DNA of 63,757 nt, from contig NC_068987.1 of the NCBI RefSeq assembly GCF_001194135.2, positions 48,830,932 through 48,894,688 on the forward strand, read 5' to 3'. The notes under the pieces were generated by a model. That model was not told the DNA's origin. It saw nothing but the letters and a program-made list of their open reading frames with translations, and did not search any database. Positions 1 to 63,757 of this stretch are shown here, in pieces (positions within the stretch are counted from its first letter, which is position 1; the number at the start of each line of letters is the position of its first letter). Position numbers and translations under genes: made by a program. The DNA is from Octopus bimaculoides (Eukaryota).

Positions 1-1885
1 TTTCTACAGATCGAGCAGGGCCATCTACCTGAAGGGGTTTGTGGTTTGTCTACCTTCATACTTATTAGGACTTTGGTTTTAGCTAGGTTGACTCTAAGGC
101 TCTTCGATTCTAATCCTTGCTTCCACACCTGAAACTTCTCTAGTTCTGATAATGACTCAACAATTAGAGCAAGGTCATCAGCATAGAGAAGCTCCCAGAA
201 CATCCTGTCTTGAATTCCTCTGTTATTGCCTGGAGGACTATGATAAATAGGAGGGGGCTGAGGACAGAACCTTGGTGGACCCCTACCTCTACCCGGAATT
301 CTTCACTGTACTCGTTGCCGACCTTCACCTTACTGACAGCGTCCCAGTACATGGCTTGCACACTCCTCACTAACCATTCTTCTATCCCTAGTTTCCTCAT
401 TGACCACCAGATGAGGGATTGGGGGACCTTGTCAAAGGCGTTCTCCATGTCAACGAAAACCAGGTACAGAGGTTTATCTTTGGCTAGGTATTTCTCCTGC
501 AGCTGTCTTACCAGAAATATAGCATCAGTGGTGCTTTTCCCTGGCACGAACCCAAACTACATCTCATCTAAACTGACTCTCTCCCTAATTAGTTGGGCTA
601 TAACCCTCTCCGTGACCTTCATTACCTGATCCAACAACTTGATACCTCTGTAATTATTTGTATCTAAAGTGTCACCTTTACCTTTGTAGCAGTTGACTAT
701 GGTGCTGCTACACCAGTCATTGGGTATGACTCCTTCATGTATCACCTGGTTAACTATACAGGTGACTAGGCTATAGCCGACACTGCCAGATATTTTGAGC
801 ATCTCTGCGGTGATTCCTGATGGGCCAGGGGCCTTCCCTGTCTTCATACTCTTAATTGCTTTATGTACTAAGGTACTGTCAATTCGGATAGCTGGTCCCT
901 TTGTTGGGTCGACATTCGGCAGACTCTCTTTCTCCCATTCATTCTCTTTATTGAGCAACCTTTCATAGTGGCGTCTCCAAACCTCTCTCTTTGCAGCTTC
1001 GTTTCGTGCAACTGAACCATCATCTGTGTAGACACATTTCTCTCCCACAACATCATGATTCTCTCTCACACACTGTCTTGTAACATGAAATACTTCAAAT
1101 CTTTGGTCCTCATGGCGCAGAACATTGGCAAATATTTTCTTATCTGCTTCCCCTCTGGCTAAATAAATCTGTCTCCTAGCTTCCCTTCTGGCAGTCTGAT
1201 ACAATACCCTGCTACCACCGTTCTTCCAAACCTGTTTCTTTTCCCTAATGGCCCTGTCAACAACATTGTTCCACCACCATGTTACCTTGGATCGAGAACG
1301 GACTTTGCACCATCCACAGATCTGGTCAGTGGCTCTCAGCAGTTTGTCTCGTAGAAACTTCCACTTGTCTTCCACATCATGTGATGCTAAATCCCCTTCT
1401 ATTTCGTCAAAAGCTTCAAGTAATATGTCTCTAAATCTCTGTCCATTTGCAGGATTGTTAAGCTTCCAGACCCTTCTCCTCCATGGTGGTTGTCTTCTGG
1501 GCATCCATTTAGCCCTGATCCCGAAGTTGCTAACTACTAGTCTATGTTGAGGATACATTCTTCGCCTGGGAAGGTTTTGGCATTTATAAGCAGCCCTCTT
1601 TCCCTTTTTCTGGCAAGGATGTAGTCAATTTGACTAGTGAGTCTACCAGATCGGTAGGTGACTAAGTGACTGGCAGGTTTCCTGAAGTTGGTATTGCAAA
1701 CCATAAGATCATTATCACAGAACTTCAGCAGTCTAGTTCCCTCCTCATTGTGGGAACCAAAACCATAGCCTCCATGTACACCATGGAAGCCCCCTGCATG
1801 TTGTCTGACATGTCCATTGAAGTCACCAGCCACAAAGAGAAGGTCCCTGTCATTCGTCAATGAGGTAGTCTGCAAGAGGGTGTCA
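1..1885 (-). mobile_element. RTE-clade LINE, 5'-truncated and frameshifted, running off the left edge (APE endonuclease + RT)
   Basis: GDFNGHV and SQIDYIL endonuclease motifs (ORF 1537-2004), RT segments (557-1558, 164-547), GVHQGSVLSPLLF, YADD at 174-185. Confidence 0.93.
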
Positions 1886-1941
1886 TGAACAGTATATATA
1901 TATATATATATATATACATATATATAGGTTTGTGTGTGCGC

Positions 1942-1972
<31 letters not shown>

Positions 1973-2296
1973 CTAGCACAGATACCTGGCGTTGCCCTTG
2001 TCACATGATTCGAATTTCATCAAAATTGGAGATGAAGAATTTTAATGAGGGTTCTTTCCCTCTTTACACATCTTTACAAAAATTCTAATGACACATTTAT
2101 CCCATACTACTCATTTTTATGCCCAGATTCCAAAATCCAAATCTTATGGAACCTATTGAAAGGTTTTTTGCTCCTGAAAAATGGAGCTCATGGGGCTCTA
2201 AAATGCAGGAATTAAGGCCTCTATTGTGTGTGTGTGTGTGTGTGTGTGGGGTCTTAAAGTCAACCAGAGAAGTTAAATTGTTGAGAATCTTTTTAA

Positions 2297-2995
2297 CTTA
2301 TATATATTGTTCAAATTTCTTTGAAATCAGAAATATATGTATATTCACTGGGTTTGTAAAAGAGAGAAAAGTTACAGGAAATCAAAAGCGGAATGATCAC
2401 AATAAGCAGTCAGCTACGCTACCCTAGTCGTTACCACTCCCCAATGTAGGATTCTTCACCATACAGGTGACGGGCACAGCTGTAAGATGCATTACGGATC
2501 TATAGCAATTGGAAGGGCATGACCCAACTCAAATAAACATTATTTGGATGCAGACCTCCTTTGAGTCTTTTTATTATCAATGGGTTAGACATAGTCCCTA
2601 GATGGTAACATTGATTTCAAGGCCTTCCAAGATAAGTGATTTATAGATTGCAAATTTATTCTGTCCAGTTACCTATCGGCATAGTGATCATTGGCAAACT
2701 TCAGAGGTGACACTTTCATTTCCCCTTAGCCCTCACGTCACACTGTTGTTAATGTTTATTTGAGTTGGGTCACACCCTTCCAATTGCTATAGATCCATAA
2801 TGCATCTTATTGTTGTGCCCGTCACCTGTATGGTGAGGAATCCTACATTGGGGAGTGGTAACAACTAGGGTAGGGTAGCTGACTGCTTATTGTGATCATT
2901 TCATTTTTGGTTTCCTGTAGCTTTGCTCTCTTTTACAAACCCAGTGAATATACATATATTTGCAATTTCAAAGAAATTTGAACAATAGATATAAG
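2297..2995. mobile_element. Foldback/MITE-like element: 246-bp inverted arms (2297-2542, 2750-2995) around a 207-bp spacer
   Basis: Arms are reverse complements with about 19 mismatches and no indels by manual count. Confidence 0.88.
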
Positions 2996-3080
2996 ACCTC
3001 ACATTTTCATCTTTACATATATATAGATAGATATATGTATATATAAAGGACAAGATGAATTGAACATCGACTTTTATATG

Positions 3081-4210
3081 TTGGGCCATCCCATAAATAC
3101 TGTGTTTTTTTTATATTTCTTTTATTTTTTCAAAATTAAGATAAACAAACATCTTTCTTAATCTAAAATATACTCTCTTTCATTTTCTACAATGCTTTTC
3201 CATCTATCTGGAGACTTGCAAGATCCCTCTTCCAAAATTCACTTCTCTGTGATGAAAAATACACCTTTAGTACTCTTCTGATCTAGTCTACAGAATTCAT
3301 ATTTTTTCCATCCAAATGATTTTGAAGACTGCAGAATAAATGAATAACCACAAATATGGTTGGTGGGACATCATTTCCCATTCGAACTGCTCCAGCCTTT
3401 GGAATGTTATCCTCGCTGTATGTGGCTGATGGAAAAGCACTTTTCATCTTGAAACCAAAGATGGTTGTTTATCTTCTAGCGTTGACTCAAGCTGCTCACA
3501 GTACATCTTCTCTGTTATCATTTGGTTTGGGTTTAGAAGCTCCAAGTGGACTAAACCTTTCATATCCCACCAAACAGATAACACCTTATGTGGGTGAAAA
3601 CCTTCTTTAGCTTGGGGTGCTGGTGTTTCTCCTTTTCTTACCCACTGTCTTTGGTGTTTGACATTTTTAGAGAACCAACCCATTTCTTGTCACAGGTCAC
3701 TATTGAGTCCAAAAAAGGTTCATTTGTGAGACGTGACTGCAAAGAAGAGCACACATTCACTTTCGGCACATGGTTAGACCCAGAAAGTTTGACGAACCCA
3801 TTGACCCAATTTGCAGACTTTTCTGATGGCACGCAGGTGTCGATGATGGGATTTTGTTCCACCAGGGTTTGCAGGATGTCCTCGTTGAGCTGAGGCCCAT
3901 TTTCTAGGCTGTAATTTCTGGAACCACTGTTATGCTTATCGTTTGATCTCCTGCACTTTCTGTGGCATTGTTGCCTTTATTGAACTCATAAAGTAAAATA
4001 TGCCAAATATGCTACTTTGTCACTTTCATTACAGCTTTGAAAAAATACCTTAAACTCAAACTGCACTCTTCAAAACATGCACTTAGAATAAATACAAGAT
4101 AAAATTACTATCTACTTTTATAACAAGTTGATCGAAGTAGTTTATCCCATCCCCCTCCGACTTTTAGTTTATGCAACTGAAAAAACTGCACTACTTATGG
4201 GGTGACTCAA
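3081..4210 (-). mobile_element. Decayed mariner DNA transposon with both TIRs
   Basis: Transposase fragments FLDSIVTCDKKWV and KVLSVWWDMKGLVHLELL. Imperfect TIRs TTGGGCCATCCCATAAATACTGTGTTTTT vs TTGAGTCACCCCATAAGTAGTGCAGTTTTT, in TA context. Confidence 0.88.
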
Positions 4211-4344
4211 TATATATATATAAATATACATATCCATATATTTGGTTGCCTAAGCCTGACGAGCTAGGTTCATGTGATGAGCCTACAAAACTAAAATTGC
4301 ATGAAGCCAAATGAAACTGTTATTAAATAATATATACATTCCTT

Positions 4345-4512
4345 AGGGTCGCAAGCTGGCAGAAATGTTTGCATGCTGGGTGAAATGCTTAGCGGTATGT
4401 CGTCTGCTGTTACGTTCTGAGTTCAAATTCCACACTGGGGTCGATGTAATCGACTTAATCCTGTCGTCTGTCTTTGTTTGTCCTCTCTATGTTTAGTCCC
4501 CTGTGGGCAATA
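4345..4512 (+). mobile_element. tRNA-derived SINE (family 'S2', head GCAAGCTGGCAGAA...GAGTTCAAATTCC)
   Basis: Box A/B-like head shared with many copies in the window (5955-6145, 9320-9520, 16605-16830, 20660-20871, 25045-25290, 59628-60020, 62705-62940). Confidence 0.75.
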
Positions 4513-4522
4513 AAATGTACAC

Positions 4523-5108
4523 ATTCTTTTATTCTTTTACTTGTTTCAGTCATTTTGACTAGAGCACCACCTTTTAGTCGAAGAAATTAACCCCTGGACT
4601 TATTCTTTGCAATCACTTGTCCAATCACTTCAGTCAAACAACAATTAACCTGGAGTTATGAGTCCAAGAAGCACTATATATTCTATTATATGTAATGTGA
4701 ATTCACCTTCACCTTTCTCTAATGAATCAAACTACATCTCTTCATGCACTGTGCTTGTCTCTTCTCCACTGCACACTTTCAGGCCAATACCACTCATCTT
4801 TCTCTCCTGTTCTCCTACTGCTAATTGTATCACTGTTATTCTGTCACTCCCCTATATATCCATGTTTCACCACTTATTCTATCGGTCTTCTTTGCTGAAC
4901 TGCTAAGTCATGTGGATGTAAACACAGACACAAACACACAAATATATATATATATGGCAGGCTTCTTTCAGTTTCCGCCTACCAAATCCACTCACAAGGC
5001 TTTGGTTGGCCTGAGACTATAGAAGACACTTACCCAAGGTGCCACACAGTAGAACTGAACCCAGAACCATGTGGTTGGGAAGCAAGCTTCTTACCACACA
5101 GCCACGCC
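4523..5108 (-). mobile_element. tRNA-derived SINE (family 'S1'), interrupted by an insert at about 4612-4871
   Basis: Head GGCTGTGTGGTAAGAAGCTTGCTTCCCAACC, tail GACTGAAACAAGTAAAAGAATA. Matches copies at 49966-50380 and 58140-58675. Confidence 0.8.
4650..4875 (+). repeat. Unclassified dispersed repeat, copy 1 (copy 2 at 8958-9200)
   Basis: Collinear about 225-bp match GAGTCCAAGAA...CCATGTTTCACCACT. Confidence 0.85.
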
Positions 5109-8100
5109 TTCATGTTCCTTTGTTATTTAATTAAGGTCAAATTAGCTTAAAATATTCAATCCTGAAATATAAACTTTCAACATATTCTTTCATGATCAGT
5201 TGCTATGTTTCAAACATTTCTGTCAGCACTGTTGTGTTGTTGAAGACTGTGACTTAAAATTTGCATTTATTACATTTCTGGCAATAATACGCAATACAAA
5301 TTTTCTTCCTAAGCTGCATCCTTTTAGCTGGAGTTAGTTTTGTGATGTTAATTTTTTTCTTGAAGAAAAACAAAAAAGAATTTTTGTTCTCTCAGAGTAT
5401 GAAGATGATATTACAAATGGGATGGTAAATGAACCAACTGTAATATTCTAAAAAATAAATAAATGTACAATATTTTCCAGTTTCATGATATGATTCTAAA
5501 TACAAAGAGACGTCAAATTAAAATAATTAAATATGTTTGCTGAATAAAGAATGAAACAGTGTTTGGGAAATCTGCTAGTATTTACTTTTCAGCCCATTCT
5601 GTTGAAATGCAGTGCGTTTCTTTCACCACATTTGAAAACTAATGAATTTAGTAAAATAACTTAATCATTATTAAGCTGGTGTTTGGAACATAAATTAAAA
5701 AGATATTTTGAAGGAAGCACCTGGTTCAAAGGTATGAACAGGAAGTTTGTAACCTAGAACCAGGAGTGATCTCAGGCAGGTTGGTATCAAAAGAGTTAAA
5801 GAACTTTAAAATTGGGTTCAATTTATAAAATGCATGTGAGGAATGATGTACAACAATCGCTCTCACAAGAAATAGTTATTCTTCCACAATTCCAAAACAA
5901 TATAACACTTGAAATGAATATGAACTCATGACCTAGTAATCCAATAACCATGACACGCCGGGTGAAATGCTTAGCAGTATTTTGTCTGTCTTTATGTTCT
6001 GAGTTCAAATTCCACCGAGGTTGACTTTGCCTTTCATCCTTTTGGGGTCGATAAATTAAGTACCAGTTGCGTACTGACGTCAGTCTAATCGACTGGCCCC
6101 TTTCCAACAACATTTTGGGCCTTGTGACTAGAGTAGAAAAGAATAACCATGACAGGGTGATCATCATTGAAAAGCCATATTCCATGCTGGCATGGTTTTA
6201 ACAGCTGTATGCTCTTTCTAATGCCAACCACTTGACAGTGTATTGGAAGCTTTTTTTGTAGCACCAGGAATTGTGAGATTGCCAAGTAACTTGTAAACAA
6301 GACCCCTTGACTGCATGGGGATATAGTAGTGAGAGCAGCAGCTTTGTCCCAGGTGTTGAGAGGCTAGAGAGGTAAGATAGAGGGACTTGCTGTAGAGATA
6401 GCTACCTGACCCCCAAAGAGGTGGAGGGAACAGCTGTCCAATACACAAACATATCTGTTAGTATGAAAAAATATAAATAACCTAAAATAGTCAGGTTGAA
6501 ATTTAGATGAAATTAGAAGAAATCAATTAAAAAAATCAATAACATGAAGACAAAATATGTTTTATTTTTGTTTATTGGGGAAAAACCCAGAATAATGGCC
6601 AGAAGGCACCATTTTAAATGCTGAGTCATTGTAATATAAAAGAAAATAAGGTAACATAATAGTACGATAAAATAATAAGCTGTTGAGAGAAGTAAAAAAA
6701 AAGGAAACAGTACACTCGGAGTATCTACATTCATGGAAGGAGAGAGGAGTCAGTTGTATTTATACTTTCTACTGAATAATGGTCTTAAATATAGCCCATG
6801 GATGTTGTTGACTGATCAGGCACAAGGGTTCTTTAGAATTGTAAAGACTTTTACTGCATATAAAACTATATTGCACACCTGGTTTTCCAGGAGTCTACCA
6901 TATGTAACGTGGTTCTCTTCATCATGACTTAACGTTATTAAACTAATAACGCTGTTGGTGATAGAAATAAAAGTTTTATTGATGTATTTATATTTATTTT
7001 AAATTTCATTCAAATAGATTAAAAAAAAACAAATGAAAACTTAAAGGTTGTTAAACAAACCAAACAGACAAGACAAAAATTTAACAGTTGAAAGGACAAA
7101 ATAGGACTGGTTGTTAAAAGATCTAAATAAATGATAAGCCTTTTATAAGTGCACTAATTTATATCTGAGGTTTTTAATAACTGATTGTAGCCTCATACAA
7201 AGTTTCAGTCAGCAGTGACTTAAGGCACAGCTAATTAAATAGCACCACCTGGTAGAACGATGAACAAAAAATTATAGATTTCTGAGAGGTTATCCATCCA
7301 TGTACTAGAAACCAGGTTAATTGTTGTTTGACTGAAGTGATTGGACAAATATCAGTGTATTCAATATCAATAACGGTTGTAAATTTAATCAAAAGAAAAA
7401 AAAAATGCTATTTGTGGATATCTTTTTTCATTCATGAAATTTGAATTAACCATTCAAATTCTTCAGGTATATAACTACAATGTTAGCAGGATATATTATT
7501 TCATAGCAAACAGGTCCTAAGTTTAGAGGCAGAGTTAAACTGAAATATATTCAAATCAGCATTTATATAAATATATATATAAAATATAGAGGTTATCAGT
7601 AAAATTGATATTTAAAAAGTATTTTATATAATATTTTGATAAAATGTTGCTAAAGAAATAATTTTATAGGCAGTTATGGGAATAGTTTTATCGATAGTGT
7701 TTTGATAATCATTTCCATAAAGAAAAGAATTTAGCTCTTGGCTATAAGAAAATAGCTTTACAAAACTTGCAGTAATATCTAACACATGTAAAAGAAAAAT
7801 GTACAAAAAAATCATAAAACACAAAATAAGATTATTAGAAAGAAATAATTAAATATTTCCTTAAATGGAGGCTATTTGTATTAAAGTAAAATTAAACTGA
7901 AGTTAAACAAATCCCTTGAATCTTCAAAGCAATTTACTCAATGAATTTTAAAAACAAAGTAACACAATGACCTTCAGCAAGAGTAAGTTTCTTTCTTTTT
8001 CTCTCTCCATTCTCTAAAAATATAAATTGTCACATAACTTACTAAACCAGCTAAAGTAGAGGCAATAAGTTTTTTCCATTTTTGTTTAAAAAATGTTTCC

Positions 8101-8225
8101 ACCATAAAAATTTTACAGCAGATACTATTTTATTCCTACAGAATAAAGCAAAGATAAAAATTTAAATAACAATAACAGAAATTAATAATTCATAATAATA
8201 ATAATAATTTGGTTTTGCATTTGAT

Positions 8226-8639
8226 NNNNNNNNNNNNNNNNNNNNNNNNNNNNNNNNNNNNNNNNNNNNNNNNNNNNNNNNNNNNNNNNNNNNNNNNNNN
8301 NNNNNNNNNNNNNNNNNNNNNNNNNNNNNNNNNNNNNNNNNNNNNNNNNNNNNNNNNNNNNNNNNNNNNNNNNNNNNNNNNNNNNNNNNNNNNNNNNNNN
8401 NNNNNNNNNNNNNNNNNNNNNNNNNNNNNNNNNNNNNNNNNNNNNNNNNNNNNNNNNNNNNNNNNNNNNNNNNNNNNNNNNNNNNNNNNNNNNNNNNNNN
8501 NNNNNNNNNNNNNNNNNNNNNNNNNNNNNNNNNNNNNNNNNNNNNNNNNNNNNNNNNNNNNNNNNNNNNNNNNNNNNNNNNNNNNNNNNNNNNNNNNNNN
8601 NNNNNNNNNNNNNNNNNNNNNNNNNNNNNNNNNNNNNNN
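8226..8639. other. Assembly gap (others: 13892-13971, 23334-23502, 38077-38086, 40073-40157, 59044-59053, 62276-62563)
   Basis: Runs of N. Confidence 1.
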
Positions 8640-8661
8640 AGCTTCATGTTTTTTTTGTCTT

Positions 8662-8667
8662 TTTATT
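8662..8667 (-). terminator. Candidate poly(A) signal AATAAA for the LIM-containing isoform (further AATAAA at 8128-8133 and 6975-6980)
   Basis: AATAAA 40 nt after the stop codon. Which site is used cannot be told; the UTR is broken by an N-gap. Confidence 0.3.
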
Positions 8668-8706
8668 TCTTTAAAATTTCTATTTCAACTTAAACCATTT
8701 CCTGGT

Positions 8707-8784
8707 TTATCTTGCATGCTTTTTGCAGTATGGTTTGCCAGCTTTAGCATAGAAGGGCTGACCTTCAAGGCTAAGTTGGCAAGT
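8707..8784 (-). CDS. Zasp: Zasp terminal exon J: [25 protein letters not shown]
   Basis: TTCTTTTTTTTCCAG| acceptor. Completes LIM3. TAA at 8707-8709. Confidence 0.93.
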   Translation of the reverse strand, partial: TCQLSLEGQPFYAKAGKPYCKKHAR

Positions 8785-10484
8785 CTGGAAAAAAAAGAAC
8801 AAAAACAAAATTAGTTATAAAGGAAGCAAAATGTTCAACAATTCTGAATTCTACAATAAAGCAGGAAAAAAAAAGACTGTTGAAAATTAATTTTACTTTT
8901 AATATATGTAAAACATCTTTAAGAAAAAAATAATTAAATTAGATTAAATTCAAGTGTCTGGCGTTATGAGTCCAAGAAACACTATATATTCTAATATATG
9001 TAACATTAATTCACCTTCACCTTTCTCCAATGAATCAAACTACACCTCTTCATGCACTATGCTTGTCTCTTCTCCACTGCACCCCTGCAGCCCAATACCA
9101 CTATCATCTTTCTCTCCTGTTCTCCTACTGCCAATTGTATCACTGTTATTCTGTCACTCCCCTATATATATATATATATATATATCCATGTTTCACCACT
9201 CACTGCATTCCCCTTTCCTTGCTATCTCTCCCTTTGCACTCTCACAAACTTCCTGCTCACACACACTGTCCAATCTTCTACCACTCCATTTACATTTATC
9301 TCAATACCAATAATAATAATCCTTTCTACCATAGGTACAAAGTCTGAAATTTTAGGGAAGGAGTTAAATTGATTACATTGATTCCAGTACTCAATTGGTA
9401 CTTAATTTATTGAAAAGCCAAGTCAACCTTGGCAGAATTTTAATTCAGAACAAAGTGAGAGATGAAATGCCACTAAGCATACTGCCCAGCATGCTAACAA
9501 TTCTGCCAGCTTACTGCCTTAATAATAATGGTTTCATTTATTTGCTGCAAGGGCAAAGCACAAGGGGGACAATACAAAAACTGACATAAAGTCAGGGGTT
9601 TACATATAATGAAATGATAAAAAAGAAAAAAAGAAATTCAATATACACAGTATACACTGAAAAAGAAGGGAAATATGCATAGCATACAAAGGTTAAAACA
9701 AAAAAAAGTGGTGGGGAGAATGATAGAGATGTGGCCCTCCTGATACAGGAAGGCCTCTAGGGATAATCGAGGAACTCCACTGTCCGAGATTTCCCTGAAA
9801 CCCCAAGAACAAGTGCCCTCTCCAACTACACTTAGAGAGGTACCATTCACTCTTGCCATTTTTTCAACTTTCACCTATCTTTCAATAAACTCACTCAAGG
9901 ACAGCACTCTCAATTTCCTTTCAAGTGAAACTTGATGAAGTCAATGAGAGTGCTACCAAAGAGGAATGTATCTGTCTCATGCCTTTCAGCCTTGTCCACC
10001 GAACCTCTTTCGCTACAGCCACCAGGCAAAGGAAAACTGCCTTGCCTGCCTGATTGAAGTGCGATTATTACTACAGACTTGGCTAACAGACGGATCTGCC
10101 CCCCACACATGACAGCAGCTATTTGACAACCCCACAAGTCAGCAATGTCTGGACACTGAACAAAGGTGTGCAGAACGGTTTCGTCACTCTGCATGCACCT
10201 TGGACAGGCCTGTCTGACAACACATCCATGCCAGTAGAGTTTATCTCAAACTGGTAGCAGCCCCTATTAGCACTGCCAAGCCAAAAACATGTGGAAATTA
10301 CTCATGATAGTTCCTGACTGGAAAGTCCTCTGGAACAGACTAGTCAGTTTGTTCTTGTTGGCACTCAGAGTCTCCCCAAGAACGTTGTTGCACTTCTCTG
10401 CAACTAATCCTCTATAAATTTCTAAAGCAGAACATCCACCGATCTCATTGCCCAACTGGTAGAGGGCTGTGAGTGCCTGATGAC

Positions 10485-10530
<46 letters not shown>

Positions 10531-11607
10531 TAACAACAACAACAACAATAATACGTACTGTACAGGCAAAGCAGTCAGAATGGTAGCTATGATCCATTGC
10601 CTCAACCCATCTATCTCCAGGATCAATAGGATATTTACACCCAAAGCAAATGGCTTGGAACATTTCCTTCCAGTCTGGAAAATAAAATTGGAAAAGTTTA
10701 TGAGTGTTATGACAAATGAAAGAAAGAATAGAGAATATTGAGAAAAGGCAAAAGAAAAGATAGGAGCAAGGTAAAGAGGGTGAAGAGAAAATTGAGAGTT
10801 AATCTCATACATCCACACACACATATATACACATAGAGTAGAGGCACTCCGTCGCTTATGATGTCGAGGGTTCCAGTTGATCTGATCAACGGAACAGCCT
10901 GCTCGTGAAATTAATGTGCAAGTGGCTGAGCACGCTACAGACACGTGTACCCTTAACGTAGTTCTCGGGGATATTCAGCGTGACACAATGTGACAAGGCT
11001 GACCCTTTGAATTACAGGCACAACAGAAACAGGAAGTAAGAGTGAGAGAAAGTTGTGGTGAAAGCGTACAGCAGGTTTCGCCACCATCCCCTGCCGGAGC
11101 CTCGTGGAGCTTTTAGGTGTTATTGCTCAATAAACACTCACAACACCCGGTCTGGGAATCGAAACCGCGATCCTATGACCGCGAGTCCGCTGCCCTAACT
11201 ACTGGGCCATTGCGCCTCCACTTATACACATACACACACACATAAACAAGTGTCAGTGTCTGTTGATGACAATATAACAATGTATATTATACCTGAGGTG
11301 TGAATAGTGACATGCAACCACATACTTATCTGGATCACAATAAAAAAGGAGAGGAGAAAGTGATACCCCTACAGTGTCAGTGCCAGTGTGTGATGGTAAT
11401 GATGTAAAAATGTTTAGTATGTCTTAGGTGCAGAAAAAGAAATGACAAGCAGTTGCATACTCACGAGGATCACAATAGAACTCCCCATCTTCTATGTGGA
11501 AGCTGCTGCCTCCAATTGGCTTCCTACAGTGAGCACACAAGAAACAATTGGGATGGAAAGTAGTGTTCATAGCATTCACACATTCCTATAAGAAAAAGAA
11601 AATATCA

Positions 11608-11639
<32 letters not shown>

Positions 11640-12147
11640 CATACATGAATTAAAGATTAGAGAGATACAAAAGAAAAACTGACTAATATCTCTTATCTTT
11701 TACCTGTTCCAGTCATTAGATTGTGGTCATGCTGGGGCACTACCTTGAACTTTTAGTCGAATGAAATCAACACCAGAACTTTTTTTTCTCTTTTAAAGCC
11801 TGGTACTTATTCTATTGATCAATTTTGCTGAACTGCTAAGTTACAGTGACATAAACTCACCAACACGAGTTGTCAAGTGATGGAAGTGGGGGGAACAAAC
11901 ACAGATACATACATACATATATATATATATAAGAATTTAAGGATTGGAGAAAACGCATGTTATAATTGCATACTTTATTCCTACATATGTTTCAAAGGAT
12001 TACAACCTGTGTGATCCATAGGGATCTTTGATATTAAAATTGTAACCTTCTCATCAGGGAAAGCATGGGAATCATCTTAAATGTAAGACATTATGACCAA
12101 TTATCTATCAGAAGAATTTTTATTCATTAAGATAGAAGAAATACACA

Positions 12148-12196
<49 letters not shown>

Positions 12197-13858
12197 GGCT
12201 TCTTTCAGTTTCCATCCACTCACAAGGCTTTGTTCAGCCTGAGCCTATAGTAGAAGACACTTGCGCAAGGTGCCATGCAGTGGGACTGAACCCAGAGCCA
12301 TATGGTGGACAAGCAAGCTTCTTACTACACAGCCACACCTGCAATTATAATTTTTGGGGACTACATTACCCTTTTCCATTCAGATAGCTGAAGAGGTGGA
12401 AAAGGCAGACCTAAGGATCAGCTCTGAAATAACCAAGGTGAGGCAGGCTAGTAAGCAAGGAGAGATGCAAATTACTGTGAATCAAGAATCCACTGAAGAC
12501 GTCACCAACTTCATCCATCTAGGCAGTATTATTACTACAGATGGAGATATTGAGGCTGATGTCATCTCCAGAACTGGGTGTGCAGCAGCAGTGTTCAAAG
12601 GAATTAGCAAGATCTAAACCAGCACTCCAATTAGCAACCATGTGAAGATCCTATTGCATCAGATCACTGTCTTGCCAACAGCAATCTATGCAGGAGGAAA
12701 TAACTGCCAAGATCACTCAGAGGGTGAATCACCAATGATATGCAGAATACTCAAGATGATTTACAGGGACAGAATCATAAACTCTGAAGTTTTAAGAAAA
12801 GCCAACCTGTGCATCCTGCAGGAGATTATAGTAGAAAGAAGAGTAAGACTTGCAGCTCATGTTTTCCAACTGCTAGAAGAATGACTGTCCAAAATTGCTA
12901 AACTTCTAAATTTTGAAATGTGTTTAAAATCTTTTCAGATTTAGGATTCATAAACTGTGGTTAAGAGCATCTTTTCTTTGTATAGCTTTTTGACAATTTC
13001 AGTCCCGCAAGAAATTTTTAAAGTACTTACCCCAATGATTACTTGGTTACATTTATGGCAGTGAGGAGCAAAGTAGAGCTCGTAGTCCTTCTCACAATAA
13101 AGGAAGCCACCTTCTTCAACAAAGCCAATGTCAAAGAGCTTAACACCACAGCTAGGGTTAGCACAAACGAAGTGAGCAGGACACCAACTTTTTCCCATGG
13201 CCAATACAAACGGTCCTCTGAAATAAAATACAAAGACAGATAAGAAAATTTCTTTGTTATGTGGAAATGTATCTCCACAATTCCTTCATAAAAGGAAAGT
13301 GATTTTCTGTAAGCTCTTGGCACCAATGACGTTTTCAACGTATTGTAGTGATTCAAATAAAGTACTGGTTATCCATTTGCTTTCTCATAGTCTAAGAATG
13401 TATACTACTGAAACTTTGTCTCCAAAAGGTACCAATCCTGTATGGCTTACCACAACGAGCCATATCTCTCTACAGTACTTATTTGCAGTTAGATGTTTGC
13501 CAGGTATTAGATTAAAGTGCCAGTGACAAACACACACTGATGATTTAGTAAGTCTTAAATCATGAAATCCAACAAAGTTAAATTAAGTTACGTATGACCT
13601 AGTGGTTGGGCTGTTGCACTTATGATCTGGCAACTCTAGTTTCAATTCCTAGGCAGGTAGTGTATTATATTCTTGAGCAAAACACTTCATTTCATGTTGC
13701 TCCAGGTCCACTTAGCTGTAAATGGATAACCCAGGGATGGATTGGTGTTCTGTTTAGTGGAAATGTTGGCATGCTCACCTGGCCAGCTGAGTGACATCAT
13801 TTGAAAGCTACAACAATGCAAGGAAGTGCATCATGACCAGCGGTGTATAACACACACA

Positions 13859-13891
<33 letters not shown>

Positions 13892-14488
13892 NNNNNNNNN
13901 NNNNNNNNNNNNNNNNNNNNNNNNNNNNNNNNNNNNNNNNNNNNNNNNNNNNNNNNNNNNNNNNNNNNNNNTATGTTATTATAATGATAAGTGAAGTGTA
14001 ATGACAATGATGATGATAAAAGTGGCTGTGATTCACACAAAAGAAATAAACAAACCTAATTGGAGTTCCACAAGCGGCACAGACAGGGATCCTACCACTC
14101 TGATCAGGGGTTTTATAGACAGCATCGCCTTTCTTGCCTTTCGTAGCACCATGTCCAGTTGGTTTAGGGGGTCCAGCAGATACCTTAGGCTTGGTCGAAG
14201 CAGGAGGCCTATGGACTGGTGGTGGTGGTGGTGCTTTTGGTACAATCACAGGAGCTGGTGGAGGTGGTGGTGCTCTTGGAGCATGAGCAGCTTGCTTCGG
14301 AAGAGCTAAGCAAAAGAAAATTTTGTGGGTTCATATTGAGGAAGGCTGACAGAAGGATATTAAAAACACAAGACATGAGATAAAATAGAGAAATCATTAA
14401 AGAAATATTTCTGCTTATCATTTTAGATTATATATACATTATGTATACACACAACATGCATACATATGCATGACACAATCACATAATT

Positions 14489-14519
<31 letters not shown>

Positions 14520-15335
14520 CATATATAGACAATATCACATACACACAATATGGTACTCCGTCGGTTACAACAATGAAGGTTCCACTTGCTCTGATCAATG
14601 GAACAGCCTGCATGTGAAATTAACATGCAAGTGGCTGAGCACTCCACAGACACGAGTACCTTTAATGTAGTTCTCAGGGAGATTCAGCATGATACAGAAT
14701 ATGACAAGACTGGCTCTTTGAAATATCAGTACAACACATTTTTGCCAGCTGAGTGGACACAGTAACACAGACAATCAAACATACACACAGATAATTACAT
14801 ACACAACCAGGCACATAATTACACACCAAATCCACTCACAAGTCTTTAGTTGACATGGGGTACAGTAGAAGACACTTGCACAAAGTGACCAGCAGTGGGA
14901 CTGAACCCAAGAGTTCATGGTTGGAAAGCAAGCTTCTTAACCATACAGCCATGCTCACACCAGTAACAATAATTACAAAAATGAATAAATAGAATAAAAA
15001 AAAATCACAACTTACAGTACATTTGAACTGGTGGTGGAGGAGGTGGTGGTGGTGCAGGAGCTGCAGGAGGTGGTGGCGTGTAGCTTGCCACTGGAGCCCT
15101 GTTGGTGACAAGACAGACAGATCAGATATGGTTATTGTTTGTAAATAGTTAGGCCATTCTCCAAGGTGTACTTTGACAAACCCCATCTAATGTTAAATTC
15201 ACTAATTAGATATCTATTGTTATTATTCGATATTTTAATTCTTGTAAATTATTATTGCTGTAGTAACGAAACAACTACAAATTCATCTATTCCTGACTAT
15301 TTGCAAAACATTTTGTACAAGTTGACGTAGTTAGA

Positions 15336-15370
<35 letters not shown>

Positions 15371-15598
15371 CAACAATAATAATAACGTCTTCAAATTTTG
15401 CCACAAGGGCAGCAATTTTGAGGGAGGGGAGGAGTCAATTACAGCAACCCTAGTTTTCAACTGGTACTTATTTTATCGACTCCGAAAAGATGAAAGGCAA
15501 AGATGACCTTGGCGGAATTTGAACTCAGAATGGAGCGGCAAGCGAAATACTGCTAAGCATTTCACCCAGCATGCTAATGATTCTGCCAGCTTACTACC

Positions 15599-15633
<35 letters not shown>

Positions 15634-16831
15634 CCTTTTTGCTATAGGCACAAGGCCAGTGCTTTTGAGGGGAGGGAGCAAGTTGATTACATCAACCCCA
15701 GTACTTGTACTTTATCTTATCGACCCTGAAAGGATGAAAGGCCAAGTTACCCTCGGGTGAGCTTTGAACATAAATAGATGAAAGAAAAGTCATTAAGCAT
15801 TTTCTGCAATGCATTAAGAATTCTGTCAGGTTGCTGCTTTAATACAATAAAGGTTTCAAATTTTGGAACAAGGCCAGCATTTAGGAATGGGAGTAAGTCA
15901 ATTACACTGACCCCAGTGTTCAAGTGGGACTTATGTTATTGACCCCAAAAGGACGAAAGGCAAAGTCAACCTGGTGGAATTTGAACTAAGAAAGTAATGA
16001 TGGATGAAATGGCGCTGAGCATTTTGTCCAACACGCTAACGACTACTAGCTCACTGCCTTAATATAATAATAATGATAAGCTTATTGTACACAGTGTTCA
16101 GGTGCACTACTACAGCATGTTATGAAAGTAGTAGGTTGTTACACCATAGCAAAATTTTGTTTATTAAAACAATGTGTGTGTAATTACAACATCTGTTTGT
16201 ATTTTTAAAATCTTCAGATAAATGAGTTAATACTTTCTATTAAAATAAATGGAAAAAGATATCAAAATCCACAATGTCTGTAGTACTTTTCTTCAAACTT
16301 TTAAGGAGGAGACCAAATATTTTCAATGAAATTTTAAAAATTTCCTGCCAAATGTGAAAAACTCTGAGAAATTCTTGGAATAGTCTATAGGTTTATGGAA
16401 CAACACTTAGAGTATTGGTCTTAAGCAATTTAATCAATCAAATGCTAAACTACAAATTGGAAGGGAAACTCTTCCAAATGATCATCTTAAGTCACTTTAT
16501 GAACATTGATAATAATGGGAATACAGAGCTATATGTATTCTTTCGTCTTGTTACTTTGTAATACTTCATTTACTCCCTTTATACCAAAAATAGAAACCAT
16601 TAAAGGTGGCAAGCTGGCAGAATTGTTTGCACATTGGACAAAATGCTAAGCACATTTTCTCTGGTTCATTGCATTCTGAGTTCAAAAATCACAGAGGTCA
16701 ACTTTGTCTTTCATCTTTCAGGAGTCAATAACATAAGTACTAGTCAAGTACTAGGGTTGATGTAATAGACTTGCTCCTCCCCTCAAAACTGCTGGCCTTG
16801 TGCCAAAATTATAAAGAACTATTATCATCAC

Positions 16832-16867
<36 letters not shown>

Positions 16868-19800
16868 TGAGGGTAGTACTACTATTTTACTAATATGGAA
16901 ATTTGGATATTGTTGTATGTTGGCACAACTTTTTAAACAAGCACTTGCTCTTTCATTACTGATAACCAACTATCTTTACAGCAGAGATGAAATTTCTTGT
17001 CAGTCAGGTAAGCTGAAGCAAGCAGTGTTTTGTTGTTTGTCCATGGGAAAAACACAATAGCTGTAGAACTGATGATCAGGTAGTAAACAGTCCAGTATTT
17101 TACAGCAATTGCTCTATGCACTAGTAATAACTAGTTTTCCTATATGTCACCCTGTAATGTACTTAGTCAATATTTCCTGGGGTCATTAGGTGTTTCAAGT
17201 CTCAACATCAGACACCCTCGTTCAGGCAACCCAACCAGAGTTGATCAAGCTCTAGCTTGTGTTTAGATATAATATCAATTCTTTTAAAAGAAATCTTAAT
17301 AGTTTAGACTTCAGTATTGATTTGTAAGATAGGCACAAGACCACGCATTTTAAGAAAAAAGTATGGTTGATCATATTGACTCTAGTACAGTAGTACCCTG
17401 GTTTTCGTCTATCTTTAAACTATGACTTTGAAGTGACTTGTATATATAAGGGAACTATTACTGTGTATATATATCAGAGAATGTATATAAGTCAAAACAA
17501 TTTGTTGGCCTTTTATAGTTTTTTTAATAATTGTTTATGTTATATAATATTATGTCATTATAGTCATAGCATATGTATATTATAATATAAATAAATTATT
17601 GGATTGTCAATAATAACTCTCTATTTAATTTATTTTCGTAATTGCATTATACCCATATTTATATGGTATTCAACTGATGTACCAGTGAACTGGATGTTTC
17701 ACACACTCCTTTGAAAGATCTCTTTTCCTGAGTTTGTTACTAAAGCACGATTTATTCGTGATTAGAAACATTCATAAACTGAGGTATTACTGTATTAAAT
17801 AGGTATGAGAAAGACAGGAGATAAAGCACAATTTATTCGTGATCAGAGTTGTTCAAAAACCGTGATACTACTGCACTTGCATTTCTCCAATCCCTCGGAG
17901 GGAGGAAAAACAATGAACCTTGGGAAGATTTGAAATCAGAGAAGTAAAGAGAAATAAGAATTTAATATAGTATGGAATTTTGCTCACTACTATCAAACTA
18001 CCTCAGTATATTGCTGGTACTTAGTTTTGTCACTTTTTGGATGGGAGACAAGTAAAGTGAACTCTGGTGGAATTTGATTTCTGATTATGGAAGCACAAGA
18101 CTTAATAATAGGAAGTAATTAGACCATTCTTCCATGCAAACACTGTAGCGATCAATGTTGAAAAAGGAAAAAATTTAAAAGGAAGTTTCAAGAACTGATT
18201 AAGATTTGTTACTCCTACCCATCTAGTTTTTCTTGAAGACGCTTGAAAGTTTTAGAATATAACGGCACTGCTGATGTATCTGCTTGATCACTTTCTCCAT
18301 GTATCAATTTGTAAGTCTCTGATGGTTTATACATAATCCGACCCTCACCATCATACTCAACACCAGATTTCTCTGCATCTACAGACACAGAGGAATCATT
18401 TGTCAAGCTAGATTTCCTTACATCACCATTCTCTTTAGAATCTCTGAAAAAACATAGCATGCACTATTCATGCAAAAACAACAACAACAACAACGGCAAT
18501 ATTGAAACAATATCATGCTTAAAACAGATATAAGAAAACACACACACACACGACAAATAAGAAAATATAACATACAATAACAAGTTATTTTAAAAAATCA
18601 GCTAAAAGTAATGACAGTAAATGCATGCTGAGAAAAATAAAAATAACAAAAAGTAAAAAAAGAATGCATATAATTATCTTTTGAGGTAAAATAACCTACA
18701 ATGATGAAACATTTGTCTAAATACAGCCACTTCCATTTGATATAACATTCACAATTATCACCATCATTGTAATATTAATGTCTAAATCATTGTTTCTTAA
18801 TTCTCTTTGTCCTATGCCCCTCCATCAGTGGGGCATATACCCCACCTTCAGAAATACTAATCTAAACTTAATCACAAAAGACACATGCTCAATAAGAAGG
18901 AAATAATCCAATGAGCTGGAAAGATGGAAAGTAAAGTCAACACTATAAGGTCTGAATCTAGACTTGAAAGTAAATATAGTAAGGCATTTGGTGCTTGTCA
19001 CAGGGTGTGCTATGGTACTGAACCTACCACTACCTATAACTAAAAACATACAAACTTTTGGCTATTTCCATACATAACACAATTCTAAACCAATTTAAAC
19101 TTGGTTCTTGAGTGTGCATTATTAAATTTGACCAGATTGTATCAGGATTTTGCAAGAACAGAAACATAAAAAATTTTTTTTAAAATTACCATCTTTGGTG
19201 GATGATGTGCAGCACTTATCTAACCTATCCAGAATATATATCCCTGCTATAATACTGCATCATTATACTATTACAATATTTGATAAAAGCTACTGTAGAA
19301 GTAATTAGGTAACGAAAGAATTTTTTATAAATGACATCAGTTTCAGAAAACTATGGTACTTTTTGGTAAATTAGTTCACATGAAAATGAATATTTTAGCA
19401 GCAACTCTAAATGTTCACAGCAAAAGATCTAAAGAATGATAAAAATACAATGTATTTAATTAATAATGATAAACAGAAGATTGATAAAGCGCATATTGTT
19501 ACCATTTCTTAGGTCTCTGATGGTGAGTATTTACAGTTCTTGGTAAAACAAAGTTTAACTGATGGGGCTCAGTTTTTATACAACTGAGGAAGATTCAGCA
19601 AAAGATAGAATGATGCAAAATTTCATCATGATCACTGCAATGGTTCAATTCTGTGATATTGTTTATGAGAGACCACGCTATCCATCAATAGTTGAACTCT
19701 CTACCAGTTCAAAGGTATTAAGTTCATGTCCCAGTTTTTCTAAGCTGTCAGAAACAGACACCAGGTTATGTAAAATCATTATTTGTGGTTAATCAGTGTC

Positions 19801-21621
19801 CTCTGTAAAAGGAGAGAGATTATTTCTCATCTCATTAACATAAAACCTGATATAACTATCAGACCTTCTTTAGCTTATGATCTGGAGCAAACAGAATTAT
19901 GTGTCTTGCACAAGAGAACACAATGACCCTAGGTATAGGTCTTGAATTCATAACCATGAAGTTTGAAGCCCAGTACCTTAATCTTACAATCTTTAAATGT
20001 AGACACAGTTTATTACTAAAAAAATAACTTAATTTAAACCCTGATTTAATTGATGTATTTTAGAAATAAAAACAAGGAGTTGTACCATTTCTAAGACATC
20101 AATGACATGTGCAAGGAATCCTTACAACCAGGAAATGAAGCCAAATTGTAGAACTTAATTGCATTTAATGATGGTAGCTAATAAGAAAGAACTTAGGAAA
20201 ATTGTTCAAATGAAAATGGAAACATTAAATATAGTGAAATTCATTTGAAAATATTCTTGGATCTCTAACATTACAGAAGACAATGAAAGACAGAAATTTT
20301 CAAATGAAATATGAATGCTAAAAGAGTTCTAAAAGGTAAACATAAGTGCTGGAAACTATTTAAAATTACATGCTACTATTTCAAAGCTTTAGATACTAGT
20401 ATAGATTCTATAAATATAACTTGTAATATTGGTAGTGGCTATAATTGATCAAAGCCTATAAGGGTTCTTGGGTGGTAGAGGTGATGGTGGTGGTTTCATC
20501 TAAGTGGAACTAAGAAAGGGAAGGATTTAAAATTGTACTCAACCTATGATCGAAAAGGTAAATATTTATGGAGGACTGACAACCCTACAATAATAAAAGC
20601 TGATTTCCACAACAAAATGACTTGTTATATATATTAAATTTTGTTTCTTTTTAAATTCTTTTCTATTCTAGGCACAAGGCCCGAAATTTTTGGGGAGGGG
20701 GCCAATTGATTAGATTGACTCCAGTACGCAACTGGTACTTAATTTATCGACCCCGAAAGGATGAAAGGCAAAGTTGACCTTGGCGGAATTTGAACTCAGA
20801 ATGTAAAGATAGACAAAATACTGCTAAGCATTTCGCCTGGCATGCTAACGTTTCTGCCAGTTTGCTGCCTTTGCTTCTTTTTAAATTGAGAAGAATTACA
20901 AAAGAAAAAAAAATCTATCAAACAAAACTAACAGATTGTTCCTCAATATAAGTTGAAAAAAGGGGTAAAAAATATATTCTTAAATAATCTAAATGGTGCA
21001 ATGTAAATCTTTAAGTTGTTTGCATCTATGGCATGAGAGGAAGTTGTCTTTCTTATAGAATACATCTATCCTTGTTCATCACCAATTCATTTAACAGTGA
21101 TCCAGAACAGCATAGAACACTCAATTACGAACCATGCTACACATCACGAATTGATAACGTATGTTAGTGATGATATATTTCAGGTATTTTTTAAAATTAT
21201 TTACTGATATGTTCCAAAGAAACTTCAAAGTTGTACAGTACTTGTACAGTACAATACAAAATTAACAATGATTTCTACAGCACAAGTGAGAAATACCAAT
21301 GATAGTCTCTCTTTTAAAGTATCAAAATTTAAAATTTGTAAGGAAGATATATATTCAAAACACTGACTGAGAAATATTCTTTCACAGCTTAATTATGTGT
21401 GTGTGCATATGTATGTATTAATTTTTATGTGAAGTTATATATAAATACAATTTAACATTTAATTGAAAGATCATTGAAGAGTACATAAGTTTTGCAAGGT
21501 AAAAGTTGACAGTGGCTTCGAAACTTCAGCTTACTTGCAGTCAACTGTTGATGGCTGCTAGTAAACTAAAACTTCAAATAACACACACGAACCAAACTAT
21601 AAGTTATTCTAAATGCATTTA

Positions 21622-21661
<40 letters not shown>

Positions 21662-24600
21662 TAAATATGGATTTTAAAATATTGAACTGATGTGGAAATC
21701 AACTTTCATTACTATTTATTATCCTCCTTTATAATAAATTTTATACCTTGGAAGTGGCAGAATAGAAATATCTGAAACAAAAAGATATTTGAGCTGTTTG
21801 ATAGTGTATAACATAAATTCATAATTACATATTTATAAACATGATGTCACACTGAACAGAAATATTACAAAACTAACTGGATTATTTGAAATATTGCATT
21901 TTCTTTTTTAAATTTATTTTGGGTGTCTTTGTTGAGAAATGAAGATGAAGAATATATCTGATTAGCTATTGATATTCATCCTTTCTACAATTCACAATGA
22001 AAGAAGAATACTTTTTGAGGAAAATTTTTTCTCTCTGAATATAGATTATTATTTAGAAAAAATAAGAAATGTTGATGGCGGGAGGTCAAAATTGCTCTAC
22101 AGAACATGTGAAAATGAATGTTTGAAAATGAACTGTTTGATATGTCATACAAAACAATGGATTTGGTTATAGATTTCTTTACTCCTACTGGGCATTTGCA
22201 TAGTTGCCCCCTTTATTTTTGCTTTATTTTCTTAACCCTTTAGCATAATGCTTGTTTATACTTATTGTTTTGAATTAATCATGCAATATCTTGATGATGT
22301 GACTATTTTTGGACTGATATTGTAGGTTGGTGAGAGAAACCAGATCTGGTTAATTTAAGCATAAAACAGAAAAAACATTTTGGCTGCATATGGTCAGTTT
22401 AAAGGCCAAAGGGTTAAGGAATCCATAGATCATGACTAAAGACCTCACCTGCTTCTAGAGAGTTGGAACTCAATCAGGCTTGCAGGGCCCAACACTTTAC
22501 AAGTGATTAACTAAAAAAGAACATTATAGATGAGAAGAATAAGAGAAGCAAAATAACTTCAGTTGTGGTGTAGAAGTGGCTTGTTGGGAACTTACTGTCC
22601 ATTCTACAGCACATACTTTGTAAAGCTGAAGAGTTATGGAAAATATTTTCAGGGTATTTACTATCAATGTCACCTATTTTTCATATTTAATAATTTCTGT
22701 ACAATGTGACCTTCATGTTTATCAAACAATAGATTACATACATTTCAGTTATTACACCAACTATGAGCTCATACGTACATACATACATACATATCAACAA
22801 CTGTGAGTTTATGCATTTAATATACATACATAATACAAAGCATTCTGTACTAGCTTGTACATACATGATAGAAAATACCCTACATATCCTACATAATTTT
22901 AGCATAGGCATTCTGGAAAGAGAAAGAGAACAAGGACAGTAGAAAAAAAAAGAAAAAGGTTCTGAATGTTGAATATAATGATTTGTGTTGTTTTCATTAC
23001 CCATTATTTGAACTGATTAGTAAATGTGTTTGATCCTTGAAAGTGTTGGCAGCATTTTCTTTGGAATACAGCCCTATAGGTGAGTTGTACTGCCAGTTTC
23101 CTACAGCTTTTACTGTATTCCCTTTGTTTGCTTGTTGAGAGGGTAAAGGAGAAACACTTCGAGATCTGTTGGGTGACTGCATCGGATTCAAGGGTCTCAG
23201 GGTTGGAGGGGGTTCTGAAATAGTTGATCAGGTAAATAGTTTGTCATTTTATTAACATTTTTTTTTTATTATGAGTTGTAATTAAGAATGAGAGAGAGAG
23301 AGAGGGGTCATGAGTGAGTGAGTGAGAGAGAGANNNNNNNNNNNNNNNNNNNNNNNNNNNNNNNNNNNNNNNNNNNNNNNNNNNNNNNNNNNNNNNNNNN
23401 NNNNNNNNNNNNNNNNNNNNNNNNNNNNNNNNNNNNNNNNNNNNNNNNNNNNNNNNNNNNNNNNNNNNNNNNNNNNNNNNNNNNNNNNNNNNNNNNNNNN
23501 NNTATATATATATATATATATATATTTAGAGAGAGAGAGAGAGAGAGCTTAAGAAAAAGTTTAAGAGTCAGAAAGAATGTGAGAACGATAGAGAACACTG
23601 AGAGAAATCAATGTAAAAGTGAAAGCAAAAAAGAAGATAAAGATGACAAAAATGAGAAAGTGAGAAAGGAATGAATGTGAAGGAAGAACAAAGACACAAT
23701 GAGCTAATTTTTGAGAAAATGAATATAATGTATACCCACTTCTCTTTTTGCTTCTTTATTACCAGAGTTTTATCAAACATTGTTAGAATTATTGATAGTG
23801 TTTATATAATTAGATATAATAATGTTGACTGAATTAACTCCTAATGTATTACTGCTGTTTAGTTTTAAATAATAGAAGAATTAAAAAAAAATAATAATGG
23901 TAAAAGACAAAACTAAATGCAAAAAGTTGTTTGTCATATCATTGCTACATACTAGACTGTAAGAATATTATCTCTATAGTCTGGGTCAAATTATGCACAT
24001 TAAAGTTATCTTGGGCAAGTGTCTTCTACAATAGCCCTAAGCCAACCAAAGCCTTGTGAGTGAATTTGGTAGTTGGAAACTGAAAGAAGCCTGTTTATAT
24101 ATATGTACCTGCATCTGCATAGGTGTGTTTGTGTCTCTCTCTGTGCCTTGACATTGTGTAATAGTTGTACATGAGAATCACTGTCATATAAGCAGCATCA
24201 TTCATTTCCAATCTCTTGTGAAAACATGTTTAGCCACGTGGATATATTACCTTACTTGGAAACAGTTGAGGGGTGGTGACAAAAATGGCATCCAGCCAAA
24301 GGAAATCAGCCTAAATGAATTCCATGTGACCCATGCAAGTATAGGAAAGTGGATGTTAAATGATGACTTCTTACATAGGGATAAACAATGCCAAAATTTT
24401 GAAAGTAGGAACAGCCAGGTGTTTATTTTATTAATCTACTTTGGAAGAATGAAAAGTGATTTCAAAATAAGAATGATTTGAGCTGGAGAAACTATAGGGT
24501 CATAATTGTTGTAGCATCAAACATTGTATCTGGTGCTCTCATCAGACCAATAATTAGATTTATTGCAGTTTATTTTGACTGAAGCACAGATGGCTTTGTG

Positions 24601-27600
24601 TTCCTTCACATGGCATGGCATCTTGGTTTACTATAGACATAGCTTGGAAACTGTATGGAAGCTCATTGTTTTTGTCTTTGTTTGACAAAGCTTTGGTGGT
24701 GATGACATTTATAAAAAAAAATGTGGTGGTCCAATGTGCAAAGACAACGAATAAAATACCTTATTTGTGGGATGATTTCATGGTTTGGGTGTTATAGTGT
24801 GGATGCCCCACAGAGTGAGTACCTTGTGGTGTAGGTGTTTTAATGCAGAGAGGTGTAACATTGCAGTGTGTTGCATTATAATGTGATATGGTGCACTGCA
24901 TAGTACCATGTGTTTCATACCATTTAATGTATGCATGCTGCAGTATCAAGTGATGTCTAGTGCTGTATAGTGTAAAGTGGCATCACTATCATCATTTTTA
25001 CATCTCTTCCAGCTCCTCTCCAATTACTTACACTTTTATATAATTCTTTCTACTACAGGCACTAGGCCTGAAATTTTTTTCTTGTATGTGGTGGTGGGAT
25101 GGGGTGGGGACTAGGCCAGTTGATTACATTGAACACTGTGCTTGACTGGTATTTATTTCATTGATCCCCAAAAGAATGAAAGTCAAAATTGACCTCAGTG
25201 AAATTTGAACTCAGAACATAAAGATAGATGAAATGCCACTAAGCATATTGTCTGACATGCTAATGGTTCTGTCAGCTCACTGCCTTTCACTTTTATATAA
25301 TGCAAAGTAACATGTATCAAAACAACAGAAAGAAACCTGTTCTGGCTCCTTTCATTTCTTAGCCACTCATCTAGCATAAAGTTGCCTCCCTTTCTACTAT
25401 AGTTACATTCAGTCGAAGGGATCCTACTCTCGTAAAACTACATGGTAACCTCACTAGTGATGGTGCCATGAAAAAAAATAAAAGCTCCAGTACACTCTAG
25501 AAAGTGGTTGGCATTAGAAAGGGCAATCCAGCCATAGAAACCATGTTAAAGCAGACATTGGAACTCAACACAGCCCTGAAACTTATTGGATACTGTCAAA
25601 CCATCCAACACATGCCAGCATGGATGACAGACAAATAATGGCAATGATGGTGGTGTATATGTAAATCAATCTAATGCAGAGTTGTGTAGAAATATGAAAT
25701 GCTAAGTGTATAAGGCAGCAATACACAAATAATACATAATAGAAAAGCATAATGTGGTGTTTTAGTGCAGCCCACATCATATTTATTAATCCAGAACACC
25801 TGTACATTTGTCTGCAGTTAACCTCTTTCTACTACAGCGCTTGACACATGATAATCACATAAATAAGATAAATATAGAAAGAAAATAAAAATGTTTCATA
25901 ATCTAGTTTCTTGTAATTTTTTAAAATAGTTCTTCTTATGAGTTATTTTGAGATAAAAGTATTTTAACAATCTGGTGCTTCTATCCAGCACAGAACCAAA
26001 ATATTGTCAGTCACACTTTGAGTTTCATAACACAGAGCATAATGAATTCTTTCATCTCTCTCACTATCTACTATACACCAACCCAATCCTCTTTGTGCAT
26101 GTATATACCCACCCAACCCTCTGTAGGCACCTTCTAGATAGATGATAGCTAGGTATCTATAAGGAGTACAACAGAAACGACATAACTAAAACTAGTAATG
26201 TGTAAATATTGTGATAGATCTTGCAGCAAACAGGCTGTCTAGAAGGTTAGAGAAAGCTCTCCTTCAACTAAACAGAGATGTGTGTGAGAGAGAGAGGGGG
26301 AGGGCAAAAAAAAAAACACAAACACCTTTTCTTAGCTCTCTTATCAAATAGAAAAAAAACAACAAAAATATACTTGCTTTTTGATTATACTGAGCGACTG
26401 TTCCCCCACCCCATAGAATTAACAGCCAAGCCTATGTTAAACAGGTAGCAGCTAGCTTGCTTGCATGTAAACACCCTAGCTTATTTTCTTTCTGATATTG
26501 AGTTCCAGCTAGATAACTTTGTATTGTACACAACCAAATTTGGTCATGAATGACAATTGTATAAGTATACAGGTGGTATATTCCAGTGAGAAATAATTAG
26601 ACAAAATAACTTTTTTTTTTTAAATTAAGGAAATTATTTTCATTTGATTAGATATTTCATTTCATTTAGGTTTTCAGTACAGCTTTTTTTCTTCTTCATG
26701 TCAAATCTGAAATTTTTACACAGTGTTTGAATTCTTTGTCAAAGCATGTAGATTTGTATTCCTTCACTGCATTATAGAATGCATAATGGTCAGGTGGATA
26801 AAGTATTGGAAAACAAACTTACAAGCTATAAGTTCAAATTCAGCGCAGGCATATTGCTGTTTTTAAACATGACATTTGTTTCAGTTTAGCTTAGTTCACC
26901 AGTCTACCAAGAGTAGGGAGCAGATCATTTACAAACATTATTTCTGAAAACTTGGGGTCTCATTTCTAGTAGAATATACAGTTTACACATTTCAGAGTAT
27001 TTATCCCTAAACCATTACAAGACAAAGTCTTCAGTGGTGTTCCAATATCCCAAATGATTATGGAACTCAGCTGTAAAATCTGTCAGAGCTGGCAGGCATT
27101 TATTTTTAATCCAATTGTTTATCACTCAAACTATAACAGGTACTTATTTTACTAACTTTAAAAATAACAGGACTCAAAACAGTGATATCTAAAATTAATT
27201 ATCTATAAGACTATTTCTAGTCTATATTTAAAAAAAAAAGGACATTTCCAATCCATAGGGTTATAAGGTTAGTTTCCTGGTTTTTGTGGTGTATATTTCC
27301 CCAATCCTTGATGAGATGACATTCTGTTGCTGGATCATCCATTTTTGCCAGCTTCATGGATTAGATGAATGTGAAATGAAATGTTTTGCTCAAAAACATA
27401 ATACATTGTCTGGGCTAGGACTTGAAACCATAAGCTTACAATCATGAGTGCAACACCCTAACCACTAAGCCAGGCACCTCCATGGTGCTTATTTTACGAA
27501 CCCTAAAAATAACAGGACTCAAAACAATGATATCTAAGATTCTTGAGTCATCTCTTGACATTGGCTCTTTGCTGAATATTCAAAATATTCAAGTCTAATT

Positions 27601-30600
27601 GATTCAATCCTCTTAAATGTAAATAGGTACCATACAGAGGTATAAGCTCAAAGCTAAGTAACACAGTTACTGTGTGATTAAGATTAGCACAATTGTGCAG
27701 TATTAAACTTGAATCTTCTGCAAGCTAAAGAAAAGAATGGATATCCACCATAAATAATTCCAAACCTGTTAAAATGGCACTGAAGTGATTTCTCTGAGAT
27801 ATAAGAACAACAAATCATATTGATTTAATGTCTAAATGAAGAATGGATACTGAAACTTTAATGAATATCAATATCTTAATCCAGTGTCTAGACATTGCAT
27901 GCTTCCCTGAAGACCTTCAACTAATGTAGGACTGAGACGGATGGCATGCTCAGGTCAAAAATGCCTGAGCAAACTCAACCAGAAGATGATGAAAATGTTA
28001 ATTCTAGTATATACCCATCCCTATAGTACCATTGTAGAAGTCTTCAGTGAAGTGCAGATTGGATAACCAAACAGGTGCAATATCTCTGAATTTCATTTTG
28101 GACATTAATATATCTATCTTAACCAAGCTTCAAACTGCCTGCTTTGACTGGAATAAAGCAGACTGGAACTCTTATCGTACCGAGCTGCGACGCCCAAACT
28201 GGTTTGAATTTTATGTCTATGGAGATGTGAACACTATAATTCAGAACATTCTGAATTCAATATGGATGGTATGTGCAGCATCGGTACCACGCAAGCACAA
28301 AAAACCACTCAATAGTGCAATTTGGGAGACTGCTGCAGTCCGACTTGCCAGGAAAGAACGTCATAATGCTGAACAGGAATACAAAATGCACAAATCAGAA
28401 TCAGAGATTAACAGGAAAAAATGCAATAGATCATCCAACCATCTCAAGCAGGTGAAAAAAAGGCAGTACTTGAATTCAAACAGTGCATAGCAACCAACCC
28501 TGACAGCAAAGTGTTCTGGAGGTATGTACATTCAAAGCAGAGAACTCACACTCCAGTTGGTCCCCTTCGCAATCCCCACACAGTCCAGATTACTGACAAT
28601 CCCAAAGAATGTGCAGAAATTATTGCTGGATGCTATGCAGGTATCTTTACTGTCGAAAAGCAAAATGTTCCATCTCCATCACCTCTGACATCGGACTCTA
28701 TAACTACTATGAAATTTACACCAACAATGCTACAATGCCACCTTAAGAAATGTAACTATGCCTCTTCTGGTCTCGATGATGTTACATAGCTACTTCTCAA
28801 ACGTGGTTGGTGCTTTCTTCTGATCCAACTTTCACTATTCGTTCAATTCTGTCTTGACAATGGTGATACTCCAGAGCAGTGGAAAACTGCCAGTGTTATC
28901 CCTCTGTTCAAAAAAAGGTGACTGCACATCGCCTGTCAACTATCGCCCCGTCAGTCTTACTAGCTGCATCGCCAAACTGATAGAATATTGTGTCAGAGAA
29001 ACCCTCTGGAACTTCTGGAAGTTTCACAGCCTCATCCAGCCATCACAATTTGGATTTATTCCTAACTTCAGCTGCTGTAATCAATTCACTGAGTTTTTTG
29101 AGGACATTACCTGAATCACTGATGGCGGCTCCTGGGTGGATGTTGTTTACCTTGACTTTGCTAAGGCTTTTAATTCTGTGCCACACAAAAGACTTATCGT
29201 GAAACTCTCTGCAATGGGTGTAAGAGATGATCTCTATAACTGGTTGAAGTCCTTTATTATTGGCCAAAAAGAGGTTGTCACAGTTCTAGGACAGCACTCT
29301 TCACCCTATGAGATGACATCTGGTGTACCACAGGGATCTGTTCTTGGCCCCCTTCTATTTGTTGCATATATTAATGATATAGATGCCAACTTAAAGAATA
29401 TGCCACAGTGCTGAAATATGCAGATGACATCAAGCTGTACCTCGAAATAAAAAGGACAGATCCTGTACACTATAGATCTTTATTGCAATCAGACCTGGAC
29501 ACGATCCAGCAATGGATCATGGACTGGCAACTCAAGATGGCTGTGGACAAATGTACCACCATGCATTTTAGGAGGAAAAACCCAGTGTCTATTTACTCCC
29601 TCCACAACACTAATCTCAAAAAGTCTTCTTGTGAACGTGACCTGGGCATTATTGTTGACAGCAATTTATGTTGGACAAAACACATTGCTAAAATTGCCAA
29701 GAAGGCTGAGGGTGTCTTGGCATCACTTACCAAGTCCTTTGTGAGCTGCTCTCAGGCTATCTATCTGAGGCTTTATATAGCTATGGTGTGGCCTCACCTG
29801 GAATTTGCATCTCTGGTCTGAAACCGTTCAGCGGTATGCAACCAAGAGAATACCATCCATCAGGCATTTGCTATATTCTGAAAGCCTTACTTCCCTGGGC
29901 ATGGATACATCGAAACTCCTACGTCTGGCAGACACCAATAAAATTATTACCCATCTTACTAACAATAACTCTGAGCACCTTTTCAAATTCCACCTGTCTA
30001 ACACCCATGGACATGTTTACAAAGTCAGAAAACAGCACAGCTCCTATGACTTTTGTAAACACTTTTTCATGCTAAGAGTTGCTGAAGTATGGAACAAACT
30101 GCCAGCATCAGTTGTTAGTTGTTGGAGCACTGCATCCTTCAAAACTTCCATGATTCCTGAGATTCGCCAACACTATACCTGATTTTCTCCCCTCCATACA
30201 CACACAAGCATGTATCTGACTCGTACACTGTTCACTTTCCAGACATTTGTACATTACAGCATAGGCTTTATACGCACTTTTGACAAGTTGTAGTGCACCT
30301 GAGCACTGTATACAGTAATTTCATTATTATTATTATTTATATCCTATTTCTTCTTTTGTTAGGCTTTCAGAAAAATATAACTTATTTGAAATTCAGAAAT
30401 GTACTTGTCTGGCAAGTGATTTGATCTGAGATTGTGTGTTGAAACTAAAGCAATTACACAATGAAAACCATATTAATCATTCAAAAACACAAAAACTGTT
30501 CACTTCACTCATTATTGGATGTCAAAATTTTTATTGCACGATCTGCTATCTAATCATAGTTAGCAGTGTGAGGAAAATTTTGATATGAAATAATGATCAA

Positions 30601-30971
30601 GTGTAGTTAACAGTTTTTATTGTTTTTCAATGGTTAACATGTGTGTTTCATACTATAATAGCGTATTTGAAATTTGAAAGAATTTTTCTAAGATGGTGTC
30701 AGTCTAGGAACTTGGTATAAATCAACAACAGAAAACTGCTCAAAGCTTGTGCTACAGAATGATGATTTGGAATATTTTGGTTCTAGTACTAGTAAAATGG
30801 GAAAGTAATGTGTAGCTTTCATAATACTTCCATGAAAATGTAGAGAACAAGTGGAAACAAATTTGTTCTGGTCATTTTGACAAAAATGCTAACTTGGTTA
30901 ATTATATACAATGTTTGCATAAAATGTTATTGGATATATGCCTCCACAAGTTTATGGAGAAAAAATGTGGT

Positions 30972-31003
<32 letters not shown>

Positions 31004-33146
31004 TAAAGAGAGAGAGAGGAGAATTACTATCATTTCTTGTTTCAAACTTATCAAATTGTAATAAATATTTCCTTTAATATATCAAATCAGGAATTTTGCA
31101 GGTAAATTGATGGAGAAAGAAAAAAAGCCTTGGGATATGGCTTGATATCACACCTTACCTTGACCACTGTCCATCAAGCCTTGTAATAATTTGAAAGACC
31201 TTGACTGCTGTGTAGAAGTGGGGCGGTCTTCCTCAGCTTCTGTATATTTGTTAAGAGAGGGCTGAAAAACTGTTGGTGGAGGTGGAAAGGTTTCCCTGTA
31301 CATTGAAATATACACATAGGATAAAAACCAAGAACTGAACACACAACACAGAGTTGGAAGAGACAGAATAAGATGTGATAAGTAAATAGTTTCACATGCA
31401 TTGTGAAACAAATGTAAGATCAATGAAAACAAAAATAAAACAAATTGTCAGTGGGTTTTGACATGCTCTTCAATAAATTTTGTAAATTTCATCAACTTCA
31501 AACAAATCTAATAAGAACATGACATGCTTTTATTGAGAACCATGAGAAAAACTTAAACAAATTACAAAAATAAATTTTTTTACTTTAAATGTTTTAAAAG
31601 AAAAAAACAAAAAAAGAGAAAACGGTAAATATTAAAAAATTAAATCTATAATGAATGATAGATTATAAGAACTTCAGACTAAGTAAACAAAATATTGAAC
31701 ATGTGAATTCTGTGCATCTTTTTCTTTAAATTTCTTTAATTTCAATTTTAAATTTCTAATCCTGTACTGAATTATGGTAAAATGATTATCTCCCTTGTAA
31801 TAGCTGTAACCACATCTGGATTTCATTTCTAAAGGAACATTAAGTGAGTTATAGATGACCCAATTAAAATAACCCAATCATACATGTTTAAATTGGTTTT
31901 CAGTTATACTTTGACAATCCATAATACAAATATTGATTGTATAAAATTTTTAGAATTTGCCTCCTTAATTTTTATCATTATATCATTCTACATTAACTCT
32001 TTTGTTATCATTATTACTGTTGAAATACTCTGCTTTTGTTGCAATTAATTTTGAAAATAATGAAGAACTTAGTAAAAATAATTTTGTCATAGTTAAGCTG
32101 ATGTTTGGAACATAAATTAACATGAAATTTTGATGGAAAGTTTTAATGTAGATCATTTTAAAACAGGAAGTTTCTATCATAGAACAGACAATTCTAGACA
32201 TTCTTAATATATTTTCCTTGTTACCTAAGATCATCTGAATTTGTTGTTCATTTGATCTTCAAGGCTTACATCATGCTATACCTATCACGACTCCTGTTTT
32301 AGCTCTCTTCTAACTATAGTATGGAAACAGCCCACAGTGCTCACATTTCATTTCTGTGCAGTAACTGTTAGGTCTGCACCTTTGCAGAAACTCTCTCAGA
32401 CTCTGATATCAGTTTGAGTAAATATGCTCTGAATAAATTATAGCGTAAGTAAGTGACTAGCAGCTTTCCTAGAGGGGACTTATTTACAGTACATTAAAGA
32501 ATAAAATTCATTAAAACAAAGAATTTTGGTAGTTTGTTAAATATTGCATTCTGCACAATCCCCACTATTTCTTTTTTAACAAAACTAACATGATCACTTT
32601 TGTGTAGAACACAATATCAGAAGGATTTTTAACCCAGTTGCATCCACATCTTTTTTTTCCCTTTACTTTTCTTAAGAAAAAGAGTTTATTACTAAATTCT
32701 GGTTTGGTATGTTATTAGTTTAAAAATATCAATGTTTTCAAAATAACAATGACATGTAAATGAGATGAAAGCATGCTGAATATTAAGATATCATGCACAT
32801 ATAAAAAAAGAGGTCCTTCACACATTTTGGAATTTACCTCTCCCATATTATATCAACTTCCTTCAACAATAAAAATAAAACTACCGTGGCTAATCTATAG
32901 CCATTAGAAAGAAATGTAAAAAGAAAGGAGCAAAAAGGAAGAAAATTTAGTGGAAACTTCCCGGGGTAAGTCTTGCCTGTCTGTCATTCTATCTATCTAT
33001 AATATGGGAGTTTAGTTCACTGGTAATCTAAACCAATAGGTGGATAAGTGTTATAACAAATTATCTGGGTTCCAAGCTCGTAATTGAGACGAGAGCTATG
33101 GATCCATTTTAGGCTTCCGATTTAGCAGATATATATAAATACATAC

Positions 33147-33225
<79 letters not shown>

Positions 33226-33254
33226 TATATATATCTCTCGCTATATATATATAT

Positions 33255-33306
<52 letters not shown>

Positions 33307-33998
33307 ATATATATATACATACATATATTCGCCATGATAGATCGCTAGCCACTACACATTCTTTATTTTCTCTCCTTGTTTCTTTCTGTGGAAGTGCGTA
33401 GGCTCGAAATGTTAAAGACTTTTTCACTTCCTGAGCGTTAAACTAATACATCTGTTTGTTGTCTACACCACCTGTCTTCGTCTTTTGTTTTTTTGTGAAT
33501 TCCCCTCTACACATATACACACATATATATATATACATACATATATATATATATACATATCTATACATCTCTCTCTCTCCCCCTCCCCCCCTCTCTCTCT
33601 CTATATATATACTTCTATTTATCTATATATGTACACATTCACTTGCTATTTTCCAAACATTTAATGTACTTAGCTTAGTTTTTTCGGGCCTACCAATTTT
33701 GAGCAATCTCAATTGTAACAGGTCAAAACAGTATCGTAATTTGAAGCTTGACTGATGAATAGAGGGCCCTGAATGATCCATCCTGGATTTACCTGTCCGT
33801 ATGTTTTTATTGTTATCTGTTACGTTCTTATTTCGTTTTATACATACATATATATAAGAATGGTGGTACTAGGAGAAGGTAAGGTTATAAATAGTATTGT
33901 ATAAATATTGGGTTAAAAAGCCCTTTGGAAGGAAAAACTAATAACATGATGAAATTAAGTATTAAATAGAAAGGTATTTTATGCATACTATGTACGCA

Positions 33999-34061
<63 letters not shown>

Positions 34062-37000
34062 CATGGTTTATCATGGCATGGGCTACTGCAGAATCAACAG
34101 AAATAGCTCTAATTAACTACTTTAGATGATGAATTCTTGATGAATTCTACAATGCAGAATAAATCAATGATCATTACAGTGTCACATAACTTGATCTGCC
34201 CTGAGGCTTTGGTATCCTGTATCTACAAATATAGATGATTAAGGATGGAGTACTTCAAGCCCTTATCATTAATGTTAGAAATAGCAAATAATAGGGCAGT
34301 ATAATTACACATTTATTCTGTATCTAAATAATCTATCTCATCAACAAAAATGTAATAGCAATAAATCTTCAGAAACCAATTCTTTTTAAATAGTTAAAGG
34401 AAAATTTATGAAGAAAATGTTAAGGAAAAGATGTAGTCTTCTATACATAAAAGCAAAAATTGTAAATAAAAATCTAACTTTCTGTTCCCCCATTAATAAT
34501 GTATAATCAAAAGCCAAATTATTTCAAATGTTCAGTTATTTCAAAACCTGCTCTGCCCCACACCAATCTCTTTCAAAAGCAATATGATCACAACTGTCCT
34601 GTTCAATTATATTTTGCAGTAGGTTTAGTATTATAATTCTAACACTTTTTCTAAAAATCATATTAAACATTTTAATTTTGCAATTTTCTAACAGAATATA
34701 TATTTTCAGACCCATGAAGATTATGATGGGAAATATTCTGTGAGGATTTCATTTACTTGGTTCTGCACTTTAATTATGTTATTCTTTATCATCTATAGCT
34801 GTCACCCATGAACAAGTCTGACTCAGTAACATGTACCATGCTTTTCCTAATTTTCTTAGGTGCCTATGTAGTCATGAGCAGACATACACTTTCTTAGCCC
34901 TCTTCCTACCCTCAGCCCAATGGAACATCCAAGATGTGAAAACTGGAAGGAGAAAGAGGGCTGCAACAGCAATTAGTTGGCACTTATTTCACCTATTTAT
35001 GTCAGTAGACTGGAGCAATGTGAAATGAAGGATCTTGTTCAAGGACACAATGCACCACTCTCTCAAGGAACCAAACCCATAATCGTAAGATTGTGAATTG
35101 AACCCTCTAACCATTAAGCCAGATGATAAAAAGAAACTTATCCTATATACCTTGCCAGTATTGGCATTATGATTTTGCAATGGCTTTTCCTTCTGCTACA
35201 TATTGTAGCAATTATTATCATTTGATTTTAATATAATGCCATCTTCTTAGAAACACTGTATTTGATATTTTCTTCTGTCTGAATGGATAGAATATTGGAC
35301 TACTAGTACCACTCATCCAACAGTTATAAAGTCATATCTCATTGTAGGTTTGTAGTTTATCTAAGCCTAAACAGTTTTTAGATTGTTTCAGTTGACTATT
35401 GTCCAGTTTGAGGGGAGAGGCTGTCCTTTCAGATGTTTAATTCTACAGAAACAGGGATTAAAGTAGGAATTATTAATGTTTTGGACAAAAGATTGATTTT
35501 AAAATGCTTAAGTTAAAAAATATATGGAAAATTAAATTTGTAAGCTACTGACTAAAAGAAACAATATTCAATCAATATAGCCATGTTGGTTATTGATATA
35601 AGTAGTAGAGAGAGAGATATTTGAGGGAAATAAGGCAATCATCTTTGCAAGTCAATCAACTGCATAGAAGTTTCTCTAACAGAAAGCTAAATTTAATTCC
35701 TTGTAATTTAAAATATATCTGTAAATAACTACAACAGTATCATAAAAGAAACTATGGAAGTAAAAGGAATGAAAGGTTATGTTTAAAGTTATTCTATATA
35801 ACATGCCATAGAATATATATTTTTAATTAAAAAAATATCTTATTAGCTACTTTGAAATAAAAATGTTAATTTTGTTTTTCTAAAGAAATTAATTTTAATT
35901 TAACTAAGTTATTGCCAACTACAGTACTGAAATGCATATCAAAGAATTTTGGAAGTCACATGTAGAGAAAATGAGAGTAAAAGTCAAAAGAAATACATTT
36001 AAATTTAAGCAATATAAAACATTTTGTTTCTCATTTAAAATAACAATAAAGATATACTACTGATTCATAATAAAGTATAGTAGCTTAATATTGAAATATA
36101 TAGATGACAGTGTTACTTATAAGTTTCAACAGACGTGTGTATGTCCGTCTCTAAGAGGGTGCACAGGATGGTATTGCCCCATCACTATTCAATGGTGCAC
36201 CCTCAGATTTATTCCACTTTAGTAACTGCAGTTTAACATTATTACAAATTAGTGCCTACCCAGAATATTCTGAAGCACCCCCAGGCACTAAAGTCTAGCA
36301 ACAGGCTTGTGTATGTGTACAGTAAACAATTATTGTCAAGCCAATAAGGTATATGATATAATAAATCTGTTGTGCTTTAATAATGTCTCAAAAGTATCTT
36401 ATTTTTTTTAATGCTACCAGAATGTTAAAATTTTGAATAAATATTTATTTTGTTTTCTTTATATGACATGAATACATTGGTTCATGTTATGGGTGCCAAT
36501 TTTCCTGTACAGATTATATAATCACAGATAAGTGTTGTACAGATTTCTTACATATAAAAAAAAAACTATTCCTGAAAATTTAATCAACCTTATAAACTAT
36601 ATATCATTTATATTAGTTCTTAGATTGAATTTATAAAAAAATTGTTAATTTAAAATGGACTGAGCCTTTATCATTTCTCTTAGACTTCATGGCTGATTAG
36701 TGAGAACTTAAGTTTCAAGTTAAATGTCTATAGTAGATCAATGAATCTACTCAATCATATTTTATTATGACATATTCAGAATGGACATGATGTAAACTAC
36801 AATCAGAAATACCACTAGAGTGTTAGAATGAATTTCTTCCTCAAACAATATCACTAAAAATGCATATATATAACCTTTCATTTATGTCAGCTCACTATTA
36901 TATATGTAAGCATAATTTCATGCATAAAATATGAATGTCTTTCAATTAAACTTAAGATCACATACTTTTGGGGATATAATACAATTCTATATAATATATC

Positions 37001-37782
37001 CAACTATGGAGTCAACTTCACCATATTACTCATATTGATTTATCTTGGAAGGATGAAAATAAAGTTGATGCTAGTAAGATTTCAACTGAAAACCTAGAGC
37101 AATGGAATTACATATGTAATATATTTAATCAGATGTATGACTCTTTCTGCTAACTTAAAGCAATTGATATAAAAAATATAGAATAGTCACTGAAAATGGC
37201 CCTAAGAATAGAAACATATTCTTAGTTAATAACATTCAGAAAACATATAAGAGTTTATTTTGGAAAGGTAGAAAAATGATGTATATTCAAAATAATGAAG
37301 AAAGGAATTAATATTGGTTCCTCTCAAGAAAGGGTTTAATCTATAAACATTAACTTACACCCTTGAAAAAAAAAACAAAAAAACAGACAGTAAAATCTGA
37401 TACTTTCAAAATCTTTCTAAATGATAAGATAATCTAGAATAATTATCCATCCAATGGTGAAAATTCTTATCTTATTTCATTGTTAGAATTTTCCATTTGT
37501 TTAAGCTTTGATTTTCTTTTGTACCTTCTCCCATTAATCAATCAAATATTAAAAAAAAAATCTTAATATACTTAATCCAGTTAGCAACATTGAAAAAGGT
37601 TGATATATATAAACATAATTCTGCAGAGCTAAAAAACCCAGATATTCTACTGAAGAAGGAAGTTAAGTTGATGGACATAGGCAATTCCTGATGATTTTGG
37701 AAAAATGAAATACTTACCCACTTCCATGAGAAAATCCAGAGTGTTGGCCTGCTGGAAATGGCCGGGCGACAGCATTGAAGTT
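8707..37782 (-). CDS. Zasp: PDZ and LIM domain protein Zasp (ALP/Enigma family), 5'-partial multi-exon CDS: join complement 37718-37782, 31159-31295, 23001-23214, 18219-18443, 15016-15098, 14056-14305, 13031-13217, 11465-11585, 10559-10674, 8707-8784
   Basis: Manual splicing gives one open frame with every phase matching (0-2,2-1,1-2,2-2,2-1,1-2,2-0,0-1,1-0,0-stop). It contains the ZM core [26 protein letters not shown] segments and three LIM domains ending YCKKHAR*. Family assignment is from recognised motifs; no database search was run. Confidence 0.92.
8958..9200 (+). repeat. Unclassified dispersed repeat, copy 2, in the last Zasp intron
   Basis: Same sequence as 4650-4875 with an expanded (TA)n. 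Confidence 0.85.
9700..10250 (-). mobile_element. Decayed L1/Tx1-like LINE 3' remnant (zf-RVT-like C-terminus)
   Basis: [17 protein letters not shown] in ORF 9910-10194 resembles the Cys/His C-terminal domain of Tx1-type ORF2. Confidence 0.6.
10559..10674 (-). CDS. Zasp: Zasp exon I (116 nt): LIM3 first part [38 protein letters not shown]
   Basis: TTTTCCAG| acceptor, ACA|GTACGT donor. GDRWVEA is typical of the last Zasp LIM. Confidence 0.95.
10843..11221 (-). mobile_element. Full-length, CpG-rich (young) tRNA-derived SINE; older relatives at about 14550-14760 and 45415-45730
   Basis: Head GTGGAGGCGCAATGGCCCAGTAGTTAGGG...GGTTTCGATTCCCAG with A/B boxes, followed by about 300 bp of non-tRNA body. 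Confidence 0.85.
11465..11585 (-). CDS. Zasp: Zasp exon H (121 nt): LIM2 core [40 protein letters not shown]
   Basis: Absent from the ORF track (too short). TTCTTTTTCTTATAG| acceptor, C|GTGAGT donor. HxxCxxCxxC...YC LIM pattern. Confidence 0.93.
11930..12150 (-). mobile_element. Probable Penelope-like terminal-repeat fragment carrying the hammerhead, inserted in the (TA)n tract of a SINE
   Basis: About 220 bp bounded by TA microsatellites, splitting the SINE at 11691-12343. Hammerhead followed by AATAAA. Penelope origin is inferred. Confidence 0.55.
11978..12061 (-). ncRNA. Type I hammerhead ribozyme (Penelope-like-element/retrozyme style), sense to the Zasp pre-mRNA
   Basis: Minus strand: UUCC-CUGAUGA-GAAGGUUACAA...UUGUAAUCCUUU-GAAA-CAUAUG-UA|GGAA. 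All core nucleotides present, stems I, II and III pair, palindromic stem III ACAUAUGU. Confidence 0.75.
12370..12900 (+). mobile_element. Old RTE-type LINE RT C-terminal remnant
   Basis: [24 protein letters not shown]...AAAVF and RRVRLAAHV resemble the RTE FxYLGS and RRLRWAGHV regions. Confidence 0.7.
13031..13217 (-). CDS. Zasp: Zasp exon G (187 nt): rest of LIM1 and start of LIM2
   Basis: [23 protein letters not shown]...YCEKD...CHKC. TATTTCAG| and GGG|GTAAGT. Confidence 0.95.
14056..14305 (-). CDS. Zasp: Zasp exon F (250 nt): proline-rich linker and start of LIM1 ([13 protein letters not shown])
   Basis: TTGCTTAG| acceptor, AG|GTTTGT donor. CxxC of LIM1. Confidence 0.9.
15016..15098 (-). 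CDS. Zasp: Zasp exon E (83 nt): [27 protein letters not shown]
   Basis: CTTGTCACCAACAG| acceptor, T|GTAAGT donor. Phases 2-1 link to exon F. Confidence 0.8.
15337..16075 (-). mobile_element. Three head-to-tail S2 SINEs with (ATT)n spacers
   Basis: Heads near 16060, 15840 and 15600. Each contains the GAGTTCAAA/GACTTTGCCTTTCATC core. Confidence 0.8.
18215..18443 (-). CDS. Zasp: Zasp exon D: DSKENG...[13 protein letters not shown]...[13 protein letters not shown]; cassette (to 18219) or terminal (TAG at 18215-18217)
   Basis: TTTTTTCAG| acceptor in phase 2. SETYKLI and SKTFKRLQ resemble ZM C-terminal segments. GG|GTAGGA donor overlaps an in-frame TAG. Confidence 0.82.
18458..18474 (-). promoter_or_regulatory. 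Two RBFOX-type UGCAUG hexamers in the 3' splice region of exon D
   Basis: Minus strand TTTTTGCATGAATAGTGCATGCTATGTTTTTTCAG. Function is inferred. Confidence 0.5.
22232..22417. mobile_element. piggyBac-type MITE (TTAA-CCCT...AGGG-TTAA), family 'M2'; other copies at 41010-41235 and 49890-50538
   Basis: Termini TTAACCCTTTAG / AAAGGGTTAA. Internal sequence shared among copies. Confidence 0.7.
23001..23214 (-). CDS. Zasp: Zasp exon C (214 nt) with the ZM core [18 protein letters not shown]
   Basis: TTTCAG| acceptor, GG|GTAATG donor. Phase 1 start matches exon B. Canonical [10 protein letters not shown]. Confidence 0.9.
28110..30336 (+). mobile_element. CR1-group LINE, 5'-truncated, multiple stops/frameshifts, (ATT)n tail
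   Basis: [44 protein letters not shown]. 3' end GTAGTGCACCTGAGCACTGT followed by (ATT)n. Confidence 0.92.
31159..31295 (-). CDS. Zasp: Zasp exon B (137 nt): [45 protein letters not shown]
   Basis: TACAG| acceptor, G|GTAAGG donor. QSRSFKLLQ resembles the QSRSFRxL motif of ALP/Enigma proteins. Confidence 0.85.
33325..33510 (+). mobile_element. Probable Penelope-like terminal-repeat fragment with a degenerate hammerhead-like motif
   Basis: TCTTT-CTGTGGA-A-GTGC-GTAG-GCTC-GAAAT-GTT-AAAGA at 33381-33418, flanked by TA/CA microsatellites. Confidence 0.5.
37718..37782 (-). CDS. Zasp: Zasp exon A (65 nt): [21 protein letters not shown](G)
   Basis: Acceptor TTCTTCTTTTACCTCATCTAG, donor GG|GTAAGT. 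The N-x-x-ARPF motif resembles the post-PDZ linker of this family. Phase 2 end joins exon B as GGG. Confidence 0.75.
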
Positions 37783-37863
37783 CTAGATGAGGTAAAAGAA
37801 GAAAAAATAGAAATTAAATACTGATTACTGTATAAATCTTTTCATCAGAAGAGATTTAAATAA

Positions 37864-38260
37864 TGAATATAAACAAATTGACATATTCACTTGGTACAAG
37901 AATATTGTGAACTTGTATTACTGGTAACAAATTGGAACAGCTATCAATAATATTTAACCAACAACCATTACCTTACTAATCCCACTTGAATGAATATATA
38001 CAAATTGATACATTCACTTGGTACAAGAATATTGTGAACTTGTATTATTGGTAACAAATTGGAACAGCTATCAATANNNNNNNNNNATAATATTTAACCA
38101 ACAACCATTACCTTACTAATCCCACTTGAATGAATATATACAAATTGATACATTCACTTGGTACAAGAATATTGTGAACTTGTATTATTGGTAACAAATT
38201 GGAACAGCTATCAATAATATTTAACCAACAACCATTACCTTTAATACCAATCCCACTTGA
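37864..38260. repeat. 127-bp tandem repeat, about 3 copies, with a 10-N gap inside
   Basis: Units start at 37864, 37991 and 38131. Copy 1 differs from copies 2 and 3 at a few bases. Confidence 0.85.
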
Positions 38261-38765
38261 GACCACAGTGGATTCTATGGTTCAAACTTTCTGTTTGAAA
38301 GTTATCTAAGCAAGAAAAAAAAAGAAGAAAGACCTCTATCAAAATTTTATGTTAATTTATGTTCCAAACTAGCTCAATAGGGACAAAGTTATTTTACTAA
38401 TTCTTCATTAGTTTCAAAATTACTTGAAACAGTATATTTCAACAGAATTTAAATTTTATGTTTATTCAGATGTTTCATGGTCACATGGTTTAGTATTAGA
38501 CTTCTGTTATAATTCCATTCACATCTCAGAAATTTATAGGAATATCAGCACCAATGAATCTTAGTGTATGTTATAGTTCATGATTTGTTTTATATATTTG
38601 AGTATGGGTTCTGATACAAAAAAAAAAAAGCCAAGTCATCTGCTAATGAGAATGGCTTTATAACATGTACCATGCTGTCACTAATTGTTTTAGGTGGGTG
38701 TGTAGCCATGAGAAGATACAGATACCCTTTTGATTTTCTCATTCTTTGACCTAACATCACATCTA

Positions 38766-38821
<56 letters not shown>

Positions 38822-39356
38822 AAGAGAGAGAGAGAGAGAGAGCAATCACTGGAGTAATGTCAAAGAAAGTGCCTTGCTGAAGGATACAACATGAGGCTGC
38901 TTGTTCCAAGAATTGAACTCACAACATCATGACCACTAGGTCATATGCCTTCACTAGCTTCTCATATAGATTAGCTGGAGCTGTAATATTTTTAGTGCAG
39001 GATAGCTGTGAGAAGAGCCTAGAATGTAATTACTGTTAAAACACAAGGAGAACAAAAAAATGTTACCAACAAGTACCCAAAACTTATACCTTATTCACAG
39101 TTTCCAAACACTCTGTACCACTAAGCCAATATATACACAAACAAGTTGCATGAGTGATTTCAACAGTGACACACTTGTGCACACACATAGATACACATAC
39201 ACACAAATGAAAGGCAATGTATGTGTGTGTGTTTGCTGTTCACTGACAAAAATTGTGCTGCATTACTTTTGTGAAGTTTTGTCAGTGAACAGATCGTGGT
39301 TTCAAAGCGAAGAAAATATTTTGACACAAATGAAATTTAATGTTGAAGTGAAACTC

Positions 39357-39564
39357 GTACTACTTAAATATAGAGGTCCCTCAATGGTACTACTTAAATA
39401 CAGATGTTACATACACAACATTTTAAATGTATGCTGTGTAAATGTAACTAACCCTAAAACTAGCTCTAACCTTAACCCTAAAACTAACCCTAACCGTAAC
39501 CCTAAAAACTAACCCTCCCTTTCATATCGTTACGTAGATGCATCGGGACCTCTGTATATAAGTA
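39357..39564. mobile_element. Small non-autonomous element with 20-bp inverted repeats and an internal degenerate (CCCTAA)n tract
   Basis: TACTTAAATATAGAGGTCCC (39361-39380) vs GGGACCTCTGTATATAAGTA (39545-39564), 18/20 complementary. Telomere-like tract at 39448-39516. Confidence 0.65.
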
Positions 39565-41009
39565 GGGTCATGAAACTAACGGTTTCTGTGTTCTTGAATG
39601 GCTTACAAACATCTATTCTGCAATTGTTTTTGTTTCAGTACACAATCTCAGATCAAGTCACTTGCTATGCAAGTACATCTCCGTAATTTTTAAAAATCAT
39701 TGTGGATAAATTGCAGCAACGACCTCCTCAGGCTCTCCAATATTTTAATTTCTAAACAGAAACAACTGGGGGCAGGGAGTGAGGTTGGAAAAAATTCATA
39801 ATTTCTCAAATTTTCTTTTTTATAGCATATAAATGTATTTATGGGGAAAACATATTGAAAAACATTAATACATGCGAGAGTGATAAAGAAACAGGGAGGG
39901 TTGTCTTTGGATATGCTAGAAACAACAGCCACTCACTTTTCCCTCTGGAAATATTAACAATTTTAAAAAACTTTTTTACCGAAAATGCTCTTCCCATGGT
40001 TTTGAAGAGCAAAATAAATTGGCCAAAATAAGTCTGGAGTGGGATGATGAGGGAGGGGGTGTAAAAAAAAAANNNNNNNNNNNNNNNNNNNNNNNNNNNN
40101 NNNNNNNNNNNNNNNNNNNNNNNNNNNNNNNNNNNNNNNNNNNNNNNNNNNNNNNNNAGTTATGAGGGAATAAGTCAGATCATGTGAATTTTCCAAAACT
40201 CTTCTCTCCACCCTGTCAGAAAAATTCTTTCTCATAAATCCCTATATACCCTGAAGCCACAACATCTAAGTGGTATTTGTAGAAAATTTTGTTGAAACAT
40301 ATCCATTTTTCTGGATGTCATGAGGCAACAAAATTATACATATACATCTGTAGTAATGCCCTTCTATTTATATGATTTTTTCATTTCATGTTTATTTCAT
40401 TCATTGTTTGCAATGTTCTCCCCCCTCCCCCCTCTCTCTCTCTCTCACACACACACACACATACTGCAAAGCTTACAGAAAGGCTGCTGAATTGAAATCT
40501 CTTTGTTGCTCTGAGGGGAAGGTAAAAACTTGACAAACTGCTCTTCCCTCTGTTGTTGGACTACCACGAGGCTTGTTTAAAAAAGAGAGATTATGACTGT
40601 GATACAATAATGAAAGCAATTCTTACTAAGCAAGTGAACACTATTATACAAAGAAATAATTAGACGTAAAATATAAAAATTATTAGAATTGGAAATCAAA
40701 TGTAAAAATATTATCAAGGGGCTAGCAGAAAACTGCCTGGAGGGTGGTCTTTCTGCTAGTGTTTATAAATAATGCAGGAAATAAAAGGTGTCAAATGTAT
40801 TGTCGAAAACAGCAAACAAAGGGAGTTTCTAATTGCTCACTTAATATAAGACATCAAGCAGAGTCAGCAGACATCAAGACACCCCAAATATTGTGATAGA
40901 CTAATGTGTTAAAAACGAAGTGGGGGATGGATTAAAAAAAAAGATCAACTTCATTAAACAACAGGGTTAAGAGCAACACCTTTACAAATAAAAGTAAATA
41001 TTGTCATTA

Positions 41010-41235
41010 TTAACCCTTTAGTGTTCAGGTTATTCTGTCAAACATAGTGCCTATTCATTTACATTGTTTTGAGTTAATCATGCATTATCTCATATCCTTG
41101 AGATTTTGATGATGTGATTGTTTAATGTAGAATAACATTGTAGGTAGGTGTGAGAGCCTGGATTTGGTCAGTTTGAACATAAAACAAATGGAAAATTTGG
41201 ATTGGATATAGCCAGTTTAAATGCTAGAGGGTTAA
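41010..41235. mobile_element. piggyBac-type MITE, family M2
   Basis: TTAACCCTTTAG...TAGAGGGTTAA. Confidence 0.72.
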
Positions 41236-42254
41236 GGTGATATGCTTACTGAATCATTAGTGCATCAGACAAAATGCTTAGCAGCATTTCTTTTGGCTCT
41301 TTATGTACTGAGTTGAAATCCTGCAGAAGTTGACTGCTTTTCATCTGTTTTGGGGACAATAAAATAAGTGCCAGTTGAGCACTGGGGCTCATGTAATCAA
41401 TTTACCACTCCCATAAACTTGCTAGCCTTGTGTCAAAAATAGAAATTATCATTATTTTTTACTTTATACTTCATGCAATATCTTCTGTGATATGACAGTG
41501 CTTAATATGGTGTTAATTTTAAAAATAATGCATAATGATTGATATTCATATTTAATTGCTTAATATAATTTAAATCTAATTTTTTATTTACAGTATAAAG
41601 AGCGCTATATATTTATAGATTTTTGGCCAACATTTACAAATTAATCATCTAATTTTCTAAACTTATTATGTTTAAATTTAGAATAAGTCATTAAAAACTT
41701 TCACTATTCAAATACAGGAATTAAGAGAAAAGGTGTTAGATAAATAACTAAGTGCAAGTACTATGGATTTTAAAATTTCTCCCCAAAAATATATTGCTAA
41801 ACTTAAATTTTCCAAGAAATCCTAATACAGTCTAACAGATCTTATAAAGTTATCATCAGCAACATCAGTATTTTAACATCCAGGTTTTCATGCTTACATG
41901 GGTCAGACAAAATTCATGGAAGCATATTTTCTATGGCTGGATGCTTTTCCTGTCTCCAACATCTATTTGTAAGCAAGATAACATTCCCCATAGTCCTTCA
42001 AACAGAAATAGCACAATGGCTGGACATGTTTTCGTTGAAGATTGCAAATAAGTGATACTGCTTTTATGATGGTAACAACTGTTCACAAGTAACACACAAT
42101 GTCAAGACAAGAAGATACAAGTGCCCACCCATACATATATATCACCCTTTAACATCTGCTTTCCATGCTGGCATGGGTTAGATGTATATGCATACATAGA
42201 TATACTATCATTTAATGTCCACTTTCCATGCTAGCATGGTTTGTGGATATGCGC

Positions 42255-42330
<76 letters not shown>

Positions 42331-43967
42331 CATAAACACAATGAGCAACTTTTCAGTTTTCACCAACCAAATCCATTCACAAGGCTTTGGTTATGCAGGG
42401 CTATTGTAAAATACATTATATGACATGCTTTCAGGTTCAGTCCCACTGCAGGGCACGTTGGTGCTGTGCAGTGCAACTGAACTTGAAACCATGTGGTTGC
42501 AAACAAACTTTTTAACCAAACACCCATCACCATTTGAAACATAATAAATTTTAAAATTCTTAAAATAAGTTAGCAAGTAAAACTTTCAAGAAAAAAATTA
42601 CTTTATATCTTTTAATGAGATTGTATCTTGAGAATTTAACTGCTACCAGGTATCACATATTTTCTAATATCTGCTTCACTATCCTAAATATTTACAGAAA
42701 ATATGAGGCATTGCAGTTTATGTTTAATATATTTGTTGAAAACACTAACTCATATAAACAGTGAATGTCTTATAGATAGTTAAAAATACAAGATTCTCTA
42801 GAATATGACTTGGTATTTTTGTTCCTTTTCTTTTTCTTCCTCCAATAAAGAGTATTTTTAGAAATACTTCTGCTGTCGACATCGACATATGAAAATGGTG
42901 ATGTAATCCTATAGTTTGGCAGATGTAGCATGAATCAGAAGTGTTTGCAGCTAAAAAGCAGAGATCTCCTCTAAAGATGATGCTACTTCCTACAACTAGC
43001 AATGCCTAGTCACACTAATATAGCAATAACATCCTCTAGAGTTTGAGGTATTGTATTTCAGCACAACATGTGAAATAAATATGGTGGAGATCAGAGTGTA
43101 TGTGTGTATATATATATATAACCCATGCTAGCATGGAAAGCAGACGTTAAACGATGATGATGATGATGATGATGATATATATATTCAAGAAATATTACTA
43201 TATTACTTAAGAATTCAGTTTTCTTCACCAATAATTTTTAAAAGAAATTTCAATAATTTGATGTAAACATAAAATTCCATAAAATCTTTCATGCTACAAG
43301 CTAGTTTCAATATGGGGTCTTACAAATATAAATTCCTGATCATATTTAATCATCATTATTATAATTATGTTCTCTGTCAGGTTTCAAGCCCTTGTGTCAT
43401 CATCACTACCACCATCATCCTAATCATCATCACTACCACTATTATCGTGATTATCATCACTACCACTATTATCATGATTATATCATTACAACCACTACTA
43501 CAATCACCATCAACATCATTATTAAGATTATCATCATCATCATTTGGTAGATTGGCAGAATTGTTTCCTGTTGGACAAAATGCCTTGCAGTATTTGCTGC
43601 AGTTTCTTACTTTCTGAATTTGAATCCCACTGAGATAAATTTTGCATTTTATCCCTATGAAGTCGATAAAATACCATTTAAATACTAGAGCTAACGGTAT
43701 CAACCAAACCCTCCCCTTAAATTTCTGGATGCCTTACAATATTTACTTTTGTCCTAATATGTTCTGAGTTCAAATCCTGCCAGGACTGACTTAAGTTTTC
43801 TCTCCTCTTGGACCAAATAAATACAATGAATGTACAGAACTGATGTAATGTGCCTTTCCCTAATGAATTTGTAATTTTTAAGAAATCATTACATCTGTTG
43901 CTCTAGTAGCAAATATAAGCAACATTTAATTGTAGGTGTTGCTTTTAAGTACAATAATTGACTGGCT

Positions 43968-44185
43968 AACCCTTTTGTTACCATATTTCTTCTAAAATAT
44001 AGTCTCTGTCTCAATTAATTTTGAAAATAATGAAGAATTTAGATAAAATGTCATTATCAAATTGGTCTTTGGAGTATAAATTAACATGAAAGTATGAAAG
44101 TTCTAATTTAGATCACTCTAGAAAATCAAGTTTGTATCATAGAGCTAAAGGCAGTCTTGGGCAGGTTCATATCAAAAGGGTTAAG
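43968..44185. mobile_element. MITE family 'M1' (TAACCCTT...AAAAGGGTTAA); further copies near 5590-5799, 32010-32200, 47695-47820, 57620-57905, 58690-58920, 60055-60280, 62940-63060
   Basis: Shared core AATTAATTTTGAAAATAATGAAGAATTT...TTTAGATCAC...ATCAAAAGGGTTAA. Confidence 0.65.
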
Positions 44186-46708
44186 GATATCAGACTTGCT
44201 CACCCTCCAACAAATCTGGGTGTTTCCTATTTTAGCTAACATAAATTAAACACTTGTATTTCTAATGGCGAGAAGAATAAGTGAGTGTTACTCAGGTGGG
44301 GTAAATAGCACAAAATAGTTTCATTTGATGTACCAATTTACCAGTAATTTTTCACCAATGTGTATTATAACTTTTATTGATATACACACACTAGATGTTT
44401 TGGCAACTGACTGTCTGGCACTTCCTTAGATGCAGATAAATTATCAGAGGGGATCTTGAAGTTCCCATAGCTGTCACTCTAATTAATTGTGCGACTACAA
44501 GTGGTATTATGCATACTGTGTATTTACATGCATTATGTACACTGCACTTGTTAGTGACAATAACAGAATTGAGAAATCCTCTGTTTATTGAGCATAAAAT
44601 TATTCTTAGCTATGGCTTTTATAGGTAGGAAAACTGAGAGTGTCAGTGCAAGTATTAAATGTAAACACAAATCTACATGGATCCTAAGTATATTAGAACT
44701 GTTGAAAAAAGAGAGAAAAAAAAAAGACCATCAATTTGGCATGTAAAACTGTGTGATGTTAAACCAATACCATCATATAAGATGGATGTCAAAAATCATG
44801 ATATATATATATATAATCATCATCAATAATTAATAGTGTATAATCAGTAGGTTAGAAGTATGTTGAATCATTATGTTACCACAGATGGTTCAGCAAAACA
44901 GTTAATTCACCAAGGCTTTGGAACCAAGGATACCAGGTAAATAACTTTTGCAATGGAATATATGTGGCTAGTGCTGGTGACATGTGGAAGGCACCCGTGC
45001 CAGTGACACATATAAAGGGCACCCGTGCCAGTGACACGTATAAAAGGCATCTGTGCCAGTGACAAGTACTAATGACATGTAAAAGACACCCAGTACACTC
45101 AGTGGAGTGGTTGGTATTAGGAAAGGCATCCAGCCATAGAAATCAAACCAAAACAGATTGGAATTTGGTGTGGCTCTCCAGCTCACCAGTCCTAGTCAAA
45201 CATTTTAACCCATGTTAAATGATGATGATGATCATCATTGTCATGTATGTGAAGGCATACTTGAGTACAGTATTTCACACTCTTTCTCCCCCCAACTGTT
45301 CTGAGGAGTTTAGGTCTGGCATATAAAATGACCAGCAAAAGCATAGTACAATCTACCATGTCATGTTCACTTACAAGTGAACAGCTAAGCATATATCTAT
45401 CATGCTGACTGAAGGTGCGTGACATGGTGGTTCGGGTATTTAGCTCACAAATGTAAGGTTGTGAGTTCAATTCCAAACAGCACTGTGTCCTTTGAGCAAG
45501 AGACTTTATTTCATGTTGCTCCACTCCTCTTAGCTGGTAAAAATGAATTGCATCTGTAATGCAAAGGGCTAGCCTTGTCACATTCAATGTCATGCAGAAT
45601 CTCCCTGAAAGCTATGTAAAGAGTACACATGTCCATGGAGTTCTCAGTCACTTGCATGTTAATTTCATGAGCAGGCTGTTTGGCTGACTGGATCAATTGA
45701 AACCTTGTCACCATAACCAATGGAGTGCTAGTATGACTGTACTAATAGTTCTAGACTATTGGTAATTTGTAGTTTGAAAAAGGGGAAAATCTAGACTGTA
45801 TGATGCAAGCTTGACAATATAAACAACTATGTAGTCACAGTAAAAGATTACAAGAGTTAGTAAAATGAGTAATGTAATATGTTGTCTGTGTTATTGAAAG
45901 AGATTAATGTCTTAGATTCTCCATTGCTAAAGTTATTTATCTGATAATTCTAAGTTATTTTAAAAATTTCATTCATCATCATAATTATCATCATTTAATG
46001 TGTCAATATGATTTCTAAGGCTGAATGCTTTTCCTAAACACCAATCACTTTACAGAGAGTACTGGGTGCTTTTTTTTTCGTGACACTGGCACAATATATG
46101 CAAAACAGGGTGTAAGAGAAAAACCTTGCAGAGTTTTTTTTTAATTTTAGGCAGGTGGTAATGGTGACTTCATCTAGCTAATGTTTTACCATGTTTTTTC
46201 AGTTACCATCATGGTTTAGATTGGTACACACCATGCATTTGCTGTTAAGATGTTTACCAAAAAAGGGTAAATGAGAGGGAGTGCTTTTTGCTGTACCCTG
46301 TGTATACATAATATATATATGTGTAGTGTGTGATTATCTGAATTAGAAATTTAAATCTAAATGAGTTTTGGAATTATTAGTTTGGTAAATGTGGTATTGA
46401 AGTATATGTAATAAACCTGACAGAAGGATAGCATTGCAACTATGATACTGTATAAGTGAGATTAGGGCTCAAAGTAAACCAATGAAATATTTAGGAACCA
46501 ACCCATTATTTCAGCACTCAAGATATCCAGATTTAATATCCCTAGTGTGAGATGTGTTGTATTCACCTGTGACTATTTCTACATCTTTAGTTGTAATGTC
46601 AAAAGATATAATATCAAAAGATATAAAATGTGAAGTCTAAATTGTGAAGATTTTAATAGGCATGTTGAATAGAATATAGCCACAATATTGAGCAAAGGTA
46701 GATATAGG

Positions 46709-46837
46709 CAGTACACTCAGTGGAGTGGTTGGTATTAGGAAAGGCATCCAGCCATAGAAATCAAACCAAAACAGATTGGAATTTGGTGTGGCTCTCCAGC
46801 TCACCAGTCCTAGTCAAACATTTTAACCCATGTTAAA
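46709..46837 (+). repeat. Exact 129-bp copy of 45091-45219
   Basis: No mismatch found by manual comparison. Confidence 0.9.
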
Positions 46838-49800
46838 GAGATAGGTAGATTTTAACCCATGTTAGAGAGATAGGTAGATAGATTGATAGATAGGTGAGCT
46901 TTCTTGTTGGCTTCATGTTCCTGTGGTCTCCATCTGAATGACATTAGGGAAATCTGTTGAGAAGATATTTGGTTGCTGTGTTGAGCAAGTCAAGAAACTA
47001 TGTAGCAAATTCCTTCTTGGCTCTCATTTTAATGAAAGTAGAAGACTATCATCAACTGTAGTCATTGTATTATGAAAGTTAACATTGTTAAACATTAGCT
47101 CCCATTATGTATACTGTAACCATGTTGGTGTACTGGTGGAATTGTTAGCTGTAGCAGAACCCACCAATTTAAGCTACGCAAGCTAAAAATGATAGCAATG
47201 ATATTTGATGCGGTAGATTATCAAGACTGTATTACAGAAAATACCTTTTCTCTTTGGAGTTTAATAAACTACCTCTTCACACAACAACTATTAACCTTTG
47301 TTAGAGTGCAAATATGACCTGCTCTACAAATTCTTCACATATCTGATATGGTGCACCCACACATGCACATTCTGTACACAACATCTCTCTCTAAAATGTC
47401 TGCTTGGGGTGAGGGTAGCTATACTAATACACTTTAATTATTGACCCCTGCCGTCTCTTCTGATATAATAATCTTATCTCTCTGAATATGCTATGCTACT
47501 TCTTACCAAAATTCTCTTGAAGCATTCACCTCTCTTTTCCCTATCACTACTACTATAATAAGACCTACCAACATCCCCTCCCATCCTTTTCTGGCACACC
47601 CCCTCTTTCCTTATATTCTCCTCATAGCTAATCAAGAATGGCCAGTAACAGATGTACCATAAAAAAAAATTCTCAGAGAAAGATAGACAATAATAACCCT
47701 TTTAAAACCAATCTGCCTTAGATCACCACTGGTTCTATGATACAAACTTCCTGTTTTAAAGTAATCAAAATTAAAACACTTTCCATCAAAATTTGATGTT
47801 AATTTATATTCTAAATATCAGTTCCATAGTGACAAAATTTTCATCATCATCATTTAATGTCAATTTCGTGCTGGCTTGGGTTGGGTTCCAATATCTCTTT
47901 TTGACATGGTTACTTTTGCTAATGCCAACCACATTACAGAGTGTACTGGGTACCTTTTTGTTTGCACCACCAATAATGATATCATGTAGCTTGCAAAACT
48001 AAGACTCCCATCTGGTGAGTGGGATGACAGTAGAATGAAAGATGGTTTTGTACCAGGTGCTGAGAAGCTAAAGTAAGATAGATGGATAGGTACAGGTATC
48101 TTGCTGTAGAGATACATGGCCACCCGAACTTGAAATGGAGAAAGGCTGGTGGAAATGAGGTATCAGGGTGTACCCTCAATGTATAAGAATGCGGATAGGG
48201 AGAAAATAAAAGCAAAGAATTCAGGTTGCATAGGTAGGCAGATTCAGAAGAACATGAAAGGATGACAATAGAAGCCAGAAAAAATGGTGCAACATCTAGA
48301 CAACAAACTTGTGGTCTTGTCCTCCATCATTTAATGTGGATTTGCCACACTGGTATGTGTTGTTCGGTTCAATAAAATCCAATGAACCAAAGGACTGCAT
48401 CGAACTCCAGTGTCTACTTTAGCATGATTTCTACAGCTGGATGTCCTTTCTAATGCCAACCACTTTACAGAATATACTGAATGCTTTTTCATGACACTAT
48501 CACTAATAAGGTTACCAAGTAACTTGGAAGACAAAGAAAAAGACCCCTCAAGTGAGTGAGGTTCTATTAGAGAGAGGTGGCTTCATGCCAGTGTTGAGAG
48601 GTTAAAATATTATAGAGGAACAGGCTGGGAGGAAGACAAAGATGTGAGAAGGTGTCAGAGTATACACTCAGTATATAGAAAGGTGAATAAGTTCATAAGA
48701 GTGTGAAAGGAGAGTGGTAGACGGTTAGAGAGGGGGTAGAGGTGTCCCATATAAAAAATACTTTTTAAATGTTGCTAATAACAAAGAAAATGTATTTTTC
48801 CCATTATTCCATTCTAATATCCATGAGATAATTCACATATACAGCTGGATCCCCTTTCTATAGTTCAATCCATGATGAAATGACAGTAGTAGTAGCTGTT
48901 TAACCCCAAATCTGCTGACTGAGAAGATCTATGATTAAAAGCATTCCAACAATGACCAATCCATTGTTTCTAAGATATCACATATCAAATACATTGCTGA
49001 GTGTTGTCCAAGACTTCATAATTTTTTAAAATGGCAGGATGTATGGCTTAAGGGGAATTTGGCAGCTGCTATTTCTAGCAGGTAAAGCAACCATGTAGTA
49101 ATGGTGGTGCTAGTATAGTAGTAGTATTTGCCAGTCAGGGAGGTTGAGAGAAGAAATGTTATGTGTATTGCCTAGAAGCACAGCTCCACCACAGTATAGT
49201 AGTAGTTGTAAAGTTTGAACTCATGACCAACATTTTCATCATCTTAACACCAAACTGAGCCATGGTGCTCACGTAATTCTTGAGATAATTAACTAACACC
49301 TACAAAAATGGAGGACTGAAGAATGAGAAGGAAACCAAAAGACAATATTTCTTCAAAAGAATATAATATAAAAGCTTATAACATAACAGTACTGAGCCAA
49401 TAAATTAACTGTGTTCTTTTGTAACGAATTTCTGAAGGAGAATCCTATCAGGAGTGCTATCATATAAATAACCTTTTCCTCAATCACAATGCAATAGTAA
49501 TAAATAAGTAAAGCTTATACCACTTATCTTAGCTGATAGCAATTTGATATGGTTTAACAAAGGACAGAGCATTCTATAAATAAAAGATGAACTTAAGCAG
49601 TTGAGGTTTTGTGGATACATCAGAGGGCATAAGAGGTTGGTTGTGTTGTTATAAAACATGTGAAAGGGCATATGTATGAATGTAATAAGTATGTAACAAG
49701 GAGAAAATGATTCTTGTAAAGGACAAGGGGCTAAGAAAGTGCTTAAAAACATAAGCTCTCATTGAAAATGCTACAAGAGGAAGACAGAATTTGAAAAGAA

Positions 49801-49965
49801 AAAAAAAATGTATTCGGTATTTTGGTTTTAAACAAATCATAATTGAGTAATTTTAAGTGGAGTTTTAAGTGTAAATGACACCTAATGGGCTAACCCTTTA
49901 GTATTCACATTATTCAGTCAAATGTAATGCTTATCATCCACTTTGTTTTAAATTAATCAAGTATT

Positions 49966-50177
49966 ATTCTTTTACTTGTTTCAGTCATTTGACTGTGGCC
50001 ATGCTGGAGCACCGCCTTTAGTTGAGCAAATCGACCCCAGGACATATTCTTTGGAAGCCTAGTACTTATTCTATCGGACTCTTTTGCCGAACCGCTAAGT
50101 TACAGGGACGTAAACACACCAGCATCGGTTGTCAAGCGATGTTGGAGGGACAAACACAGACACACAAACATATACAC

Positions 50178-50216
<39 letters not shown>

Positions 50217-50380
50217 CGACGGGCTTCTTTCAGTTTCTGTCTTCCAAATCCACTCACAAGGCCTTGGTCGGCCCGAGGCTATAGTAGACGACACTTGCCC
50301 AAGGTGCTACGCAGTGGAACTGAACCCGGAACCATGTGGTTGGTAAGCAAGCTACTTACCACACAGCCACTCCTACGCCT
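49966..50380 (-). mobile_element. Full-length young S1 SINE inserted into an M2 MITE (49890-50538)
   Basis: CpG-rich intact copy. MITE halves on either side are collinear with 41010-41235. Confidence 0.85.
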
Positions 50381-51210
50381 TGTAGTTATCTTGTAGTTTT
50401 GAAATTTCAATTGTGTGATTGCATATATTTGGAATGACATTATAGGGTAGGTGTGAGAGACAGGATCTGGCTGGTTTGAACATATAACTGGTAGAATATT
50501 CAGGCTGGATATAGCTGGTTTAAATGCTAAAAGGTTAAGGCAAAAAAAAAAACAAAAAAACAAACAAACATTAAGTCTGTCTCCCCTTTTGCAATTATGA
50601 ATATTGTTGTGATGTTCAAGAATCTGAAGTATTTTAGAAATATATAGGAAATTATGGAGTTTATAACTGAGAGTGGAAACTAATTGTTCAGGATTTGGTT
50701 TATAAAAAAACTTGTTACTCTATCAGAACCATGTTAATTTACTGTTCTCAAAGTAAAGTCCTGTTATACTTATCCTTCTTTTTTTTAAAAATGTTTTATT
50801 AGTTTTTGCCTGTTTCTTGTACTATTTATACTAAACACACATGCTGAACACTCGGTTTCCATGGTAACTATAAAATAATTATACATAAAAACTGCAAAAA
50901 AAAAATAAAAGAAAAGAAAATTTGTTTCTCATTGAATTTTTATAGACATGGTGAGGCAAGAAAGGAAATTCAATACAATTACAACAGCTGAACTCACAGA
51001 GACAAGGCAAAAGCATAGCTTAATGACCTCCATCTGAAAATTGAAACCTATCACATTCTTCCTAGCACACTATGTGCATGTATATTAGTAAACATACATA
51101 TTCATTACATAGTTAAAATATAACATTAACCTACACAAATATATACCAATAACTTGTAACTATTTCAGTCCTTCTAAAGAAAGAAATCACTGGATATACT
51201 TTATTAATAA

Positions 51211-52460
51211 CACTGGTCTACAAGGATTTTGGTGTTTAGGAAATAGACATCATTCCCATACAAAATCGGTCTCCTGAATCCAAATATAACCTTTTTGACC
51301 GATCAGATTTAGTTTTCAAGTTATTGAATATCCCTGTAGTCACTATGTATGTGTGTATGTCCACTATACAGTGTTCATTACCTTGTTTTAATTCTAAGCT
51401 TTTTTTCTTTTTCTATACATTTTAGATGTTGTGGTGAACTAAGCAATAGAAAATGAGCAAGATGTCCTCTTCAAATGTGTTGTTTGTGGAGAATACACTG
51501 ATTTTGTTGAAAGAGCATATGTGGTATATTTTGGGGTCAAGCTGAGAGACCAAAATAAATATTGGGCACTGCATAGGGTCTGCAAACAATGTACAGAACA
51601 TTTGCGACAATGGACTACAGGGACAAGGAAAAGTATGAGGTTTGCTATACCAATGGTATGGCGGGAGCCCTATAACCACATGGACGACTGCTATCTCTGT
51701 AACCTAAATTTGAAGGGTATTAACCGGAAAAAAAATCGACAAACACTTGTCTATCCTAATCTTGCCTCTGTTATTAGACCAGTTCCACAAAGTGAAGAGC
51801 TTCCTGTTCCTGTCTTCAATGTCTTGCCTCAGATAACTTTATCCTCATCCAAAGAAGATTTATCACCCGAAGAAGACACTAGAGATCAAAACTTTTCAGT
51901 TGAGACTTTACCTCAGCTATTCTCCCTGGTAGAGTTGAATGATCTAGTTCATGACTTGAACCTCCCAAAATATTCCTGCAGAACTGTTGGTTTTTCGACT
52001 GAAAGAGAAGAATCTTCTGGAGAATGGTGTCTGTATAACATTTTATCAGAGTTGGCATGAAGAGTCATCTTTTTAGTCATCTTGATTGTTTTCCTGAATA
52101 TCTTGGGAATGTTAGCAATGAACAAAGTGAACAATTCCATCAGGACATCAAGGAGATGGAAACTTGGTACCAAAGACATTGGGATGCTGTGATGATGGCA
52201 AACTATTGCTGATGTTTAAAATGAGATACTCCTGTTGCTCAACATTCACAGTGCACAAAGTGCAAATTTATTCCTTGAATTTTCTGCCAAAAATCTTAAC
52301 CAATGTGCATTTTCAATTTTGAATTTTTATTTGTACTTCATTTGGTTTTGTGTTATGCTCTCTTTATTGATTCATACTATATGCCTTTTGTATGAATAAA
52401 ATAGTTACTCTATCAGGTCTAGTCAGAAAACTAGACCTGATAGAGAAAAACTGAAGTTTA
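51211..52460 (+). mobile_element. Internally deleted DNA transposon, CMC/Chapaev3-like
   Basis: 5' end CACTGGTC. N-terminal YFGVKLRDQ...VC..C...PMVWREP.NH.DDCYLC (ORF 51521-52060) is followed directly by C-terminal SHLDCFPEYLGNVSNEQSEQFHQDIKEME (about 52063-52235). Subterminal inverted motifs. Family name is from recollection of these motifs. Confidence 0.65.
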
Positions 52461-55400
52461 TCAAATCACCAAACTGTTCTTCACAAGACTCTTTGTTTTA
52501 CAACCAAATGCTGCTTTATGCAACCTATGTGGAGCAGTAGAGGGGTGTGTGTTTGTGATTTTTCTTTCAGTTTATGTAAGTTTTTCTTGGGAGAGTTCAA
52601 GCTGGTCAATAACAAAGCAACAAGACTTTTTGAATTAAGAGAGTTCCCAGCATTTGTAAATATGTGGTTGAGTTGGTGTATTGGTTGAACTATCGATGCA
52701 TAAATCCAAGTGTGTGCATCTATTGTATGTCTGTCTGTTTCCAATTGGTTTAATGAGCCAACCCAGTCTTGACTCCATAGTTTGTAACCAAGTCCCATAC
52801 TTTTTTGAGATACAAAGGGTAGCAAAGCCTGTACTTGTGGTATGTAGCTTCAGAAATGGTAGTATCATTGTACTGTTGCTAATTTCTATGAAGAACTTGT
52901 GAATGTTGTACAATCTTATTTGCCATTCAATATAATGATTTTGAGATATTATGGCTATCAATACTATGGGTGGTTAATTTTCTGAATCATAATTTTTTCG
53001 GCAATTTTACTATCCATTTGAACATTGAAAATCAAAGAGGCTATTGTTCAGAAAGAATTTGAAAATTATAATTAAGAAAATAACAGAAAGTAGGATAACA
53101 GAAAAAATTCTGACAGTATTGATTTTTTATATGGAAGTCTCATATTTCATCCATATTCACCAGTCCTTGCTTCCAAATTCTGTCCTCATTTCTACTGTCT
53201 GTCATTCTCACAAACCTACAAACACATCCAGCCATCCCTTGCCCTTATTCTCTCTTTATTCGCCTTCTTGTACCTTGAGGGTATGCCCTGATAACTCATT
53301 TCTACCATCCTCTTCCCCCTTTCCTACTGAGATAGACATGTATCTCCTCTAGATTAAGACTGTCCCTTTAGTTATGAGGTTTTCTCTCAACATTTAGCAC
53401 AAAGCCATCTCCTTCAAAACTGCATCCCCAACTCTGTCAAAGGAGTCTTGTCTTGTGAGTTATTTGGTGACCTCACTAATACTGGTGCTATGAAAAAGAA
53501 GCATCCAGTGCACCGATAAGTGTTTGGTATTAGGAAGGGCATCCAGCCATTAAAAATCTTACCAAAACAGACACTAAAGAGCAAGACAGTTCTCAGGTTA
53601 GTTGGATGTCAAACCATCCAACCCATGCCAGCATAGAATATGGACATTAAATGATAAGAAAAACTAACTTCTATGCACATACTAACACCCTTTAATATTT
53701 TGGACTAAGTTATTTATTTAAGAAGAAAGTAGTAATAATGATAGAAAAAGAAAATGACCAAGGTTAGTTAGTCTATGTAAATCTAGACATTTAGTTAATC
53801 AACAGAATCATCGACAAAATGTCTGCTTTCTTACAGATATCTAATAACTTGATATAATCTTTGTTGAAATCAGTGAAGTTTTTTTATATTTTTTTTCTCT
53901 TTTCTAAAACTAGCTTTTAGAACAAATAAACTGTAAAGACCAGCAGATGAAAATAATAAGGTCATTATTTAGAATCTGAATACATTTCTAATGGTACTAT
54001 ATTTAGAAGTATAACCAGACTTGAGACAAAAGATCTTTATTCTGAGCTACCAAAGAAAAAAAGAATGGAAAAGTATGTGCACAACATAGGTTTCCAAATT
54101 GATGTAGGGTTATTTAGGGAATGATACAGGACAAGGGATTTAGTTTATCACTTCACTGGCTCTCACTGTTATATGTAATAAGAATAAGACAATCTGTTAG
54201 TTAATTCAGCTAACAACTCACTAAGAGAAAAACAATTCTTAGCCTGCAAAGCCTAACTGCAGCTAAAAGAAAATTCTAGAGAGAATTAAAATATCTAATA
54301 GCAAACAAAACCCAAATGTCATTTTGCAATGACATTGTGCTAATAATAAATAAGCGAATCAGAAAATTTTTGAATACAAAAGAACTTAAAAGAAATTAAT
54401 TTACTCCAGATTTGGAAGTTGAAAACTGTGTTTAAATTTTTCTAACTAAAAATATTTTGCAGAAAGCCAATGATATATTTATGGAAGGATTAGTTAATTG
54501 GGTTCAGTCCTAGTGCATGACACTTAAGGCAAATGTTTTCTACTATAACTACCAGCTGACCAAAGCCTTTTGAATGGATTTGGAAGATGGAAACTGAAAG
54601 AAGCCCTTTGTATATGTATATCTTTGTGTATAACCTTATTTTGATATCATGTGATGGTTGTAAATGAGCATCACCATCATACAAGCGATGTTGTTTCTAG
54701 TCTTCCATGAAAACGTGTCTAACTGTGCTTTGAAACAAGTGAGGCTTAGCAACAAGAAGAGCATTCAGCCATAGAAAATCTGCCTCAACAAATTCTGTCT
54801 GATCCATGCAAGCTTGGAAAAATGGAGGTTAAAACTATGATGAGTATGACAATGATGAAATTAAACTTGACCAAATAATAGCTTTTGATTTAGGAAAAAG
54901 AAGAACAATTTTTAGACAGAGTTAGTCTATACAATCAACCTCAGTACTTAATTTGTACTTTATTGATCCCGGAGAAATGAAAGACAAAGTTGACTTTGAT
55001 GGGATTTGAATTCAGAAGGTAAAGACCAAGAATAATACTGGTTTCAAATTTTGGCAGAAGATCAACAGAAGACAAAGAATAAATATTGCAAGGTATTTTG
55101 TTTGATGCTCTAATGATACTGCTAATTCATTGCCCATAGACATGATTAAAGAATACGAATCTCTGAAAATATTGGTCTCTTATACTAAGACTCTACCTTA
55201 AAATAATAAAGACTAGAAAATGAGTTCATGTGACACAGGAGTTTCTTGACAGGTAAAGTAAACAGGACTTAGGGTTGTGTACATTTTATTGACATATAAA
55301 GTGCTGGGATTGCGGTGAGGCTGAGAAGTTCATTTGGGTTAAGGTTCAATACCAATGTATGATACCTCAGGCAAGTGTCCTCTAATATAGGCCAAGGATG

Positions 55401-58139
55401 ACCAATGCCTTGTGAAGGAATTTTACAGATAGGTACTGAAAGAAGCTCATTGTATATGTGTGTTAGTGATAGAAAATAAGGATTGAAGAAATCCATGCCA
55501 ATACCTTAGTCAGCACTCCATGCGAGGAGAACAGTTGAGGGTTAACTGTTCCATTAATTGATTAATTATGTATACAAATTATTGTAAAGTGAGGAAACAG
55601 TTCCTCTAGATATTTGAAACAATCATAACACTGAAGAGAATTATATACAAACGATCTTAATTTTTCGTCTATTTACTGTATGTATGTACGTACGTACGTA
55701 CGTACGTATGTATGTACATATATACATATATTTATGCACACAAGCATGCATATGAATGTACATATGTATGCATGTATGCAGGCGTGTATAAATATATGTG
55801 TATATGTGTCTGAGCTATGGCCACATACAGTGATGTTATCATTTGCAACAAGCTGCAAATAGTGACATTTGTTAAAATTTCCAGACAACAAATTATCAGC
55901 TAGCTTACTTGAAAAACAGGTAAGGGTTGGTGACAAGAAGTGCATCTGGCCATAGAATCCCTTACATCCTATCAAAGCCTTGCTAGCATAGAAAAAAACA
56001 GATGTTAAATAAAACAAACACCACCAGGAGGCTGCATAAGACCAAAACATATTGATAGCTGTCACCATATTTGACAAAGATCAGACTTACAATTCAGTGC
56101 ATTCCCCATCACAATCTATTTTTAATCAATTAGTGTCTTGGTATCATTTTCCTGCTTTTCTTTGACCAGAATCATATCATCAAAGCTAATGACTTTTTGT
56201 CTTAACTATGGGTGTAATTGTAATTCATTAAATATATTTTTGGGACTCGTTACGTTAACAATGTTACCCCTCCTACCACTTAAGTCTTTATCAGTTAGTT
56301 CAAGAAAGAGGAAAAGAAGGATCAGTTAGGTCCAAAACGTTCAACCTTTGAATGAAAGAAAACTACAGAGAAGTAGGAGGAGTCTCACAGGTGGGTGATG
56401 TAGATATCAGAATGAGGTTTGGGATAGGAGACATAATAATAGTAATAAACAGAAGGGAGGTGTGTTTAAAAGGTGTCTGGTAGAGAGTTCCAAAATTCAG
56501 AGGAGTATAGACTATCATAGAAATTAATAGCATAAGAGATAAAGTACACATATGGTAAAACATGACACCAGATCAGGTGAAACTTGTCTGAATGTACCAA
56601 TTATCATCAATTTTCTATGCTTGCCTGAGTTAGAAGGAATTTGTTGAGGCAGATTTTCTATGGTTAGATATACTTCCTGCTGCCAATTTTCTCTTGTTTA
56701 CCAAGCAAGGTAATATTTCCTCAAGGCCAGAGATGCTTTCATGGAAGACCGAAAACAAACAACACTACTTGTATGGCGGTGATACCTTAGTCAGCACTCC
56801 AAGATATCAAGGCAAGGGCACCCACACATACGTACACATGTGCACACACACACACACACAATAGGCATTTCAGTTTGTCTCCAACTCTATACACAAGGCT
56901 TTCATAGAAGCCACTTACTCAAGATGCTATGCACTGGGACTGAACCAACATAGCTGGAAAGCAAACCACGCAACTACACGTAATAAACCAATGGTAATTG
57001 GACAGAAACCATTATATTGTTGTTTAGCCCCAGGTTAGCCCAAATCAATCATATCATGAATTAAAAGCATTCCAGATATAACTATTCCATTTTTACTAAA
57101 GGCAGTGTATCTTAGATTGTATTATTTCATGTGTCCTTACTTTATACAAGATGGAAGAATGTTATTTGAGGAAGATGCGGCTACTATTTCTGTCAGGTCA
57201 AATGATCACATAGAGACTTTCTTCTTGGCTTATGCAATTATTTCTTGCAAATAAAAGTTAAAAATAGATAAAATTTACTACTTAGTCAGGAGGGAAGGCA
57301 CCAAGGAACCAGGTGGTGATGTTAAAATGGCAAATTTAGTCTATGACCCAAGTAGACCTTATCAGGATTTGAACTCAAAATGCAAAGAGCCAGAGCAAAT
57401 ACTACAATGCATCCAGATTAATGTTCTTATCGTTCTGCCAATCAAAACTTAGAGTTCTGTCACAAATTGGTATTTTTTTTTATCAACCACACCCAGAAAA
57501 AGAAATAAAATATTGGTCTTGGCAGGATTTGAAAAAATATTGTGTAGCTTCCTATTCAATGCTCTAACAATTTTTTCCAATTCAATGATTCTACTTCATT
57601 CTTTGTAAGTAATAAATGATATCATTTAATAGGTTAATTAACACTTCTGATTTCAAATGTAGGAGTAATTCTTGAGTTAATTTCTGTGATACCAATCTGC
57701 CTCAGACAATCTCTGGTTCTATGAAACAAACTTCCTGTTTTAAAGAGATTTAAATCAAAACCTTCTATCAAAATTTCATGTTAATTTATTTTCCAAATAC
57801 TAGCTCAATAATGACAAAGCTACTTTATTAAATTTTTCGTTATATTCAAAATCAATTGAAACAAAGGCAGTGCATTTAATTAGAAATATGATTATAAAAA
57901 GGTTAATGTAAAAAAAAATAGATACAAGTGCTAACTGTAGTAAGGTTGCGATTTCAGTTCAGGGAAAGTTTTCCTCTATTCAACACATTTATACAGAAGA
58001 AAAGAAAGAAAGAAAAAAGGTGCATTACTGAGGATATATTGTGGTATCAGTGAGCAGAAACTTGACTTGAGATGTACCAATGTCCAATATAATTTCATTA
58101 CCAAAGTTCTTTCATGAATATTTAAACATATTTAAATAT

Positions 58140-58675
<536 letters not shown>

Positions 58676-61600
58676 GTACTAATCCATATAAATATCTAGC
58701 CCTTTTGTAACTATATTTCTTTTGAAATACACTACCTTTGCTACAATTAATTTTGAAAAGACTAACTAATTTAGGAGAAATAATTTTATCATAATTAAGC
58801 TGGTGTGTGGGATATAAAATGAAATTCTAATGGAAAGTTTTAATGTAGATCACTTTAAATGGAATTTGTATCATAGAACCAAGGGTAGTTTCAGGCAGGT
58901 TGGTATCAAAAGAGTTAGAGGTGCTTGCTGGATAAAATAGTATAAGAAAATATGGATAATAAACAACTGTGCAAACTTAGCTTCTGTTTGAATGAAATAA
59001 TCTGTTATCCCCACCCCACTAAAAAAAAAAAAAAAAAAAAAAANNNNNNNNNNAAAAAAAAAAAAAAAAGAAAAAAACCACAGAGCAGGGGCATCTATAA
59101 AATGTCATATAGTAAATAGGGGACACTGAACAACAAGCTGTTGAAAACCATTGGTATGAATATTTAATGTGAATTGAAAAAAAAATGTTGAACAACTGCT
59201 GAATACAAGAGTTGAAAGAGATGTGCAATGGACCACACTGAATGTATCACAAATAAAAGTGATAGGGTGCAAATCGAACAGACTAATGTGAATGTGAAGC
59301 TAAATTCAGGAAGAACAAGACATGAAGAATGATGTGGTTTGTAGGTGCTAACTATATGAAAATTTGAAAAGAAGTAGTTAGAAAAGGACACATAGACAAA
59401 ATGATGTTTAGACAAAGGGCAATTCATATAAATTCGAACATCATCACTACTAGAGTAGGTATCCAAAAGAAGATGTCTTTCAAAAGGTCCAACTGTAGTT
59501 GTGGTGAGGTTGAAAGAGTATATAATCCAGTTTCAATTCTTGGTGACAGTAAATTCAAACTTACTAACTGTGGGTTTAAATTTTGCTGTAGTCACCTTTG
59601 CTTTTCATCTGTCTGGATTTGCTAAATCAAGAGGGAGAACTGGCAGAATTGTTAGCACATTGGACAAAATGCTTGGTGGCATTTCTTCCAGGTCTTTACA
59701 TTCAAAACTCAAACCTTGTTGAGGTCAACTTTGTCTTTCATCCTTTCAGTATCAACCAAATACTGGGTTGTTGGTAGTGATTAACCCACTCCTTTCAAAA
59801 TTATTGGCCTTATGTCTAAATTAGAAACTATCATTAAGAGGGAAAGCTGGCTGAGTTATTAGTGCATTGGAATAATGCTCAATGGCATTTCATTCACCTC
59901 TTCACATTCTGAGTACAAATTCCATGGAGGTCAATTTTGCCTTTCATCTTTTCAGGGTTGATAAAATATAATGTCAGTCAAGTACTAGGGTTGATATAAT
60001 TGATTAACTCCTGTCCTTAAAAAACAGTGGAAGGATGGACACAATTATATTTAGCTTTTTGTTACCATATTTCTGTTGAAATGCACTGCCTTCGTTTCAA
60101 TTAATTTCGAAAATAATGAAGAATTTAATAAAATAACTCAACGTTAAAGGGCTCGTGCTTGGAACTCAAACTGATACAAAGTTTTGATGGAAGGTTTTAA
60201 TTTAGATCACTTCAAAACAGGAAAGCTTCTATCATAGTATCAGGGGCAGTTTCAGGTGAGTTGATATATAAAGGGTTAGTAAAATTACAATGGTTTAGAA
60301 ACCATTGTAAGTTATCCAAAACCATAGTGAAGGATACAAATTTAATTGTGACATCTCAATAAAAAAGAGAAAGGGCCCAGATATTTCACTGGGATATTAT
60401 CAGTTTGAGAATCTTTAAGTAATGTAGTTGTAAGATTAATTATAAGATGAAGCTAAAGTAATTAAATAAAAAAAAACCCCAAAAACTCAGCAATGTCAGT
60501 GACTGTTTCCTACATTTTAACCATTTCCTTCTTTTTGACTTCCCTGCTCTATTTTAAAGAAATGAACATCATGTCCTCCTGTCCCTCAGAGTAAAAACAA
60601 ACCAAACTTACATCATGTTTATAAGCTAAATTACACTGAAAAGAATTAGTAGTGAGGAAGAGATATACTCAAGGATGCCAGAAGCTTAAAAAGCAACTAG
60701 TTAAGTGGATGCAAATGTACATAATATAGATATATATGCATTTTTAATTTATTGAAATTACACTCATAATGAGAAGAACTACTCATTATCTTAATGAAAA
60801 TAAATGGAGACAACAAGGAATTTATATAAAAGTTAATTAAAAATAGAATGCAGTGTCCTTGTATGTGTGTAGGAGGTGGGTAGCAGGTGGTTTTTGAACT
60901 TATCACTAATTACTAAGAAAGAGCTGACAGATGGCTCCATTGTAATTTAGTTCTAGTTGATTTTTATTCAGTAAAAATTTATGTTTTGGTTCACTATATT
61001 ATGTATGTTAGTGACCACTTCTACATATTCTCTTTGTATCAATTGATCTCCTCTCATGATTGCACAAACACACATTTGAAGTGGTGTCAACTTTCTAAGC
61101 TGAGTTGACCAAAACTCTCTTAATGACTACAAGATTAGAAGAAAAAAAAAATGCAGGTGACATGAAAAATTTCAAGCAATGATATCTTTTATTCTTAATT
61201 TGTTTCAGTCATTAGACTGTGGCCATGCTGGGGCTAAGTTATGGGGATGTGAACACACCAGCACTGAGTGGTGGTTGGGGGACAAACACAAACACACATA
61301 TATACGAGGAGCTTCTTTCAGTTTCAATCTACCAAATCTACTTGCAAGGCTTTGGTTGGCCTGAGGTTATAGTAAAGGTCACCTGCCAAAGGTGTCATGC
61401 AAGTTTCTTACCACACAGCCATGCCTATTGTGAACAAAATTTTCACCTTTATATAGAAGTTTGATGCATTTACAAGTACCACCACCACCACCACCACTAC
61501 TACAATGTAAATATCACTGTATTGACTTGACTCTGGGATGTTGTTACACACTGCTGGTCACAATGTGCCTCTCCACACAGTTGCAACTTTTAAATGATGC

Positions 61601-62563
61601 CACCCAACAGGCTAGGTGGGAAGGCCAATATTCCCCCTTGACTGGGACAACAGTCCGTCACAAGTTTTCCATTTACAGATGAGAGGACAGGAGTAACATG
61701 AATTGAAGTGTTTTGCTTAAGAACACGACATACCACTGGTCTGGAAATCAAAATCACGATCTAACATTTATGAGTGCAACACCCCTAACCACTAGATGAC
61801 ATGCCTTCACATAATGTAATATGATTCTAATGTAATATAACTCTTGTGCCATGTAAGTGCTGTGGGTGTGCTGCAAGTATTTTTGTGTGGCACAAGGCCA
61901 GCAAAGAGGGGGTAAGTTGATTATATCAACTCCAGTACTCAACTAGTACTTATTTTATCAACTTCTGAAAGGATGAAAGGCAAAGTCACTTAATTTTCTC
62001 ATCCTGAAGAGAGTGGACAGGCCTGTAGCTACTTTGGCAGGATGAATGTCAAGGTTGGTCTCGACAAGGTTTGAATTTGGGACATAGCTGTAATTAAATA
62101 CCACAAGCATTTATTATTTTTTTCATCCAATGTCCCAAATGATTCTGCAAAAGCTTTGTTGTTCTTAAATGATTTATACAAAAATATCAAAAATTGACTT
62201 AAGTGTTTGAACTTTAAATAAAATGACTAATTATTATCATCATTGCTCTCATTGTAAAAAGCTGACTTAAAGCTTNNNNNNNNNNNNNNNNNNNNNNNNN
62301 NNNNNNNNNNNNNNNNNNNNNNNNNNNNNNNNNNNNNNNNNNNNNNNNNNNNNNNNNNNNNNNNNNNNNNNNNNNNNNNNNNNNNNNNNNNNNNNNNNNN
62401 NNNNNNNNNNNNNNNNNNNNNNNNNNNNNNNNNNNNNNNNNNNNNNNNNNNNNNNNNNNNNNNNNNNNNNNNNNNNNNNNNNNNNNNNNNNNNNNNNNNN
62501 NNNNNNNNNNNNNNNNNNNNNNNNNNNNNNNNNNNNNNNNNNNNNNNNNNNNNNNNNNNNNNN

Positions 62564-62596
<33 letters not shown>

Positions 62597-62695
62597 ATAT
62601 GGAAAATTCTGAGAAGCCATTGGGTAGTAAATAAAACTAGGGTGAAGTTATATGGCTCCACAGTGGATTACTGAATGAAAGGGGATATAATAATA

Positions 62696-62735
<40 letters not shown>

Positions 62736-63757
62736 CAGATTTTGGCACAAGGTCAGCAAGTTTGGTGGGGAGGCGGATTGGGTCACTTATATCAACTCTT
62801 GTACTTAATTTATCAATTCTCAAAAGGATGAAAGGCAAAGTCAACCTTGGTGGAATTTGAACTCAGAATGTAAAGACAGATGAAATGCCATTAAGCATTT
62901 TGTCTGTGGTGCTACTGATTCTGCCAGCTCACCGCCCAAGTTTAGAACAAATTAACAAGAAATTTTGACAAATGGTTTTAATTTAGATTACTCTAAAACA
63001 GGAAGTTTGTGTTATAGACCCAGTTGGGTCACAGGCTGAATTGATATCAAAAGGGTTAAGGCCCCCAAGATAAAATAGTAGAGTAGAAGAAACAATAAAG
63101 CAGCAGACAATAATGTATTTTACCTTTCAAAGATTATGTGTAAAATGTGTCAAATATTTTAGGATTTAAACCAAGCCCCTTTTATCTCTTCTGGATAAAA
63201 AACAGGGATGTAATTAACTACCATAAGGTATTTGTTGTTACTGCTACGTCAGTGAGATTGAGATGCATGACTAAATGTATTCCAGCTGTCTTTTACTAAT
63301 AATCAGGGAACTAAGGACTACACTCTCCAATGTGTCCCTCTCTTTAAAACAACAGAATGTGATATGAAGAAAATTTGGCTGCTATTTCAACAAGGTGAGG
63401 AACCACATAGTAGAGTAATTTCAACTTTTTTAAGTCCACAACACACTGGATAAGTTGTTAAAAATGTTATGACACACCATTAAGTATATATATATATATA
63501 TATATATATATAACAATTAGAAAATGGAGGATAATATGCTGAACCCAACTACTTGCAGACGGTGTATCCCGTTGAATTCATTAATTTAATTCATAGCAAA
63601 AGTGACAAAAGAGAGGAAGAAAAGAAAAAGAAAGAAAGAACCAAAGCACAGGTGTCCATGGCAGACTATGTTATTTTGCCAACATGGTTTACATATAGAA
63701 GTACAAAGTACATAAGGAATTAGAGGATGAACAGAAGTTTAATCTTACAGCTGTTAC

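What the first reader, a model, noticed from the sequence alone, without database searches (positions are those of the whole stretch)
11978..12061. Intact-core hammerhead ribozyme in sense orientation inside the Zasp LIM-region intron
Seen (minus strand): stem I UUCC (12061-12058) pairs with GGAA (11981-11978). Core C3-A9 is CUGAUGA (12057-12051). Stem II GAAGGUUACAA/UUGUAA-U-CCUUU has 11 bp and one bulge, with an extra GAUCC-CUAU-GGAUC hairpin in its loop. GAAA is at 11993-11990, stem III is the palindrome ACAUAUGU, and the triplet GUA predicts cleavage between 11982 and 11981. The only deviation is a G10.1:U11.1 wobble, plausibly CpG decay. Established: type I hammerheads with short palindromic stem III occur in Penelope-like elements and retrozymes and can act as dimers. 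Inference: it is transcribed with the gene between exons G and H, so self-cleavage could cut the pre-mRNA inside the LIM-coding region and affect output of LIM-containing isoforms.
Basis: partly seen in the sequence, partly recalled or inferred. Interest (0 to 1): 0.85.

Follow-up and report, generated by a model that had tools for sequence, protein, structure and literature searches.

The report
Transposon-borne hammerhead ribozyme motif in intron
A complete hammerhead self-cleaving RNA motif really is present in this LIM-gene intron, but it sits on a ~220-base piece of inserted DNA and looks like a decaying mobile-element relic, an ordinary thing in invertebrate genomes, not a device that controls the gene.

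Summary
On the minus strand, 12061-11978 has every invariant hammerhead core base, type-I topology, a GUA cleavage triplet and an 8-nt palindromic helix III. Helix II is longer than reported (5 bp, a bulge, then 9 bp). The motif lies in sense orientation in a 1445-nt intron between two LIM-coding exons.

Chance is unlikely. A loose descriptor expects about 0.05 hits per window. Adding a perfectly palindromic helix III gives about 5-7e-5.

No Rfam hammerhead model reports it, even at E<=10 on 111 nt.

The motif lies on a ~210-222-nt insertion (about 12152-11931). This insertion splits the (TG)n(TA)n microsatellite of a ~450-nt SINE that is uninterrupted in two other copies in the window. Penelope-like elements carry such hammerheads and cut AT-rich/(TA)n targets, and they were recently active in Octopus vulgaris.

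The one deviation, G10.1:U11.1, sits at the core's only obligatory CpG, and window CpG o/e is 0.21.

Best reading (0.6): a solitary, decaying hammerhead relic derived from a Penelope-like element or a retrozyme. Helix III is unstable as a monomer and there is no tandem partner, so it is probably weak or inactive.

A regulatory role has no support. Genome copy number and conservation across species could not be tested.

The parts
12058..12075 (-). Helix I, 5' strand. Proximal UUCC is 12061-12058. The distal extension is CAUGCU 12067-12062 and AUGAUU 12075-12070.
   Evidence: Sequence; hammerhead-constrained fold
12051..12057 (-). Catalytic core, C3-A9: CUGAUGA
   Evidence: descriptor hit
11994..12050 (-). 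Helix II. It has 5 bp (GAAGG/CCUUU, starting with the G10.1:U11.1 wobble), bulged U11999, then 9 bp. The ~28-nt loop contains the hairpin GAUCC-CUAU-GGAUC (12026-12013).
   Evidence: helix II alone -13.2 kcal/mol
11991..11993 (-). Core G12 A13 A14
11983..11990 (-). Helix III, ACAUAUGU (A15.1 to U16.1). It is an 8-nt perfect palindrome: 2 bp plus an AUAU loop as a monomer, 8 bp as a dimer.
   Evidence: (+2.4 kcal/mol as a hairpin, -7.0 as a self-duplex)
11981..11982 (-). Predicted cleavage site, between A17 (11982) and G1.1 (11981)
   Evidence: Follows from the hammerhead numbering. GUA is a natural cleavage triplet (PMC1636495).
11962..11981 (-). Helix I, 3' strand: GGAA 11981-11978, UAA bulge, AGUAUG 11974-11969, AAUUAU 11967-11962
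11931..12152 (-). Insertion of ~210-222 nt that carries the motif. It is absent from two other full-length copies of the host SINE. The 5' boundary is uncertain (12152-12141) because the flank is microsatellite-like.
   Evidence: blastn within the window; alignment A1
11690..12352 (-). Host SINE-like repeat (~450 nt without the insertion) with a central (TG)n(TA)n microsatellite. The 5' half is 12352-12153 and the 3' half is 11930-11690.
   Evidence: Uninterrupted copies lie at 49968-50374 and 58134-58671.
11586..13030 (-). Intron (1445 nt) that holds the SINE, the insertion and an antisense LINE fragment
   Evidence: Splice sites and reading frames; LIM Pfam hit
13031..13217 (-). Upstream LIM-coding exon
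11465..11585 (-). Downstream LIM-coding exon

Best explanation
This is a genuine hammerhead-type sequence that came in on a mobile element. A ~220-nt retroelement fragment inserted into the (TA)n-rich microsatellite of an older SINE inside the intron. The fragment is most likely a 5'-truncated end of a Penelope-like element (PLE), or a monomer of a PLE-mobilised non-LTR retrozyme.

In the parent element the hammerhead folds as a three-way junction. It cuts after A17, leaving a 2',3'-cyclic phosphate and a 5'-OH. This processes multimeric element transcripts, and neighbouring copies pair through the palindromic helix III to form the active dimer.

The copy here is solitary and is decaying neutrally. 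C11.1 of the core's only obligatory CpG has become U, giving the G10.1:U11.1 wobble. The motif is transcribed passively with the pre-mRNA. With an unstable monomeric helix III, no tandem partner and a competing register-shifted pairing, it probably cleaves slowly or not at all. It should have little or no effect on the gene.

Shown: the motif, the insertion, its orientation and the CpG depletion. Inferred: PLE or retrozyme ancestry, the ancestral C11.1, and low activity.
For: - Every invariant core position is present, with type-I topology.
- The motif is rare by chance: 0.05-0.08 per window for the loose descriptor, 5-7.5e-5 with a palindromic helix III, and 0 of 400,000 planted cores when a long helix II is also required.
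- A small palindromic helix III is the hallmark of metazoan and PLE hammerheads. The authors list it as an argument against randomness (PMC4209133).
- A 2-bp stem with a tetraloop is the form found in invertebrate retrozymes (PMC7229834).
- A longer-than-usual helix II, a short 4-5 bp helix I and a mid-helix-II bulge are all described for PLE hammerheads.
- The motif lies on an insertion that splits the microsatellite of a SINE intact elsewhere in the window.
- PLEs favour (TA)n or AT-rich targets, yield 5'-truncated copies, and carry the hammerhead near the end of the inserted unit (PMC8557442; PMC11167929).
- Octopus vulgaris has 30 recently active Penelope families (PMC13282606).
- Dispersed retrozyme monomers are common, and about 43% of copies in Xenopus are intronic (bioRxiv 10.64898/2026.07.22.740005).
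- CpG o/e is 0.21 and TpG o/e is 1.32. A U11.1C revertant narrows the gap between the hammerhead fold and the MFE from 4.3 to 3.6 kcal/mol.
- GUA is a natural, active triplet, and a long segmented helix II has a natural precedent (PMC1636495).
Against: - No Rfam hammerhead model reports the site, even at E<=10 on 111 nt.
- The G10.1-C11.1 pair, highly conserved in real hammerheads, is not met.
- No loop1-loop2 tertiary-contact motif is recognisable, and the helix II loop is far larger than in canonical metazoan hammerheads.
- There is no second copy of the insertion, no tandem unit and no adjacent PLE RT/GIY-YIG ORF in the window.
- The insertion has no significant terminal direct or inverted repeats and no poly-A tail.
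- The whole insertion is not unusually structured (z -0.59).
- Membership of a repeat family could not be tested. No cephalopod DNA was reachable.
Confidence: 0.6

Rival explanations
1. Chance look-alike. The inserted DNA happens to contain a hairpin flanked by CUGAUGA and GAAA, with a common CATATG-type palindrome. It has never been a ribozyme.
For: - The loose descriptor expects 0.05-0.08 hits per window, which is thousands in a 2-3 Gb genome. With helix II >=5 bp it still expects hundreds.
- No Rfam hammerhead hit.
- G:U at 10.1/11.1 and an atypical helix II.
- The hammerhead fold is not the MFE, and the fold z-score is only -1.75.
- No family evidence.
- Real genomes hold more hairpins and microsatellite-like palindromes than Markov nulls do. 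The finding was also selected by a reader scanning for such motifs.
Against: - With the a-priori hallmark of a perfectly palindromic helix III, the expectation falls to 5-7.5e-5 per window, about 2-3 per genome.
- Adding helix II >=5 bp gives roughly 1e-5.
- With the long helix II it was 0 of 400,000 planted cores.
- The single deviation sits at the one obligatory CpG of the core, in a region with CpG o/e 0.21.
- The motif sits on an insertion in a (TA)n tract, which is the target type of hammerhead-carrying PLEs.
Confidence: 0.22
2. Co-opted intronic ribozyme. Self-cleavage of the pre-mRNA between the two LIM exons tunes the output of LIM-containing isoforms, in the manner suggested for the conserved amniote intronic hammerheads HH9 and HH10.
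For: - Sense orientation inside the LIM-coding region.
- The core is intact apart from one wobble.
- Helix I can extend to about 16 bp with the flanking sequence, and helix II is stable.
- Conserved intronic hammerheads exist in vertebrates (cited in PMC4209133).
Against: - The motif lies on a TE-like insertion inside a SINE.
- It is a single copy with a monomeric helix III of +2.4 kcal/mol, and no partner for the dimer is present anywhere in the window, so none lies in the intron.
- A competing shifted-register pairing sequesters C3-G5.
- No match to the HH9/HH10 or other hammerhead models.
- The nearest retrievable LIM-gene loci have no hammerhead-like motif.
- Retrozyme copies are depleted from introns relative to intergenic DNA, which suggests they are tolerated rather than used.
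- From memory, not checked here: published reporter experiments found that slow ribozyme cuts in introns do not prevent splicing.
Confidence: 0.05
3. Another intronic small RNA, for example a C/D-box snoRNA, with UGAUGA as the C box and a terminal stem UUCC/GGAA.
For: A weak cmscan match to a fungal C/D snoRNA model (Afu_328, 15.7 bits against a gathering score of 70, E=2). The location is intronic, and a UGAUGA box lies next to a terminal stem.
Against: There is no CUGA D box downstream of the C box. The aligned box reads UUGA and lies 10 nt from the terminal stem. The score is far below gathering. The C box starts with C instead of a purine.
Confidence: 0.02

Closest known systems
Hammerheads of Penelope-like elements (PLE-HHRs; Cervera & de la Pena 2014, PMC4209133)
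   Same: Type-I topology, a short proximal helix I (4 bp), a longer-than-usual helix II that can carry a bulge, and a small palindromic helix III that implies action as a dimer. The motif is carried by a retroelement that inserts into AT-rich/(TA)n DNA. Cleavage as a single copy is expected to be low.
   Different: No pLTR-ORF-pLTR context and no RT/GIY-YIG ORF nearby. There is no extra nucleotide between A9 and G10.1. The 10.1/11.1 pair is G:U, not the conserved G-C. The helix II loop is ~28 nt and holds its own hairpin.
Metazoan non-LTR retrozymes (PMC7229834; bioRxiv 10.64898/2026.07.22.740005)
   Same: The size fits: unit consensus lengths of 51-972 bp are reported. The unit is AT-rich and has a type-I hammerhead whose helix III is 2 bp plus a tetraloop, as in invertebrates. 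Dispersed monomer copies, many in introns, are a known state. Axolotl HHR_Amex2 keeps some activity with a U-U mismatch at the base of helix II.
   Different: No tandem repeat and no second unit. The canonical 6-bp helix I / 4-bp helix II with conserved interacting loops is absent. The insert does not fold into an unusually stable structure (z -0.59).
Conserved intronic hammerheads of amniotes (HH9, HH10; de la Pena & Garcia-Robles 2010)
   Same: A single type-I hammerhead in sense orientation in an intron of a protein-coding gene.
   Different: Those are ultraconserved across species and match their own Rfam models. This one has no model match, sits on a TE-like insertion within a SINE, and its conservation could not be tested.
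Schistosome Sm-alpha and newt satellite-2 hammerheads
   Same: Repeat-borne type-I hammerheads in animals. The newt form needs dimerisation through a weak palindromic helix III.
   Different: Those occur in thousands of tandem or dispersed copies with canonical helices I and II. Only one copy is seen here.

Membership tests
Hammerhead ribozyme, type I | Invariant core C3 U4 G5 A6 N7 G8 A9 and G12 A13 A14 | tested here: met
   CUGAUGA 12057-12051 and GAA 11993-11991
Hammerhead ribozyme, type I | A15.1-U16.1 pair and a non-G residue at position 17 | tested here: met
   A11990 pairs with U11983, and A17 is 11982. GUA is a natural triplet.
Hammerhead ribozyme, type I | Three helices around the core, with helix I open-ended | tested here: met
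   Helix I 4 bp (extendable), helix II 5+9 bp, helix III 2 bp or an 8-bp dimer
Hammerhead ribozyme, type I | Conserved G10.1-C11.1 Watson-Crick pair | tested here: not met
   G12050:U11994 is a wobble. It is compatible with CpG to TpG decay (CpG o/e 0.21), but the ancestral state is unknown.
Hammerhead ribozyme, type I | Score at or above gathering for an Rfam hammerhead covariance model | tested here: not met
   No hammerhead family listed at gathering score or at E<=10. The ~45-nt excess in helix II may account for part of the loss.
Hammerhead ribozyme, type I | Loop1-loop2 tertiary contacts needed for activity at physiological Mg2+ | tested here: inconclusive
   No canonical 6-bp/4-bp helices with interacting loops. 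A UAA bulge lies 4 bp into helix I and the helix II loop is large. Contacts cannot be judged from sequence.
Hammerhead ribozyme, type I | Mg2+-dependent site-specific self-cleavage | not testable with these tools
   Needs in vitro transcription and a cleavage assay
PLE hammerhead / non-LTR retrozyme | Small palindromic helix III (15.2-16.2 and loop 3) | tested here: met
   ACAUAUGU is a perfect 8-nt palindrome. Expected by chance 5-7.5e-5 per window together with the rest of the motif.
PLE hammerhead / non-LTR retrozyme | Located in a pLTR next to an RT/GIY-YIG ORF, or in tandem units | tested here: not met
   No PLE ORF near it. The nearby RT-like ORFs are an antisense LINE fragment. No tandem or second copy.
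PLE hammerhead / non-LTR retrozyme | Insertion into AT-rich or (TA)n target DNA | tested here: met
   The segment interrupts the (TG)n(TA)n tract of a SINE that is contiguous in two other copies.
PLE hammerhead / non-LTR retrozyme | Member of a multi-copy family showing covariation in the helices | not testable with these tools
   No cephalopod genome in the reachable collections. Scans found nothing.
Conserved intronic hammerheads (HH9/HH10 type) | Conservation at the orthologous intron position across species | tested here: inconclusive
   Only distant LIM-gene loci (76-82% aa identity) could be fetched. They have no hammerhead-like motif and no nucleotide similarity. Close relatives were unavailable.

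The most novel reading that the evidence does not exclude
The TE-derived hammerhead has been co-opted. It retains enough monomeric activity, helped by the long helix I and the stable helix II, to cut a fraction of the nascent pre-mRNA between two LIM exons. It thereby biases the gene towards short isoforms that lack the C-terminal LIM domains. This would be an invertebrate counterpart of the amniote intronic hammerheads.
Probability: 0.04. Interest if true: 0.75.

Novelty: new member of a known kind. Interest (0 to 1): 0.27.

Why it matters
If the best reading is right, this is one more dispersed copy of a well-known class: retroelement-borne type-I hammerheads in animal genomes. Its value is mainly for annotation.

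It shows that standard Rfam models miss such copies when helix II is long. It also shows that the one obligatory CpG in the hammerhead core is a predictable decay point in methylated gene bodies.

It would matter more only if the motif proved conserved and active. It would then be a rare case of a ribozyme placed inside the coding region of a muscle LIM gene and able to influence isoform choice.

Tried and rejected
1. Rfam cmscan at gathering score and at E<=10 on 701 nt and 111 nt gave no hammerhead hit. The other hits were low-complexity miRNA look-alikes, a CRISPR repeat and a C/D snoRNA model at 15.7 bits.
2. C/D snoRNA reading rejected, because there is no D box.
3. Search for other hammerhead-like sites or other copies of the insertion in the window found none.
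4. Terminal inverted repeats, terminal direct repeats (a possible >1-unit tandem or circular permutation) and poly-A on the insertion were not significant against shuffles or random window 60-mers. An 8-nt AAATTCTT repeat 181 nt apart is not supported as a unit boundary.
5. Rod-like or unusually stable folding of the whole insertion was not found: z -0.59 sense, -0.32 antisense.
6. PLE ORFs near the site: the + strand ORFs at 12354-12884 look like the C-terminal part of a LINE RT. Pfam gave no hit and no GIY-YIG domain.
7. Comparative data were not obtainable. An exact-ORF look-up found nothing. The protein search found no hit above 82% identity. Two metagenome scans and one viral-contig scan returned 0. 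Five distant LIM-gene loci had no hammerhead-like motif and no similarity to the intron.
8. The tandem ~130-nt repeat at 37820-38216, near a CTGATGA...GAAA string, has no hammerhead and spans an assembly gap.
9. A literature search for direct data on a G:U pair at 10.1/11.1 found nothing specific.

Full report
**Observation.**
  - UUCC, 12061-12058.
  - CUGAUGA, 12057-12051.
  - GAAGG, 12050-12046, pairs with CCUUU, 11998-11994.
  - U11999 is bulged, followed by UUACAA/UUGUAA.
  - GAAA, 11993-11990.
  - The palindrome ACAUAUGU, 11990-11983.
  - A17 at 11982 and GGAA at 11981-11978.
- The MFE fold extends the second part of helix II to 9 bp and confirms the inner hairpin GAUCC-CUAU-GGAUC.
- Helix I can continue past a UAA bulge into 6 + 6 further base pairs with the flanks.
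- The only departure from the hammerhead consensus is the G10.1:U11.1 wobble.

**Gene context.**
- The flanking minus-strand exons are 13217-13031 and 11585-11465. They have AG/GT splice sites and encode LIM domains. A further LIM exon lies near 10700.
- The motif is therefore in sense orientation in a 1445-nt intron of a LIM-domain gene.
- I did not verify the labels 'Zasp' or 'octopod'. The best PDB match was paxillin, ahead of PINCH and PDLIM5 LIM domains. No protein above 82% identity was found in the large protein collection.

**Is it more than chance?**
- A structural descriptor was used: core, helix I >=4 bp, helix II >=3 bp, helix III >=2 bp, A15.1-U16.1, H17. It finds this site and no other in the window.
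- In Markov order-1 and order-3 sequence with the window's composition, the descriptor expects 0.05-0.08 hits per window. With helix II >=5 bp it expects 0.003-0.014. That corresponds to hundreds to thousands of chance hits in a 2-3 Gb genome, so the bare motif is not compelling.
- Requiring helix III to be a perfect palindrome lowers the expectation to 5-7.5e-5 per window. This is a recognised hallmark of metazoan and PLE hammerheads, and the authors cite it as an argument against randomness (PMC4209133).
- Helix II of 5 bp + bulge + >=6 bp gives 2.5-5e-5 per window. Both conditions together gave 0 of 400,000 planted cores.
- Real genomes hold more hairpins than Markov sequence, and the features were partly chosen after the fact. 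I therefore treat chance as unlikely but not excluded.
- No Rfam hammerhead model reports the site at gathering score, nor at E<=10 on 701 nt or on 111 nt. The ~45-nt excess in helix II probably accounts for part of this, but I could not test a trimmed version.

- The two repeats flanking the motif are halves of one element.
  - 11696-11929 matches 49968-50182 and 58671-58442.
  - 12153-12352 matches 50188-50374 and 58352-58134.
  - In those two copies the halves are contiguous, joined only by a (TG)n(TA)n microsatellite.
- The intron therefore holds a ~450-nt SINE on the minus strand. Its central microsatellite is interrupted by a ~210-222-nt complex segment, about 12152-11931. The hammerhead motif sits in that segment, with its cleavage site about 50 nt from the segment's 3' end.
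- The segment has no other copy in the window.
- It has no significant terminal inverted or direct repeats and no poly-A.
- It has no unusual overall folding stability.
- The neighbouring RT-like ORFs at 12354-12884 are on the opposite strand and look like a LINE C-terminal fragment, not a Penelope-like element.

**Why a Penelope-like or retrozyme origin is the best fit.**
- Canonical PLEs carry type-I hammerheads in their pseudo-LTRs (PMC4209133; PMC8557442).
- The PLE variants described there have several traits seen here: a short helix I of 4-5 bp, a longer helix II that sometimes carries a bulge, and a small palindromic helix III.
- PLEs insert preferentially into (TA)n or AT-rich DNA.
- Reverse transcription starts internally, a short distance downstream of the hammerhead, and 5' truncation is usual (PMC11167929).
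- Animal non-LTR retrozymes are considered non-autonomous PLE derivatives. Their units are 51-972 bp. Dispersed monomers are common, and about 43% of Xenopus copies lie in introns (bioRxiv 10.64898/2026.07.22.740005).
- Invertebrate retrozyme hammerheads typically have a 2-bp helix III capped by a tetraloop (PMC7229834).
- Octopus vulgaris has 30 recently active Penelope families (PMC13282606). This is relevant if the window is indeed from an octopod.
- All of this is consistent with the locus. None of it proves membership, because no family copies could be retrieved.

**The wobble.**
- C11.1-G12 is the only obligatory CpG in the hammerhead core.
- The window has CpG o/e 0.21, with TpG 1.32 and CpA 1.26. 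Decay from C11.1 to U11.1 is therefore exactly what a neutral, methylated copy would show.
- A U11.1C revertant stabilises helix II from -13.2 to -14.8 kcal/mol. It narrows the gap between the hammerhead-compatible fold and the MFE from 4.3 to 3.6 kcal/mol.
- Axolotl HHR_Amex2 has a U-U mismatch at the base of helix II and still self-cleaves weakly, so the wobble need not abolish activity.
- GUA is a natural and active triplet (PMC1636495).

**Likely activity and effect on the gene (inference).**
- As a monomer, helix III costs +2.4 kcal/mol. As a self-duplex it gives -7.0 kcal/mol, which fits a design that works as a dimer.
- In PLEs and retrozymes the partner is the neighbouring tandem copy. 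Here there is none anywhere in the window, and hence none in the intron. Dimerisation would need two separate pre-mRNAs.
- The MFE and centroid folds pair C(2.1)-C3-U4-G5 with U16.1-A17-G1.1-G1.2 in a shifted register. This sequesters part of the core. Traps of this kind between the cleavage triplet and CUGAU are described for viroid hammerheads.
- PLE mini-hammerheads cleave poorly in vitro even as dimers.
- I therefore expect slow or negligible cleavage and little effect on LIM isoforms.
- The five LIM-gene loci retrieved through the three best-matching proteins looked up (from other, distant organisms) have no hammerhead-like motif, even with a relaxed descriptor. This is only weak negative evidence.

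**Verdict.**
The site is a real hammerhead-type motif that most probably came from a PLE or retrozyme. It looks like a solitary relic on a TE insertion nested in a SINE, not a demonstrated regulator.
- It is a new member of a known kind.
- The decisive missing data are genome-wide copy number and family consensus, presence or absence in sister species, and a cleavage assay.

Noticed in passing
window 11690-12352, 49968-50374, 58134-58671; partial copies near 4525-5112, 14781-14974, 24010-24107, 54499-54650, 55331-55463, 56828-56979, 61182-61437: An abundant ~450-nt SINE-like family with a tRNA-like head (GGTTCAGTCCCACTGC box), a variable central (TG)n(TA)n microsatellite and a conserved 3' half. 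There are about 10 copies or fragments in 64 kb, in both orientations.
   Followed up: partly
window 12354-12884 (+): Two adjacent ORFs (87 and 80 aa) resemble the C-terminal part of a LINE reverse transcriptase. They lie antisense to the gene in the same intron and abut the SINE. Pfam gave no significant hit.
   Followed up: partly
window 164-2004 (-): A LINE with RT-like ORFs (a weak match to a group II intron RT model over the RT core) and an upstream ORF that looks like an endonuclease. It is interrupted by a microsatellite.
   Followed up: partly
window 28047-30182 (+): A second LINE-like set of ORFs (147, 137 and 125 aa) with RT C-terminal-type sequence.
   Followed up: no
whole window: Strong CpG depletion (o/e 0.21) with an excess of TpG and CpA (1.32, 1.26) and normal GpC (0.99). 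This indicates heavy methylation-driven decay across this gene body.
   Followed up: yes
window 37820-38216: About three tandem units of ~127-140 nt. Two are identical and they flank a run of N (38077-38087), so this is possibly an assembly artefact. TRF did not report the array.
   Followed up: partly
window 2297-2542 and 2750-2995: A 246-nt inverted repeat, 92% complementary, with arms 207 nt apart. It looks like a foldback or MITE-like structure.
   Followed up: no
window 13865-13971 vs 23418-23528; also 8200-8600 and 62300-62560: The 'inverted repeats' of 95-98% here include assembly gaps (runs of N) next to (TA)n. They are artefacts, not real repeats.
   Followed up: partly
window 13797-14249 (-) and about 10448-10798 (-): Further exons of the same gene. 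One is a proline-rich stretch leading into a LIM start (…[12 protein letters not shown]). The other is a downstream LIM exon (…[32 protein letters not shown]) followed by a long ATT/GTT-type microsatellite.
   Followed up: no
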